From Longimicrobiales bacterium (lineage in GTDB: Bacteria > Gemmatimonadota > Gemmatimonadetes > Longimicrobiales > Gaopeijiaceae), in contig CBDCKN010000012.1 in the NCBI GenBank assembly GCA_965218295.1, positions 160,001 to 224,000 of the forward strand: 64,000 bases of DNA, given 5' to 3'. A model generated the notes under the pieces. That model worked only from the letters and a program-made list of their open reading frames with translations, searched no databases and was not told where the DNA came from. Position numbers and translations under genes: made by a program. Positions 1-64,000 of this stretch are shown piece after piece; the stretch's first letter is position 1; each line of letters starts with the position of its first letter.

Positions 1-1248
1 CGGCACTACTCGGGAGACTTCGCCGCGTACGTGTACATGAGCGACGACTTCGGAGTGACCTGGTGGCCGATCACCACCGGGCTCCCCCACTCGTCGGTGA
101 ACATCCTCGCGGAGCACCCCGACCAGGAGAATCTGCTCTTCGTGGGGAACGAGGTGGGCCTCTACGTCTCCACGAACGGGGGCACGAGCTGGGAGCCCCT
201 CATGAACGGCCTGCCCACTGTGCCCGTGGACGACATCAAGGTCCAGCCCGACCACAACGACCTTATCATTGGGACCCACGGTCGGGGCATCTGGGTCATG
301 GACAACATTAGCCCCCTCGAAGAGGTCGCCGGCGGATCCATAGAGGCCTCGGACCCCTACCTCTTCCGTGTGGGCCAGGCGGTGGACTGGAGGACCTTCC
401 GCATCCAGGAGTGGACCGCTTCCGGTGAGTTCCGGCTCCCCAACCCGTCGAACGGGGCACGCATCCGATACTGGCTCCCCGAGCAGGCCGCGACGTCGGC
501 CGACGCTGCGGGGGAGAGTGCCGGCAGCGGGGATGATCACATCACGATCGAGATCATGACGGCCACAGGCCAGGGAGTGCGGACCCTCGAAGGGCCCTCC
601 TCTCCAGGTGCCCACGAGGTCACCTGGGACTTCCGCATCGACCCGGCGTACGAGGCCGACGAGGGTGGTGGTGGTGGGTTCGGCGGAGGCGGCGCCGAGG
701 GCCCGAAGGTGCTTCCCAGCGTCTACCAGATCCAGATCGAGGTCGGTGAGACCACCATGTTAGGCGACCTGGTCATGCGCCGGGATCCCCGCATCGAGGT
801 GTCCCAGGAGGACCTGGCCGCGCGGCAGGCCGCGCTCATGTCGGTCTACCAGCTTCAGGCGCCGGTCTATCACGCCGGCCAAGCGATCCGGCGACTCAGG
901 GATCAGCTCGCCGACGTGGACGACCTCCTGAACGACGCCACCGACGCGCCCGAAGCCCTGAGCGAGGAGGTGGAGGCGATCGAGGAAGAGCTGGAGAGTC
1001 TCGGGGACGACCTCGATGACCTCCCGGTGCAGCAGACGCGATCGGCCATCGAGGGGTCCACGACACGACCCACCGAGGACCAGTTTCAGGACATCGACGG
1101 GGCATGGGAGGACGCGCCCGGGATCATCGAGCGGCTCAACGCTCTCATCTCGGATCGGATGCCTGCCCTCAACCGTCGTCTTGACGATGAGGGTATCCGG
1201 GCCGATCCCGGGGAGGCCGTGGAGATGCCGAGACGAGGAGGCCGCTGA
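1..1248 (+). CDS. VPS10/sortilin-like BNR-repeat glycosyl hydrolase, C-terminal part (5' end outside window)
   Basis: Frame open from base 1; BNR/Asp-box motifs SDDFGVTW and STNGGTSW; 'NDLIIGTHGRGIWVMDNI' and a C-terminal coiled coil typical of this family. Confidence 0.8.
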   Translation, partial: RHYSGDFAAYVYMSDDFGVTWWPITTGLPHSSVNILAEHPDQENLLFVGNEVGLYVSTNGGTSWEPLMNGLPTVPVDDIKVQPDHNDLIIGTHGRGIWVMDNISPLEEVAGGSIEASDPYLFRVGQAVDWRTFRIQEWTASGEFRLPNPSNGARIRYWLPEQAATSADAAGESAGSGDDHITIEIMTATGQGVRTLEGPSSPGAHEVTWDFRIDPAYEADEGGGGGFGGGGAEGPKVLPSVYQIQIEVGETTMLGDLVMRRDPRIEVSQEDLAARQAALMSVYQLQAPVYHAGQAIRRLRDQLADVDDLLNDATDAPEALSEEVEAIEEELESLGDDLDDLPVQQTRSAIEGSTTRPTEDQFQDIDGAWEDAPGIIERLNALISDRMPALNRRLDDEGIRADPGEAVEMPRRGGR

Positions 1249-1353
1249 CGGCCCGCAAATACGTATGCCTCCCGTGCTCCGCGAAAACTGGTCCTTCTGG
1301 CTCTAAGAACAGGAAAACTCCCCGAGGGGGCTCACAGGCCTCTAGAGGACCGC

Positions 1354-1659
1354 TCAGGTAATGTCGTCGACGCTCGCGGGTTGCGGCCTCGTTCCCTCCG
1401 CAACTTCTCGGATGATCTGCGACAGGTGTTCGGAGACCGGGTCGTGAGGGACCAGCTCCAGCGCCTTGCTCACGAAGCCCTCGGCTTCGGCGAGGTCACC
1501 GCCCAGAAGGTAGGCCAAAGCCAGGTTCGCCATGAGTCCAGGGTCGTCGGGGCGGGCGTCCAGGGCGGCCTGGCAGCACTGGAGCGCGAGCTCGGTGTTC
1601 CCGGCCTCGAAGGCGGCAAGCCCGGTCTCCCGAGCCACGTCGGAGGTCGTATCCGGCAT
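1354..1659 (-). CDS. Small TPR-repeat protein (start uncertain, possibly a fragment)
   Basis: TPR pattern GLAAFEAGNTELALQCCQAALDARPDDPGLMANLALAYLLGGDLAEAEGFVSKALELVPHD. Confidence 0.65.
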   Translation of the reverse strand: MPDTTSDVARETGLAAFEAGNTELALQCCQAALDARPDDPGLMANLALAYLLGGDLAEAEGFVSKALELVPHDPVSEHLSQIIREVAEGTRPQPASVDDIT

Positions 1660-2063
1660 GCGGATCCTTACGATCCGGTGCACCCGGCAGTTGAGCCCAA
1701 CCGCCTCCTTGGACGGACTCATAGAGCGGAGGTAGGGACTCACTGGACCTACACGGTTTTGTCCAGGCCGTCCTCGCCGCTTCCAACGGTCGAGTTCCCT
1801 CAAAACGTGTTCTCTGGGACAGGCTCCAGGAGGCACGGCCCACCGTCCGACGCCGGAGGGTAGAGCAGCTGTAGGCCGGTGAAGGTGACGCGAGCTCGGC
1901 CCACGGCGGCGGCCACGCTATGCCAGGCCGATAGCACCTACTCGACTTGCGCATTTGTGAAAGAAGGTGCAAGATAATTGGTTATCCCTCCACGGGCGCC
2001 AGTCTCTGACGCAGATTCCCTCTTCAGGGTCGGGGGAATCGCTGGTGTGTTTACGCGTCGTAG

Positions 2064-5000
2064 ATGGAGGGGGCCGTGAGGATTATTCGACCGAGCACGC
2101 CCCCGCTCTACAACGGGGCATTCGAGCACGATGGCTGTGGCACGGGATTCGTCGCCACCATCGATGGCGAGCGTAGCCATCGCATCGTCGAGCTGGCGGT
2201 ACGGGCGGTCGTAAACCTCACACACCGCGGGGCCGTGTCGGCGGACGCCTCGTCCGGCGATGGGGCGGGCGTCACGATCCAGATTCCGCACGAGCTGTTG
2301 GCGGAGGACGCCACGCGCCTCGGCCTGGACCCGAGCCAACTGAGCGACCTGGCCGTGGCGATGGTCTTCTTGCCGAGGGACGAGGAGGCCCGGTCGCAGG
2401 CGCGGTCGTTGCTGGAGGAGGCCGCGCGCCGGACCGGTATCCAAGTGCTCGGTTGGCGTGTCGTGCCGATTGACGCTTCGGTCCTCGGAGGGTCGGCGCT
2501 GGAATCACTTCCGGGAATCGAGCAACTCCTGCTGGCGCGACCCCCGGAGCTGCAAGGCGCCGCCTTCGATCGGGCGCTCTACCTGGCGTGCCGTCGCGCG
2601 GAGGCCGTATTCCGCACGCACAAGATAGACGCATACATCGTCTCGATGTCTGGGCGTACCGTCGTCTACAAGGGGCTTATGGTCGCTCCGCAGCTGGGGC
2701 GCTTCTTCCGAGACCTCTCGGACCCGCGCACCCGCTCCGGGCTCGCCCTCTTCCACCAGCGCTTCGCGACCAACACGCTCCCGAGCTGGGATCTCGCACA
2801 ACCGTTCCGTCTCGTCGCCCACAATGGCGAGATCAATACCCTCGTCGGCAACCGCAACTGGATGAGCGCGCGAGAACCCGAGCTGACGTCGACCGTCTGG
2901 GGCGACCAACTCCAGGAACTGTTCCCGGTTATCTGGCCGATCGGCTCCGACACCGCCTCCCTGGACGAGGCCCTCGAGCTGCTCGTGACCTCCGGCCGCG
3001 ACCTGCTGCACGCGATGGCGATGCTGATCCCGGAGGCCTGGGAGAACATGCCCAACATGGACCCGGGGCTGCGCGCCTTCTACGAGTACCATGCGTGTCT
3101 CGCGGAGCCGTGGGACGGCCCGGCCGCGGTTGCGTTCACCGACGGCACCGTGGTCGCCGCGGTGATGGATCGCAACGGGCTCCGTCCGGCGCGCTATCAG
3201 GTTACGTCCGACGGCCTGGTGATCATGAGCTCGGAGGTGGGCCTGTTGGACATCCCGCTGAGCGAGATCGTCGAGTCCGGGCGCATCGGGCCCGGAGAGA
3301 TGATCGCCGTCGATGGGGAAAGGCAGCGGTTCCTGCGCAACGACGAGATCAAGGGGGACTTTGCCTCGCGCCGCCCCTATGGCGAGTGGGTGAGTCGTAA
3401 CCTTCACGACCTGAACTCCTCGTTGGACCGCGACGACGGGTGCCACCCTCCGCAGGCTGTCGGGAACGTCGAGCAGATGCAGGTGCTCCACGGATACACG
3501 CGCGAAGAGATCCGGTCCGTCATCACACCGATGGTGCAGCAGGGCAAAGAACCGACGGGATCGATGGGCGACGACACGCCGCCGTCGATCCTCAACGACC
3601 GGCAGCGGCTGCTCTACACGTACTTCCGGCAGCGCTTCGCGCAGGTGACCAACCCCCCGATCGACTCCTTGCGCGAGGAGATCGTGATGTCGCTGAACAC
3701 GTACCTGGGTCGGCGGCGCTCGATCTTGGAGGAAGCGCCTGAAGCCGCGCGGCTGGTGCGCCTGATGAGTCCGCTCATGACGGACCAGGATCTGGCGGCG
3801 CTGCGCCTGACACCGGGGTGGAAGCTTGCGACTCTCGACGCGTGCTTCGCGGCGGAGGACGGCGAAGATGGACTCGTTCACGGACTGGACGAACTCTGCG
3901 CGGCAGCGGTGACCGCGATCGACGAGGGACACAGTTTGCTGGTCATCAGCGACCGTCTGGTCGACGAGCACCGCGCGCCGATCCCCATGCTGCTCGCGGT
4001 CTCGACCGTCCACCACCACCTGATCCGCGAAGGCCGGCGGATGCGCGCTAGCATCGTCGCTGAGACCGGCGACGCGCGGGACGTGCACCACTTCGGCGCG
4101 CTGATCGGCTTCGGCGCCTCGGCCGTGAACCCGTATCTCGTATTCGAGACTTTGCAGGCTCTGGTGCACCAAGGAGCGTTCGAGGAGCGCACGCTCGATG
4201 AGGTGATGCACAGCTACATCCAGGCCGTCGACGCAGGCATCCTCAAGGTGATGTCGAAGATGGGCATTTCCGCTGTTTCCTCCTATCACGGGGCCCAGAT
4301 CTTCGAGGCGCTGGGCATCGGCGATGAGGTGATCCAGCGCTGTTTCCCCGGCACGACGTCCCGCATTGGCGGCATCGGCTTCGAGGAGATCGCAAATGAC
4401 GTCCTCGAGCGGCACCGCCGCGCGTACTCGGACGACCCCATGGAGCGCGGTGGCTGGTACCAGTACCGTCGCGACGGTGACTACCACGCCAACGCGCCCC
4501 AGGTCTGGCGCGCTCTGCACAAGGTCACGCAGGGCGGTGGAACGGAAGAGTATCGCGCGTACTCGAGTCTGGTTCACGACCGACCGCCCACGGCGCTGCG
4601 CGACCTACTCGAGTTCGCACCGGATCGCCAACCGATCGACGTCGATCGCGTGGAGCCGATCGAGCAGGTGACACGCCGCTTCCAGACCGGCGCGATGTCG
4701 TTGGGCGCGCTGAGTCCCGAGGCGCACGAGGACGTCGCGCGCGCCATGAACCGACTGGGAGGGCGCTCCAACACCGGAGAGGGAGGCGAGGACCCTCGCC
4801 GTTTCGCGCCGGACGGCGACAAGCGCGACGCGAACTCGACGGTGAAGCAAGTCGCCTCAGGGCGCTTCGGCGTGACCCCCGCCTACTTGGCCGGCTCACA
4901 CGAATTGGAGATCAAGATGGCGCAGGGCTCCAAGCCCGGGGAGGGCGGGCAGCTCCCTGGTCACAAGGTCTCGGAGTACATCGCTGGGTTGCGTCACGTG

Positions 5001-6722
5001 ATGCCTGGGACGCCGTTGATCTCCCCACCGCCTCATCACGACATCTACTCGATCGAGGACATCGCGCAGCTGATCTATGACCTGAAGATGGCCAACCCCC
5101 GCGCCCGCGTCTGCGTAAAGCTGGTCGCTGCCGAGGGTGTCGGCACGATCGCGGCCGGCGTCGCCAAGGCCTACGCCGACGTGATCCAGATCAGCGGGGC
5201 GGATGGCGGCACCGGCGCCTCGCCTCTCTCGTCGATCAAATACGCGGGCAATCCTTGGGAGCTCGGCCTCGCGGAGACGCAGCAGACGCTGGTGATGAAC
5301 GGGCTGCGCGGTCGGGTGACGCTGCGCACTGACGGTGGCCTGCACACTGGGCGAGACGTGGTGGTCGCGGCCCTCCTTGGTGCCGAACAATACGGCTTCG
5401 GCACCGCCGCGCTGATCGCTATAGGTTGTAAGATGGCGCGCCAGTGCCACCTCAATACGTGCCCCGTGGGGATCGCCACGCAGAGTGAGGATTACCGCAA
5501 GAAGTACTTCGGTACGCCCGAGATGCTGATCGACTTCCTCACGCACGTCGCTCAAGAGGTGCGTGAGATCCTGGCAGGACTCGGCTATGAGCGGCTGGAC
5601 GACGTGATCGGGCGCGCCGATCTGTTGCGGCAGCTCCCGTCGCGTGAGGTCGATCGCTGGCGAGGCGTGGACCTGTCGAAGCTCATCGCGCCGGCATCGA
5701 GCGAGTCGGGGGAGCCCGCCCACGCCATCCAGGATCGCAACGACCGCCCAGGCACCGCGCTGGACGACCGGATCTTGGAGGATCTCGATCGCGCATGGGA
5801 GGACGGCACGCCCTTCCGTGGCTCATATCAGATCTACAACACGGACCGCACCGTCGGCGGACGCATCGGCGGGCGCATCGCGCAGATCCACGGTGACGCC
5901 GGCCTGCCGGAGGGTTCCATCAAGCTGCACTTCACAGGCTCGGCAGGGCAGTCGTTTGGCGCCTGGCTGGTCCCGGGCGTCAGGCTGCGCCTGGTCGGCG
6001 AGGCCAACGACTACGTAGCCAAGGGGATGACGGGCGGTGAGATCACGATCCGCGCGCCTGGTGAGGCCGGGTTCGAAGCGCACGACGCGACGCTGGTCGG
6101 CAACACCGTGCTCTACGGGGCCACCGGCGGAAGCCTCTTCATCGCGGGCCGCGCCGGCGAGCGATTCGCCGTGCGCAACTCCGGCGCTCGCACCGTCGTG
6201 GAGGGCGTCGGCGACCACGCCTGTGAGTACATGACGGATGGCGTCGTCGTGATCCTGGGCGACACGGGTCGCAACTTCGGCGCGGGCATGTCGAACGGCG
6301 TGGCCTTCGTGCTGGACGAGCGGGGCAGCCTCCCTTCGCGCGTGAACCCGGAGCTCGTAGGCTGGGAGCGCGTGACCGAGGCGGCAGACATCGAGCTGCT
6401 GACGGCTCTGATCAGACGTCACCGTGAGCGGACCGGGTCGCGCCTAGCCCGCCAGATCCTGAGGCACTGGCCGGACGTGCTGCCGAAGTTCCGGAAAGTC
6501 GCCCCCAAGATCGCGCTGAGCGAGGATGGCCCCATGACGGTGGTGCGGCGCCACCTCGAGCGTCTGCAGAAGCTGACTCGTCCACGGGCGCGCCGGACAG
6601 ATCGAGCAGAAGCAGAATTGCAGGAGCCCATGCCATTGTCTGAAGCAAGGCGAGACCGTCCTGGAACCGGGAAGCGGCGCAGGCGAGATCCGTCCCACCA
6701 CCACACGGGTTGGAGTCCATGA
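2064..6722 (+). CDS. gltB: Glutamate synthase large subunit
   Basis: EHDGCGTGF (N-terminal catalytic Cys), HNGEINT, EPWDGPA, FAQVTNPPID, SNTGEGGE, AQGSKPGEGGQLPGHKV, SPPPHHDIYSIED, 3Fe-4S CKMARQCHLNTCPVG and GXGXG beta-helix domain. Confidence 0.97.
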   Translation: MEGAVRIIRPSTPPLYNGAFEHDGCGTGFVATIDGERSHRIVELAVRAVVNLTHRGAVSADASSGDGAGVTIQIPHELLAEDATRLGLDPSQLSDLAVAMVFLPRDEEARSQARSLLEEAARRTGIQVLGWRVVPIDASVLGGSALESLPGIEQLLLARPPELQGAAFDRALYLACRRAEAVFRTHKIDAYIVSMSGRTVVYKGLMVAPQLGRFFRDLSDPRTRSGLALFHQRFATNTLPSWDLAQPFRLVAHNGEINTLVGNRNWMSAREPELTSTVWGDQLQELFPVIWPIGSDTASLDEALELLVTSGRDLLHAMAMLIPEAWENMPNMDPGLRAFYEYHACLAEPWDGPAAVAFTDGTVVAAVMDRNGLRPARYQVTSDGLVIMSSEVGLLDIPLSEIVESGRIGPGEMIAVDGERQRFLRNDEIKGDFASRRPYGEWVSRNLHDLNSSLDRDDGCHPPQAVGNVEQMQVLHGYTREEIRSVITPMVQQGKEPTGSMGDDTPPSILNDRQRLLYTYFRQRFAQVTNPPIDSLREEIVMSLNTYLGRRRSILEEAPEAARLVRLMSPLMTDQDLAALRLTPGWKLATLDACFAAEDGEDGLVHGLDELCAAAVTAIDEGHSLLVISDRLVDEHRAPIPMLLAVSTVHHHLIREGRRMRASIVAETGDARDVHHFGALIGFGASAVNPYLVFETLQALVHQGAFEERTLDEVMHSYIQAVDAGILKVMSKMGISAVSSYHGAQIFEALGIGDEVIQRCFPGTTSRIGGIGFEEIANDVLERHRRAYSDDPMERGGWYQYRRDGDYHANAPQVWRALHKVTQGGGTEEYRAYSSLVHDRPPTALRDLLEFAPDRQPIDVDRVEPIEQVTRRFQTGAMSLGALSPEAHEDVARAMNRLGGRSNTGEGGEDPRRFAPDGDKRDANSTVKQVASGRFGVTPAYLAGSHELEIKMAQGSKPGEGGQLPGHKVSEYIAGLRHVMPGTPLISPPPHHDIYSIEDIAQLIYDLKMANPRARVCVKLVAAEGVGTIAAGVAKAYADVIQISGADGGTGASPLSSIKYAGNPWELGLAETQQTLVMNGLRGRVTLRTDGGLHTGRDVVVAALLGAEQYGFGTAALIAIGCKMARQCHLNTCPVGIATQSEDYRKKYFGTPEMLIDFLTHVAQEVREILAGLGYERLDDVIGRADLLRQLPSREVDRWRGVDLSKLIAPASSESGEPAHAIQDRNDRPGTALDDRILEDLDRAWEDGTPFRGSYQIYNTDRTVGGRIGGRIAQIHGDAGLPEGSIKLHFTGSAGQSFGAWLVPGVRLRLVGEANDYVAKGMTGGEITIRAPGEAGFEAHDATLVGNTVLYGATGGSLFIAGRAGERFAVRNSGARTVVEGVGDHACEYMTDGVVVILGDTGRNFGAGMSNGVAFVLDERGSLPSRVNPELVGWERVTEAADIELLTALIRRHRERTGSRLARQILRHWPDVLPKFRKVAPKIALSEDGPMTVVRRHLERLQKLTRPRARRTDRAEAELQEPMPLSEARRDRPGTGKRRRRDPSHHHTGWSP

Positions 6723-6928
6723 TGCGCCGACCTGCCGTCCTGACCGTCTTGCTGCTTGCGGTGGGGCCGCACGAATTCGTACGACCGAAGAAGATATTGC
6801 CGCGGTAACGTCCGTCACCTGAGGAGCTCGTTGCGCCTCGGCCTCGGCGACAGCGACCCGGACAGGGATCAGCGTGTCCGGGGTGACCGACATCGACGTG
6901 ATCCCGCACGACTCCGGAGGCGTGGGCT

Positions 6929-7090
6929 TCAATTGATGTGAACCGCGATCCGCTCGGCGAGCGCGGCAATCGTGCGCGACGGATTGAGTCCGACCGCCTC
7001 CGGCACGATCGCTCCGTCCGCGACGTACAGTCGCTCGTGGCCGAACACCTCGCCGAGGTGATTCACCACGCCATTCGCCGAAGTGGTACG
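6929..7090 (-). pseudogene. C-terminal remnant of a GMC (cholesterol-oxidase-like) oxidoreductase
   Basis: Minus-strand translation GVVNHLGEVFGHERLYVADGAIVPEAVGLNPSRTIAALAERIAVHIN* matches the GMC C-terminal signature; no upstream part present. Confidence 0.7.
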
Positions 7091-7282
7091 GTCTTCTTGG
7101 ACATGCAACGTTCATACGTATACTCACGATATAAAGATACGTATACCTTTTCGAGGGAGAACTTGGATCGAGAACCGGATTCTGGGGGATCAGGTTGTCA
7201 GGGTGGACTACAACAGCGACATTCGTCCCGCTCGACATTCCGGCTACTACGAACAGCAGCATGACTCCCTGAGGAGCGGCCC

Positions 7283-7795
7283 GTGAATCTGGACGAGGTC
7301 CAGGCCGTGATCGACAGCGCCAAGGCGCGAGGCACGGCGGTACTGGAGAAGTACGTTCGGGACAGAATGCCCGACGCTTCGGAACAGGAGGTCCGGGATG
7401 CCGCCGAAGTCGCGCTGGAGATCATCGAGACGGTGCCCATCTTCCTCGCCACCGCCGCTCAGGAGGCCGAGGAGCGCCACCTCACTCCGGTCGTGCAGCC
7501 CCTGCTGGATCGGGCGGTCCGCTACTTCCTCCACCCCGTCGACATCATACCCGAGATGACCCTGGGGTTGGTCGGGCTCTTGGATGATACCTATCTGGTC
7601 CTTCGCATCCTCCAGGTGCTCGAGCAGGGACCCCAGCCCCTCGTGGAGTGGGATCTGGATCACCCGACGACCTTCATGCGCAAGCTGCTCGGCGAGCAGG
7701 TAGGCCAGCAGCTCGACGCCATGTCGGCCATCGCGTTCGAGGAGGTGGCTGGAAGCGCCGGTCGGTTCTGGCACACGGAGCCGCTCGACGCCTGA
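7283..7795 (+). CDS. DUF1232/YkvA family protein
   Basis: YFLHPVDIIPEMTLGLVGLLDD motif; GAGGAG RBS upstream of GTG. Confidence 0.8.
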   Translation: MNLDEVQAVIDSAKARGTAVLEKYVRDRMPDASEQEVRDAAEVALEIIETVPIFLATAAQEAEERHLTPVVQPLLDRAVRYFLHPVDIIPEMTLGLVGLLDDTYLVLRILQVLEQGPQPLVEWDLDHPTTFMRKLLGEQVGQQLDAMSAIAFEEVAGSAGRFWHTEPLDA

Positions 7796-7875
7796 GCCGT
7801 AGCGAGTGTCACGCGCGTCGTCCGGCGCGCGTCGAGTGCATACACCACACTAGAGTAAATCATCAAGGAGGGACG

Positions 7876-8922
7876 ATGCGCATCGTGCATCTGATTCCGC
7901 TCGGAGCCCTGGTGCTGGGGCTCTCCGCCGACGCCCTGACGGCCCAAATGGTCCAGGAGATCGAGATTGCCGAGTGGGAGGTACCTTGGGAGAACAGCCG
8001 TCCGCGTGATCCGTACGTGGCCCCCGACAGCAAGGTCTGGTTCGTGGGCCAGCGCAGTCACTACGCTGCCTGGCTGGACCGGGAGACCGGGGAATTCAAG
8101 CGGTTCCCCCTCGACGAGGGCACCGGTCCCCACAACCTGATCGTAGACGACGACGGAACCGTTTTCTACGCGGGAAACCGGGTGCGGCATATCGGCAAGC
8201 TCGACCCGGAGACGGGTGACATCGAGAAGTTCTGGATGCCCGACGAGGCGGCCCGCGATCCACACACCCTGGTCTTCGGTGGGGACGACGACCTGTGGTT
8301 CACGGTCCAGGGCGGCAACTTCGTCGGACGTTTCGCCCGCGGGACCGGCGACATGCACCTCGTGAAGGCACCCGAGGTCACGAATGGCAGGGGGTCGTCC
8401 AGCCGTCCCTACGGGATAAAGATGGACTCGAAGAACCACCCGTGGATCACATTGTTCAACACGAACAAGATCGCCACTGTGGACCCGGAGACGATGGAGC
8501 TCACCTCCTTCGACCTCCCCGACGAGCGCACGCGACCGCGCCGCCTCGTCGTCGACTCCCACGACATCGTCTGGTACGTGGACTACAGCCTCGGCCGGCT
8601 GGGTCGGCTGGACCCCCGGACGGGAGACATCAAGGAGTGGGACAACCCGTCGGGGGCGAAGTCGAGGCCGTACGCGGTGGCCATCGACGCATCGGACCGT
8701 ATCTGGTTCGTCGAGACGGGAGTGCAGCCCAACAAGTTCGTCGGCTTCGATCCGGCCACTGAGCAGTTCTTCTCCATCACCGAGATTGGAAGCGGTGGGG
8801 GCTCGGTCCGCCACATGTTCTACGAAGAGAGCACCAACTCGATCTGGTTCGGATCCGATGAGAACACGATTGGGCAGGCTAAGCTTCCCCCGCTGAGGCC
8901 CCGGACGACCACCGACCGTTAG
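7876..8922 (+). CDS. Virginiamycin B lyase-like (Vgb) beta-propeller, secreted
   Basis: AAGGAG RBS, signal peptide, repeated RPRDP/GPHNL/DPHTL/RPYG propeller blades with WF motifs. Confidence 0.8.
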   Translation: MRIVHLIPLGALVLGLSADALTAQMVQEIEIAEWEVPWENSRPRDPYVAPDSKVWFVGQRSHYAAWLDRETGEFKRFPLDEGTGPHNLIVDDDGTVFYAGNRVRHIGKLDPETGDIEKFWMPDEAARDPHTLVFGGDDDLWFTVQGGNFVGRFARGTGDMHLVKAPEVTNGRGSSSRPYGIKMDSKNHPWITLFNTNKIATVDPETMELTSFDLPDERTRPRRLVVDSHDIVWYVDYSLGRLGRLDPRTGDIKEWDNPSGAKSRPYAVAIDASDRIWFVETGVQPNKFVGFDPATEQFFSITEIGSGGGSVRHMFYEESTNSIWFGSDENTIGQAKLPPLRPRTTTDR

Positions 8923-9171
8923 CCGGGGCCCTCCTCCTCCTCCACCACCGTCCCGTCGGGTTTCACACTCGCAGTATCGGACGGCAGCATGGGCGTAGCC
9001 GGTGACCGAGTCGCCGTACTGCATGGGCTGGACGTGACACCCTCGGAGGACCAGCTCCACTTTGCCCACCAGATGCCCGAGCATGGCCGAAGCGCAGGAG
9101 GCACCTTGCGCAACGCCCGCCCGCCCCCACCTTGAGCGGCGTCCACCCGGCGACGGCACCCAGGAGGCGGC

Positions 9172-9858
9172 ATGGCCGTAAAGTACTTCACCGACTCGAC
9201 ATTCACCTTCCTGAAGGACCTGAAGGCGAACAACAACCGGGAGTGGTTCCAGGAGAACAAGGACCGGTACGAGCAGCACCTGAAGGATCCGGCAATCCGG
9301 TTCATCATCGACTTCGGTGCCCACCTCAAGAAGATCAGCGAGCACTTCCGCTCCGATCCCCGCACCGTGGGCGGCTCCATGTTCCGGATCTACAGGGACA
9401 CGCGCTTCTCCAAGGACAAGAGCCCCTACAAGACCTATCTGGGGATCCAATTCCGACACGATCTCGGAAAGGACGCCCACGCTCCCGGCTTCTACCTCCA
9501 CATGGAGGTGGGCGGCTGCTTCGCCGGAGCGGGGATGTGGCGACCCGACTCTCCGAGCCTGAAGCAGATTCGGGAAGCTATGGTAGAGGACCCCAAGGCG
9601 TGGAAGCGGGCCGTGGGCGGCAAGCGCTTCACCGACACGTATGATCTCGAGGGCGACCGTCTCAAGCGCCCCCCCAAGGGCTTCGACCCAGAGCACGCTC
9701 TGGTCGAGGACCTGAAGCGGAAGGACTTCATCGGGGTCGCCAAGATCCCGAAGAAGACGATCACTAGCCCGGACCTGCCAAAGGACCTCGCCAGGGTGTT
9801 CGGGGCAGGCACACCGCTCATGAAGTTCCTCTGTGACGCGGTGTCTGCGCCGTTCTGA
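9172..9858 (+). CDS. DUF2461 (TIGR02453) family protein
   Basis: FLKDLKANNNREWF and FRIYRDTRFSKDKSPYKT motifs; GGAGG RBS. Confidence 0.9.
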   Translation: MAVKYFTDSTFTFLKDLKANNNREWFQENKDRYEQHLKDPAIRFIIDFGAHLKKISEHFRSDPRTVGGSMFRIYRDTRFSKDKSPYKTYLGIQFRHDLGKDAHAPGFYLHMEVGGCFAGAGMWRPDSPSLKQIREAMVEDPKAWKRAVGGKRFTDTYDLEGDRLKRPPKGFDPEHALVEDLKRKDFIGVAKIPKKTITSPDLPKDLARVFGAGTPLMKFLCDAVSAPF

Positions 9859-9886
9859 TTTTGATGATGCGTAAGGAGCTTCCCGT

Positions 9887-11275
9887 ATGAAGACTGACAC
9901 CGCCGTCCTGCTAGGCGCCCTCGTCGTGAGCGGCTCGATGCTGGCCGCCTCGCGCACCCCCGTGGCACCCGACCCCTCCTCAATCCTCGCGGCGGCGCAG
10001 AGCGCTCCGGAGGCCGTCGCTTTCACCAACGTCAACGTCGTTCCCATGGACTCCGAGCGGGTCCTCACGGATCAAACCGTTCTCGTGGAGCAAGGCAGGA
10101 TCCGCCGCTTGGGATCGGCGGCTGAAGCCCGGGTTCCGGCAGGCGTCACGACGGTAGACGGATCGGGCAAGTATCTCATGCCCGGCCTGGCGGAGATGCA
10201 CGGCCACATGCCCGGTGGAGACGTGGAGGAGATGGTGATGTTCCTGTACGTGGCCAACGGAGTGACAACCGTTCGGGGCATGCTCGGTCTCGACGGCCAC
10301 CTGGAGCTACGTCGCAAGGCGAACGCCGGTGAGATCGTGGCACCGACCCTCTACCTCGCCGGGCCCAGCTTCAACGGCAACTCGGTCTCCTCGCCCAAAC
10401 AGGCCGTCCAGAAGGTCCGAACCCAAAAGGAGCAGGGTTGGGATCTCCTCAAGATCCACCCTGGACTCACCGTGCCCGAGTACGACGCCATGGCCATGAC
10501 CGCCCATGAGGTGGGCATCCGGTTTGGCGGTCACGTGCCGGCCGACGTGGGACTCGAGCACGCCATTTATATGGGCCAGGAGACCTTCGACCACCTGGAC
10601 GGCTTCATCGAGTATCTGAACGCCTTCGACGAGCCCATCGACCGAGGCAGGCTCGACGAGCTGGTCACCATGGTGAAGGACGCAAGCGCTTGGGTCGTGC
10701 CCACCATGGTGCTCTGGGACGTGGTCGTCATAGGCCGCGGAAACGCCCAGGTCATGGCCAACTATCCGGAGATGCGGTATTGGCCGAAGCGGAACATCCC
10801 GCGGGTCGTGGAGGGTGTGGAAGGCTGGATCGGCAGACACGCGAGACGCGCGCAACGAGCCCAGGCGAATCCCGATGCGGCCGACCTGTGGGCCGGCAAC
10901 CGGCTGGAGGTGCTCAAGGCCCTGTCAGACGGCGGGGTGGGCATTCTGATGGGGACCGACTCTCCGCAGCTCTTCTCCGTCCCCGGCTTTTCCCTGCATC
11001 GGGAGATGCAGGCCATGGCCGAGGCCGGCATGTCACCCTACGAGATCCTGGTCACTGGCACACGGGCCGTGGGTGAGTACTTCCGGAGGAGCGACACCTT
11101 CGGCACGGTGGCGGTGGGACGGCGTGCCGACTTGATCCTCCTGAACTCCAATCCGTTGGACGACGTCGGCAACGTGGCCGACCGGGCCGGAGTCATGGTC
11201 CGAGGTCGCTGGTACTCTGACAGCTACATCCAGGAGCGCCTGGACGAGATCGCTCGGCGGTTCGCGACAGACTGA
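9887..11275 (+). CDS. Amidohydrolase family protein, secreted
   Basis: PGLAEMHGH metal site, GVTTVR, MGTDSP, GRRADLILL; signal peptide; AAGGAG RBS. Confidence 0.9.
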   Translation: MKTDTAVLLGALVVSGSMLAASRTPVAPDPSSILAAAQSAPEAVAFTNVNVVPMDSERVLTDQTVLVEQGRIRRLGSAAEARVPAGVTTVDGSGKYLMPGLAEMHGHMPGGDVEEMVMFLYVANGVTTVRGMLGLDGHLELRRKANAGEIVAPTLYLAGPSFNGNSVSSPKQAVQKVRTQKEQGWDLLKIHPGLTVPEYDAMAMTAHEVGIRFGGHVPADVGLEHAIYMGQETFDHLDGFIEYLNAFDEPIDRGRLDELVTMVKDASAWVVPTMVLWDVVVIGRGNAQVMANYPEMRYWPKRNIPRVVEGVEGWIGRHARRAQRAQANPDAADLWAGNRLEVLKALSDGGVGILMGTDSPQLFSVPGFSLHREMQAMAEAGMSPYEILVTGTRAVGEYFRRSDTFGTVAVGRRADLILLNSNPLDDVGNVADRAGVMVRGRWYSDSYIQERLDEIARRFATD

Positions 11276-11317
11276 CGGCCGGCCGGGGCCGTCGTCGAGC
11301 CCGCGTCAGGTCGGCGC

Positions 11318-12370
11318 TCACTCCCCATCGATCCGCAACTGCTCGAGTCCGGCGCTGACCAGCCGCCACTGAAGGCGCATCTGATCGAGGGTGGGCATGG
11401 GGATCAGGCCGCTGGCCCGGATCTCGGCGGAGATCGCCTCGCGCTCCTCGTCGGAGACTGCCTCGCGCTGCTCGTCGGACGTCGATCTCGAGCCGCCCAG
11501 GGCTAGCTGCCAACCCGCACGGCGCTCCTTCCAGCGCTCTCCCACCGGATCGGGCGGACCCAGGGTCTCTCCCACCCCCGGCGTGATGAAGAGGGGCATC
11601 TCGCTCACGAGCGTCACAGGATCGCCACCGAGAGAGCAGACGGCCTCCATGGAGCTCGGCTGGAAGCGGGCGGCCGTCTCCTCGTCGCCGAGCGCCAGGA
11701 AGTGGTCCCGCATTGCCGTCGAGCTCGGCCGGGTGCAGAATCCGCGCTCGATGCGGTGGAAACCCTTCTCACCCTTCCTCTCCACGTCGTGCAGGACATA
11801 GCCGAGGCGGTGGGTCTCCTCGGCGCAGCACCGCTTCACGTGCTCCACTCTGTCCAACCACGCCGGCTCCAGCAGGAACCAGGGGCCACCGGCCAACGCG
11901 ATGCCGTGTAGGGTAGCGTGGAGATGGAACGGCGCATCGGCGCTCCCCCACCATTCGTGCACGGCTCGGCTCTCGGGCCGGACGTCGGCATCCCCCGAGG
12001 ACCGGGGGAAGCCGAACTCCAGGTCGTCGCCAGGAAGCTCGCGAACCACGTGAGAGAGGTAGCGGACCGGGTCGTATGCGTCCGACGGCGCTACCGGGCC
12101 GTCGTCACGTTGCCACCCCTTGTTCCGCTCCCGGCCGTCCGGGTTGATGTGGGGCACGATCCACCACTCGTAACCGGTGAGCAATGGATGGCCGGTCTCG
12201 AGTGATCCAAGGAACGCAGCCAACCTGGCCAAGAAACGGGGCCCGACGGGCTCATCGGCATGGCATCCGCCGATGAGGCTGACCCGAACCGGCCCGGAGC
12301 CCAGACGGAAGCCCTGGACGGGCCGACCCTCCCGAGAGGTCCCCAGACGTAGCCCGGCCTCCCGGTCCAC
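11318..12370 (-). CDS. M14 zinc carboxypeptidase-like protein (start approximate)
   Basis: LGTSREGRP, HADEP zinc motif, PHINPDG, RPE, TLHG. Confidence 0.75.
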   Translation of the reverse strand: MDREAGLRLGTSREGRPVQGFRLGSGPVRVSLIGGCHADEPVGPRFLARLAAFLGSLETGHPLLTGYEWWIVPHINPDGRERNKGWQRDDGPVAPSDAYDPVRYLSHVVRELPGDDLEFGFPRSSGDADVRPESRAVHEWWGSADAPFHLHATLHGIALAGGPWFLLEPAWLDRVEHVKRCCAEETHRLGYVLHDVERKGEKGFHRIERGFCTRPSSTAMRDHFLALGDEETAARFQPSSMEAVCSLGGDPVTLVSEMPLFITPGVGETLGPPDPVGERWKERRAGWQLALGGSRSTSDEQREAVSDEEREAISAEIRASGLIPMPTLDQMRLQWRLVSAGLEQLRIDGE

Positions 12371-12448
12371 CGGCTGATGGGCGATGATGGCGTCCGCTAG
12401 TGCGTACAGATTCCCTCCGGGCTCCGGTTGGACTCTCCAGGCCCCTCC

Positions 12449-13646
12449 TCAGAAGTGCCGCGACACGGTCACGGACAGGTAGCCGTCGCGGCGGAAGCCG
12501 TAAAGGAGGTCCGTCTCGCCGACGCCGATGAACGACCGCGCCTCGAGGTCCAGCGTCCAGCTCTCCCCCACACGCCGCCTGCCCTCCAACGAGAACAGCG
12601 TGGCACCTGTGTCCCGGTCTACGATGGCTCCCGCCAGGAGCTGCGTGTCCTGGACGTCGTTCAGGGCGAACCGCATTCCTACGAAGACATCGTCCTCGAA
12701 GGGAGTGCGTGCCTGATCGCCGCGGTCGTCCAAGAGGATCTCTCCGACGATGCCCAGATCCGTATCCGATTCGAGCACCTGGGGAATCGTGTACTCGAAG
12801 CCCCCGGTCATGGCGTAGTACCGACCGTCCGGCCCCCCCCGACCGGGTGATCCCCTCGAACTTCAGGAGCCAGCCGCCCGACGTGTACTGGGCGTCGAGG
12901 CTGGTCTGGTCGACGATGTCGTAGTGGGGGATCAGCACTGGCCGGGCCCCTACCCCCTCGCCCACCTCGAGGCGGGGCTCCCGGGCCGTGCCCTGGAAAT
13001 GGGCTACGCCCAGGTCGAAACCGCCGATGGCGTGGCTCCACCGGGCCGCCCAATCCAGGCGACTCCGGCCCGCCGCCGACTCGTACACGGCGTCCTCGGT
13101 GGCGACCGTCAGCGGAAAGCGCAGCCGGCCGGCTTCGCCCGGGAAGGTTCTCTCCCTGAAGCCGGTCAGCAGGAACAGCTCCAGCGTCCCCCAGTCGCGC
13201 ACAGCGGCCAGGCTCACCATGGGCTGGCCCAATTTGTCCTCTCCGTCCAGGTTCTCCACCAGGTCGGTCTGGTTGATGATGTCCACCAGGTGCTGGGACT
13301 CCGTCACGCCCCAGAACTCGCGGCGCAGCCCGGCTCTCAGCTCCCAGCGGTCCCAGACCTTCTCCCACGAGAAGACGCGGAAGTCGACGTGGGTCCGCTC
13401 GGAGTCGGCGGTGTCCAGGCGGAGGAACGGCTCCACGGTGAGGCTCTGACTGCCTCCGTCCCAGCTCCAGTAGAGCTCTCCTTGAAGGAGCAGCGAGGCG
13501 TCGTGCCGTGCCTGTTCGTCCAGGAGCGGACCCTGCAGGAAGCCCCGGGTCTCGAACCCGATCTCGCCCGTGACTTCGGGGCGGAGCTGGCCGGCGGCTG
13601 CCGCGGCCACGACCAGCACCAAGAGCACCAGGGCCACCACCATCAT
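12449..13646 (-). pseudogene. Outer-membrane beta-barrel/porin-like protein, frameshifted at a G8 run
   Basis: N-terminal part (FWGVTESQHLVDIINQTDLVE...KLGQPM) and C-terminal part (GGFEYT...RRDGYLSVTVSRHF, terminal Phe) lie in different frames; removing one C from the C8 run at 12833-12840 joins them. Confidence 0.8.
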
Positions 13647-13709
13647 GAGGGCTCTCCCGACCGTTCTCGGATCCCAGAGGCCGGCACATCCAGCGAATCG
13701 TGCTCATGA

Positions 13710-14594
13710 TCACCTCGCCCGCTTCAAGCTGTTCTTGTCGAAGTTACGGTCCGTGAGTCCGTGGCGGAACGAATAGTCGTCCCAGAGCAGCGTCGTGCTC
13801 TTGCCTGTCTGGTGGTTCACCATCTCCTGGCGTTGTGCCCGCCAGAACTGACCCAGGTACTGCACGTACTCGTGGAACGTGAGCGTCTTGAGCAGGGTCT
13901 CCTTGCGATCGTAGAACTCGATCTTGATGGGGCGGTACTCGGCCTGGTCGTACCAGACGACCTGGCGGCTGTAACCCGAGCGGGAATCCACCGGATCTCG
14001 CTCCACCACGAACGTGGATTGACCATCCAGGACCTCGTCGCGCAGGTAGCGGTAGGTGTACTTCTCCACCTCCTGGGACGAGATGTCCTCGTAGGCGAAC
14101 TCGCTGCCCATGAACGGACCGGCCTTGTTGTTGGAGGCGATCCGCTTCACCCGCTTCAGCGCAGGCAGATAGAGCCACTGGTCGTCTGACCCTTCCTTGT
14201 GCGTGTGACTGAGGAATGCCGTCCCCTTCACGTCTCTGGGTTGGTTGAAGACGATTACGGCCTTGTCGCCGTCTCCTTCCACCTCCAGGACCTGGGTCCG
14301 CATCTCTCTCGTGCTCTGATCCCCGCGCCGGTTGCGGAGGATCATCTTCAGGCTCACCTGCGAGTCGGAGAACCCGGTGTCCCGGCGATCCGCCTCGACG
14401 GCGATCTCCAGCCCTCGCTCGGCAACACTCGACGCTGAGCTCGTGCTCGCAGTCGCGGCGGAGGCCACCGTACTCCGGCCGGTGGCCGGAGCGTCGGCGT
14501 TCCGTGCTTGTCCCAGAGCCGGGCCGACCGCTACCACCGTCAGGGTGGCGGTGATCAGCACGGCCGTGCTCAAGCTCTTCATGTATCCAGACAT
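13710..14594 (-). CDS. Outer membrane lipoprotein-sorting protein (LolA-like)
   Basis: FNQPRDVKGTAFL, DDQWLYLPALKRVKRI, FMGSEFAYED motifs; signal peptide; GAGGAG RBS. Confidence 0.88.
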   Translation of the reverse strand: MSGYMKSLSTAVLITATLTVVAVGPALGQARNADAPATGRSTVASAATASTSSASSVAERGLEIAVEADRRDTGFSDSQVSLKMILRNRRGDQSTREMRTQVLEVEGDGDKAVIVFNQPRDVKGTAFLSHTHKEGSDDQWLYLPALKRVKRIASNNKAGPFMGSEFAYEDISSQEVEKYTYRYLRDEVLDGQSTFVVERDPVDSRSGYSRQVVWYDQAEYRPIKIEFYDRKETLLKTLTFHEYVQYLGQFWRAQRQEMVNHQTGKSTTLLWDDYSFRHGLTDRNFDKNSLKRAR

Positions 14595-14610
14595 TTTCTA
14601 TCTCCTCGAG

Positions 14611-15685
14611 GAGGTTGGGTCAATAGGTGTGTAAACGTATTAGGCGGCGTTCTTCCGCTGTTGGTGTGAGACGGGCTTTCCGTCTTCGAACTTTCTTCCT
14701 TCAAATACGTCCTTGAGGAGGTGAGGAGCGTCGAGCCTTCGGAACCGCTTCTCAGCCACCAAGAGCAACTTCCAGATTAGCGCCGTAGCGCTCTCGACCC
14801 GCTTGAACCGCTTCGCTGCTGTCGTCCTGAGCCGTACCGCGGCGAACGGGCTCTCGACCACGTTCGTCGTGCGTAGATGCTTCCAGTGGTCCTCGGGGAA
14901 GTCGTAGAACGCTACCATCCGCTCCCAGTCGTCCTCGAGTACGTCCACTGCTTTCGGATACCACGGCCTATAGCGTCGGGCGAACACCTCGCGGGCCTTC
15001 AGGGCCTCGGCCCGGCTCGGTGCGTAGACCACGGCCCGGAGAAGATCCTTCGCCTCGCCCTGCTCCCGCTGAGGTAGTCGGTCCAGCACGTTCCTCATCT
15101 TGTGGTTCCAGCACCGTTGCTCACCCGCCTCAGGCCATACCTGCCGTACTGCGCCCCAGATCGCAGCGTTACCGTCCGCCATCAGAAGCCGGGGCGCCTC
15201 GATGCCGCGTGCCTTCAGGTCCCGCAACACCTCGGACCAGGACTCGACCGACTCTCGGTAGCCCGCTCTCAGGGCCAACACCTCTTTCGTCCCGTCTCGC
15301 ATGGCACCCAGCACCACCAGCAGCGCCGCTTTGTCCCGCTCCAGCCCTGCCTTCACATAGATCCCGTCCGCCCACACGTAGACGACCTCACGACCCTCCA
15401 GGCGACGCTGGCTCCATTCCTCGAACTCCGCCGTCCATCCCGCCCGCAGCCGCCGAATCGAAGACTTCGACAGCGGTGCCCCCTCGCCCAGCAGGCCCCG
15501 CATCGCCAACTCGAAGTCTCCCTCCGCCAGTCCGTGCAGATACAGCTCCGGAAGCAGAGCGCCCAGCTCCTTCGTCCGCCTCGCGAACAACGGCAGCACG
15601 CGGCTCTCGAACCGCTCCTCAAGGCCTCGAACTCGAGGGCGTCGGAGTGTGATCGTGCCCAAGCTCATCGCCAGCCGCCTCGGCA
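14611..15685 (-). mobile_element. IS256-family element, 5'-truncated
   Basis: IS256-like end GAGGTTGGGTCAATAGGTGTGTAA at 14611 directly after the transposase stop; transposase lacks its N-terminus. Confidence 0.8.
14640..15668 (-). CDS. IS256 family transposase (N-terminally truncated)
   Basis: ELYLHGLAEGD, WADGIY, ADG, QRCWNHK, LRTTNVVES motifs. Confidence 0.9.
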   Translation of the reverse strand: MSLGTITLRRPRVRGLEERFESRVLPLFARRTKELGALLPELYLHGLAEGDFELAMRGLLGEGAPLSKSSIRRLRAGWTAEFEEWSQRRLEGREVVYVWADGIYVKAGLERDKAALLVVLGAMRDGTKEVLALRAGYRESVESWSEVLRDLKARGIEAPRLLMADGNAAIWGAVRQVWPEAGEQRCWNHKMRNVLDRLPQREQGEAKDLLRAVVYAPSRAEALKAREVFARRYRPWYPKAVDVLEDDWERMVAFYDFPEDHWKHLRTTNVVESPFAAVRLRTTAAKRFKRVESATALIWKLLLVAEKRFRRLDAPHLLKDVFEGRKFEDGKPVSHQQRKNAA

Positions 15686-15931
15686 GAGTACAGATGGTGT
15701 GAATCTCGGCAAGAATCCTGATGGATCTGATAAGTTACTATCGTACAATGATATACATATGCTATCTCTTTGGTTGTCCCCTTTTCATACCCATTTTTAG
15801 GAACTGGATTCCAAACGACCCTAGCGGACCCTGGCGGAGTAACTGTTCGGCCAAGCCGTGGGGAGCGTCGTGTTGTCGGATCGTGTGGTGGGGTCTGGTA
15901 ACGTGATCCGGAATGTAGTATCGTCGAGGGC

Positions 15932-18202
15932 ATGGCGATGCGGGACGGCAACGGACATGCGAACGTGGCGCTGGCCGAGGGGCTGGAGGAGCTTTGGCCG
16001 GTGCCCGGTTCCGTGGAGTCGGAGCTTGGGGACTGGCGGTCGCTGTACGAGCGGGAGCGCGAGCGAGCGGAGGCGGCGGTGGCCCGCGCGGAGGAGTTGC
16101 GGTGGGCGGAGGTGCGGGCGCGCTGCGAAGCGGGATCGTGGAAGTGGCGGTGGGAGGCGTCGCGCCGGAAGCTGAGGGCGGTGATCGCGGAGACGCGGGA
16201 GGCCCGCCGCGCGGCGTGGGACGCCCTGGCGTTGCAGCGCGAGGTGGGGCGTCTGCACGGGCTGCTGCGGGAGGCCGGGGTGGACGCGGGGAAGCGCGGC
16301 ACGGAGATGGCGCTTCGGATGGAGGTGGCACGGCTTCGCGAGGAGGGTTGGGCGCTGGAGAAGGCGCTCGATGCCCGCGCGGCCGAGGTGCAGAACCTTC
16401 ACAAGGCCCGCATCGAAGCGGACGCGGACATCCTGGCGCTGCGGCGGCAGTTGCGCGAGATGCTCGAGATCCACGGCGAACTGTCGAAGCTGGGGGACCA
16501 GCGGGACCGGGTCGAGTCGCTGTCGGAGGAGGTCGGGGCGCTTCGCTGGGCGCTGAAGGTCTCGGAGGCGTCGAAGGGCCGCCTGACGGCGCGGCTGCGG
16601 CGTGCGGTCGAGGCGGGGCGGGCGCGGTCGCCGTCGGCCGCCGACGCGGAGTTGCGCAAGGCCTTGCGCAGATCGCGGCGCCAGAGGGCGACGATCGGCT
16701 CGCTGACGCGGGAGAAGACCCGGCTCGGCAGGAGGATGCGGGCGTCGCGGCGGCGGATCGAGCGCCTCGAGGGCCAACTGGCGAAGCTTCGCGCGTCGCG
16801 CACGGTGCTGCCGAAGGGGCAGTCCGGCGGCGCGTGCGAGAGGCAGGAGCGACCGCGTTCGGGGCGGCGGCGGGGCCAGCAGCCCGGCACGCCGGTCCAC
16901 GGCCGCACCCCGCGCCCGGGGCTTGAGGAACGCACCGAGGAGCACAACCCGCCCGCCGATGCGCGGGTGTGCCGGGGTTGCGGGAGCCCGTACGCGGCCA
17001 ACGGCGCCGAGGAGTCGGCCCTCGTCGAGATCGAGGTCCGGGCGCACCGGCGGGTGATCCGCCGCCCGCGCTGGCGGCGGACGTGCGGGTGCGCGTCGTC
17101 GCCCGCCGAAGTGACGGCGCCCCCCGTGCCTCGGCTGTTCGCCCGCACGCCGTACGGGACGAGCGTCTGGTCGCGCTTCCTGTTCGAGCGCTACGCGTGC
17201 CTGCGCCCGCTGCACCGGGTCTGCGGGTGGCTGTCCGACCAGGGTCTGCCGGTCTCGCCGGGCACGCTGGCGGACAGCGTGCACCGCTTGGCGCCGTTGT
17301 TCGAGCCGGTGGGCGCGGCGATCCTCGCGCACCAGAACGGCTCGGCGCTGCGCCATGCCGACGAGACCAGCTGGCGGGTGCGGGCGCTGCGCGACAGCGA
17401 CGGATCGGGGTACGCGTGGCTGTGGATCTCGGTCGGCCGCGGCGCGGCCTACTTCCATGTGGATCCGTCACGCAGCGCCGAGGCGGCCCGGAAGCTGTTC
17501 GACGGGGCGCTGTGCCCGACGGTCCTCGTCTGCGACCGCTACAGCGGCTACAAGAAGCTGGCGCGTCTCCTCGGGGGCAGGGTCACGCTGTCGTTCTGCT
17601 GGGCGCACATGCGCAGGGACTTCATCCGGTGCGCGGCCGGGCACGTCCATCTGACCGGCTGGTGCCGGGAGTGGCTCGGGCGGATCGCCACGGTCTACCG
17701 CCTGCACAAGGCGCGGCTGGAGCTCCACGACCCCGGCCTCGAGCGCCAGAGCCCGGCGTTCGACGCGGCGCACGACGCGCTGAGCGAGGCGCTCGGCGGC
17801 ATGTTCGCGGCCTCCGAACGCCAACTCGCCCGCCTGTCGCCAAAGGCGAGGGAGGGAGGGCCGCTGCGCTCGCTCCTCAACCACCGCGAGGGGCTGAGCG
17901 TCTTCCTCGACCGGCCCCGCGTGCCGCTCGACAACAACCTCGCCGAGCGGCTGCTGCGCGGCCCGGCCATCGGGCGGCGCCTGTCGTTCGGCTCCGACAG
18001 CGAGTCCGGCGCCCGGTTCACCGCGCTCATGTACTCGGTGACCGGCACCCTGAGGCTGAACGGCCTCGACGTGCCGCGCTGGCTCGCCGACTGGTTGGCG
18101 GCGTGCGCGCGCGGCGGCGGTCGCCCGCCGGGCGACCTGTCGCCCTGGCTGCCGTGGTCGATGGACGCCGGACGCAGGCGCGAAATGACGGCGTCCGCAT
18201 GA
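15932..18202 (+). CDS. IS66 family transposase (TnpC-like) with long N-terminal coiled coil
   Basis: RRGQQPGTPVHGR, CRGCG zinc finger, HADET, VCDRYSGY, CWAHMRR, PLDNNLAERLLR. Confidence 0.92.
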   Translation: MAMRDGNGHANVALAEGLEELWPVPGSVESELGDWRSLYERERERAEAAVARAEELRWAEVRARCEAGSWKWRWEASRRKLRAVIAETREARRAAWDALALQREVGRLHGLLREAGVDAGKRGTEMALRMEVARLREEGWALEKALDARAAEVQNLHKARIEADADILALRRQLREMLEIHGELSKLGDQRDRVESLSEEVGALRWALKVSEASKGRLTARLRRAVEAGRARSPSAADAELRKALRRSRRQRATIGSLTREKTRLGRRMRASRRRIERLEGQLAKLRASRTVLPKGQSGGACERQERPRSGRRRGQQPGTPVHGRTPRPGLEERTEEHNPPADARVCRGCGSPYAANGAEESALVEIEVRAHRRVIRRPRWRRTCGCASSPAEVTAPPVPRLFARTPYGTSVWSRFLFERYACLRPLHRVCGWLSDQGLPVSPGTLADSVHRLAPLFEPVGAAILAHQNGSALRHADETSWRVRALRDSDGSGYAWLWISVGRGAAYFHVDPSRSAEAARKLFDGALCPTVLVCDRYSGYKKLARLLGGRVTLSFCWAHMRRDFIRCAAGHVHLTGWCREWLGRIATVYRLHKARLELHDPGLERQSPAFDAAHDALSEALGGMFAASERQLARLSPKAREGGPLRSLLNHREGLSVFLDRPRVPLDNNLAERLLRGPAIGRRLSFGSDSESGARFTALMYSVTGTLRLNGLDVPRWLADWLAACARGGGRPPGDLSPWLPWSMDAGRRREMTASA

Positions 18203-19080
18203 GCGAGCGCATCGAATGCCGCTACCACGGGCGCGACTTCACCGCCGCGGAAATGGCGCTGCTGCGCCGACTGATCGCCGGACCGCCCGCGCTCAACCGC
18301 CACGCCCTGTCGAAGGAGTTCTGCCGGCGCATCGGCTGGTTCAAGCCCGACGGCGGGCTCAAGGACATGATGGCGCGCGTCACCATGCTCGCCATGCACA
18401 GCGACGGCCTCATCGTCCTGCCGCCCCCGAAGTGGAGGCAGAAACGACCCGGCCCCATCGTCTTCGGACAGGACACCGAACCGCCCCTCTTCCCCCCGCC
18501 CACGATCCTCGACGAGGTCCGCCCCCTCGAACTCCGCACCGTCGTCGGCGGCACCCGACAGGGCAGGCTGTGGAACGAGTTCGTCGCGCGCCACCACTAT
18601 CTCGGCTACAAGACCCTCGTCGGCGCCCAGATGCGCTACGCCGTCCACGACCGCAACGGCTGGCCGCTCGCCATACTCGGCTTCAGCACCGCCGCCTGGT
18701 CCCTCGCTCCACGCGACCGCTTCATCGGATGGACCCCGACCCTGCGAAAGAAGAACCTGCCGCTCGTCATCGACAACCCCAGGTTCCTCATCCTGCCCTG
18801 GATCCGCATCCCCAACCTCGGATCCCACATCCTCGCCCTCGTCCGCCGCCGCCTGCCCCGCGACTGGACCCGCCGCTACAACACCACCCCCGTCCTCATC
18901 GAGACCTTCGTCGAGGTCCCCCGCTTCACCGGCGGCGTCTACAGGGCCTCCGGTTGGATCCGCGTCGGTACCACACGGGGACGAGGGCGCTACGACACCG
19001 CCAAGCAGTACGGCAAGCCCACCAAGGATGTCTGGCTCCGCCCGCTCGCCAAGCACTGGAAGCGCATCCTCAACCGCTGA
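18199..19080 (+). CDS. DUF4338 / DruA-like domain protein (passenger of IS66-like element)
   Basis: ATGA overlap with tnp stop; motifs WNEFVARHHYLGY, RDRFIGW, NPRFLILPW, LIETFVE, GGVYRASGWIRVGTTRGRGR. Confidence 0.8.
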   Translation: MSERIECRYHGRDFTAAEMALLRRLIAGPPALNRHALSKEFCRRIGWFKPDGGLKDMMARVTMLAMHSDGLIVLPPPKWRQKRPGPIVFGQDTEPPLFPPPTILDEVRPLELRTVVGGTRQGRLWNEFVARHHYLGYKTLVGAQMRYAVHDRNGWPLAILGFSTAAWSLAPRDRFIGWTPTLRKKNLPLVIDNPRFLILPWIRIPNLGSHILALVRRRLPRDWTRRYNTTPVLIETFVEVPRFTGGVYRASGWIRVGTTRGRGRYDTAKQYGKPTKDVWLRPLAKHWKRILNR

Positions 19081-19242
19081 GCACCCCCACACACACGATC
19101 CGACAACACGACGCTCCCCACGGCTTGGCCGAACAGTTACCTGGCGGAGGTAACTGTTCGGCCAAGCCGTGGGGAGCGTCGTGTTGTCGGATCGTGTGGT
19201 GGGGTCTGGTAACGTGATCCGGAATGTAGTATCGTCGAGGGC

Positions 19243-21513
19243 ATGGCGATGCGGGACGGCAACGGACATGCGAACGTGGCGCTGGCCGAGGGGCTGGAGG
19301 AGCTTTGGCCGGTGCCCGGTTCCGTGGAGTCGGAGCTTGGGGACTGGCGGTCGCTGTACGAGCGGGAGCGCGAGCGAGCGGAGGCGGCGGTGGCCCGCGC
19401 GGAGGAGTTGCGGTGGGCGGAGGTGCGGGCGCGCTGCGAAGCGGGATCGTGGAAGTGGCGGTGGGAGGCGTCGCGCCGGAAGCTGAGGGCGGTGATCGCG
19501 GAGACGCGGGAGGCCCGCCGCGCGGCGTGGGACGCCCTGGCGTTGCAGCGCGAGGTGGGGCGTCTGCACGGGCTGCTGCGGGAGGCCGGGGTGGACGCGG
19601 GGAAGCGCGGCACGGAGATGGCGCTTCGGATGGAGGTGGCACGGCTTCGCGAGGAGGGTTGGGCGCTGGAGAAGGCGCTCGATGCCCGCGCGGCCGAGGT
19701 GCAGAACCTTCACAAGGCCCGCATCGAAGCGGACGCGGACATCCTGGCGCTGCGGCGGCAGTTGCGCGAGATGCTCGAGATCCACGGCGAACTGTCGAAG
19801 CTGGGGGACCAGCGGGACCGGGTCGAGTCGCTGTCGGAGGAGGTCGGGGCGCTTCGCTGGGCGCTGAAGGTCTCGGAGGCGTCGAAGGGCCGCCTGACGG
19901 CGCGGCTGCGGCGTGCGGTCGAGGCGGGGCGGGCGCGGTCGCCGTCGGCCGCCGACGCGGAGTTGCGCAAGGCCTTGCGCAGATCGCGGCGCCAGAGGGC
20001 GACGATCGGCTCGCTGACGCGGGAGAAGACCCGGCTCGGCAGGAGGATGCGGGCGTCGCGGCGGCGGATCGAGCGCCTCGAGGGCCAACTGGCGAAGCTT
20101 CGCGCGTCGCGCACGGTGCTGCCGAAGGGGCAGTCCGGCGGCGCGTGCGAGAGGCAGGAGCGACCGCGTTCGGGGCGGCGGCGGGGCCAGCAGCCCGGCA
20201 CGCCGGTCCACGGCCGCACCCCGCGCCCGGGGCTTGAGGAACGCACCGAGGAGCACAACCCGCCCGCCGATGCGCGGGTGTGCCGGGGTTGCGGGAGCCC
20301 GTACGCGGCCAACGGCGCCGAGGAGTCGGCCCTCGTCGAGATCGAGGTCCGGGCGCACCGGCGGGTGATCCGCCGCCCGCGCTGGCGGCGGACGTGCGGG
20401 TGCGCGTCGTCGCCCGCCGAAGTGACGGCGCCCCCCGTGCCTCGGCTGTTCGCCCGCACGCCGTACGGGACGAGCGTCTGGTCGCGCTTCCTGTTCGAGC
20501 GCTACGCGTGCCTGCGCCCGCTGCACCGGGTCTGCGGGTGGCTGTCCGACCAGGGTCTGCCGGTCTCGCCGGGCACGCTGGCGGACAGCGTGCACCGCTT
20601 GGCGCCGTTGTTCGAGCCGGTGGGCGCGGCGATCCTCGCGCACCAGAACGGCTCGGCGCTGCGCCATGCCGACGAGACCAGCTGGCGGGTGCGGGCGCTG
20701 CGCGACAGCGACGGATCGGGGTACGCGTGGCTGTGGATCTCGGTCGGCCGCGGCGCGGCCTACTTCCATGTGGATCCGTCACGCAGCGCCGAGGCGGCCC
20801 GGAAGCTGTTCGACGGGGCGCTGTGCCCGACGGTCCTCGTCTGCGACCGCTACAGCGGCTACAAGAAGCTGGCGCGTCTCCTCGGGGGCAGGGTCACGCT
20901 GTCGTTCTGCTGGGCGCACATGCGCAGGGACTTCATCCGGTGCGCGGCCGGGCACGTCCATCTGACCGGCTGGTGCCGGGAGTGGCTCGGGCGGATCGCC
21001 ACGGTCTACCGCCTGCACAAGGCGCGGCTGGAGCTCCACGACCCCGGCCTCGAGCGCCAGAGCCCGGCGTTCGACGCGGCGCACGACGCGCTGAGCGAGG
21101 CGCTCGGCGGCATGTTCGCGGCCTCCGAACGCCAACTCGCCCGCCTGTCGCCAAAGGCGAGGGAGGGAGGGCCGCTGCGCTCGCTCCTCAACCACCGCGA
21201 GGGGCTGAGCGTCTTCCTCGACCGGCCCCGCGTGCCGCTCGACAACAACCTCGCCGAGCGGCTGCTGCGCGGCCCGGCCATCGGGCGGCGCCTGTCGTTC
21301 GGCTCCGACAGCGAGTCCGGCGCCCGGTTCACCGCGCTCATGTACTCGGTGACCGGCACCCTGAGGCTGAACGGCCTCGACGTGCCGCGCTGGCTCGCCG
21401 ACTGGTTGGCGGCGTGCGCGCGCGGCGGCGGTCGCCCGCCGGGCGACCTGTCGCCCTGGCTGCCGTGGTCGATGGACGCCGGACGCAGGCGCGAAATGAC
21501 GGCGTCCGCATGA
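19243..21513 (+). CDS. IS66 family transposase, copy 2
   Basis: Identical protein to 15932..18202. Confidence 0.92.
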   Translation: MAMRDGNGHANVALAEGLEELWPVPGSVESELGDWRSLYERERERAEAAVARAEELRWAEVRARCEAGSWKWRWEASRRKLRAVIAETREARRAAWDALALQREVGRLHGLLREAGVDAGKRGTEMALRMEVARLREEGWALEKALDARAAEVQNLHKARIEADADILALRRQLREMLEIHGELSKLGDQRDRVESLSEEVGALRWALKVSEASKGRLTARLRRAVEAGRARSPSAADAELRKALRRSRRQRATIGSLTREKTRLGRRMRASRRRIERLEGQLAKLRASRTVLPKGQSGGACERQERPRSGRRRGQQPGTPVHGRTPRPGLEERTEEHNPPADARVCRGCGSPYAANGAEESALVEIEVRAHRRVIRRPRWRRTCGCASSPAEVTAPPVPRLFARTPYGTSVWSRFLFERYACLRPLHRVCGWLSDQGLPVSPGTLADSVHRLAPLFEPVGAAILAHQNGSALRHADETSWRVRALRDSDGSGYAWLWISVGRGAAYFHVDPSRSAEAARKLFDGALCPTVLVCDRYSGYKKLARLLGGRVTLSFCWAHMRRDFIRCAAGHVHLTGWCREWLGRIATVYRLHKARLELHDPGLERQSPAFDAAHDALSEALGGMFAASERQLARLSPKAREGGPLRSLLNHREGLSVFLDRPRVPLDNNLAERLLRGPAIGRRLSFGSDSESGARFTALMYSVTGTLRLNGLDVPRWLADWLAACARGGGRPPGDLSPWLPWSMDAGRRREMTASA

Positions 21514-22391
21514 GCGAGCGCATCGAATGCCGCTACCACGGGCGCGACTTCACCGCCGCGGAAATGGCGCTGCTGCGCCGACTGATCGCCGGACCGCCCG
21601 CGCTCAACCGCCACGCCCTGTCGAAGGAGTTCTGCCGGCGCATCGGCTGGTTCAAGCCCGACGGCGGGCTCAAGGACATGATGGCGCGCGTCACCATGCT
21701 CGCCATGCACAGCGACGGCCTCATCGTCCTGCCGCCCCCGAAGTGGAGGCAGAAACGACCCGGCCCCATCGTCTTCGGACAGGACACCGAACCGCCCCTC
21801 TTCCCCCCGCCCACGATCCTCGACGAGGTCCGCCCCCTCGAACTCCGCACCGTCGTCGGCGGCACCCGACAGGGCAGGCTGTGGAACGAGTTCGTCGCGC
21901 GCCACCACTATCTCGGCTACAAGACCCTCGTCGGCGCCCAGATGCGCTACGCCGTCCACGACCGCAACGGCTGGCCGCTCGCCATACTCGGCTTCAGCAC
22001 CGCCGCCTGGTCCCTCGCTCCACGCGACCGCTTCATCGGATGGACCCCGACCCTGCGAAAGAAGAACCTGCCGCTCGTCATCGACAACCCCAGGTTCCTC
22101 ATCCTGCCCTGGATCCGCATCCCCAACCTCGGATCCCACATCCTCGCCCTCGTCCGCCGCCGCCTGCCCCGCGACTGGACCCGCCGCTACAACACCACCC
22201 CCGTCCTCATCGAGACCTTCGTCGAGGTCCCCCGCTTCACCGGCGGCGTCTACAGGGCCTCCGGTTGGATCCGCGTCGGTACCACACGGGGACGAGGGCG
22301 CTACGACACCGCCAAGCAGTACGGCAAGCCCACCAAGGATGTCTGGCTCCGCCCGCTCGCCAAGCACTGGAAGCGCATCCTCAACCGCTGA
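21510..22391 (+). CDS. DUF4338 / DruA-like protein, copy 2
   Basis: Identical to 18199..19080. Confidence 0.8.
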   Translation: MSERIECRYHGRDFTAAEMALLRRLIAGPPALNRHALSKEFCRRIGWFKPDGGLKDMMARVTMLAMHSDGLIVLPPPKWRQKRPGPIVFGQDTEPPLFPPPTILDEVRPLELRTVVGGTRQGRLWNEFVARHHYLGYKTLVGAQMRYAVHDRNGWPLAILGFSTAAWSLAPRDRFIGWTPTLRKKNLPLVIDNPRFLILPWIRIPNLGSHILALVRRRLPRDWTRRYNTTPVLIETFVEVPRFTGGVYRASGWIRVGTTRGRGRYDTAKQYGKPTKDVWLRPLAKHWKRILNR

Positions 22392-22527
22392 GCACCCCCA
22401 CACACACGATCCGACAACACGACGCTCCCCACGGCTTGGCCGAACAGTTACCTGGCGGACACGTCGGCCACCCGATTGCCATCTTTGACGACTACGTACC
22501 CACCCGCTGGAGCCGAAGATCAAGCAC

Positions 22528-22710
22528 TTGCGCTCGGTGTCGTCCACCACAGTAAAGCGCGGCTTCAATGAGATCCGTAATCTGCGCGATCACCTCGCCC
22601 ACGCAAACTACTATGCCGAGACCCCCGAGGCCGCTCGTCAGGTCTGCCAGGTGGGCAGGAAGATTCGCCGCATCCAAGCGGACCTGCTTACAGGGATCGA
22701 AGATCAATAG
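22528..22710 (+). pseudogene. C-terminal gene fragment with HEPN-like RxxxxH motif
   Basis: EIRNLRDHLAHAN; no intact N-terminus; lies just right of the IS66 insertion. Confidence 0.4.
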
Positions 22711-22827
22711 CTCCCCTCAAGGAGAGCCGCCGTGGAGACCTCATCGGCGGGAGGAGGTTGACGAAGGCCCTAATCTGCTATAATCACACCACGGTCTCAG
22801 CACATAAGTATCACGGAAGGGAGAGCT

Positions 22828-23115
22828 ATGCCGCAGACATCCTCGAGGGACATTGATGAGAGTGCTCTAACGAAGGGCCACCTCCGCAAGCTGAACGCAC
22901 TTCGCAAGTCCGTTGGCGAAGATATCGGCGAGCGGGCGTTCGCCGAGTGGCTCTCCCGGCCAGCAACCGCAAGGGCGAGCGACCGGAACGCCGAGTTGAT
23001 CGCCGAAAGTCTTTGGTCCCTTGTTGAGCAAGGCAAGCTTGCGATTCGTTCTGGCGGCTATGTGGTCAAACGCGGGCGCGGGCGAATCATCGTCGAGCCA
23101 GCGAAAAAGACGTAG
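22828..23115 (+). CDS. Hypothetical small protein (95 aa)
   Basis: GGGAG RBS; natural-looking composition. Confidence 0.65.
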   Translation: MPQTSSRDIDESALTKGHLRKLNALRKSVGEDIGERAFAEWLSRPATARASDRNAELIAESLWSLVEQGKLAIRSGGYVVKRGRGRIIVEPAKKT

Positions 23116-23138
23116 ACGCCCAGCGCCAGCCGCTTCCC

Positions 23139-23222
23139 CGATCGAGGCATCCCCAAAGGGGGGGTCGCTCCCTTATACGGCCGAAAGCTCCGGAGCGGCG
23201 TCGCCGCTCCGGCGGCCGTGCC
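23139..23222. repeat. Dispersed ~85-bp structured repeat, copy 1
   Basis: Near-identical to 61577-61660; contains perfect inverted repeat CCGGAGCGGCG-T-CGCCGCTCCGG. Confidence 0.8.
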
Positions 23223-23480
23223 GCAGCCACCCGGGCCATCATGTCTTTCAGGCCGCTGTCGGGCTTGAACCAGCCGATGCCCCGGCAGAACTCCCTGGAC
23301 AGGGGATGGCGGTTGAGCGTCGGCGGGCCGGCGATCAGTGCACGTAGCAGCGTCATTTCCCCAGCGGTGAAGTCAATTGCGGCACTCGATCCGACCGGAA
23401 ATGCCGACGCCATGAGGTCGCGTCTGCGCTCCTCGCCCATCGACCATGGCAACCCGTGCGACAGGTCGTCGGGCGATCGG
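23223..23480 (-). pseudogene. Degenerate remnant of a related IS66-DUF4338 element (tnp end plus DUF4338 start)
   Basis: Translation DLSHGLPWSMGEERRRDLMASA...FTAGEMTLLRALIAGPPTLNRHPLSREFCRGIGWFKPDSGLKDMMARV closely parallels the tnp/DUF4338 junction at about 18130-18380. Confidence 0.8.
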
Positions 23481-23983
23481 ACGCCGTTGTGCGCGGACGC
23501 CGTAGGGCCAGCGCGGGACGTCAATACCGCGGCATGACTGAACGCTTACTCCCGGAAATCTCCTATAGTCTACCGGCAGCTTTCGACGTTCCTTTCGACG
23601 TTCCTTTCCCCGGGCGCCATCCCGGGATCCGCTGTTTACTGGTCAGCGGAAGGTAGTCGCCCCTCTTTTAAAACACCTTCTATGGAGCTGGCGGTCAAGA
23701 CGCACGTTCCCCACGCGCCGTTGGCTCATTTCTTGACTGCCGGCGTCCGCATGGTTTGGATTACCGGATCGACGACTCAGGGTAGGGAGGGGTGCGCTCG
23801 CAGGGTCCGCATCGCAGTCCGGAAGACGTTTACAGCCGTCGCGTTCTGAGCTCCAGAGCGGGAACCATCCTTCTATCTGGGATTCTGTGGCCCATTGCTT
23901 CGTTCGGCTCTCCAGGGGTGCATAGCCTTTTGATGGGACTTATATCGCACGGTAACCATCCTCGCCCACTGCCTCAGGATCCA

Positions 23984-24433
23984 CTATTCGTCGATGTCGT
24001 CCGGGTCTACGGTCTCCGCTATCTGGCGGCGATAGCCACCGGCCTCGGAGATCGACTTCTCCCTCTCAGTCACGCCGTAGAGATCCTCGTTCACAGAGAA
24101 GTGTTTCCTCCATCGCCTGTACTGGCTGCTGACTGTCCCCGCGTTGAGCGCCTCCGCTACGCCCCTCTGGATGACTGTATCGAGTGACGGGACCGTGCCG
24201 TGTTTCTCCCGCAGGTCGTCGCAGATCTCCCAGACCCGTCCCGTCTTGGTGCCCTCTCCCGGACGCTTGGGTGTGGCGTCGAGAAAAGCGTCCCTTAACA
24301 TGGGGCCGAACCGGCCTGTGGGCCGGGTGTCCGGCTGGCCGCTCACGAGCTCCTTGAGGGACGCTATGGCGTGTTCGATCCTGTCTCTCTCCGCCTCTAG
24401 CTGCTTTATCACATCCATATATTCTATTGACAC
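23984..24433 (-). CDS. Hypothetical protein, N-terminal coiled coil plus possible winged-helix DNA-binding domain
   Basis: GGAG RBS; IKQLEAERDRIEHAIASLKEL coil; helical C-terminal domain. Confidence 0.55.
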   Translation of the reverse strand: MSIEYMDVIKQLEAERDRIEHAIASLKELVSGQPDTRPTGRFGPMLRDAFLDATPKRPGEGTKTGRVWEICDDLREKHGTVPSLDTVIQRGVAEALNAGTVSSQYRRWRKHFSVNEDLYGVTEREKSISEAGGYRRQIAETVDPDDIDE

Positions 24434-24788
24434 AAGGCGTCTCCTGCGATAGACAATAGGTGTCTGTGGGGGCCGCGCTGCAGCACGGCCCCTCTCCCTC
24501 GACCCGGCCCACCGCTCGCAGCGGCGATTCTAGGGGCTCCGGGCGAAGTCATCTATGGCGGCCTCATGGCTCCTCCTAGGTGGCATTGTGGTTGTTCCGC
24601 CCTCACCTCAGACGGTTGCCAAGGCCCGAGGTGAGGGCGGACTCGTATCGGCTTTCGACATTCGGTACACTTCATGTTAGCCAACACTCCAGCGACCTGT
24701 CAACACTTCGCATGGTAGAGAAAAGTAATACCGACAGGAAGTCTCGTGTGTTAGATATAGTAGGACACAGACACACAGGGAAGTTACG

Positions 24789-25083
24789 ATGGCTAACAAC
24801 GCACCCGGCAAGCACTTCAGGTACGGCCGTTCACTCGTGGATGTAGTACGGATGTTCCCCGATGACGAGGTGGCAGAGAACTGGATCGCCTATTGCCGTT
24901 GGGGCGACGAGCCCGCATGCCCCCGCTGCGGGAGCCTCAACGTGCAGGTGGGGGCCAAACACCCCAGCCAGCGATACCGTTGCCGGGAGAAGGGCTGCAG
25001 GAAGTTCTTCTCAGCCAAGACTGGTACGGCCATGGCTGACAGCAACCTCGGCTATCAGGTCTGGGCCATCGCCACCTACCTGT
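24789..25083 (+). pseudogene. IS1595-family transposase, N-terminal fragment
   Basis: FPDDEVAENWIAYCRW, zinc ribbon CPRCGS...YRCREKGCRKFFSAKTGT, WAIATYL; homology then breaks off. Confidence 0.8.
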
Positions 25084-25260
25084 GGCCGTTGGCCACGGTC
25101 CCCTCCGGATCGATGAACCGACCAGACCGCTCCTGCCGACAGGATGAAGAAGACTAGGAAGCTGCTGTCAATGGCGAAGGAGCGAAGCTTGCGGGAGGGC
25201 AGTTTGTCGATGGCCCCTGTCCTCTCTCATGGCGAACTGTCAGATGATTTCCGTCTCAGA

Positions 25261-25488
25261 TCACTCGGCACTGCTGCGGCTCGCGGCGATCTGTTCTCGG
25301 ATCCACGCATCCACTTCGGACTCGATCCAGCCGACGGCGCGGGCGCCTAGCCGGATCGGTTGGGGAAAGCTCCCGTTGGCCACCCGCACGTAGATCGTGC
25401 TCCGCGCCAGCCCGGTGCGGGCCTGCACTCGAGGTAACCTCAGGACGCGCACGGGCGCGTCCATGCCCTGGTCTATTCGTATTGACAT
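25261..25488 (-). CDS. alpA: AlpA family transcriptional regulator / recombination directionality factor
   Basis: LRLPRVQARTGLARSTIY...FPQPIRLGARAVGWIESEVDAWI; GGAGG RBS. Confidence 0.9.
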   Translation of the reverse strand: MSIRIDQGMDAPVRVLRLPRVQARTGLARSTIYVRVANGSFPQPIRLGARAVGWIESEVDAWIREQIAASRSSAE

Positions 25489-25751
25489 TGATTTGCCTCC
25501 GTTCTGTTCGGTGAAGAATTCCGGGGCGCGTTGCCCCGGGAGGGAACAGGGGCCACATGAGCCCGGCTGGAGGCTTCGATGAACGCCAGGACCTGGCAGG
25601 CCATCGCCAGCCTTGGAGAGCGGCCACGGCGTAGCTGACGCACCGGGATCGGATCGCCCACCGCTTGCCGACCGAGCGTGGATGTTCTCATGCCCGTGCG
25701 GTCGAGGGACGCAGCCACTCGCGATCGGAACGGCTTCGTCAGCGTCTCCAT
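25473..25751 (-). CDS. Small Cro-like HTH protein (possibly degenerate)
   Basis: RTGMRTSTLGRQAVGDPIPVRQLRRGRSPRLAMACQVLAFI resembles phage-type small repressors; sits upstream of alpA. Confidence 0.45.
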   Translation of the reverse strand: METLTKPFRSRVAASLDRTGMRTSTLGRQAVGDPIPVRQLRRGRSPRLAMACQVLAFIEASSRAHVAPVPSRGNAPRNSSPNRTEANQCQYE

Positions 25752-26054
25752 GGCGCCTGCCGGTCGGGACGCGGCCTGCGAAGACCCGCACCCCGACGGC
25801 GGCGTCCGGCCGAGCACGACCCGATCTCGCCTCGGAGGGTGCTGCTCAAGCCGACCCGCGAGCGCGGCCAGCAGACGGGTTGTGGTGTGGGTACGGCGAG
25901 CCTCGCGCCGCGGTTTTTGTAAGCGATTTTGGCGCGTCTCTTCGGCCTCGACACAGGCTTGAAACGCATCCGACATCATGAAGCACCGGTACCCGGCCGT
26001 GCTGGCGACTGAGGTCCGGCCGCACCGCATTTCAGATTGCCGGTCCGTCGGCGT

Positions 26055-29000
26055 CTACCAGCGCGCGGTGACGCGGCCGTGCAGGCTGTGCTCCGGGTCT
26101 CCCTGGCCCAGCAAGCTCTGGCGGCGTTGGGCGTCGAGGCCGAACTCGAAGTTCATGGCGCCGGCCTGCAACAGGGTCAGTTTGTAGCCCAGCCGGTAGT
26201 CGCGGCCGTACTCTGAGGTTGTGACGCCGAACCTCGGCGTCCCCACGAGCCGGCTCCCGACCGGCAGCGCGTAGCCGAGCTCGCCATCGAGGCGGTTGCC
26301 CGATCCCGGGCCTCCTGCCCCGAGCCCCGCCATCGTATCGCGGCCCCAGAGCGCGTCGGCACCGCTCATCGCCTGCCCGCCCCATGAGGGCGCCACCCGC
26401 GCCGTGAACCCCAGCGGCGTCGAGGGCGTCGGATCGTAGCTGAGCGACACCGACACGCCCCGCTCCCGGAACCCTTCGTCCTCGTGCACCAGCAGAGTCC
26501 GCACCCGCACGTCGACCGACAGTCCGGTCAAGGGGTCCGATGCGATCAGGCTTGCGGCGACATCCGCGCCCCTGCCCGTCTCCGCATCCCCGCCGTCCGT
26601 CCTGAGCCCGACCTCGAGGCTCAGCCGGAGCGCTATGCCGTGTCCGACGACGTATCCCCTCGAGGCCTCGAGTGCCGTCCGCACACGCGTCACCACGGCC
26701 TCGGTCGCCGCCAACCGGCCTGCCGGGCCGTCCACAGCCTCACTGCCCGTGCCCACCCACAGCGCATCCGCCTTGAACGCCAGCCCGAAGCCGCCCAGAC
26801 CCGCATCCACCAAGTCGCCTCTCACGCCCCCGGCGAGCATCGACATCGAGAGGCCGCCGTTGAGAGCGATCGGAGACGCGACAGACGTGGGGACAGACAG
26901 TGCCTCGCCCGGCGTCAAGCTGAGCGAGCCCCTCCCGTATCCGGTCACGCCCCAGAGCGTGACCCGCTCCGTCAACTTGTAGCCCACCCACGGATGCAGC
27001 CCCGTGACCGACGAGGCCACCTCGCCCACGTCGGCCCCCTGGTAGCCGCCCAGGCCCCGCCGGTGCGAGAGCATCAGCCCCGCCATCAGCGGCCCCTTCG
27101 CGTAGTCCGCCCCGAACATCGTCGTGCGGACCCCGCCGTCGAGCGACAGCTCGCCGTCCCGGCCGCTGAACCGCGACTCCATCCCGCGGCTCCAGAGCGA
27201 GACGCTCGCGCCCTGGTCCATCTCGCGGTTCAACACGAACCCCGAGCCCATCAGCAGGTCCCCGCCGCCGAGACCCATCCGCAGAAGTTCGGCGCCGCCC
27301 AGCTCGGGCTGGACACCGGTCGTGTCCCGGGCGCCCTGAACCGCCGCGGACTCGAGCCGGCTCAGGAAGTTGCGTCCCATCTCCCGCTCCATCCCGCGCC
27401 GGAGCTCACGGCCCGCGAACCGGCCCCGCAGGCCCGGAGCCCTGGACGCGTCCAGGCGCTCCTCGACCTGTTCCATCACGTGGAGCGCTGTCGCCCGCCC
27501 GAACCGAGCCAAGAGCGCGCGTGGCAGCGGATCGGTGTTCTCGATCGTCCCGGTCGCTTCCGCGTCGGCCAGCCGGCCGCCCGACGCGTTCGACAGCCGG
27601 AGCGTCAGCGTCTCCTCGCCCTCGTCGTGCGAGTCGTCGAGCACCGGGACCTCGACTGTCTTCTCCGTGTCGCCCGCATCGAACGTGAGCGTGCCGCTCG
27701 TGGCCGTGTAGTCCACGCCCGCCTGAGCCGTGCCGTCCGACGTGGCGTAGTCGACCGTCACCGCCCCGCCCGCCGCCCGCTCGAGCGTCACCGCGAACGC
27801 CAGCACCGCGCCCGCGCCTTCCTCCACGCGGGCATCGGCCACCGAGATGCCCACCAGCCCGGCGACCGTCGCCGAGAGCGAAGTGGACAACGGCCGGCCG
27901 TCGCCGGTGCAGACCGCGCCGCTTGCACCACAGTCGGTCGTCTCCGGCAGCCGGAGTGTCACCGCGCCATCGGAGTCCGGCTCGACCGTGATCGTCCAGC
28001 CCAGGTTGCTCCCCTGCTCCCGGCGTTTGGCCCCGCGCACCGTGCCGCCCGTCACCGCGAACGCCTCGTCGCGCAACGTTCGGTAGCTGAAGTCCTTGTC
28101 GAGTTCCTCGCTGAACGTCAGCCCGAACGCGAAGTCGTCGCCGGTGTGCTCGCCCGGCATGTCGGAGAAGCTGGCTGTTAGCGACTCGGCCGGGGGACCC
28201 GCCACGGTGGACGAGGGGCTGTTGCCGAGCGGCCGCGGGCTGTCCGCGCGGGTACAGACGGCCCCGGCCGTCCCGCACGCCCGCCCGCCAGGCAGCGTGA
28301 TCGTCACGGCCTCGCGGGAGTCGGGTTTGAGGGTGATCTCCCACAGGTCGTGGCGGCCATCGACTCGCCGCGCCCGCGTGATGGTGCCTCCGGTCACCGT
28401 GAACGATTCGTCGCGCAACGTCTGGTTGCTGATGCCGATGTCCTCGCTGAAGGCGACCTGGAAGCTGAAGGCGCTCTGTCCGTCATGGGCTTCCGGCACG
28501 TTCTCGAACTGCGCCGTCAGTTCCGGGCCGCCTCCTGCCGGGCCGGGCACAGTCAGCACCGCCTCATTCGACAGCCGCCGTCCGTCCGCCGTGCAGACCG
28601 CCCCCGCCGCATCGCAGGCACGCCCCGCCGCGAGCGTGAGCGTCACCGGCTCGTCCGAGGCCGGTTTGAGGGTGATCTCCCACAGATCGCTGCGCCCCTC
28701 CACGCGCCGGGCGGCCTCTACCGAGCCTCCCGCCGCCGACAAGGACTCGTCGCGCAGCGTCTGGTAGCTGATCGCGACCGGCTCGCTGAACACGAGCCGG
28801 ACCGTGAACGTGCCCGCGCCGTCATGCGCCTCCGGTGCCGCCTCGAAGCGGGCCGTCAGAGCCGGGAGCTCTCCACCACCCGCATCACCCAGCGCTGCAC
28901 TCGGGTGCCCCAGGTCCGCGTCCTCTCCCGACCAGCTCCGGATGGTCCCTCCGTTCAGCGTGAGACTGTTCTGTGTCACCGACCCGCCGGTCACGCTCCC

Positions 29001-32000
29001 GTCTTCCCCGGTCAGGGTGTAGACGAAAAGCAACGTCTCCGTCTCCGTGCCGCCCGAGTAGGGTGTCTTTCTTGTCCCCGCGCCCAGCATCAGGCCGATC
29101 GTCGGCGTTCCGCCCGAGACGTCCACCGTCACCGGCTCGCTGAACGTCACCGTCACCCGCACCGAGCTGCCCGACCCCGAGCTGCCCCTTGCCGCCACCG
29201 ATCGCGTGCCGAATCCGTCCTGCCTCCCGTTCCCGGATTGCGTCGACATCAACACCCCCGTCACCACTGGCCCGGACACCGCCACCGGATTGCCCGCGGC
29301 GCCGACCTCGACCACGAGGGCGCCGAGCGCGTTCCCCTGCGAGTCGGCGAGCGCGGCGGCCTTTCCCGGACCCACCGAGATGACCAGCTTTCCCGGCTGC
29401 GGCGCCGGCACCATCGCGCTATAGACCAGCCCCGTCTGCTCCTCCTCGAAGCCGCGCACCACTACGCCGGGACCGCCGACATAGCCCGCCGTCAGATCGC
29501 CGACCTCGAAGCCGCGCACCGCCTCCGAGAACGTCACCTTCACAGCAAACGCTCCGTCCACCGGCGGCCCCGCACCGAGCGTGATCGACACCTCCGGCGG
29601 GTGCCCCAGCGGGTCCGGCCTGCCCCTCGCCGACACCGACCAGGGACCCTCGCCCACCTCGTTGGCCGCCTTCACCCGCAGCGAGTACGTCGTTCCGTTG
29701 ACCAGGCCGGTGAGGGCTGCGGCGTGGGTCGTCTCCTCCCGCTCCCGCACCGTCCCCGACTGCCGCCACTCGACCGTGTAGCTGTCCGCGCCCTCGACCG
29801 CGTCCCAGGTCACGTCCAGGCGCCCGTCGGCTGGCGTGACCACCAGATTGGCTGGCGCCGCCGCCGTCGCCGTCGGCGTGGCCGTCACGTCGGCCGACCA
29901 GGTGCTGTCCTTGCGCTTGATTCCCTCGTCCCACCAGGAGTTGCTCGCCCGCACCCGGAACCAGTGCACCGTCTCGTTGGCCAGTCGGTGGACGGTCGTG
30001 CTCAGCCGCCCCTCGCCGCAGTCCATCGTCTCGGAGGTCTCGAACACCGTCTTCTGACGGTCCTCGCTGTACGCCTCCGTGTCCGTCCGCCACTGGACCG
30101 TGTACTCGGTCGCACCCACGACCTCGTCGAAGCACACCGCCACGCGCCCGTCCCAGGCCGTCACCTCCATGTTCCCCGGCACCCCGAGCGGCGTCGGCGT
30201 GCCGGTGGCCGTCTCCGACCAGCCGCTCTCACCGCCCGCGTTGGCCGCCCGCACCCGCAGCGTGTAGGTCGTTCCGTTGACCAGCCCGGGCACCGTCGCG
30301 GTGTTCACCGTCACCGTCAGTTGCCGCTCGGGATCGAACTCCTCAGTCCCCGATTTCCACTGCACGGTGTACTCCGCCGCGACCGGCACCGCGTCCCAGG
30401 TCACCGCCAGGTTGGTGTCGCCCGCCGTCACCTTCAGCTTCTCCGGGGTCTCGGGCGCCGGCACCTGCGGCGTTCCCGTTTCCGTGGCCGACCAGTCGCT
30501 CTCGCCACCGGCGTTGGCCGCCCGCACCCGCAGCGTATAAGTCGTGCCGTTCGCGAGATCGGGCACCGTCGCCGCGTTCGTCTCCGCCGTGATCTCGCGG
30601 GAGTCCGCAAACGCCCGCCCGCCCGACGTCCACTGCACCTTGTACCGCTCCGCTCCCTCGACCGCGTCCCAGGCCGCATCGAGGCGCCCGTCGCCGCGGG
30701 TCGCCACGACATTCGCCGGCGCCGCCAGGACCGGGGTCGCGGCCGTGACCGCCCCCGACCACTCGCTATCACCCGCGGTGTTGCTGGCACTTACCCGCAC
30801 CATGAAGGCCGCCCCGTTGGCGAGCGGGGACACCGTCGCACTGTTGGTCGTCACCGCAGTCTCGCGGGCGCTCGAGAACGACTCCTCTCCGGATTTCCAC
30901 TGCACCGTGTAGCCGGTCGCCCCGGTGACCGCGTCCCAGGTCACACCGACGCGCGCGTACGCCCCCGTCGCCGACACGCTCTCCGGCGTCGCCGGACCCG
31001 ACCCCGCGGTGGCGTTGGCGACGTTCGAGACCGCGCCCGTGCCCACCGCGTTGATCGCCGAGACCCGGTAGTGCCGCGTCGAGCCTGACGTAAGGCTGGT
31101 GTGGGAGTAGGCGGTGTCGGCCGATCCGGTGTTCGCGGTCCGGTCCGTCCACGTGTTGCCGTTGTCGGACGACACTTCGATCTTGTAGCCGTCGATCGCG
31201 CGGCCTCCGGTGTCCCCCGGCGCGTCCCAGGACAGGTCGATCCGCGTGTCGCCCCTGGCCCGAGCCTTGAGGTTGGCCGGCGCGCCCGGCGCAGTGGGCG
31301 CCACCGTGGACTGATTCGTGACCGGCCGGTCGGTAAAGGACGCCACGTCGTTGAGGGCGTCATCCTGGAGTGCGGCCTGGTCGTCGCCCGGCGTGGGATC
31401 GCGGTAGCTCACCGTGACCGTCTGGCCTTGCCTGATCACCAAACCCAAGCCCCTCAGAAGGACGCTCGTAGACCCGCTGGTGACGGTGCCCACGGTCGTG
31501 GGCGTGCCGTCCGCCGTGACAGTGAAGGCGCTCGCGGGGGGGCCGAAACCGGATCCGGTTCTGACGGCTTCGGTGAATGTGAGGTTGACCTCCGAGCCGT
31601 CCTGGTTCGTGGCCGCGCTCTTGAGGGACGGCGGCTGGGTATCCGAGGAGATGGCGCCGGCGACGTTTGACGGCAGGCCCGCAAAATTCCCCGCGTTGAG
31701 CGCCGAGACCCGGTAGTGCCGGACAGCGCCGTGCGCCAGGCCGGTGTGGACGTAGCTGGTGGCCCGGTTGTCGGTGAGCACCAGGGTGGTCCAGGTCGTG
31801 CCGCCATCGGTGGACGCTTCGATCTTGTAGCCGTGGATACCGGCCCCGGGGACATGGTCCGGCCAGACGAGTCCGGACAGGTCCGGCGCGTTCCAGGCGA
31901 GCCCGATCCGGGTATCGTCGATCCCCGTCGCCCTCAGGTTCGTCGGCGCCGGCAGCACCCGAGAACTGTTCTTGACCACCACGTCGGTGAAGGACGCCGC

Positions 32001-35000
32001 GTCGTTGCCGGCCACATCCTGGACGGCCGCCGGGTCGTCGCCGGGCGTGGGATCGCGGTAGCTGACCCTCACGACCCGACCGCCCCCGATCGGCGATTCG
32101 AAGCCCGTCAGCCGGATCTGATCTTGCGCGGTTGTGACGCGGCCCTGCTGAACCGGGATGCCGTCTACCGTCACCGTAAAGGCGCTCCACGGGGGGCCGT
32201 CCACCACGCGTTCGTCGAACTGGAGCGTGATGACTGTGCCGTCGCTGAACACCGACGTATCCCGGTCCTCCGGGACAAGGACCGGGGGCACTCGGTCCGG
32301 GCCTGCGGCCGCCGTGTTCGACACGACGGACTCGACGGTGCTCGAGACCGCCCAGACCCGGTAGCGGTACGGATGGAGCGGCTCGGGGAACGGGTCGTAA
32401 TGGGAAAAGACGGTGTCGGTGGGATCATCCACCTCGTTGACCAGAGTGGTCCAGCGATCGGGGGCGCTGTTGTTGCCCTCGACCCGGTAACTCTCGGGCA
32501 CGAAGTCCGCCGGCGCCTGCCACGACAGGTCGGTCTCGTTAAAGCTTCTCTTGGTCGCCCGCAGGTTCGTCGGCCCCTGCCAGAGGTCGGAGCTATTGGT
32601 TATGGCTTGATCCGTGAAGGACGCGGCGTCGTTGCCGGCATAATCCTGGATGGCCGCCTCATCGTCGCCGCCCGTGGGATCGCGGTAGCTGACCCTCACG
32701 GTTTGCCGGTACGTGATCACCCCGTCCAGGACTAGGCGGACGGACTGTGCGACTACCAGCGCCTCGGTCACTGTGACCGTGCTGCCGTCGGCGGTCACGG
32801 TGAAGGCGCTCGCCGGGGGCGTGCGGCCGGCGCCGTCGTTGAGGACCTCGTTGAATGCCAGGATGAGCTCGACGCCGGAGCCGGTGACGGTGTTCAGCGA
32901 AGGACTGTCCAACACGGCCGGTGGGGTGGTATCCGCGGTGTCGAAGGTGGTGGCGCTGGCGACGTTGGACGGCAACTTCGGAAAGCCCTGGTCGATCGCC
33001 GAGACCCGGTAGTGGCGCGTGTCGCCGAGCGTCAGGCCGGTGTGGGAGTAGGCGGTGTCGGTGGACTCGGTGTTGGCCACCCGGTCGGTCCAGGTCGTGC
33101 CGCCGTCGGCGGACACCTCGATCTGGTAGCCCTCGGGCGTGAATCCGCTTGGCGCCTCCCAGGCCAGATCGATCTGCGTCGCGCTGATGGCCGTCGCCGT
33201 CAGGTTCGTCGGTGGGCCAAGCAGCTGAGAGGTATTGCGGACCGGACGGTCGGTGAAGGACGCTGCATCGTTCCCGGCATAATCCTGAATGGCCGCCTGG
33301 TCGTCGCCGTCGGTCGGATCGCGGTAGCTGACCTTGACGGTCTGACCCGCCGTAATCTTGGGGTCCAGACCCAACAGCCCCACAAGTATCCCCTCCACGA
33401 GCACCCTTTCCACCGTAATGGAGGCCCCGTCGGCCGTGACGGTGAAAGCACTCGCCGGCGGGGCACGGTCCGGGCTCTCGTCGAGCTGCTCTGAGGCACT
33501 GAGGAGAACCCGGGTGTAGTCGGTACTAGCACTCGCAATAGCCGGCGGCGTGCTGTCCGTGGGGTCTACAGCAGTTGCGCTGGCGACGTTGGACGCCAAC
33601 TTCGGAAAGCCCTGGTCGATCGCCGAGACCCGGTAGTGGCGCGTGTCGCCGAGCGTCAGGCCGGTGTGGGAGTAGGCGGTGTCGGTGGACTCGGTGTTGG
33701 CCACCCGGTCGGTCCAGGTCGTGCCGCCGTCGGCGGACACCTCGATCTGGTAGCCCTCGGGCGTGAATCCGCTTGGCGCCTCCCAGGCCAGATCGATCTG
33801 CGTCGCGCTGATGGCCGTCGCCGTCAGGTTCGTCGGTGGGCCAAGCAACTGAGAGGTATTGCGGACCGGACGGTCGGTGAAGGACGCTGCATCGTTCCCG
33901 GCATAATCCTGAATGGCCGCCTGGTCGTCGCCGTCGGTCGGATCGCGGTAGCTGACCTTGACGGTCTGACCCGCCGTAATCTTGGGGTCCAGACCCAACA
34001 GCCCCACAAGTATCCCCTCCACGAGCACCCTTTCCACCGTAATGGAGGCCCCGTCGGCCGTGACGGTGAAAGCACTCGCCGGCGGGGCACGGTCCGGGCT
34101 CTCGTCGAGCTGCTCTGAGGCACTGAGGAGAACCCGGGTGTAGTCGGTACTAGCACTCGCAATAGCCGGCGGCGTGCTGTCCGTGGGGTCTACAGCAGTT
34201 GCGCTGGCGACGTTGGACGCCAACTTCGGAAAGCCCTGGTCGATCGCCGAGACCCGGTAGTGGCGCGTGTCGCCGAGCGTCAGGCCGGTGTGGGAGTAGG
34301 CGGTGTCGGTGGACTCGGTGTTGGCCACCCGGTCGGTCCAGGTCGTGCCGCCGTCGGCGGACACCTCGATCTGGTAGCCCTCGGGCGTGAATCCGCTTGG
34401 CGCCTCCCAGGCCAGATCGATCTGCGTCGCGCTGATGGCCGTCGCCGTCAGGTTCGTCGGTGGGCCAAGCAGCTGAGAGGTATTGCGGACCGGACGGTCG
34501 GTGAAGGACGCTGCATCGTTCCCGGCATAATCCTGAATGGCCGCCTGGTCGTCGCCGTCGGTCGGATCGCGGTAGCTGACCTTGACGGTCTGACCCGCCG
34601 TAATCTTGGGGTCCAGACCCAACAGCCCCACAAGTATCCCCTCCACGAGCACCCTTTCCACCGTAATGGAGGCCCCGTCGGCCGTGACGGTGAAAGCACT
34701 CGCCGGCGGGGCACGGTCCGGGCTCTCGTCGAGCTGCTCTGAGGCACTGAGGAGAACCCGGGTGTAGTCGGTACTAGCACTCGCAATAGCCGGCGGCGTG
34801 CTGTCCGTGGGGTCTACCGCGGTTGCGCTGGCGACGTTCGACGGCACGGCCGGATAGCCCTGGTAGATCGCCGAGACCCGGTAGTGGCGCGTGTCGCGGA
34901 GCGTCAGGCCGGTGTGGGAGTAGGCGGTGGCGGTGGACTCGGTGTCGGCCACCCGATCGGTCCAGGTCGTGCCGCCGTCGGCGGACACCTCGATCCGGTA

Positions 35001-36017
35001 GCCCTCGGGCGTGAACCCGGCCGGCGCCTCCCACGACAGGTCGATCTGCGTCGCGCTGACCACCGTCGCCGTCAGGTTCGTCGGCGCGCCCAATACAACG
35101 GACTTGTTCCTGCCGCTCGAGATCGTGTGATCGGCAAAGGACGCCGCGTCGTTGCCGGCGTAATCCTGAATAGCCGCCGCGTCGTCGCCCGGCGTGGGGT
35201 CGCGATAGCTCACAGTGACGGATTGATCCTTGGTGATCACCCCGTCCAGGGCCAGCCGGACGACAGTCCCTTCCACGTGCACGCCGTCCACCGCAATGGC
35301 CACACCGTCGGCAGTGACGGTGAAAGCGCTTGCAGGGGGCACGCGGCCCGCTCCCCTGTCCAGGCTCTCGTCGAATTGGAGAAGCACGTCCGTGCCGTTG
35401 ACCGGTACACTGGTATCCCCAGCGTTCCCCGAGAACTGCGGCGCCATCATGTCCGTGGTGGTTGCGCTCGCGACGTTCGACGTCGCGCCAGCACCCACGG
35501 AGTTGATCGCCGAGACCCGGTAGTACCGCGTTCGGCCGTCCATCAGTCCGGTGTGCGCGTAGTCCGTGCCGGCGGATTCGGTGTCGTCTTTTAGAACCGC
35601 CCAGTGCATGCCGCCAGCGACCCACACCTCGATCCGGTAGCCGATGATCGCATCGCCGCCGTTATCCGCGGGCGCGGTCCATGCCAGATTGATCGTCGTC
35701 TCGCCTACCGCGGTTGCGGTTAAGTCAGTCGGCGCACCGGGTACGGCGGCCTGCTGCGCCTGAACCGGGACGGTGAACAGTATCCCGAGCAGCAACGAGA
35801 CCGTTGCCGCCGCGTGGCGAGCGAGCGTGGCTAAGGAACGAGCAAAGCTTCTTCGGGAGGAGTCGCGGTCCCGACCGCTGTCGGGCCGACGGTCCGTGTC
35901 GCGGGAGCGTTCTTGCGGGTGGGAAGTGCCGGCGTGCGACCGCCCGGCGGGCGAGGGCGGAAAGGATTGCGAGTCAGACCGGGAGGAGGCGCCCCTGCGA
36001 ATGCCAGGCGCGGCCAC
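26055..36017 (-). CDS. Giant surface adhesin / autotransporter-like protein (FN3, SwmB-like, Calx-beta domains, C-terminal beta-barrel)
   Basis: 3320-aa ORF; signal-like segment ending VPVQA; many FN3 repeats (PGAPTDLTAT...YRVSAIN); repeated AFTVTADG...VSYRDPT...QDYAGNDAASF domains; Calx-beta (VDYATSDGTAQAGVDY); amphipathic strands ending in Trp. Confidence 0.88.
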   Translation of the reverse strand: MAAPGIRRGASSRSDSQSFPPSPAGRSHAGTSHPQERSRDTDRRPDSGRDRDSSRRSFARSLATLARHAAATVSLLLGILFTVPVQAQQAAVPGAPTDLTATAVGETTINLAWTAPADNGGDAIIGYRIEVWVAGGMHWAVLKDDTESAGTDYAHTGLMDGRTRYYRVSAINSVGAGATSNVASATTTDMMAPQFSGNAGDTSVPVNGTDVLLQFDESLDRGAGRVPPASAFTVTADGVAIAVDGVHVEGTVVRLALDGVITKDQSVTVSYRDPTPGDDAAAIQDYAGNDAASFADHTISSGRNKSVVLGAPTNLTATVVSATQIDLSWEAPAGFTPEGYRIEVSADGGTTWTDRVADTESTATAYSHTGLTLRDTRHYRVSAIYQGYPAVPSNVASATAVDPTDSTPPAIASASTDYTRVLLSASEQLDESPDRAPPASAFTVTADGASITVERVLVEGILVGLLGLDPKITAGQTVKVSYRDPTDGDDQAAIQDYAGNDAASFTDRPVRNTSQLLGPPTNLTATAISATQIDLAWEAPSGFTPEGYQIEVSADGGTTWTDRVANTESTDTAYSHTGLTLGDTRHYRVSAIDQGFPKLASNVASATAVDPTDSTPPAIASASTDYTRVLLSASEQLDESPDRAPPASAFTVTADGASITVERVLVEGILVGLLGLDPKITAGQTVKVSYRDPTDGDDQAAIQDYAGNDAASFTDRPVRNTSQLLGPPTNLTATAISATQIDLAWEAPSGFTPEGYQIEVSADGGTTWTDRVANTESTDTAYSHTGLTLGDTRHYRVSAIDQGFPKLASNVASATAVDPTDSTPPAIASASTDYTRVLLSASEQLDESPDRAPPASAFTVTADGASITVERVLVEGILVGLLGLDPKITAGQTVKVSYRDPTDGDDQAAIQDYAGNDAASFTDRPVRNTSQLLGPPTNLTATAISATQIDLAWEAPSGFTPEGYQIEVSADGGTTWTDRVANTESTDTAYSHTGLTLGDTRHYRVSAIDQGFPKLPSNVASATTFDTADTTPPAVLDSPSLNTVTGSGVELILAFNEVLNDGAGRTPPASAFTVTADGSTVTVTEALVVAQSVRLVLDGVITYRQTVRVSYRDPTGGDDEAAIQDYAGNDAASFTDQAITNSSDLWQGPTNLRATKRSFNETDLSWQAPADFVPESYRVEGNNSAPDRWTTLVNEVDDPTDTVFSHYDPFPEPLHPYRYRVWAVSSTVESVVSNTAAAGPDRVPPVLVPEDRDTSVFSDGTVITLQFDERVVDGPPWSAFTVTVDGIPVQQGRVTTAQDQIRLTGFESPIGGGRVVRVSYRDPTPGDDPAAVQDVAGNDAASFTDVVVKNSSRVLPAPTNLRATGIDDTRIGLAWNAPDLSGLVWPDHVPGAGIHGYKIEASTDGGTTWTTLVLTDNRATSYVHTGLAHGAVRHYRVSALNAGNFAGLPSNVAGAISSDTQPPSLKSAATNQDGSEVNLTFTEAVRTGSGFGPPASAFTVTADGTPTTVGTVTSGSTSVLLRGLGLVIRQGQTVTVSYRDPTPGDDQAALQDDALNDVASFTDRPVTNQSTVAPTAPGAPANLKARARGDTRIDLSWDAPGDTGGRAIDGYKIEVSSDNGNTWTDRTANTGSADTAYSHTSLTSGSTRHYRVSAINAVGTGAVSNVANATAGSGPATPESVSATGAYARVGVTWDAVTGATGYTVQWKSGEESFSSARETAVTTNSATVSPLANGAAFMVRVSASNTAGDSEWSGAVTAATPVLAAPANVVATRGDGRLDAAWDAVEGAERYKVQWTSGGRAFADSREITAETNAATVPDLANGTTYTLRVRAANAGGESDWSATETGTPQVPAPETPEKLKVTAGDTNLAVTWDAVPVAAEYTVQWKSGTEEFDPERQLTVTVNTATVPGLVNGTTYTLRVRAANAGGESGWSETATGTPTPLGVPGNMEVTAWDGRVAVCFDEVVGATEYTVQWRTDTEAYSEDRQKTVFETSETMDCGEGRLSTTVHRLANETVHWFRVRASNSWWDEGIKRKDSTWSADVTATPTATAAAPANLVVTPADGRLDVTWDAVEGADSYTVEWRQSGTVREREETTHAAALTGLVNGTTYSLRVKAANEVGEGPWSVSARGRPDPLGHPPEVSITLGAGPPVDGAFAVKVTFSEAVRGFEVGDLTAGYVGGPGVVVRGFEEEQTGLVYSAMVPAPQPGKLVISVGPGKAAALADSQGNALGALVVEVGAAGNPVAVSGPVVTGVLMSTQSGNGRQDGFGTRSVAARGSSGSGSSVRVTVTFSEPVTVDVSGGTPTIGLMLGAGTRKTPYSGGTETETLLFVYTLTGEDGSVTGGSVTQNSLTLNGGTIRSWSGEDADLGHPSAALGDAGGGELPALTARFEAAPEAHDGAGTFTVRLVFSEPVAISYQTLRDESLSAAGGSVEAARRVEGRSDLWEITLKPASDEPVTLTLAAGRACDAAGAVCTADGRRLSNEAVLTVPGPAGGGPELTAQFENVPEAHDGQSAFSFQVAFSEDIGISNQTLRDESFTVTGGTITRARRVDGRHDLWEITLKPDSREAVTITLPGGRACGTAGAVCTRADSPRPLGNSPSSTVAGPPAESLTASFSDMPGEHTGDDFAFGLTFSEELDKDFSYRTLRDEAFAVTGGTVRGAKRREQGSNLGWTITVEPDSDGAVTLRLPETTDCGASGAVCTGDGRPLSTSLSATVAGLVGISVADARVEEGAGAVLAFAVTLERAAGGAVTVDYATSDGTAQAGVDYTATSGTLTFDAGDTEKTVEVPVLDDSHDEGEETLTLRLSNASGGRLADAEATGTIENTDPLPRALLARFGRATALHVMEQVEERLDASRAPGLRGRFAGRELRRGMEREMGRNFLSRLESAAVQGARDTTGVQPELGGAELLRMGLGGGDLLMGSGFVLNREMDQGASVSLWSRGMESRFSGRDGELSLDGGVRTTMFGADYAKGPLMAGLMLSHRRGLGGYQGADVGEVASSVTGLHPWVGYKLTERVTLWGVTGYGRGSLSLTPGEALSVPTSVASPIALNGGLSMSMLAGGVRGDLVDAGLGGFGLAFKADALWVGTGSEAVDGPAGRLAATEAVVTRVRTALEASRGYVVGHGIALRLSLEVGLRTDGGDAETGRGADVAASLIASDPLTGLSVDVRVRTLLVHEDEGFRERGVSVSLSYDPTPSTPLGFTARVAPSWGGQAMSGADALWGRDTMAGLGAGGPGSGNRLDGELGYALPVGSRLVGTPRFGVTTSEYGRDYRLGYKLTLLQAGAMNFEFGLDAQRRQSLLGQGDPEHSLHGRVTARW
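32952..34830 (-). repeat. Three near-identical 624-bp (208-aa) intragenic repeats (FN3 + SwmB-like pair); boundaries approximate
   Basis: Shadow ORFs recur at 33012/33636/34260 with identical translation; only isolated differences seen. Confidence 0.9.
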
Positions 36018-36028
36018 AGCCGCACCCT

Positions 36029-36322
36029 GGCTCCTGGCTCCCGGCTCCCGGCTCCCGGCTCCCGGCTCCCGGCTCCCGGCTCCCGGCTCCCGGCTCCCGG
36101 CTCCCGGCTCCCGGCTCCCGGCTCCCGGCTCCCGGCTCCCGGCTCCCGGCTCCCGGCTCCCGGCTCCCGGCTCCCGGCTCCCGGCTCCCGGCTCCCGGCT
36201 CCCGGCTCCCGGCTCCCGGCTCCCGGCTCCCGGCTCCCGGCTCCCGGCTCCCGGCTCCCGGCTCCCGGCTCCCGGCTCCCGGCTCCCGGCTCCCGGCTCC
36301 CGGCTCCCGGCTCCCGGCTCCT
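36029..36322. repeat. Heptanucleotide tandem repeat (GGCTCCC)x40 flanked by two GGCTCCT units
   Basis: 294 bp = 42 x 7, immediately 5' of the adhesin ORF. Confidence 0.97.
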
Positions 36323-36625
36323 AATGTGGAATAGTACCGAGCCGGCCGTTGTCAAGGGCCTTCTATTGAGAGAGTCGGGCATGGATGCGGTTTCCTTCAC
36401 CATGACAGTCGCTCGCCGGTCCACCGAGTTCACTCGCGAACCCTTCGAGAATGATTCATTCCGTCCATCCCATGTTACGTGCTCTTCTAGTGATGGTACA
36501 GAAGAGGTGAGTTGCTTTGCTGTGAAGCTACGACAGGCGGGCAAGATCCGGGACCGCGCGGGCCGAGCGGGTGTCGAATGGGAGTGGAGTTGCCGAGAGC
36601 CGAAGAACCAGGCAGCCGCTTGCCT

Positions 36626-36940
36626 TCAGTCCCAGTGGCCCTCGGCGTCGCTCTTGAGTGCGCGGGCGAGTTCGGGATCGCCCTCGCCGCGCCGGACGGA
36701 GCGCTCGGCGAGATCGACGCGGCGTCCCAGATCGGCGAGCCCGGCGGCTCGGGCGACGGCGTAGAGGGCGGCCAAGACGGCGGCCAGCGCCAATGCCAGG
36801 TGCAAGGCAATTGGAACGCCGTGGTCCGCCAGGATCAGTGGCCAGAACGGCGCGAGATACTCGAGGCGCGACCCGGCGAGGAGGACGCCCGAGCCGACAA
36901 GTGCGGCGCTGAGGCCGGCGCTGATACGCCAGGGTTGCAT
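36626..36940 (-). CDS. Small membrane protein of conjugation module
   Basis: Two hydrophobic segments; co-directional and 9 nt downstream of the relaxase-like gene. Confidence 0.6.
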   Translation of the reverse strand: MQPWRISAGLSAALVGSGVLLAGSRLEYLAPFWPLILADHGVPIALHLALALAAVLAALYAVARAAGLADLGRRVDLAERSVRRGEGDPELARALKSDAEGHWD

Positions 36941-36949
36941 GGGGGTGTG

Positions 36950-37837
36950 CTAGAGCTCGAGCGCGGCCGGGTCCCGCTCGGCCGGACCCCGTAGGGAGGA
37001 GCCATGATCCTCGCAGCCGAGCGCCCTAAGCACCCGCGCTCCGGCCGCCCCGTTGGCGTGCATCCGGAACCCGGCCGCTGCCTTGGCCCGGACAGATCCC
37101 TGGCGGTAGTGGCCCGATGCGACCTCGATGTTGACGCGTCCGGTGCGCCCCTCGGCGTCGGTGTACTCGATCTGCGCATCGGGGTAGAGCACGCGTCCCT
37201 GCTCGTCGATGGGGAGCTCCAGCTCCCGGGCAGCGCGGTGCCGCTCGGCGTCGGCGGCCCGGCGACCGTCTCTCGCCCGCGCGGACTCGCTCCGGCACGC
37301 GACAGCGCTCTTGAGCTCGCCGTCGAGCCGTACGCGCCGGATGGCGGCGCCCCGCTCGAGCAAGCGTTGGCGTTCGCGGCCGCAGGCCCGGTAGATGGCC
37401 GTGTCGTGCGCGAGCTGGGCGTGTTGGAGGAGGCGAGCGGCGGACCTTATGTGCTGTCCGGGGTCCAGGCCGTGCCCGGCGTCCAGGTCGCGGATGGCGG
37501 CCGCTCCCTTGCGCGTGAGCGTCAGGACCTTGAACGGCCTTCCCTTTGGTCCCTTGGCCGTGGACTCCTTGGCGAGCCCCTCGCGGGTCCAGGCGTTCAC
37601 GGCCCGCCGCGTGGTGTAGGGATGGCCGCCGAAGTGAGCCTCGGCGAGATCGCGGTACGAGACGGCGCCGTAGATGCCGATGTCGGCGAGCGCCCCACGG
37701 CACCGTTCTCTGAAGGAGGTGGACCCGCGGTCCCGGCTCGCGTCGTATTCTCGGCGATGGCCGTCCCGCATGCGGTAGATAGCGCGGCTTTGTGGCGCGG
37801 CGGGACGCGGGTCCGATCCGATCGTGCGGTCGAACAT
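36950..37837 (-). CDS. Replication-relaxation-like protein (winged helix + PD-(D/E)xK-type domain)
   Basis: N-terminal wHTH-like region, LAHDTAIY, YPDAQIEY...VNIEVASGHY; context with ArdC and T4SS ATPases; GGAG RBS. Confidence 0.55.
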   Translation of the reverse strand: MFDRTIGSDPRPAAPQSRAIYRMRDGHRREYDASRDRGSTSFRERCRGALADIGIYGAVSYRDLAEAHFGGHPYTTRRAVNAWTREGLAKESTAKGPKGRPFKVLTLTRKGAAAIRDLDAGHGLDPGQHIRSAARLLQHAQLAHDTAIYRACGRERQRLLERGAAIRRVRLDGELKSAVACRSESARARDGRRAADAERHRAARELELPIDEQGRVLYPDAQIEYTDAEGRTGRVNIEVASGHYRQGSVRAKAAAGFRMHANGAAGARVLRALGCEDHGSSLRGPAERDPAALEL

Positions 37838-37860
37838 CTCCTAGGGCTCCGTCCTTGGCC

Positions 37861-38889
37861 TCAGCGGCTCGGGCCGGAGCTCCGGGTCGGGACCGGCAGT
37901 GGGAGCTCCGGCCTTGCGGTGTGCTGCGGGGCGGGAGCGCGGGTGGCTGCCACCGGTGCCGGCTCGCGCTCGGCCTGGCGCTCGCGGCTTCGGGTGAGCA
38001 CGAAGTCGGAGATCTTCTGCGCGTCGGCCGCGGCGCGGCGGATCTCGCGCGGATCTTCTTCGAGCGCCTGGATCCAGCCCTCGACGTAGGCGGCCCCCCG
38101 GCTCGGGTCGTGGCCGACGCCCACGCGCTCGCCCGTCATCATTGCGCTGATCTCCGCCCGTAGCTCCTCCTTCGCATAGGCCGGTGAGCCGAACCCTTCG
38201 CCGATCCCTTCGATCAGCGTTGGGCGGTTCATCCGTTCCGGATGGCCGGTGCTGTGCCCCAGCTCGTGCAGGGCGGTCTGGTAGTAGTGGTTGGCCGAAG
38301 GGAACTGCACCCGCTCGGGGAGCACGATCTCGTCGCGGTTCAGGTTGTAGAACGCCCGGTCTCCCGCCACGTGGCGGACGGGGACTCCGCTGTCTTCCAG
38401 CACCCTCTCGGCCTGCTGGTGCACCTTCCAGAGCGGCTCGGCAGTGGGCGTCGGCCGAGCCGGCAGCCCGTCCGCCTGTTCAGCGTTGAAGACGGTGTAC
38501 TGCCGGACGACGGGCGTGGGCATCCGCTCGTGGCGGTAGACGCGATTGCCTTCGTTGTCCCTGACGGGCCGGCCGCGCTCGTCGTTGACGGCGATCTTCC
38601 GGTGGTCCTGGAACGAGAGGATGCGGGTGCCCTGCTCGCCTTTCCGCACCTGTCCGTCCCGGGCTTGGATCTGGAGGTAGGTTCCCCAGCGGACGTCGCC
38701 GTAGCCGCGCTCCTGCTGGACGGCGGCAAGGTGCACGCTGTTTCCTCCCGCGTAGGAGCGTCCCGTATCGACGTTCGCGGGGAGCACACGCTCGCCCGGT
38801 CCCCAGGGCTTCTGCCACGGTGCCGTGCCCTGGCGGATCTGCTCGATGATCGCATCGGCGAACTGGCGGTGATATTCGTCGTGTTTCAT
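37861..38889 (-). CDS. ardC: ArdC-family ssDNA-binding antirestriction protein with zincin-like domain
   Basis: GTAPWQKPW, YAGGN, WGTYLQ..QVRKGEQG, YTVFNAEQ, LHELGHSTGH..R, YAKEELRAEI. Confidence 0.88.
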   Translation of the reverse strand: MKHDEYHRQFADAIIEQIRQGTAPWQKPWGPGERVLPANVDTGRSYAGGNSVHLAAVQQERGYGDVRWGTYLQIQARDGQVRKGEQGTRILSFQDHRKIAVNDERGRPVRDNEGNRVYRHERMPTPVVRQYTVFNAEQADGLPARPTPTAEPLWKVHQQAERVLEDSGVPVRHVAGDRAFYNLNRDEIVLPERVQFPSANHYYQTALHELGHSTGHPERMNRPTLIEGIGEGFGSPAYAKEELRAEISAMMTGERVGVGHDPSRGAAYVEGWIQALEEDPREIRRAAADAQKISDFVLTRSRERQAEREPAPVAATRAPAPQHTARPELPLPVPTRSSGPSR

Positions 38890-39116
38890 AGCTCTTCCTC
38901 CTCGGGGCCGTGCGGATCCTCCGAGGCGTCTCGGATCTCGTCCTCGCTGCCCACGTCCTCGGAGAAGAGGCCGTACTCTTCGGCCAATGAGGCCGGCACC
39001 TCGAGGGCCTCACCCCCGTCCCGCGCGAGCTCGCGGTCGAAGTCGTCGAGCGTCTCGACGCGAACGATCTTGTCGTCGCTTTCCATGGCCTCACTCCTTT
39101 TCTGTTTGTTCTTCAT
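38886..39116 (-). CDS. Small acidic hypothetical protein
   Basis: Overlaps neighbouring genes at both ends, consistent with operon coupling; very acidic. Confidence 0.6.
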   Translation of the reverse strand: MKNKQKRSEAMESDDKIVRVETLDDFDRELARDGGEALEVPASLAEEYGLFSEDVGSEDEIRDASEDPHGPEEEEL

Positions 39117-40074
39117 CGTCCTTCCTCCAGACGGGTTCGGTGAGCCAGCGGTTGGCGGCCGCCTCGTAGCCCTTCACACGGAGCGCTTCCTCGACGAACC
39201 GCCGGCCCCCTCGCCGGGTCATGTGGAGGACGAGATGGATCCCGTCGACCACGCCCCGGCAGGTGACCTCCCAGGGGAGCGCCCCTCCGGCCTGCATGGC
39301 GCAGCTCGCCAGGCGCGAGAGCGCCGAGCGGGCGTTGTTCGCGTGGACGGTGGTGAGCGATCCCCCGTGGCCGGTGTTCAGCGCCTGGAGGAGATCGGCG
39401 GCTTCGCCGCCCCTGACCTCGCCGACGACGATGTGGTCGGGCCGGTGGCGGAGCGCGTGCCGCACCAGGTCACGGATCGACACGGGCGCCTCGGAGCCCA
39501 CCGCCCCGGCCTCGAACCGCAGGCAGTTGGTCCGGTCGATCCTGAGCTCGAGCGTGTCCTCGATGGCGACGATCCGCTCCTCCTCTGGGAGCAGTTCGAT
39601 CAGGGCGTTCAGCAGTGTGGTCTTCCCCGAGCCGGTGCCTCCGGAGACCAGGATGTTCCGGCGGGAGGCCAGCACCTTCCGGGCGGCGCGGAACACCGTC
39701 TCTGGCATGGCGCCCTGGCCGACGAGGTCGTCGGCTGAGAACGCGCGGCCCCCGAACCGGCGGATCGTCATAGCCACGTGGGGGCTCGCGGGCGGCGTGC
39801 AGATGGCGACGCGGGAGCCGTCCTCGAGCCGCGCGTCGAGGATGGGCCGTGTGGCCGGATCGAGCCCGAGCGGCCTGGCGATGTGGATCGCCGCCCGGTG
39901 GAGCGCGGCGGCGGTGAGCGCCGGTGCCTCGAGGGGCTCGAGCTGACCGCCGCGCTCGACCCAGACGTTGCCGGGGCCGTTGATCATCAGCTCGGAGACC
40001 TCCGGATCCTCGAGCACGGCCTCGAGGCCCGGCAGGAACGGTCGCAGGTGCGCGATCCCGCTGGCGCGCTTCAT
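39091..40074 (-). CDS. VirB11/TrbB/CpaF-family secretion ATPase
   Basis: DPEVSELMING, Walker A GGTGSGKTT, IEDTLEL, LRHRPDHIVVGEVRG, NTGHGGSLTTVHAN. Confidence 0.92.
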   Translation of the reverse strand: MKRASGIAHLRPFLPGLEAVLEDPEVSELMINGPGNVWVERGGQLEPLEAPALTAAALHRAAIHIARPLGLDPATRPILDARLEDGSRVAICTPPASPHVAMTIRRFGGRAFSADDLVGQGAMPETVFRAARKVLASRRNILVSGGTGSGKTTLLNALIELLPEEERIVAIEDTLELRIDRTNCLRFEAGAVGSEAPVSIRDLVRHALRHRPDHIVVGEVRGGEAADLLQALNTGHGGSLTTVHANNARSALSRLASCAMQAGGALPWEVTCRGVVDGIHLVLHMTRRGGRRFVEEALRVKGYEAAANRWLTEPVWRKDDEEQTEKE

Positions 40075-41354
40075 AGCCGGCCATCCTCGCGGAGCCGCCA
40101 GTAGCCCACGTCCCTCGGCAGGTAGTGGGGCTTCAGGTAGACGCGCCGGGCCGGAAGGGACTTCGTGCCGTCGTAGGGCAGGCAGATCGCCTGGTAGTTG
40201 GCGAGGAGTGTGAAGTCCCTCGGCGTGAACACCGGCTCCCGGGCCTGCCGGAACGACTTGCTCGCGCCGATCGTGCCCCGTCCGCCTCCGGCGCGTCCCG
40301 AGAGCAGCGAGAACTCCGGCCGGCCCGTGGTCTCGGTGAACGTGTAGGAGGGCTGCGTCTTCATGACGCTGCCGCACATCTCCGAGGCGATCCTGGCCGA
40401 GGACTCGTCGGAGAGCGACAGGAAGATCCGGGTGCGGAGCGTCTGGACCAGCGTGCGCCAGGCCTCCGTGCCCGACAGCACGGAGCGGAGCGAGGAGATC
40501 GACTGCGTGGCCACGATCGGGATGCAGCGGCACTGCCGCGTCAACGCGAACGCCTTCTCGTCGCCAGCGGGGTCGTCCTGGCCCACGGTGGCGAACGCCT
40601 GGTACTCGTCGCAGATGAACACTGCGGGCCGGAGGTAGCGGCCGGGCCGGCGGGCGGCCTCGGCGGGCCGGCGTAGGAGCGCCTGCATCCAGGCGTTCTT
40701 GAGCAGCACGCCGATCGCGCGACCGAGCGCCGGGTTGGCGCCCGCGGGCATGTTGAGGGCGAGGACCCGGCCCGACTCGATCAGCTCGGCGAGCGGCGGC
40801 AGCCGGCGGCGGAGGCCCGGCATGGGCCGGACGGCCTCGGGGTCCTCGTCCGGCGCAGCACTATACATATGTATGGATTCGTCCGGGTCCGGAGCCGGCG
40901 GACAGAACACGCTCGCGACCTGCGGCTGGTCGAAGAGCGAGAGGAAGACGGAGATGCCCTCGACGATCGAGGTGCGGAGCTTGGCATCGAGCGCCATCCA
41001 GTCATGGAGGTACCACCGCTCGATGGCCTCCACCTGGTCCTTGAGTTCGCTCCCCGCGCCGCTCTCGCCTTCCTCGGTCTCGAACGGGATCTTGAGCTCG
41101 GCGAGCCGATCCCGGAGGACCGGGTCGAGCCGGCACGTCACCGTGTCCTCACCGGAGGTATATATCCAGACCCAGTCATTCAGCGCTTCCGGATGGCCGA
41201 TCATGTCGTCGTGGGAGATGACGACGCGCGCCGGGCACGCCTCAGCCACCAGGTCCTGGGCCTCGCGGATTCTCTCGGCGAATAGTTCCGCGTCGATCGT
41301 GCAGCGGTAGACGTCCTGCAGCGTGACCCAGCCCCCCGGCAAGAGCCGGTGCAA
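40071..41354 (-). pseudogene. VirD4/TraD-like type IV coupling protein, C-terminal part (Walker A region missing)
   Basis: FICDEYQAF Walker B, VATQSISSL, ASEMCG; ORF begins abruptly at a junction with unrelated lower-GC DNA. Confidence 0.75.
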
Positions 41355-41762
41355 CCTATCTAAAAGGCTCGTAAGTCGTTGTGGCTAAAAGCTCATCTGC
41401 TCTGGGTATCTGTATTGTGCCCCCAGAGTTGCCCCATAATCGCACCCGCATCCAGCGCTCGCCATCAGCGTCCATTGCGATCCAGCATAGCGGAGCCATC
41501 GTCTCGGCCCCGCGGGTGCCAGCTGGCCGGCGCGACCGCCCCACAGGGCAGCCTAGTAAGAATCATGCTATATCATCCTATCGGGTCCGATAATGTATAA
41601 CCTAGGATGTGGTACCACTCTTGGGGGCAGGTCAGTTCACTGCCGTGGGCCATGAAGAACAACAAGGCACTCGACGACAAGGGGCGTCCGACGCCCGCGA
41701 CGAAGGGACGGAAAAGGAAGAGCTGGGACTTCCGTTCTGCCCCTAATCGCCCCGGCTGGAAG

Positions 41763-44700
41763 CTAAGGGTCGGCGGTGGGGTCAAAGCCGAGGTTTCTGG
41801 CCCAATCGAAAGCTTGCTCCAAAAGCTTCCGCTGCGAAGGCATCAGCTGGTCCCCTGCCTGAATGAGTCGGGGAAGTGCCTCAAGTTGATCGTAGACCGA
41901 CCACTCCACTTGGGGTCGCAGGACGATCCAGCGACACAATCGACGAACCAAGACCTCCTCTGGCACTGGTGCCGGAGGGACGGCAGCAGTTGCGCGCTCA
42001 ACCTCAACATCGACCTCCCCGGTCGAGGTCGCGAAACCTGCCCGATCCCTCACGACAACGCCTGAGGTCTCGACCGGGGAAGGAACGAGATCGGGGGACT
42101 CCGAGATATCAGGCACCTCGACTTCGACTGCGGGATCCATGAGCGTCTGCATGGCGTCCCGAGTAGGTTGCCGGGCGAGCCCCTTGAGGACCATATCGAT
42201 CTCTCTTTCGGGATTGAGAAGCCACCTTCGCCCCGAGACTCGGTGCACGGGCCACCCAGCACGCTCTATTATGTCCTGACGTTGGTAATCCTCGGGCCTG
42301 AGTTGCCCCAAATCGTCCATCTTCCAATCCCCGTCGCATTCCACCGCTAGCTGGCGCCCGCCGGAGTCCTCTACGACCAAGTCGATCAGATATCGACCAC
42401 AAGGAACCTGTGTCGTGACTCGCAGTTCGTGGTCCCGCAGTCTATTGCAAACGGCTTCCTCGAATCGGCTATCGAATTGATCGGGCCATTCTCCCTCTAC
42501 ATCCCAAGCTTCTGCTCGATCATGCACTCCTTTCGCGTGTTCCAGGAAGCCTCGGATGGCGCCGTTCGGGAACTGGTGCACTGGCAACGAAACGAAGCAG
42601 ATCGCCCTCTCCTTCGCTCTAGTGAATGCGACGTTCAGCCTCTCTTCATACCGTTGAATGGTCGTGATCGAGCCCGCATGGCTCGAGGGACCTTGTCGAA
42701 AGGAGTAGAGGATGATGTGGCGCTCGTCACCCTGAAACCCGTCTGCCGTCGAAGCGACAATCTGGTGCCGTTTGATCAAGTCTGGGTCTTGGTGGAACTC
42801 TCGAGCCAGAAGTAGCTGGATTAACTCCGCTTGATGCCGAAACGGAGAGATAGCACCTATCGTCTTGCCCCTACCCTCTCCTGATGTGATAAGGCGGCGG
42901 ATCTCGCTTACCACCGCTGCACATTCCTGAGGGTTAACTTTTCTGTCACGGTCCTCGTCGGCCTGCATGAGCTCTCGCACTTCGAGGGGGAACCTCGCCC
43001 GGTCAGGCACACGACGAGTGAGGATCTGGAGCTGATTGTCGTAGAATCGGTCATTTGACCACCGGATAATGGCTGGGTCGCAGCGAAAATGCTCGTCTAG
43101 AAACCGGCTCGCATTACTGCAGGCTTCGGCAAGTTCCAGCAGACTCCCCTTGCCGTCCAGAAAATGAGCCTTGGGGTGTCGGTCGATCTGGTACTCCGCC
43201 TGAAGCAACCGTACAGTGTTTCCTGAGAGGAACATGGAGGTCACTGGCTGTAGCTGCTTCTTGTCACCTACGACGATCATCTTCCTTGCCCTGAACGCCA
43301 AAGGAAGGGCCGTCGCTTGGCTGCACTGGGATGCTTCGTCAACAATCAGATAGTCGAACAGGCCCGCCTTCGGCGGGAACAGGCGCGCCGCATCATCGAT
43401 AGTGCAGATCCAACAGGGGAACACTCTCAACACAGCGTCGTAGTCGATCGAGTCTCTCAAGGCTAACAACGAGTCGTTGAGACGCTTTCGCGCTAACAGC
43501 TTCCTGAGTGTCAGTAGGGGAACGCGGATCGCTGGAAACTGCAGCGCCTTATACGCGGCTAGTTCCCGTTTCCTCTTGATGATCTCCGAAATCATCCTGC
43601 GACGCTTCTCTTGACCCTTACTGAGTGCCTCTGAGATCTCCTCCAGATTGTCCGGATGCACCGACAGACTGCCTCTAATCAGACCGGAAAGGCGATGGGC
43701 TTCCATCGCCTTTTCAGCTTCACGGAGCCAATCAGGAATCTCTCTGCGGTCCTGAATGAGCGATCGGATTTCTTCGAGTGTATTGGAAAGGTGAGACAGT
43801 TCGACCGTTTCCAAGTCAAGCATCCGTCGGTAGTACCCGTAGTTGCGGGTCAACCTCTTAAGCTGTCCGAGGGCTTCCGACGCTTCTTCCGACAGGACGC
43901 CTTCTTGGATTCCGTCCGCCACGGCTGCAACCCGCCCCCGCCAGGGTTCTTGCAGACTTAGCGCACCGATTAGGCCACTTGTGACACTCTGGCGGGCAAT
44001 CCACCGTCGTGCCTCTTTCAGAGCGTCTGCCAGTAAGTCCCGTGAATCTGCGGTAGCAAGGAGGTGAGGATTTCCGTCGTCCCCAAACGCACTATTGAAA
44101 TCCTCCAGCGGTATCGTTTCCAACTGAATGAGCATCTGAACAGCGGTATCCGCCCGCGACGCTACGCGAAGGACAAGCTCCTTGCCCCTCGGCCGAGTTG
44201 ACCCAAGGGACTCCAGCGGGACACGGGGGAGAAGGTCGTTGAATTGAATCTCAGCTTCGGTGTAGGATTCCAACCACAGCAGGGCGTTGTTGATGTCACG
44301 GAGATCCGACAGTCGACTCCCCCTTCGCACACCGAAGTCCCACTCTCTCAGGCGACGTCGGGACCGGTATACTTCTGGGCTAAGGAACCACCATAGGAGA
44401 TTGGAACCGCGTTCGCGTAGTATCTCAGCATCCTTGCGGATCCGACCTGCGCCAGCTTCCAGCGCGTTCCAGTCGTACTCTGAGCCCCTTAGGGTCGAAG
44501 CCTGGAAAAATCTGGTCAGGCTCCGCATACTGGCCAGCCATTTATCGAGTCGCTCTCTCCGTATCGAGGAGAGGGCCTCAAGCCAATTGCTTAGTGTATC
44601 GACCTCCTCGGGACGCTGACCGAGATCTCGGAGGTTTCGTTCGATAGCGGGACCCTCTGAAGCGAGCCATTCCTCCAGCCGCGAGATAACAGCAAGAGGC

Positions 44701-46409
44701 TGATCTCGGTCTAAAGCGGTCAGGCGCTCCGCGATACTACGACCAGAATCACTGACAGGAGTGTCGAGGGACTCCGCACTCTCAATCAGATTTAAGAGAG
44801 TCTTGGCAATCCCCGTCTCTCTTACACGGGTCGTCTGAGGGCCATCTGGTCGAAAGACGGCTTCGAACGAGGGAAGCCCCGAGAGAAGGGGTTGGAACAG
44901 GTTCGCCCACTCCCGCAGAAGTCTCGCAGTTTCCTGCGGTTGCTCTTCCACAGGGTCGTCTAGGGGAGACATCTGGTCGTACTCGCGGAGGTCCTCATAG
45001 CGAGAGAAGCTCGGGAATTCCTCATGCTCGAGACGTCGGAGTTCCATGAAACGCCGGCTAAGCCGCCGGAGCTCTCGGTCGTTCTGTAGCTGTGCCGCCT
45101 GCCCCCGTTCGATGGACTCCGCAGTGAGGTGGTCCGGAGGACGGTCCTGTATGCCCTCCAGCTGTGTCCGCAACTTCTGTAACGATTCTTGATCGCCAGA
45201 CAGCATCGATAGAGCTAGTCCGTCGAATCCGCTGAGCATCTTGCTCAGCACCTCCATCGCCTTTCGCTGGTGACTCGTCACGAGTACGGAGTGGCCTTCG
45301 GTAACCAGGTGGCAAACCAGATTGGCGATCGTTTGGGACTTGCCGGTTCCGGGTGGTCCTTGGACGGTCAGGACATCGACACGGGTGGCCGTCTGGGCAA
45401 CTTCACGTTGGGCCCGATTCGATGGAAACGGGAACCACAGCGGGTCTCCGCCGTCTGCAGTATCCTCAAACGGGAGGTGTATCGCGTCGAACTCGGGCGC
45501 TCCCTCTCGGGGAACATCTCCGACGATTTGGGCGAGGACGCTGTCGCCCCCGGGATTGGACTGTGCCCCGATCGCTCTGAGATCGGACAGAAGAAACGCG
45601 TAGGAGCGGGGCCCGTTCGCGAGAACCGGCCTCATCGTAATGAGAGCGGGGTTTGGGTCCTTGAGAGAACCCAGCTGTTGCAGGAATTCCTTCAGCGAGC
45701 AGTCTAATGCGGCGATTTCTTCGCACTGGGCCAGAGGTTCGAAAATCCCTGTGAGCACCTGTATCAGTTCAGGGATCCTGGCCGGTCCGAAACCATCATC
45801 GTAGAGGAGAGGTAGGAGTTTCTCGTTTGCAAGTGAGATGTCATCGGGGTCATCCGCCAACTTGCCCAGGAGAATCGTGTTCAGGTCAGGGGTACTGTTC
45901 CTTCGGCGTAGACGGACTTCACGGCTCCTCGGGTCGTAGTCAATATCCATCTCCCAGACCAACAAAGGCCCCGTGATGAGTCTCCGGCCCATCCGAGCCC
46001 CAATGAGTGGGAACCCCAGCAGCGTTTCCCGGTTGTGAGGATCGTTTCGCTGCTTTCTTGCTATTCGGCGCAGTGTTGCCGCAGCTTGGGGGTCAGGGCC
46101 CTCTAGCTGTTCGCCCTGCCCCGTAGAGTCCTGTTCGTCGCCAGCGGCTTCCTCCTCTTCTAGCCCCGCCAACTCAAGCTCTGCGTCCTCCGCCTCCGAA
46201 CTAGAGTTGACCTCGAGTTTCAGGCAGAGCTGCGCCGCTTCAAAGATCTCCTCGTCGCCCTGGGCGAAGCTCGCCAAGTCCGCTGTGAGGCCATACCGCA
46301 GGGCCTTCCGCAGGTCATGAAGGTGTGTAGCTCCGGACTGAGAGCGGAGAAGCGCGTCATAGAACTTCGCGAGGCGCGGGGTCCAGGCTCGCCAATCGAA
46401 CTCAGCCAT
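41763..46409 (-). CDS. SF1 (DNA2/NAM7/UPF1-type) helicase with C-terminal Vsr/MTES_1575-like PD-(D/E)xK nuclease; putative Zorya-like effector
   Basis: VQGPPGTGKSQT, IVDEASQ, VGDKKQL, EHFRC, ISPFRHQ, TADGFQGDE, RLNVAFTRAK; FDSRFE...YLIDLVV...LAVECDG...RQDIIERAGWPVHRV. Confidence 0.9.
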   Translation of the reverse strand: MAEFDWRAWTPRLAKFYDALLRSQSGATHLHDLRKALRYGLTADLASFAQGDEEIFEAAQLCLKLEVNSSSEAEDAELELAGLEEEEAAGDEQDSTGQGEQLEGPDPQAAATLRRIARKQRNDPHNRETLLGFPLIGARMGRRLITGPLLVWEMDIDYDPRSREVRLRRRNSTPDLNTILLGKLADDPDDISLANEKLLPLLYDDGFGPARIPELIQVLTGIFEPLAQCEEIAALDCSLKEFLQQLGSLKDPNPALITMRPVLANGPRSYAFLLSDLRAIGAQSNPGGDSVLAQIVGDVPREGAPEFDAIHLPFEDTADGGDPLWFPFPSNRAQREVAQTATRVDVLTVQGPPGTGKSQTIANLVCHLVTEGHSVLVTSHQRKAMEVLSKMLSGFDGLALSMLSGDQESLQKLRTQLEGIQDRPPDHLTAESIERGQAAQLQNDRELRRLSRRFMELRRLEHEEFPSFSRYEDLREYDQMSPLDDPVEEQPQETARLLREWANLFQPLLSGLPSFEAVFRPDGPQTTRVRETGIAKTLLNLIESAESLDTPVSDSGRSIAERLTALDRDQPLAVISRLEEWLASEGPAIERNLRDLGQRPEEVDTLSNWLEALSSIRRERLDKWLASMRSLTRFFQASTLRGSEYDWNALEAGAGRIRKDAEILRERGSNLLWWFLSPEVYRSRRRLREWDFGVRRGSRLSDLRDINNALLWLESYTEAEIQFNDLLPRVPLESLGSTRPRGKELVLRVASRADTAVQMLIQLETIPLEDFNSAFGDDGNPHLLATADSRDLLADALKEARRWIARQSVTSGLIGALSLQEPWRGRVAAVADGIQEGVLSEEASEALGQLKRLTRNYGYYRRMLDLETVELSHLSNTLEEIRSLIQDRREIPDWLREAEKAMEAHRLSGLIRGSLSVHPDNLEEISEALSKGQEKRRRMISEIIKRKRELAAYKALQFPAIRVPLLTLRKLLARKRLNDSLLALRDSIDYDAVLRVFPCWICTIDDAARLFPPKAGLFDYLIVDEASQCSQATALPLAFRARKMIVVGDKKQLQPVTSMFLSGNTVRLLQAEYQIDRHPKAHFLDGKGSLLELAEACSNASRFLDEHFRCDPAIIRWSNDRFYDNQLQILTRRVPDRARFPLEVRELMQADEDRDRKVNPQECAAVVSEIRRLITSGEGRGKTIGAISPFRHQAELIQLLLAREFHQDPDLIKRHQIVASTADGFQGDERHIILYSFRQGPSSHAGSITTIQRYEERLNVAFTRAKERAICFVSLPVHQFPNGAIRGFLEHAKGVHDRAEAWDVEGEWPDQFDSRFEEAVCNRLRDHELRVTTQVPCGRYLIDLVVEDSGGRQLAVECDGDWKMDDLGQLRPEDYQRQDIIERAGWPVHRVSGRRWLLNPEREIDMVLKGLARQPTRDAMQTLMDPAVEVEVPDISESPDLVPSPVETSGVVVRDRAGFATSTGEVDVEVERATAAVPPAPVPEEVLVRRLCRWIVLRPQVEWSVYDQLEALPRLIQAGDQLMPSQRKLLEQAFDWARNLGFDPTADP

Positions 46410-46848
46410 CTGGATTCTCCGGAAGAATCCCCTCCTGTGAGTACCGAAGGACGATCTCTATGCGACGGTCTCTCGCTAGTGCGAGTGCGGTCGTGTCCGA
46501 AGGGTCAGAAAGTGGATGGAACTCTCCCCTTCCGACAGAACTGAGCCTAGCGTTTTGGAGGAGCGATGACGACGAGAAGAGACGGACCACTTCAGTCGCC
46601 CTTCGAGCGGAGAGTTGCCAGTTGTCCTCGATCCCAGCCTGTTGGCAGACTATTCCGGTGACACCCTGCCGGTCGGCGTGCCCCTCTACCTGCACTGACT
46701 CAAAATAGGATTCCTGGTCGCCAAGGACTGCCCCTAGCACTATGAGGAGTTCACGCCCCGTCGGCCTCAGGTCGTCACGGCACTCCTCAAAGACCAACTC
46801 TCCCGTAACGGAACCTGTCAACGCCAGTGAGACACTCTTGGAAATCAA

Positions 46849-47856
46849 TTAGAGAGCAATCTCCTGTGTAGTGAGGGATGGGGTGGGAGGATTGATCCAG
46901 ACGGCCTCCGGGAGTGGTTTAGGCTTCGGCTCACCGGAGACGAAGCGCTCGGGATGAGCGGCCCATGCCTCACGGAGCACGGCCTTCCTGCAGGCGATGA
47001 TCCGATCGGCGTGACCGAAGTGGACCTGTTCGGGGGTCAGCATCGAGATGCCGCCATGGCGGTGCTCGGCATTATACCAACGGAAGAACGAGCGACAGAA
47101 GGTCTTGGCTTGCCCCTGATCCCCGAACCGGCCGGGAAACGAGGGATGGTACTTCAAGGTCTTGAACTGAGCCTCGGAGAACGGATTGTCATCCGAGACC
47201 TGGGGTCGGCCCAACGAGCGGGTCACGCCGAGATCGGCGAGTAGTTGAGCCGTGCATTGGCTCGTCATCGGAGCCCCTCGATCGGAATGCAGGGTCAGGA
47301 GGTGGGGCTGGACGCCATGCTTCAAGCAACTCTGCTGGATCAGCCGGCTGGCCAGGGCAGAGTTCTCCCGATCCGCCACCATCCATCCCACGACGTAGCG
47401 GCTGAAGATGTCCAGGATCACGTAGAGGTAGAAGTAACTCCACTTCTTCGGCCCCAGCAGCCGGGTGATATCCCAGGACCAGACCTGGTTCGGGCCCCTC
47501 GCCATCAACTCGGGCTTCTGGTATTTGGGATGACTCCGCTGCGCTCGACGCTCCTGAACCGGCACCTGGGAAGCCAGAACGCGATACATCGTACGCTCGC
47601 TGCACAGGTAGACGTCCTCGTCGAGCAGCGTCGCCACCACCTCGGCTGGGGACCGGTCCACGAACCGCTCCGAACACAGGGTGTCGAAAATCTTGTCCCG
47701 CTCCCTCTCGCTTAAGGCCCGGGCGGGGGTCGGGCGGGGCTGCTGATGCCCGGTCGATGCACTCCGACGACGGTAGAACGTGGCTCGCGGCACCCTGAGC
47801 GCATCGCACGCGGGCTTCACCCCTACGTGCTTGGCTAGCTCCTGGGTCGCCTTCAT
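46849..47856 (-). CDS. IS3 family transposase OrfB (integrase core)
   Basis: PNQVWSWDIT, ILDIFSRYVVGW, HSDRGAPM, DNPFSEAQFKTLKY, WYNAEHRH. Confidence 0.93.
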   Translation of the reverse strand: MKATQELAKHVGVKPACDALRVPRATFYRRRSASTGHQQPRPTPARALSERERDKIFDTLCSERFVDRSPAEVVATLLDEDVYLCSERTMYRVLASQVPVQERRAQRSHPKYQKPELMARGPNQVWSWDITRLLGPKKWSYFYLYVILDIFSRYVVGWMVADRENSALASRLIQQSCLKHGVQPHLLTLHSDRGAPMTSQCTAQLLADLGVTRSLGRPQVSDDNPFSEAQFKTLKYHPSFPGRFGDQGQAKTFCRSFFRWYNAEHRHGGISMLTPEQVHFGHADRIIACRKAVLREAWAAHPERFVSGEPKPKPLPEAVWINPPTPSLTTQEIAL

Positions 47857-48302
47857 GAGTTCGTCCCGTCCTCGAGGCTCAATCCCAGCAGCCCTGCAAC
47901 TTTTCCCTGGACGTCGATGATCAAGTGCGCCTTCTGGAGCTCCTTTTCGAGGCGAGTGTTCTCGCGCTCCAGCTTGCGCACCTTCTCCTCCAGCGGATTG
48001 CGCTCGCGCTTACGGCCTCGTTTCTTCGACAGCGCTTTCAGGGACCCGCTATGCGCCGCCTTGCGCCATGTCGTCAGGTGCGACGAGTACAAGCCCTCCC
48101 GCCGTAGGAGTCGGCCAACCTCTCCGGGCTCCGTGCACCGGTCCGCTTCTTCGACGATCCGCAGCTTGTACGACGGAGCGAACCGCCGGCGCAGCGGCCT
48201 ATCTACCACCTCCGAGTCCGCAGGAGCTGCCGCGCTTCGCTTACCGTCCCAGGTTGGTGGGGCTATTCCATTCTCTTTCATTCTCTCTCGGTGTCTCAGC
48301 AT
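47853..48302 (-). CDS. IS3 family transposase OrfA (HTH + leucine zipper)
   Basis: RRRFAPSYKLRIV, LLRREGLYSSHLTTWR, coiled coil; ATGA overlap with orfB. Confidence 0.88.
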   Translation of the reverse strand: MLRHRERMKENGIAPPTWDGKRSAAAPADSEVVDRPLRRRFAPSYKLRIVEEADRCTEPGEVGRLLRREGLYSSHLTTWRKAAHSGSLKALSKKRGRKRERNPLEEKVRKLERENTRLEKELQKAHLIIDVQGKVAGLLGLSLEDGTNS

Positions 48303-48651
48303 CCTCGGTTTCTCTGCCTTCGCCCTACTCTAATTCCTTAGCTGCTCCGTGTCTCACGTAAGTTGGCAGAGAGGGTAACTCGGATCCGCTGACTAAGGCC
48401 GTCTTCACTCACAACCTCGACGTCGATTCCCTCCCGCCGACCAGCCTCTGCCCGGATCTGGACTGCGACTAGGTGCTTCCGGCGTTCAATTTCTTCTTGG
48501 ACGAAAATCTGTTCGTAATTGAGAAATTGGGCCAGGATGAACAACACAAAAACGAGAAGCATGGACAACGCCACATCGCCGAGTGTTGCCCAGTGCTTGG
48601 CCTCCTCATTTCGATGGTCGCCAGGGCTCGGAGACAGCCGCGTGTCCATGA

Positions 48652-50367
48652 CTACTCTAACCCCTGTAGATCTTCACGGATCTCTTCAGGAGAGATGCTG
48701 AGATTACGTGGCTCATTCTCGGGTAGGTTCCGTGAGTCGGCGCCTTCGGCTCCCGGTTGGCCGTCGTCTCCTCTCTCCCAGGACTCAGCCGGACGGGGAG
48801 TCCTAGCAGTGATTGCCGACGTAGAAAGCCCCCCCCTAGAGGTGTCCGCTCCAGCCAGATCCCTCAACTCACGCCCCAACGCGTTCAGGCTGGTAGCTAC
48901 ACGATCACTGTTGCCGCGCTGAGATCCGATCAGGCGTTCGCCCATGAGATCCAGGCTCTCTCGGAGAGTCGCTCGGATTCCTTCGACCATTTCTTGGCTC
49001 TGGTTCAGGGCCCTCCGGGACTGGTCAGCAAGCAACCGCATCGTCTCCCGGTACGTCGCTTGAAACTCGTCGAGAGACATCGTGACCCGTTGCTGACTCT
49101 TCGATTGTTCCTCTGTCAGGCGGGCGACCGAAGTCAGTGTTTCGCGCAGACCATCTCGAAGTGCCTCAGCAGTCTCTCTTCCCATCTTCTCTATGGCTTG
49201 ATCGGCCTGCTCCCAGGTGCCACTCGCGGCCTCAAACGAGCTATTGAGACGCTTCAGCACGTCTTGGAGCTCTGCTAACAGAGCGCGCTCACCGGAGACC
49301 GCCTCTCCGAGAGCCTTTGCTGCTGCTTCTTGCCGCTCAAGAACGGGGCGAACTGCCCGCGTGTGCTCGGTTAGCGTATGTGCGAGAGACTGCTGCTCAG
49401 AGCGAATCGTTTCCTCTAGTGCATGCTGGACACGGGGAAGGAGTTGGCCCGACGCCCGAACCCCTTCTTGGAGCTCCTCGGTTGTCGCCTTCACCGTTTC
49501 CACGTACTGGGCCAAGCTGAGGCTGTCTTCGCTCCTCTCTCCGATGATCTCCAACATGGCGTCTCGGAGAGAGCCCACTTGGTTGAGCAGCTCCGTGCTT
49601 TGGTCGCGGAACTGATTCCCAAGTGCCTCAAATCCGACGCGAACATCCGTTAGAGTCTGATCGAGGCCCTCTTTCAGGATTTCCCGGGTTGCTTCAAGCT
49701 CCTTCACTGCATCGCCCATGCGGGACTCCTCTGTTGTCTTGAATAAAGGAGCCCACTGGGTTGATGATAGTTCCTCCAATTTACGGATTGCCCGGCTCTG
49801 CTGATGTCGAAGTATGGCCAAGACGGACCCCACCAATACGGATCCTCCGACGCCGGCTAAAGTGGTCGAGAAAGCCACTTCCATCCTACCTAGAGTGGCG
49901 AGAATAGCATCCACCATTTCCTGCGTTCCCATTCCGCCCCTTAGCAGGGTCGTCGACAACTCCGACACCGCTAGACTTAGCCCGACCAGGGTGCCGGCGA
50001 GTCCAAGAAGGACAAGGATCGAAGTCCCCCAGCGCGCGATAGGTGCCGCATCTCGGAAGGTCTCTGCAGAGATAGCGGCGAGCATCTCCGTATCCACTGG
50101 CTCCCCACTAAGCTGAAGTCTCTTGAGGAGAACCAGACGGTGTTGAACGAGGCCATTGGGTTTGGCCTTTTCGGCAAGGGTCAGCAGCGCCTCGGAGTGG
50201 TCCTGCTGCCCCTTTTGTTCTAGGTCTTCGAGATCCTTCAGAGTGGTCCGAACATCGTTCACTAACGTATGGACGACCTGCGCAATACCTACCGCGGCGA
50301 TGGCTGCGATCACGAGGTTGAGGAAGACGCCGACGGGTTGATCCGGTGGAAGAAAGAACTCAATCAT
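48652..50367 (-). CDS. zorA: ZorA-like protein (MotA/TolQ/ExbB membrane domain + long helical cytoplasmic tail)
   Basis: N-terminal TM; MotA-type TMs LLGLAGTLVGL and MEVAFSTTLAG; about 330-aa helical/coiled-coil tail; 2 nt upstream of the ZorB-like gene. Confidence 0.82.
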   Translation of the reverse strand: MIEFFLPPDQPVGVFLNLVIAAIAAVGIAQVVHTLVNDVRTTLKDLEDLEQKGQQDHSEALLTLAEKAKPNGLVQHRLVLLKRLQLSGEPVDTEMLAAISAETFRDAAPIARWGTSILVLLGLAGTLVGLSLAVSELSTTLLRGGMGTQEMVDAILATLGRMEVAFSTTLAGVGGSVLVGSVLAILRHQQSRAIRKLEELSSTQWAPLFKTTEESRMGDAVKELEATREILKEGLDQTLTDVRVGFEALGNQFRDQSTELLNQVGSLRDAMLEIIGERSEDSLSLAQYVETVKATTEELQEGVRASGQLLPRVQHALEETIRSEQQSLAHTLTEHTRAVRPVLERQEAAAKALGEAVSGERALLAELQDVLKRLNSSFEAASGTWEQADQAIEKMGRETAEALRDGLRETLTSVARLTEEQSKSQQRVTMSLDEFQATYRETMRLLADQSRRALNQSQEMVEGIRATLRESLDLMGERLIGSQRGNSDRVATSLNALGRELRDLAGADTSRGGLSTSAITARTPRPAESWERGDDGQPGAEGADSRNLPENEPRNLSISPEEIREDLQGLE

Positions 50368-50591
50368 TGGAGCTGCACGTCGCGGGGGCGCGGATTGAAA
50401 CGATAGTGTGTTCGGCCACCTTGCCTCCTATCAGAACCGTCGAGATTGCTGCTCGTCGTAGAGTTGGTAACAGCTCACCCCACCCGTGGCGATGTGCCGA
50501 TGGCTGTCTTGCACTCTCAGGAACAAAAACCTGAGGTTCGCCGCCCGGCGCGGAAACGGTTGGGCACGAAGCGCAGCAGACAGCGTACTGT

Positions 50592-50933
50592 CTACACAGC
50601 CCCCAACCTCTGTTTGATCTTGCCCGTGACCAGTCTGACCTGGGCCGCCGACACCCGCCCCAGCTTCGAGGCGTCAGACGCGTCGATCGTCGCTATCTTG
50701 GCGCTGCGGATGACGGAGGGGACGGGCAGGCCCGCCAGCTTCAGGTTGGTGACTGGCACGTCGTCGGGCCAGCCTCGGTTCTCGGCGCTGGTAATCATGA
50801 CGACCCACAAGAGTCCGTACAGATCCTGGAGTTGAGCCGTCGATACGACCACGGCTGGTCGCGACTGCCGCGTCGCGCGGTCCGTGTACGGGAACGGCAC
50901 CTTGATCACGTCACCGCGCTCAAAGGTCCGCAT
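50592..50933 (-). CDS. PemK/MazF family toxin
   Basis: FERGDVIKVPFPYTD...RPAVVVS...MITS. Confidence 0.9.
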   Translation of the reverse strand: MRTFERGDVIKVPFPYTDRATRQSRPAVVVSTAQLQDLYGLLWVVMITSAENRGWPDDVPVTNLKLAGLPVPSVIRSAKIATIDASDASKLGRVSAAQVRLVTGKIKQRLGAV

Positions 50934-51138
50934 AGGCCGTGGTATCCGCTTCTGATCGCCATTCCTCGAAGGTGTGGAACGGGTCGTCTGTTGTGGTGCC
51001 TCGCCGCGCCTTGGTGAGAAAGACTCGCCCATCGACGATCTCGTACAAAAGCTCGTCGCCCGGCTGCAGTCCGAGCGCCGCGCGGATCGGCCGCGGGATG
51101 GTGGTCTGGGCCTTGGAAGTCAGCTTGCTGACGATCAT
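50920..51138 (-). CDS. AbrB/MazE-type antitoxin
   Basis: SKLTSKAQTTIPRPIRAALGLQPGDEL; overlaps toxin start; GAGGTG RBS. Confidence 0.88.
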   Translation of the reverse strand: MIVSKLTSKAQTTIPRPIRAALGLQPGDELLYEIVDGRVFLTKARRGTTTDDPFHTFEEWRSEADTTAYADL

Positions 51139-51714
51139 GACACTCACCTCGGGTTGGTTGGCATGCGTGCTATTGTAAGGAATGTCCTTACTTCTGTCAC
51201 CCTGACCTGTGTGCGCCGGGAGGCTGTTGCCCAGCGTACGCTCACCCTCATATAGTTGGCTGTCTTGCATTTACGGCCCTGCCGCAGTAGCGGACAGGCC
51301 GCCCCGACGGTCTCGGAGCTAGACGGGAGTCGTCTTTGGAATGTCTCGACCGGCATCTCAGAGGGTAGCCATTGTGCGCGCCCATCGCACCCTCCGCAGA
51401 GATCACTCGCGTCGAACGACCCCTTGCAGGAAGCCAAGTCATAGCGATGAGGATGCCAGCGCTGCCGATGCTGGTGGGCGTCGTCGCGGCGGCGGCTGAT
51501 GGAAGACTGCACGGCATGCCTCGGTGGGGAGCCCGCCGGGGGCATCCTTGATCCACCAACCGGCGATTCGCACTGACCTCATCCGCCCGTTCTCATCGCC
51601 GTCAAGCGTGAAGATATGAAGGCCCTTCGGGTTGTTCTCGCGGATCGTGTCTGCGACGATTGAGACGGGATCGTTGCTATGTCCACAGCCTGACATCCTC
51701 GGAGGACCCACACA

Positions 51715-53931
51715 TTGTCGAGATTCAATCCTCATCACCTAGTCGAGCCGATCTACAACGCAGCTGCCCGATGGCGGGAGAGATGCTTGGAGACCGACGA
51801 ATCTGCACTCTCGGATAGCAAGAATCTTTGGACACCGGATCTGCTAGACGAACTCGACCGCTGGTTCGGACAGCACCGCGATGAGGGTGAAGGAAATTTT
51901 TTAGAAAAGCTCGAATCTCAGCTAACACGGGGATCGCCAGCCTGTCGGCAGCTGATGGCCGAGCACCTATGGATCCTGATGCTGTTCCAGACGAATGTCG
52001 GTGCGGCCAAGAAGCGCGACAACGTCCGTCAGGTCTGGTCGTGGTCCGGAGAGGAACTGGCAGAAGACCATTCACTCCTGAGCGACGGCGTTCTAGGGGG
52101 CATCGGATCCGCGGGAGCGGCCTTCAATATGCAGCGCTGGCTCGAGCTCATCATGCTAATTGCCGCTGTTCGCGATTTTAAGAGGCGTGGGGCTGATGAA
52201 CGCGCCGGGATTGTTGGTGATCCGTGGTCGTTCACCAAGTGGGTCAATGCGATACCTGAAGCCCGCAACCGCCAGTTCCGCCACATTCTACCTCATCTTC
52301 TGTATCCGGACACCTTCGAAAGGATCAGTTCGGGAAGAGACAAGTGCCTGATCGTGGCGGCCTACGGTGACAAGTCGGAGAAAGAGGTCAAGAAGTTCGA
52401 CCTGATCGATATGGACCGGGCACTTCTCGATCTCCGCAGACGGTGTGAGCGGAAACAAGGCACTGACATCGACTTCTACGAAGACGAGTTCGTTCGCGTA
52501 TGGCGCAATCAGACCAACAACTGGCTGCTTAGCTGGAACCCCACAAAGTGGACCTGGACATCTCTAGCCGAAGATCGCGCATCGACGCTTGTAGGAGAAA
52601 GGGTTTCAAACTGTTGGCGATGTGGTTCAACGAAACCACGCGAGGGTGATCGCGTTTACCTCATGCGAACGGGTGTAGCGCCGAAGGGTATCGTCGCGGT
52701 TGGTACGGTGACACGTGCACCATACGAGGCGCCTCACTGGGATAACGAGCGTGCGGATGCGGGCGATACCGGACGCTTCATCGATGTTGATTTCGACGCG
52801 ATTCGGGATGCCGACCAAGAGAGCATTGTTCTAGTGGACGAGCTCGAGCGCCAAGAACCCCAACAGCAATGGAATCCGCAGTCCTCAGGCATCGAGATCA
52901 AGAGGGAGTCGGTACGGACGCTTGCGCGCTTATGGAAAGCACTTCCGTCAATCAGTACCTCGGTCAAGCCGGCGCAGGTCACCCCGCTCAACATCATCCT
53001 CTACGGACCACCAGGGACCGGAAAGACTTTCCGCCTGATTACCGAATACCTGCCCCGATACAAGGATGCCGGCGAGGACCGGTTCGTGTTTGTCACCTTC
53101 CATCAGAGCTACGCATACGAGGACTTCGTCGAGGGCATTCGCCCGAAGACCCGGAACGGCACTGTAATCTACGAGGTGCGACCGGGTGCGCTGCGACGAA
53201 TCTGTGACCGGGCAAGGAAAGCCCCTGACAAGCGGTTCGCCCTGTTTATCGATGAGATCAACCGTGGCAACGTGCCGAAGATCTTCGGGGAGCTGATTTC
53301 ACTCGTCGAGATTGACAAGCGAATCCGGACCGACGCCTTAGGGAAAAGGATGCCAGGCTGCAAGGGACTCGAAGTGACGCTTCCCTATTCCGGAGAGCGC
53401 TTCGGCGTGCCGACGAACGTTGACGTTATTGGCACAATGAACACCGCCGACCGATCGATAGCGCTGCTCGATTCCGCCCTGCGCCGCCGCTTCCGGTTCC
53501 AGGAACTGACACCGCAGCCCCGGCTCTTGAAGACCATCACCGATGGCGCGGGGAGTCCGATAGATCTGCAGCAGCTGCTCGAGACCATCAACGATCGACT
53601 CACCCATCTGCTGCACCGCGATCAGACCATCGGCCACAGCTACTTTTACGAGGTGAAGACGTTCGACGATCTACAGCGTGTTTTCGCTCGCGAGATCCTT
53701 CCGCTGCTCCAAGAGGCCTTCTACGACGACTGGAGGCAGATCCGCCTTGTCCTGGCGGATCAAGCAGTCAGTGAGGAATTCCAACTCGTGCGCGCACGCG
53801 TGCAATCTGCGAAGCAGCTGTTTCCAAACGCTGACATGGCCGAGACCTTGGACGGCGAGGCCTATGAGATTGTTCGCGAGGACGAGATCACGCCTGACGC
53901 CATCCGCAAGATCTACGAGACAGCGGAGTGA
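51715..53931 (+). CDS. mcrB: McrB-family AAA+ GTPase with internal EVE/PUA-like domain
   Basis: ILYGPPGTGKT, VTFHQSYAYEDFVEG, IDEINRGN, MNTADRS, ALRRRF, IGHSYF; central WLLSWNP...GDRVYL...GIVAVGTV. Confidence 0.9.
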   Translation: MSRFNPHHLVEPIYNAAARWRERCLETDESALSDSKNLWTPDLLDELDRWFGQHRDEGEGNFLEKLESQLTRGSPACRQLMAEHLWILMLFQTNVGAAKKRDNVRQVWSWSGEELAEDHSLLSDGVLGGIGSAGAAFNMQRWLELIMLIAAVRDFKRRGADERAGIVGDPWSFTKWVNAIPEARNRQFRHILPHLLYPDTFERISSGRDKCLIVAAYGDKSEKEVKKFDLIDMDRALLDLRRRCERKQGTDIDFYEDEFVRVWRNQTNNWLLSWNPTKWTWTSLAEDRASTLVGERVSNCWRCGSTKPREGDRVYLMRTGVAPKGIVAVGTVTRAPYEAPHWDNERADAGDTGRFIDVDFDAIRDADQESIVLVDELERQEPQQQWNPQSSGIEIKRESVRTLARLWKALPSISTSVKPAQVTPLNIILYGPPGTGKTFRLITEYLPRYKDAGEDRFVFVTFHQSYAYEDFVEGIRPKTRNGTVIYEVRPGALRRICDRARKAPDKRFALFIDEINRGNVPKIFGELISLVEIDKRIRTDALGKRMPGCKGLEVTLPYSGERFGVPTNVDVIGTMNTADRSIALLDSALRRRFRFQELTPQPRLLKTITDGAGSPIDLQQLLETINDRLTHLLHRDQTIGHSYFYEVKTFDDLQRVFAREILPLLQEAFYDDWRQIRLVLADQAVSEEFQLVRARVQSAKQLFPNADMAETLDGEAYEIVREDEITPDAIRKIYETAE

Positions 53932-55178
53932 AATACCTGAGCCTACGTGAGAGGGATGTCATCCGCGTGGGCTCTGATGGCCAACTCTCGCAGCGCGAAG
54001 CTGATAGCATTGCGAAACTTGCCACTTTCCTGCCGAAGGGATCACTGGGCTGGGAGCACCGCGCGCTCCGTTTTGGCCCGTTCTGCGGTGTGCTTAGGAC
54101 GCGCGAAGTGTCGATCGAGTTGTTGCCCAAAATCGACCGTGGCCTCGAAACCACGACCGACAAGCGGGGACTGCTCGTTGCAATGTTGGCTGCCGCAGGC
54201 AAACTCCGCCTCGCGAAGGTCGGCCAGGCCGGACTAGCGCGGCAGACCATCCACCTTCTGGATATCTTCATTCAGGATTTCTGCGCCCGCGTGAAGGCGG
54301 CACTACGCGTAGGTGTCATCGCTCTCTACACCGAGAGGAGCGAGAACCTGAAAGCTATCCGGGGCAAGCTTCAGCTGACGAAGCATCTGCGTCGAAACGC
54401 TTTCGATCGGTCGCAGCTGCTTTGCCGGTTCGACGAGCACACCATCGACAATCCATTCAACCGGGCCCTGAAAGGCGTATTGCGTCTCTTGCTCGGTCAC
54501 TCGCTGGACCCGCAGACGAAATCCAGGGTAACGTCGTTGCTCCATAGGCTGGATGAGGTCGCGGATAGACCCGTGCAGATAGCCGACCTGAATGCACTCA
54601 GTTTCGACCGAACCAACAATCACTGGCGCGACGTCTTCAGCCAGGCAAGGTTTCTCTTGGCCGGACTATTCCCTGATGTGCGGATCGGTGACGCATGGGG
54701 TTCGGCCCTGCTCTTCAACATGGAGCGCCTCTTCGAAGAGGTCCTCGGGCGACGGATCATGCGGGAATCTCGCAAGTTAGTTGGCCGTCAGCTGCATGTA
54801 GATCTTCAGAAGCCGCAGCGGCACCTCTCGACCACAGACTTTCGGCTTCGGCCCGACATTACGATCCAGGATGATGACCAAGTCGTGGCGATCCTTGACG
54901 CTAAGTGGAAGCAGCTGATCCCGAGCGAGCCGAACGCCGGCGTGTCGAGCGCGGATGCCTATCAGATGAACGCTTATGCCAGCCGGTATCGCTGTAAGCG
55001 GATCACCCTAATCTATCCGGCCTCTGCACGGTGCGCTCCAGGGCGTGTCCGGGAGTTTCGCTTCCAAACCTCGGGCCAACCGATCCTCGACGTCGTAGCA
55101 GTAGACATTCACGACCTTGCGTTCGGAAGCACTATGCCGGCCGGACTGGAGGGAGTGATACAGTCGGGACGGTCATAG
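53928..55178 (+). CDS. mcrC: McrC-family restriction endonuclease subunit
   Basis: IELLPKI, DNPFNRALK, FNMERLFE, LRPDI...ILDAKWK, DAYQMNAYA; GTGA overlap with mcrB. Confidence 0.9.
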   Translation: MKYLSLRERDVIRVGSDGQLSQREADSIAKLATFLPKGSLGWEHRALRFGPFCGVLRTREVSIELLPKIDRGLETTTDKRGLLVAMLAAAGKLRLAKVGQAGLARQTIHLLDIFIQDFCARVKAALRVGVIALYTERSENLKAIRGKLQLTKHLRRNAFDRSQLLCRFDEHTIDNPFNRALKGVLRLLLGHSLDPQTKSRVTSLLHRLDEVADRPVQIADLNALSFDRTNNHWRDVFSQARFLLAGLFPDVRIGDAWGSALLFNMERLFEEVLGRRIMRESRKLVGRQLHVDLQKPQRHLSTTDFRLRPDITIQDDDQVVAILDAKWKQLIPSEPNAGVSSADAYQMNAYASRYRCKRITLIYPASARCAPGRVREFRFQTSGQPILDVVAVDIHDLAFGSTMPAGLEGVIQSGRS

Positions 55179-55452
55179 AAGCAGAATCAGCAGGTCGATA
55201 GAGCCCGCGCGGAGGCATGAGAATCTTTCTGCCTCGAAATCATCCGCTCGGCGGCGGATATGATCTCCGCCAGCGGATCCCCGATCTGCGCTAGACACGG
55301 TAAGTTTTGTCAATGGTCATCGAAATGAGACACCTCGGGGCGGCGATCCGCCCGCAATCGCCGCCCATGTGATCACACCGACTACCATACTGCCACTGCG
55401 CGGGTGCGGTACGGATCGCCCGCGCCCCAGCGCTGAACGGAAGAGCCCGACA

Positions 55453-56415
55453 ATGAAAACCCACCATGGCCGCCGGATAATCGACCGTATCGTCTCCACT
55501 CGCTCGCGCCTTCGCTTCGTAGAGAGTCAAGCGGAACTCTTCGTGCGCCTCACCGCCATCAGACGTTCCTACGAGCGGTTCGACTCCGCAAATGACGAAC
55601 TGCTGCGCTACTATCCGATCGCACTAGCCGCCTGCCTCGAATCCTGGTTCCGGATGGCAATCTGCAAACTCGTTGATTCCGGAGAGCCCTATCTTGGCAA
55701 CGCCCGCCAAATCCTGCGGAGGGAGGCGTTCGACTATGACATCCTCGTGGGTCTCCATGGACAGACCATCACCATCGGCGAGGTCATCTCGCATCACCCC
55801 TCGATTAGTAGCTTAGGTCACATCATCGCCACCATGGATAGCCTCATGGGCGAGAATTTCCACGAGAGAGTTTCTGAGGTCCATGATCGCTGGAAGGTTG
55901 AGATCGAGAAACAACCGAATGTACCCATTGTCGCCGATATCGATGAGACCTTTCGTAACGTTGATAGGACGTTCGAGCTTCGCCACATCTTCTGCCACGA
56001 AACCGCAACGGCGATCGAGGTCGGATGCGACGAGATCGAAAGGTGCATCGACCATACCGCTACGTTTCTCAAAGCGTCGAACGAGTTGATTTCGCAGACT
56101 CTCTTTCCGGATGCGCCATTGACGCAGACGGATATGAACATCGCCTCTCACGAAGACTACGATAAGGAACGCGAAAGTCTGGACCTTCTGGTCGAGACCA
56201 TCGCCGCCGTACTGTCCTACGAGCGCAAGAAACGATTTGCCGCGGCCAACGAAGCGTGGGAGAGCTTCCTCGAAGCGAGCGTTGAAATCGACGGTCTCGA
56301 ATACGAAGGCGGTTCCATACGGCCCACGGTCGAAGCTCTTGCCGCCACCCAACTCGTCAGAGAGCGCAGGACCCAGCTTGAGCAGTTGCTCGGTCGCGTG
56401 GAGGTGTCCAGCTAA
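55453..56415 (+). CDS. HEPN-like domain fused to LprI/DUF1311-like C-terminal domain
   Basis: AACLESWFR and RHIFCHE (RxxxxH); C-terminal TQTDMN...ANEAW...EGGSIRP...RERRTQL. Confidence 0.7.
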   Translation: MKTHHGRRIIDRIVSTRSRLRFVESQAELFVRLTAIRRSYERFDSANDELLRYYPIALAACLESWFRMAICKLVDSGEPYLGNARQILRREAFDYDILVGLHGQTITIGEVISHHPSISSLGHIIATMDSLMGENFHERVSEVHDRWKVEIEKQPNVPIVADIDETFRNVDRTFELRHIFCHETATAIEVGCDEIERCIDHTATFLKASNELISQTLFPDAPLTQTDMNIASHEDYDKERESLDLLVETIAAVLSYERKKRFAAANEAWESFLEASVEIDGLEYEGGSIRPTVEALAATQLVRERRTQLEQLLGRVEVSS

Positions 56416-56989
56416 CAGCCCGTGGAAGAAACGGGTGTCCAGACCGTCGGGTGTGCGAAGGTGACCGGGCTTACGGCGACTTTCGACGGATAAACAGCCC
56501 TGGGTGTGTCCGCTGGACGACGGACCCAATTCCCAGAGGCCGTCAGAGCCAATTGCATAGCGCCGGACCAGCGTGGAGGTCCCCTCAAGCTTCAGTTTCA
56601 GCGGTGCCGAAGGTCGGAGATCGACAGTGGCACAGCCGACCCGCCCCGGCTCCTCGAACCAGTCAAGGCGGTTAGCCTGCGTGCACAACACGACCGCCCA
56701 AGGCTTCGAGCGTCGGTCGAAAAGTTGGTCTACTGCACGGGAGCCAGCCTACCCTTTGGGGCCACGCTTCGCGGGTCCCCGGCAGGGGCTGGCGGGGGGC
56801 TGTGCCCCCTTCGACCCCCGGGAGGCCCGCGCTCCGGCGGAGCTCGCCAGACCCATCACGGATCTGCCCCATCTCCCCGCGCAGAGCGCCGATGCATTCT
56901 TGCATTTGCTTATGCAAGGCGCGAAGGCTCATGAAGAGCAGGCAGGCGAGGGCGGCTCCCCCGCTTTTGAAGGCATCCGCCCGGCTCAG

Positions 56990-57230
56990 CGCTTGAGCCC
57001 GCGCCGAAAAAATCCCGCTCGACCGTGAACTCCCCGATCTTGGCGTGCAGGTCCCGGATCTTCGCCTCGTGCTCCAGAGCGGCCTTGCGGCCCGCGCCCC
57101 CGGCAAACACCTCCGGCAGCCCTTCGAGCAGCTGCCGCTTCCATGTGGTCACCTGGTTCGGATGAAGCTCGTGCCGCGCCGCGATCGCCTGCACGCTGTC
57201 CCGCTCGCGCAGCGCCCCGAGGGCGCTGGC
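56990..57230 (-). pseudogene. IS3-family OrfA remnant (C-terminal part)
   Basis: IAARHELHPNQVTTWKRQL...IRDLHAKIGEFTVERDFF. Confidence 0.8.
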
Positions 57231-57327
57231 GGCGTTCGCCATTCGATAATCGTAGCTGGCGAGTTCGATGCGCTAAGCCCCGGTCCTGAGAAATCCGGGC
57301 TAGGATGGCCGGCATGTCCCAGACTGA

Positions 57328-57549
57328 TCAGCTATCCGCGTCCAATTTCTTGTCGATTAGAGCACGGGCATCATCGAAGGTTTTGGGGCCGCCAGGGACA
57401 ATAGCACCCTTTGGGGTTCGAACCTCAAAGTAGACTTGAGGCCGGGGCATGCCACGATCGGAACGTATTTCCTGCGATCGTAAAACGACCCGGTAAATGC
57501 TCCATCCACGATGCGTTCCGGCGAACTCCACGGTTGTTCCTCTAGCCAT
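57328..57549 (-). CDS. Small hypothetical protein
   Basis: Lower-GC ORF MARGTTVEFAG... lying between IS remnants. Confidence 0.4.
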   Translation of the reverse strand: MARGTTVEFAGTHRGWSIYRVVLRSQEIRSDRGMPRPQVYFEVRTPKGAIVPGGPKTFDDARALIDKKLDADS

Positions 57550-57599
57550 TGGGGACAGTTCGCATATTTGACATGACTCTTTCCGCCTCTCTAGGGGGT

Positions 57600-57796
57600 T
57601 GCATGCCACGCGGGGTGCCGAAGCCGAAGCGACTGCGCATCACCAGGCCGAGGTTGAAGGCGGCCGCAACGCCTCCAGCGCCACTCGCGCCTTGAACTCC
57701 GGCGTGAACCGCCGTCTCTTCCTGGCCATCTCGGTGCCTCCTCTTCCGCTCTGGAATCCACCTTAACGACCTGTCCAAAAAACCGGGACCACCTCA
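57600..57796 (-). mobile_element. IS3 left end and OrfA N-terminus fused to a fragment of another transposase C-terminus
   Basis: TGAGGTGGTCCCGGTTTTTTGGACAG end at 57796; GAGGAGG RBS + MARKRRRFTPEFKARVALEALR from 57729; adjacent AAFNLGLVMRSRFGFGTPRG fragment. Confidence 0.7.
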
Positions 57797-57841
57797 GTTG
57801 TCAGGATGACTCGGCGGATCCGAGAGGCCGTGCTTACACGA

Positions 57842-58588
57842 TCAGCCGACATTGTCCACATTCGAGTGCATTTCACGGAGATTGTCGGATCGGATGAGGA
57901 CGTTTCCGTATTCGTAGCCAGTCGTATATTCGGCCAGAAAGCGGGACGAGAAATCCTCCCGCAGTCCGTGCAGAAGGGTTCGACCGAGTGCACCCGTGAT
58001 GGCATTGGTCCCTCGGCCAGCTGCCCGGTAGAAGCACGTCGCAGTTTTGATCATCGCACCGCTCGCACTCGCTTCCTTAACACCCTCGGTGAAGAAGTAA
58101 CGGTATTTCGTATGAGAGCCGCTCCAATGACTTGGGCCTGCGAAGAAGCCAAAGACCCGCCGTGCATGCGACATGCGGATCAGCTCCGAAATCACTCCGA
58201 CGAACCCGAGGTCTCGCCAGAGCGTTGCGACCTTTCCCTTCATCTCCGCTTCGTAGGGATGAATGGGATCAAGTGCGTGGACGATCCCATAGCCTGCAGA
58301 AATGATATACAAGTCAATCCGACCGGTTTTGAGGTGGCGTGTCAAATTCTCTCGAAAATCGAAATCCGATCTGTAAAGGCCACCATCGTACTGACGGAGA
58401 GCATTGCATGGCCGGACATCTTCCTCCACGCACTTGCTCATCTTGTTCCTGGCCGCTTGCAGGTCCTGCCAAGTTTCGGGGATGCGTCTCTCAGTCAGAG
58501 TCGGCGGCAAGGCTCGAAAGTCGGGGTACTTTGTCTTCCTTTTGCAGCAGGGGATGAAACACAACGTGTCGGCCATGGTTTCCATCAT
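57842..58588 (-). CDS. YaaA/DUF6884-like protein
   Basis: FIPCCKRK, ALRQYDGGLY, YIISAGYGIV...IHPYEAEM; ATGA overlap with upstream gene. Confidence 0.65.
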   Translation of the reverse strand: MMETMADTLCFIPCCKRKTKYPDFRALPPTLTERRIPETWQDLQAARNKMSKCVEEDVRPCNALRQYDGGLYRSDFDFRENLTRHLKTGRIDLYIISAGYGIVHALDPIHPYEAEMKGKVATLWRDLGFVGVISELIRMSHARRVFGFFAGPSHWSGSHTKYRYFFTEGVKEASASGAMIKTATCFYRAAGRGTNAITGALGRTLLHGLREDFSSRFLAEYTTGYEYGNVLIRSDNLREMHSNVDNVG

Positions 58589-59229
58589 CCCAGCGGAGTT
58601 GACGCGACGTAGTCGGCGAACTGCTCCAGATCGCCCGCAGACATCGGAGCATCCGACACGTAATGGCTGTTCCACATTCCGGCCCGACGTATCACATCCG
58701 AATACGCGTAATACCCCAGCCATTCGCGGGAGGGCTGGCAGAGGGGGCAGGACGAGAGGGTCGCAATCAATGTCTTCTCAAACCGGTTGCGCTCCTCCCG
58801 CAGGGGAATGGAGACGCATCGGAACCGGAATCGCGTGCTCAGCAGACGAGACACGCTTTGCTCGACGGGCTTACAACGATGACAAGTTTTCTCGTCCTGT
58901 TGTTCCCAGTGGCCTTTTCCGGGTGCTGGTGCAAGGCAGGGATGACTCGGGTCCTCGGACCGCATCGACGCACCGCCGAGGAACTTGCGAAACACGCTAC
59001 CGTTCTTGTGGCCCTTGTAATGCTGCCGCAGCCGGCGAACTAAGGTCCCATCGGAGCGGGGATGGTTGCCGACCCGCACGATTCGACCAGCCGGAGCGTG
59101 TTGAGCCGACTCACCGTCCTCGTAGAAGAAGTACAAGCCATCCGTGATCGTAACCTCAGCGGGCTCCTCGAATGCGGGCAACGAGCCTATCAGCGCGTGT
59201 ATCGTCCGACAGCCTGCTTCTGGAGACAT
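58585..59229 (-). CDS. GIY-YIG-like nuclease
   Basis: GLYFFY...IVRVG...LVRRLRQH...SVFRK...EKTLI...WN pattern. Confidence 0.65.
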   Translation of the reverse strand: MSPEAGCRTIHALIGSLPAFEEPAEVTITDGLYFFYEDGESAQHAPAGRIVRVGNHPRSDGTLVRRLRQHYKGHKNGSVFRKFLGGASMRSEDPSHPCLAPAPGKGHWEQQDEKTCHRCKPVEQSVSRLLSTRFRFRCVSIPLREERNRFEKTLIATLSSCPLCQPSREWLGYYAYSDVIRRAGMWNSHYVSDAPMSAGDLEQFADYVASTPLG

Positions 59230-59334
59230 ATTCCACCCACCACTTCGCCGCAGTCGCTTCAGGGCGTCTTTACGAATCTCCACGACCTCTAGGGATCTGG
59301 CAAGTCGCACTCTCTTGTCCGTACCCGCGTCCTC

Positions 59335-59722
59335 TCGGACGTGACCAAGCGGACCATGCAGGGCCACGTCCGGGACAACGTCGAGGAAGGGGCGAGGCTG
59401 TTCACCGACCGGCATTGGGGCTACTACGGGCTAAAATCCGAGTATATGCACGAGGTCATCGACCACGTTCACGAGTACGTTAGGGGCCGCGTCCATACGA
59501 ACGGAATCGAGAACTTCTGGTCCCTGCTCAAAGCGGACGATCGGCGGGACGTACGTGTCCATCGAGCCGTTCCACGTCACCCGCTATCTCGATGAGCAGG
59601 CATTCAGGTTCAACATGCGTGAGGATACCGATTCCGGTCGGTTCCTTACAGCCCTCAAGGGGATCATCGACAGGCGAATCAGGTATTCCGAGTTGACCGG
59701 ACAGGAGATGTGCGTTTCATGA
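59335..59722 (+). pseudogene. IS1595-family transposase, C-terminal fragment with a frameshift
   Basis: LFTD, EYVRGRVHTNGIENFWSLLK; after a 1-nt shift near 59530 continues RTIGGTYVSIEPFHVTRYLDEQAFRFN...RIRYSELT. Confidence 0.85.
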
Positions 59723-59898
59723 GCGAACCGAAGCGGCCCATCCACACCTCGAGCGTGGACCGAAGTCCCGAGCGGATCAGAGATCCAAGCGCGGGCCTGA
59801 ACCGCATGAAGAGGGCATTGAAGCAGATTTTGAAAGTACCGAAGTCTGCTGCGATGAACGAACGGGAAGACGAGGACGTGAAGGGGCGGACACGATAA
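59719..59898 (+). CDS. Small basic protein following IS1595 transposase
   Basis: ATGA overlap with tnp stop; ALKQILKVPK. Confidence 0.45.
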   Translation: MSEPKRPIHTSSVDRSPERIRDPSAGLNRMKRALKQILKVPKSAAMNEREDEDVKGRTR

Positions 59899-60012
59899 TG
59901 CCCGAAGACAACACCATCGAATTCTCCGTAGAGGGACATGCCCGCCATAACGGGCATGTCACCCTCGGGGGCTTCCTATACCAGCTTCGGAATCTTTATG
60001 AAGCCCTGAACC

Positions 60013-60711
60013 TCACTGATCGCCCCCTTTGGGTTGAGTTCTCCGGCTGGCCAGCTCCGTGTCAGGACGCTGCTCGCGAGTCCATTCCGCATGAGCCAGC
60101 TCCTCGGCCTCGAGCTCCTCGGCCGTCATCCCGCGCCACGCATCCACGATGTCGAAGAGCGCGCCCAGTTGACTCAGGCTCAGTTGCTCGAGCGCCTCGC
60201 ATCCCTCCACCTCCGCCCACGGCATGCCCTCCACCCACGCCCCAGGGTCTAGGCACCCTCTCCGCACGGCCTCATTTGCCAGCCAGGCCTCGGTAACGCG
60301 GTAGCGGCCCGTCTCGCCCCCAGAGATCCCGAATCGGGAAGCGCCCCGCTCTCCACACGCCTCGCGCATTTGCTCCCGTGCGGCCTCATAGACCACGTGA
60401 TCGGGCAGTGTAGTCGGGCGGGGCTCCCTTTTCGGGACGAGGGTAATGCTCACGAACTCGACTGTTCGTTCGATCACGTAAGACGAGGGGATCAGCCCGA
60501 CCGGCTGCGAGGCGGGCGGGCGGTAACGATCGCGCACGAGTAATTCGGCTCGCCCGACTATCTTTTCCTCGACCGGCACTCGCCGCTCCCAGGGCCACTG
60601 CCAACCCGCCCACATTGGCAATAGCACGCCCATCGGCTCCCCAGGATTCTTGCCGACACGGAATTCAACCCGCCAGTGGGGTCGCTTCTTGGTGGCTCGT
60701 AAAAGCCTCAT
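60013..60711 (-). CDS. Hypothetical protein (232 aa)
   Basis: GGAGG RBS upstream of ATG; no recognised motifs. Confidence 0.5.
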   Translation of the reverse strand: MRLLRATKKRPHWRVEFRVGKNPGEPMGVLLPMWAGWQWPWERRVPVEEKIVGRAELLVRDRYRPPASQPVGLIPSSYVIERTVEFVSITLVPKREPRPTTLPDHVVYEAAREQMREACGERGASRFGISGGETGRYRVTEAWLANEAVRRGCLDPGAWVEGMPWAEVEGCEALEQLSLSQLGALFDIVDAWRGMTAEELEAEELAHAEWTREQRPDTELASRRTQPKGGDQ

Positions 60712-61010
60712 GGATGAACCTCCAACCGTTCAGTCGGACTCGGCGTATGTCTCAGCATGTCATCATCCTTCATGATACCAGCTGAGGGGCACCCGATCGC
60801 GCGTCCGCTCCTTGAGCGCCTCAGTGTGGGCATACTTTGCAGGCGGCCCGTGATGCCGTCCGCCACGGCTCGAACGAATTAGACCCTAGCCCAGCACGGT
60901 CTCTACATACTCCGCGCGCATCCAGGGCGCCGAGGCCACCGTCAACTCATCGATTATGGAGAGTCGAGCCCTGCGCCGCCAGAGCGCTCCTGTCGCTTTC
61001 AACGCCGAGT

Positions 61011-61354
61011 GCGCCCCGCTCGAGCAAGCGTTGGCGCTTGCGGCCGCAGGCCCGGTAGATGGCCGTGTCGTGCGCGAGCTGGGCGTGTTGGAGGAGGCGA
61101 GCGGCGGACCTGATGTGCTGTCCGGGGTCCAGGCCGTGCCCGGCGTCCAGGTCGCGGATGGCGGCCGCTCCTTGCGCGTGAGCGTCAGCACCTTGAACGG
61201 CCTTCCCTTTGGTCCCTTGGCCGTGGACTCCTTGGCGAGCCCCTCGCGGGTCCAGGCGTTCACGGCCCGCCGGGTGGTGTAGGGATGGCCGCCGAAGCGG
61301 GTCTCGGCCAAGTCCCGGAACGAGACATACCGTTAGATGCCCACGTCGGCGAGC
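61011..61354 (-). pseudogene. Partial frameshifted duplicate of the relaxase-like gene (37347-37692)
   Basis: Near-identical DNA encoding FGGHPYTTRRAVNAWTREGLAKESTAKGPKGRPFKVLTLTRK, with a 1-bp deletion. Confidence 0.85.
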
Positions 61355-61576
61355 GACCGCTCTGAGCGGTCGCGGAAGGAGATCCCACCTGGGGCTGGAG
61401 CCAGACTCGCCAGACCGAGAGGCCCAGGCTGCCTGCGAGCACCACGGCGATGCCCGCCTAGATCCTAGACGCCGTCTGCGTCAGAAGCTCGACGGCCTTC
61501 CCGCAGGGATCGATGGTCGGGAGCGACCCCCCGGAGGAGGGTGGCATGGTGTGCACATGCCAGCCCTCCCCGATGC

Positions 61577-61660
61577 CGATCGAGGCATCCCGAAAGGGGG
61601 GGTCGCTCCCTTCTACGGCCGCATGCCCCGGAGCGGCGTCGCCGCTCCGGCGGCCGTGCC
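61577..61660. repeat. Dispersed ~85-bp structured repeat, copy 2
   Basis: Near-identical to 23139-23222 and in the same orientation. Confidence 0.8.
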
Positions 61661-62083
61661 CCAACGGCAAGACAGCCAGCGACATACGGAAGCGCTGGCG
61701 CGCACATGGGAATGACGTTTCGGTGCACATGCACCCCGATGTCTGATGTGCACTCGCCGATCGGCACCCACCCTCGCCGATCGGCGTTCAAGATCCGCCT
61801 CCAGGGAGCCGTCTCGTGCGCCGTGTCGTTGAGGCCGTCGATCATCGTTCCGGCGCTCGAGAATCGGTGGAGGTCCTTCAACTCGACGATCCGCTTGAGG
61901 CAGGCCTGTCGGTCGCCATACTCCCCGAGCACCCGGGTGACCCGCCTGACGGATGGCCCGCCCGGTCCGGGCGGTCTCGCGGCGGGCCGCTTGGTTGGAT
62001 GAGTTGGATGAGCCGGACGGGTCGGATGCTCGGGCTCTAGCGCCCACTAGAGGGTGCCGACCCAGGATCGGGGCGGGGTGTGG

Positions 62084-62806
62084 TCAGTCGAAGACGTGGA
62101 CCCCTAGAGAGAAGAACACAACGCCGCCCGCCGCGTACCTGTAGTCGAGCCGCGCCCCCTCATCGACGACTATCCAGTCGGTGAGAGAGCGCGAGTAGCG
62201 GACCCGGAAGTCCAGCGGCCACTTCAGGTGCAACGTCGAACCGGCGCCGATCGCCCACGGCCATCTTGCGAGGCGCTCGCGGTCTTCACCGGCCGTTCCG
62301 GTCTCGGGATTCGTCGCTCCGGAAGCGAACTCGGTCCACATTCGACGGATTCCACCGAAGACGTAGACCTGCGAGCGGCCGTCCCCTAGCCCGTGCCCGA
62401 AGAGGATGTTGCCACCCGCCCCGTACAGGTCGCTGAAGTCCCACTGGCCGGGCCAGACATCGTGAACGTTCCCGTTCGGGGTCGGAGAAATCGTGCCCTC
62501 AAGCTTGCGTCGGCTGGAGACGGCACTCTCGACCTCGCCGCCCACGAGCCAACTCCCCGGAAGCTCCAAGAGTAGCCCGACCGAGAGGTTGCCGGCAAGG
62601 GCGAGGCCCGAAGAGGACGATGTGCTTGAACTCGATCCCCCCTGGATGGTTACTTCCTTGGTGTGTTCGACCGTAATCCGGCCTACCTCGGGAGCCAGGC
62701 GCACAAAGAAGACGGACTGCGCGTGGGCTTCGCCTGCCCCAATGCACAGGCTGGCAACCGCCAGCAAGCCAATCAACGCCCCTAGTCCACGCTCGTGAGT
62801 TTCCAA
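62084..62806 (-). CDS. Outer-membrane beta-barrel-like exported protein
   Basis: Signal peptide ending AHA; alternating amphipathic strands; aromatic C-terminus. Confidence 0.6.
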   Translation of the reverse strand: METHERGLGALIGLLAVASLCIGAGEAHAQSVFFVRLAPEVGRITVEHTKEVTIQGGSSSSTSSSSGLALAGNLSVGLLLELPGSWLVGGEVESAVSSRRKLEGTISPTPNGNVHDVWPGQWDFSDLYGAGGNILFGHGLGDGRSQVYVFGGIRRMWTEFASGATNPETGTAGEDRERLARWPWAIGAGSTLHLKWPLDFRVRYSRSLTDWIVVDEGARLDYRYAAGGVVFFSLGVHVFD

Positions 62807-63199
62807 GATGCTTCGACTCTATTTCCAGTGAACCATGATTGATCGAGAAACCGAGTGGCCATCCTAACGTACTGTTGGTGCCAGGAGCCATTGGGAAGAC
62901 AATCCTCAGTTCGATGAACCTGTCCGTCAAGCTGGATTCCTGCCGTTTCGAGTTCACCCAGCGCTCGATGCTGACATCTAGGGTCGACTTGAGCTGCCGG
63001 GCCTCTCGCCGCATACCACAGATTTCCCATGCTCCTTCTAGCAGTTTCCTGTGTTAGCCGTGTCCCCACTGAGGACTCCGTCGCGTGGATCCTCCCCCGG
63101 GACCGTCTCTGGCGAATCACCAGTTCGCCGGCCCTCCAGCCAGTGTGGAAGCGCTACCGCCGAGGACCGGGCGCAGCGCCGACCGTGGGCGGCCCGGCT

Positions 63200-64000
63200 T
63201 CAGCTACTGGGAACGTCGATCGGGTGTTCCCGATCCCTGGGATGTTGGGAAGTCCCGGGCCGTGGGTCCCGGGCTCCATTCGCTTCCCCGGCCCTGAGCC
63301 GGTCCAGATAGTCGGCCCAGGCCTGCATCATCACGCGGCGCTCGGGCAGGAACGCCGTCCGGTTGTAGGCCCGGCCGTTGGGGTCCCTGACCCGGTGGGC
63401 CAGCTGGTGCTCGATGAAGTCGGGCCGGAAGCCCAGCACCTCGTCCAAGATGGTGCGCGCCATCGCCCGGAAGCCATGCGGCGTCATCCGGTCCGGAGGG
63501 ATGTCCAAGGCCCGGAACGCCCCCCAAAAGGTGGTGTTGCTCATCGTCCGGTCGCGTTGCCGATAGCGCGCATTCGGGAACACGTAGCGGTGGTGCCCCG
63601 TCACGGGATGCAACTCGCGAAGGATCTCGACCGCCTGACGCGCCAGTGGGACCACATGCGGCGTGTCGGTCTTGGTCGCCGTGTAGCGCCACTCGGCTCC
63701 CTCGAGGTCGATGTCGGCCCATTCGGCCTTGCGCAACTCGCCGGGCCGCACGAAGAGCAGCGGCACCAGACGCAGCGCGCACCGCACCGGCAGCGTGCCC
63801 GGGTAGCCGTCCAGGAGCCGGAGAAGCGGGCCGACCTCCTTCGGGTCGGTGATCGCCGGGAAGTGCTTCCGCTTCACCGGAGGGAAGGCTCCGCGCAGGT
63901 CCCCCGACACGTCCCGCTCCGCTCGGCCCGTTGCCACCGCATAGCGCAGCACCCGCCCACAGACCTGAAGCGTGCGATGCGCCGTGTCCAGGGTGCCGCG
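63200..64000 (-). CDS. Tyrosine recombinase, P4/IntA-type integrase (5' end outside window)
   Basis: FVRPGELR, K, HGFRAMART, IEHQLAH, AYNR, RRVMMQAWADYLD catalytic motifs. Confidence 0.93.
   Translation of the reverse strand, partial: RGTLDTAHRTLQVCGRVLRYAVATGRAERDVSGDLRGAFPPVKRKHFPAITDPKEVGPLLRLLDGYPGTLPVRCALRLVPLLFVRPGELRKAEWADIDLEGAEWRYTATKTDTPHVVPLARQAVEILRELHPVTGHHRYVFPNARYRQRDRTMSNTTFWGAFRALDIPPDRMTPHGFRAMARTILDEVLGFRPDFIEHQLAHRVRDPNGRAYNRTAFLPERRVMMQAWADYLDRLRAGEANGARDPRPGTSQHPRDREHPIDVPSS

Follow-up and report, generated by a model that had tools for sequence, protein, structure and literature searches.

A ZorAB-like motor gene pair encoded with a UPF1/DNA2-type helicase-nuclease: a probable unnamed variant of Zorya

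Results

A three-gene unit on the minus strand

The window, a 64,000-nucleotide stretch of a Longimicrobiales contig, carries in its open reading frame (ORF) listing a minus-strand run of a zorA-like gene, a zorB-like gene split by an insertion sequence (IS) and a helicase-nuclease gene at 41763..50367 (Table 1). The ORF coordinates agree with the tight spacing reported in the initial annotation, with a 2-nt gap from the zorA stop to the zorB start and an 8-nt overlap of zorB with the helicase gene, and ORFs and domain matches together bear out a 1548-aa SF1 helicase with a nuclease beside a ZorAB-like pair. A promoter and terminator scan of the locus returned chance level. The absence of flagellar, Tol and Ton genes holds within the three-gene unit. 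A conjugative region adjoins the unit, and McrBC lies in divergent orientation 1.3 kb beyond zorA. McrBC and a toxin-antitoxin pair, to which the initial annotation had given supporting weight, were rejected as members of the unit, neither of them adjoining it in two further loci, L003 and L006.

Table 1. Features of the three-gene unit, in window coordinates
Feature	Position	Strand	Evidence
ZorA-like motor subunit, 571 aa	48652..50367	-	PADLOC ZorA1/2/3, E down to 1e-9; AlphaFold model
Thr126 of TM2, candidate ion-filter residue	49990..49992	-	Invariant in 30/30 and 50/50 aligned sequences
Conserved tail-tip motif, ZorA residues 497-503	48859..48879	-	Across 30 sequences (identity down to 21%), E500 invariant, L497 and R502 almost invariant
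zorB-like 5' part, TM helix	48376..48649	-	PADLOC ZorB1, E 7e-6
ZorB Asp25	48575-48577	-	In sole hydrophobic segment, residues 19-46
IS, 1567 bp, IS3-family-type transposase	46809..48375	-	rve and HTH_Tnp_1; NCBIfam IS3 above cut-off
3-bp target duplication of IS	46806-46808 and 48376-48378		
IS orfA	47853-48302	-	
IS orfB	46849-47856	-	
zorB-like 3' part, OmpA-like peptidoglycan-binding domain	46402..46808	-	Pfam OmpA, 43 bits, cut-off 27
UPF1/DNA2-type SF1 helicase-nuclease, 1548 aa, candidate effector	41763..46409	-	AAA_11, AAA_12, MTES_1575
N-terminal alpha/beta domain, possibly DUF4011-like	45510..46409	-	Model pLDDT 83.6
Walker A, residues 351-358	45336..45359	-	
Vsr-like nuclease MTES_1575, residues 1316-1409	42183..42464	-	79 bits, cut-off 38

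The motor subunits and the insertion sequence

The ZorA-like protein has three hydrophobic segments (residues 9-37, 110-128 and 167-187), consistent with the MotA-type transmembrane (TM) segments described earlier. Its AlphaFold model comprises a membrane-proximal helical domain and a helical tail of about 290 residues (213-275 and 285-501), not the roughly 330 first proposed, followed by about 55 low-confidence residues. Fold matches of the membrane domain were ExbB, TolQ and ZorA, with Z up to 15.8 for ExbB/TolQ versus 13.1-13.8 for ZorA. Over residues 1-216 the sole PDB sequence match was ZorA 8VVN, at a weak E, and the PADLOC ZorA scores were low (at most 35 bits) and came partly from the coiled coil. 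The signals of ancestry are thus split, the fold Z being about 2 higher for ExbB/TolQ and the sequence weakly favouring ZorA. PDB profile matches to apolipoproteins were dismissed as coiled-coil noise. A Ser/Thr ring on TM2 and TM3 is present: Thr126 and Thr168/169 of TM3, its partner in the candidate ion filter, are invariant and aligned to 8VVN at the same weak E, Thr126 falling on the TM2 Thr of that structure. The tail-tip motif is a candidate effector contact.

Removal of the IS restores a zorB frame of 225 codons plus stop, and the TM aspartate and OmpA-like domain foreseen for the repaired gene are found as Asp25 and as a Pfam match above cut-off. The 3' part also matches PADLOC ZorB1 and ZorB3 (E about 1e-10), and intact ZorB homologues occur at L003, L004 and L006. 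An IS-free zorB allele exists in nature, on contigs of runs X2, X3 and X5 from three other studies. The genome holds 39 full-length copies of the IS, 35 of them at 98.7% identity or above. Assembly error at the IS was rejected: pieces from run X1 end inside both IS ends, one piece from X4 ends likewise, and the insertion is therefore present in the reads of one study, which may be the source; runs X7, X8 and X11 do not span the site. With the ZorB membrane anchor cut off by the IS from the peptidoglycan-binding domain, the window's copy is probably inactive.

The helicase-nuclease

The nearest solved structure of the helicase is DNA2, and its best models are PDC-S37, ProA, Hhe and MkoC, the NCBIfam ones scoring far below cut-off. 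The helicase is a relative of Prometheus ProA, Hhe and the PADLOC candidate PDC-S37, single-gene helicase-nuclease defences that stand alone, a kinship that the initial annotation missed. The protein shares with them an AAA_11/AAA_12 helicase with a long insertion, as had been described, and MTES_1575 (best family matches at E 1e-75, 1e-47 and 1e-69). It differs in scoring 255 bits where the NCBIfam cut-off is 1500 and 162 bits where it is 2000, in being operonic with a motor, and in giving no Pfam DUF4011 or DUF3320 hit. For the N-terminal domain, a DUF4011-like identity is possible, with an Atlas lead of 0.88 and an HH probability of 21% (E 0.001); Foldseek returned no PDB match.

A DEASQ motif lies at residue 1024. 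In the nuclease, E1317, D1343, E1357 and D1359 are invariant in 43 sequences. The earlier assignment of a nuclease domain stands, but not its terminal position: the domain is followed by a linker and by a short conserved stretch. The residue after ECDG is Lys in the motor-linked clade where a sister clade has His, and for this reason nuclease activity of the motor-linked clade is not to be assumed.

Linkage and co-inheritance of motor and helicase

The order zorA-zorB-helicase recurs at L003 (66%/72%) and L006 (28%/44%), the first figure of each being ZorA identity, and a further motor-helicase pair has near-consecutive RefSeq accessions. For 14 of 23 ZorA clusters the longest contig equals in size that of a helicase of the clade, as compared to 0.06 expected after shifting sizes; this count covers ZorA clusters on contigs of at least 7.3 kb, smaller-contig clusters being left out, and takes from a further set of 10 proteins P0161 alone. 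Of the nine clusters lacking a match, five are at least 90% identical to the window's copy and could be concealed within a single helicase cluster, which would not account for the other four. For 16 pairs, three read as DNA and 13 resting on equal longest-contig size, the trees of ZorA and of the helicase have 13/13 splits in common (at most 4 in 10,000 shuffles), and congruence holds down to 22% ZorA identity. In a helicase tree of 93 of 94 sequences (the truncated P0032 was omitted), the linked helicases form one clade of 26 with support 0.987, and clade-specific conserved patches occur in both ZorA and helicase. Values of dN/dS against L003 were 0.12-0.15, with dS near saturation, which indicates purifying selection.

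The conserved order and congruent trees uphold the view that these ZorAB homologues consistently accompany the helicase and, together with the natural IS-free allele, rule out an artefact or chance neighbours. Tree congruence implies that the proteins were inherited together, not that they touch, and common descent of the hosts could have played a part. Two independent defence modules, a stand-alone helicase-nuclease and an orphan motor pair, might also share one cassette without joint action. Such a reading would account for the distant helicases, which stand alone in 21/21 loci with no motor gene beside them, for the sister clade of 39 helicases, which includes the archaeal-labelled P0060 and has no credible ZorA contig match, and for L004, where related motor genes accompany a helicase of another subfamily and the gene order differs. 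We consider it improbable, given the full congruence and overlapping genes, the patches specific to the clade in both proteins, the failure to find any other Zorya effector in flanking ORFs or, for ZorC/D/E/F, in the genome, and the statement in an excerpt of PMC8565338 that ZorAB alone does not defend. The helicase was found beside distant MotA-like genes in 0/11 loci; L005 and L007 do not extend far enough to reveal neighbours.

Distribution

The unit is patchily spread, being present in 1/36 genomes of one genus. No close match beyond its own genome was found among 401 genomes of the phylum (under a stricter filter in one run), and no second locus among 200 relatives of genome G443 or, under a stricter filter, among 300 order-level genomes of G443. 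The 313 genomes of its own family gave distant helicases only. In viral contigs, none of 147 and none of 71 candidates was confirmed, plasmids gave no ZorA match and only partial, distant helicase matches, and phages gave partial matches only.

Defence neighbours vary between loci, and the unit sits among defence genes in 4/4 informative ones. Its rarity, patchiness and company argue against a non-defence envelope machine, namely a repair helicase associated with either an energiser of the ExbBD/TolQR kind or an aid to DNA uptake, which we regard as very unlikely. That explanation would suit the ExbB and TolQ fold matches and the conjugative region next door. The 5:2 motors ExbBD, TolQR and MotAB do resemble the present pair in membrane fold and TM Asp; the long cytoplasmic tail and a partner with a MotB/OmpA-type domain, rather than one of the ExbD/TolR kind, set it apart, as does the lack of Ton, Tol or flagellar genes in the unit.

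Comparison with known systems

Statements on published systems follow excerpts of the papers cited. In Zorya the TM Asp and Thr, the OmpA domain and the long tail are each required (PMC11946911, PMC11890865). Type I (8QYD, 8VVN; PMC11946911, PMC11890865) is similar in its three-TM ZorA with a long helical tail, its ZorB, which carries the TM Asp and an OmpA-like domain, and a downstream helicase-nuclease fusion. It differs in having ZorC, an SNF2 helicase instead of an SF1 UPF1/DNA2-type one, an Mrr-like instead of a Vsr-like nuclease, and a 507-residue tail region where the helical tail here is about 290 residues. Type II (PMC8565338) likewise has the motor core, three genes and a single nuclease effector, but its ZorE is an HNH nickase, whereas the effector here has 1548 aa and is predicted to be ATP-driven. 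Type III, first listed as ZorC/F/G, is defined in PMC11890865 by ZorF/ZorG; it shares the motor core (ZorF, ZorG; PMC8565338), and ZorA3 and ZorB3 are among the nearest PADLOC models.

For ZorC and ZorD, PADLOC returned nothing in the scanned ORFs surrounding the unit, and one model each found nothing in the 91%-complete genome (the ZorC search was run without a positive control). ZorE was found neither among flanking ORFs nor in the genome search, ZorF and ZorG gave no hit among flanking ORFs, and a genome search for ZorF, also without a positive control, was empty. Thus, with no ZorC/D/E/F match in the genome and no ZorG in flanking ORFs, the known Zorya effectors are unrecognisable here, as had been claimed. 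Nor does the unit appear to be an already catalogued subtype: literature searches found none with this arrangement, and no library model passes its cut-off. A TIR preprint was a false hit. The type III-B CoCoNuT protein CnuH (PMC11090510) has a UPF1-like helicase, a helical insertion after Walker A and a Vsr-like nuclease; unlike the present gene, it stands in an operon with coiled-coil McrBC, which here is divergent and is absent beside the unit in L003 and L006.

Discussion

We conclude that the unit is probably an unnamed Zorya variant in which a captured enzyme of the Prometheus/Hhe type would be recruited by the motor, a reading close to that first proposed and supported by co-inheritance, by the lack of a catalogued counterpart and by the motor and helicase motifs. 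In this reading, phage entry would be sensed by the membrane motor, predicted to be ion-driven, whose long ZorA tail would draw in and activate the helicase-nuclease, and this enzyme would cut incoming phage DNA. By analogy with types I and II, the motor may be expected to have 5:2 stoichiometry, to be anchored to peptidoglycan and to recruit the effector at its tail. The anatomy of the helicase suggests that a single protein would take over the DNA binding of ZorC as well as the helicase-nuclease role of ZorD, and that it would descend from a stand-alone Prometheus/Hhe-type ancestor. Since relatives defend alone, the helicase may do without the motor.

The wiring could also run in reverse, or the system could act by abortive infection: the helicase would sense nucleic acid of the phage, perhaps as RNA or R-loops, and the motor or a nuclease directed at host nucleic acid would kill or arrest the cell. 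UPF1-like helicases have RNA and ssDNA as substrates, and the Vsr-fused helicases of type III-B CoCoNuTs are predicted to target RNA (PMC11090510); Prometheus is described as a relative of enzymes that act on R-loops (PMC13700489), damage to the host chromosome is reported for Zorya II (PMC11890865), and the His-to-Lys change lies in the nuclease of the motor-linked clade. We nevertheless think this unlikely, as in Zorya I it is the motor that comes first and brings in the nuclease (PMC11946911), and the peptidoglycan-binding domain and long tail kept here fit envelope sensing.

A broader form of the Zorya-variant reading is tentative: the Zorya motor may be a plug-in sensor that captured stand-alone Prometheus/Hhe-type helicases twice independently, in this clade and in the L004 lineage, so that an enzyme once free in the cytoplasm would be licensed only at the phage injection site via the conserved tail-tip motif.

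The three known Zorya types use unrelated effectors, and how a signal passes from tail to effector is the question on which this unit bears. Because the effector of this three-gene form has free-living relatives, the question can be put to the test here. If the Zorya-variant reading is true, defence systems would be rebuilt by joining the sensor of one system to the effector of another, and annotation tools would gain a subtype that they now miss.

Organization of the unit and its insertion sequence

The tight spacing claimed in the initial annotation was borne out by a 2-nt gap between genes 1 and 2 and an 8-nt overlap between genes 2 and 3. The region has a GC content of 0.57-0.62, against ~0.65 for the genome, and is flanked on one side by conjugation-type genes (coupling protein, VirB11-like ATPase, ArdC) and on the other by a TA pair, McrBC, and an integrase. 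Contigs from three sequencing runs (X2, X3, X8) diverge from the window sequence at 41635, 128 bases beyond the helicase stop; this position is the downstream border of the cassette, inside a multi-copy conjugative-type element. A PrlF/MazE-PemK pair and McrBC occupy 50592-55178 (EVE-domain match of McrB weak), and a PDC-M57B-like gene adjoining a YaaA/DUF6884-like gene (57842-59415) is a further candidate defence pair of the island. Positions 26055-36017 encode a 3320-aa surface protein with many repeat units, fibronectin-like by eye rather than by scan.

Coordinates of the three genes and the inserted element
Feature	Position	Strand	Remark
Gene 1 (ZorA-like, 571 aa)	48652-50367	minus	
Gene 2 (ZorB-like)	48649 to 46402	minus	interrupted
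Gene 3 (helicase-nuclease, 1548 aa)	41763-46409	minus	
IS (1567 bp)	46809-48375		bounds from BLAST against own genome

The IS in zorB is flanked by a 3-bp duplication, as are, exactly, 22 of the 39 full-length copies found among 66 BLAST matches in its own genome. That 35 of these 39 are at least 98.7% identical points to a recent burst in this 3.6-Mb genome. The transposase is of the IS3-family type, and the ends, as set by the 39 full copies, are not the TG...CA usual for IS3. Removal of the IS gives gene 2 a reading frame of 225 codons. Contigs joining 46804 to 48375, and hence IS-free, came from three of eight runs compared, belonging to three studies; pieces entering the IS came from two, both of one study, and three did not reach the site. 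One contig of 7647 bases spans the entire unit without the IS; it shows 25 differences from the window. The intact operon occurs naturally, and the window's copy is probably inactive. In runs X3 and X5, one base is lost and another gained at a distance of ten bases (44446-44456), and the helicase frame is kept.

The motor genes

Gene 1 matched ZorA1, ZorA2, and ZorA3 of PADLOC weakly (best E 1e-9), and intact gene-2 homologues matched ZorB3 and ZorB1 at ~E 1e-17. In the structure model of gene 1 (mean pLDDT 77.5), three helices lie in the membrane, the cytoplasmic domain is helical as well, and a tail helix runs up to residue 501; at 0.15 nm per residue, the tail would be about 43 nm long. In fold comparisons, residues 1-222 gave Z 12.8-15.8 with ExbB/TolQ, 13.1-13.8 with ZorA I (8QYY, rmsd 3.0 over 191 residues), and 9.8 or less with MotA/PomA; since ExbB/TolQ reaches the highest scores, Zorya descent is not proven from fold alone. 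The sole PDB sequence match of the membrane part, ZorA of 8VVN, is weak (E 0.046), and its alignment places the invariant TM threonines of the gene 1 family in register. Among the PDB chains listed for gene 2, ZorB of 8VVN is the one with a best-matching stretch that covers TM and periplasmic domain alike.

In a sister subgroup of ZorA-like proteins (P0164-P0195; locus L004, 10001-11635), the chain closes with a short basic-aromatic motif that is amphipathic and resembles a MinD membrane-targeting helix, so that the tail tip may go back to the membrane. Two cysteines of the ZorB-like periplasmic domain are kept in the window and in the related loci L003, L004, and L006; the same domain of E. 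coli ZorB contains disulfides (PMC11946911). The TM Asp is essential in Zorya I and II, as are the tail and the peptidoglycan domain (PMC11946911; PMC11890865).

The helicase-nuclease

The full set of SF1 motifs is present in gene 3, together with an insertion of 600 residues and a nuclease domain matching MTES_1575. Its closest structures are DNA2, SEN1, and UPF1, and its closest models PDC-S37, ProA, Hhe, and MkoC, with NCBIfam models far under cut-off. Prometheus, which consists of one protein, combines DUF4011 with DUF3320 (PMC13700489); the N-terminal domain of gene 3 is possibly DUF4011-like. At helicase residues 1357-1363 (42321-42342), the ECDG motif is followed by Trp-Lys in the motor-linked helicases and by Phe-His in the sister clade. 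With this His-to-Lys change, the nuclease of the linked helicases may or may not be active. An abortive or RNA-directed action (compare PMC11090510) is an unlikely alternative to cutting of entering DNA. ZorC, D, E, and F were unmatched by PADLOC near the unit, in agreement with the claim that it lacks a known Zorya effector, and also throughout the 91%-complete genome, with one model each.

Conservation of the motor-helicase pairing

An alignment search with ZorA gave five loci, two too short to show neighbours. The conserved three-gene order suggested as a check recurs in L003 (Ca. Palauibacter) and L006, and L004 has a different helicase upstream of the motor pair. At 2091-12303 of L004, HmaB-HmaC precede an other-subfamily helicase-nuclease that overlaps the start of the zorA-zorB-like pair by 8 nt; this single locus is possibly a second, independent pairing. 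Comparison with L003 indicates purifying selection on each of the three genes (dN/dS 0.12-0.15, with dS ~1.4, near saturation). Upstream of the unit lie a WYL-domain gene in L006 (2-634) and a capH-like HTH gene in L003 (5297-5794), both typical defence-operon regulators.

As a proxy for linkage, we used exact equality of the longest contig's length between ZorA cluster and helicase. Contigs of at least 7.3 kb carried 23 ZorA clusters, and 14 of these equalled a helicase exactly (0.06 after shifting lengths). Of the nine unmatched, four are unexplained and five are near-identical to the window; a single helicase cluster of 12 members may conceal these five. Trees of ZorA and helicase were compared for 16 pairs, of which three were read as DNA and 13 came from the proxy; they had 13 of 13 splits in common, and 10,000 shuffles reached at most four. 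Because the pairing was made without sequence information, yet the trees agree, the proxy is valid. The agreement shows that motor and helicase are inherited together but is no evidence of contact, and common descent of the hosts could contribute; that the two are independent passengers is rather improbable. Linked helicases all fall within one clade of 26 (support 0.987), with a motor link for 16. The sister clade of 39, judged by the length proxy only, gave one match, to a protein of another source, which we took as chance. A motor gene lay beside distant helicases in none of 21 loci, and the helicase beside distant MotA-like genes in none of 11. The unit is rare: it occurs in one of 36 genomes of the genus of G442, and close matches were absent from 400 other genomes of the phylum and 313 of the family.

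Discussion

By analogy with Zorya I, we favor a mechanism in which the motor senses a breach, its tail recruits the enzyme, and the enzyme unwinds and cuts entering DNA. The motor would anchor to peptidoglycan where the phage breaches, ion flow would act on the tail, the tail would recruit the helicase-nuclease, and the recruited enzyme would unwind and cut as phage DNA enters. A tail-tip motif of ZorA with an invariant E500 is a candidate effector contact; helicase patches at ~312-321, 519-531, and 1490-1545, conserved in the linked clade only, are candidate motor contacts. A non-defence role of the unit seems very improbable to us.

Three Zorya types are described in PMC11946911, PMC11890865, and PMC8565338, and a 2026 review, in the text consulted, treats type I only (PMC13434031). 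The claim of an uncatalogued subtype held in that no SF1-helicase Zorya appeared in the literature searched, which included few subscription papers and no supplements, whose candidate tables may list the operon. The unit resembles Zorya in anatomy and would on that ground work like it; it belongs to none of types I-III. Judged by this anatomy, it is probably a Zorya variant beyond types I-III.
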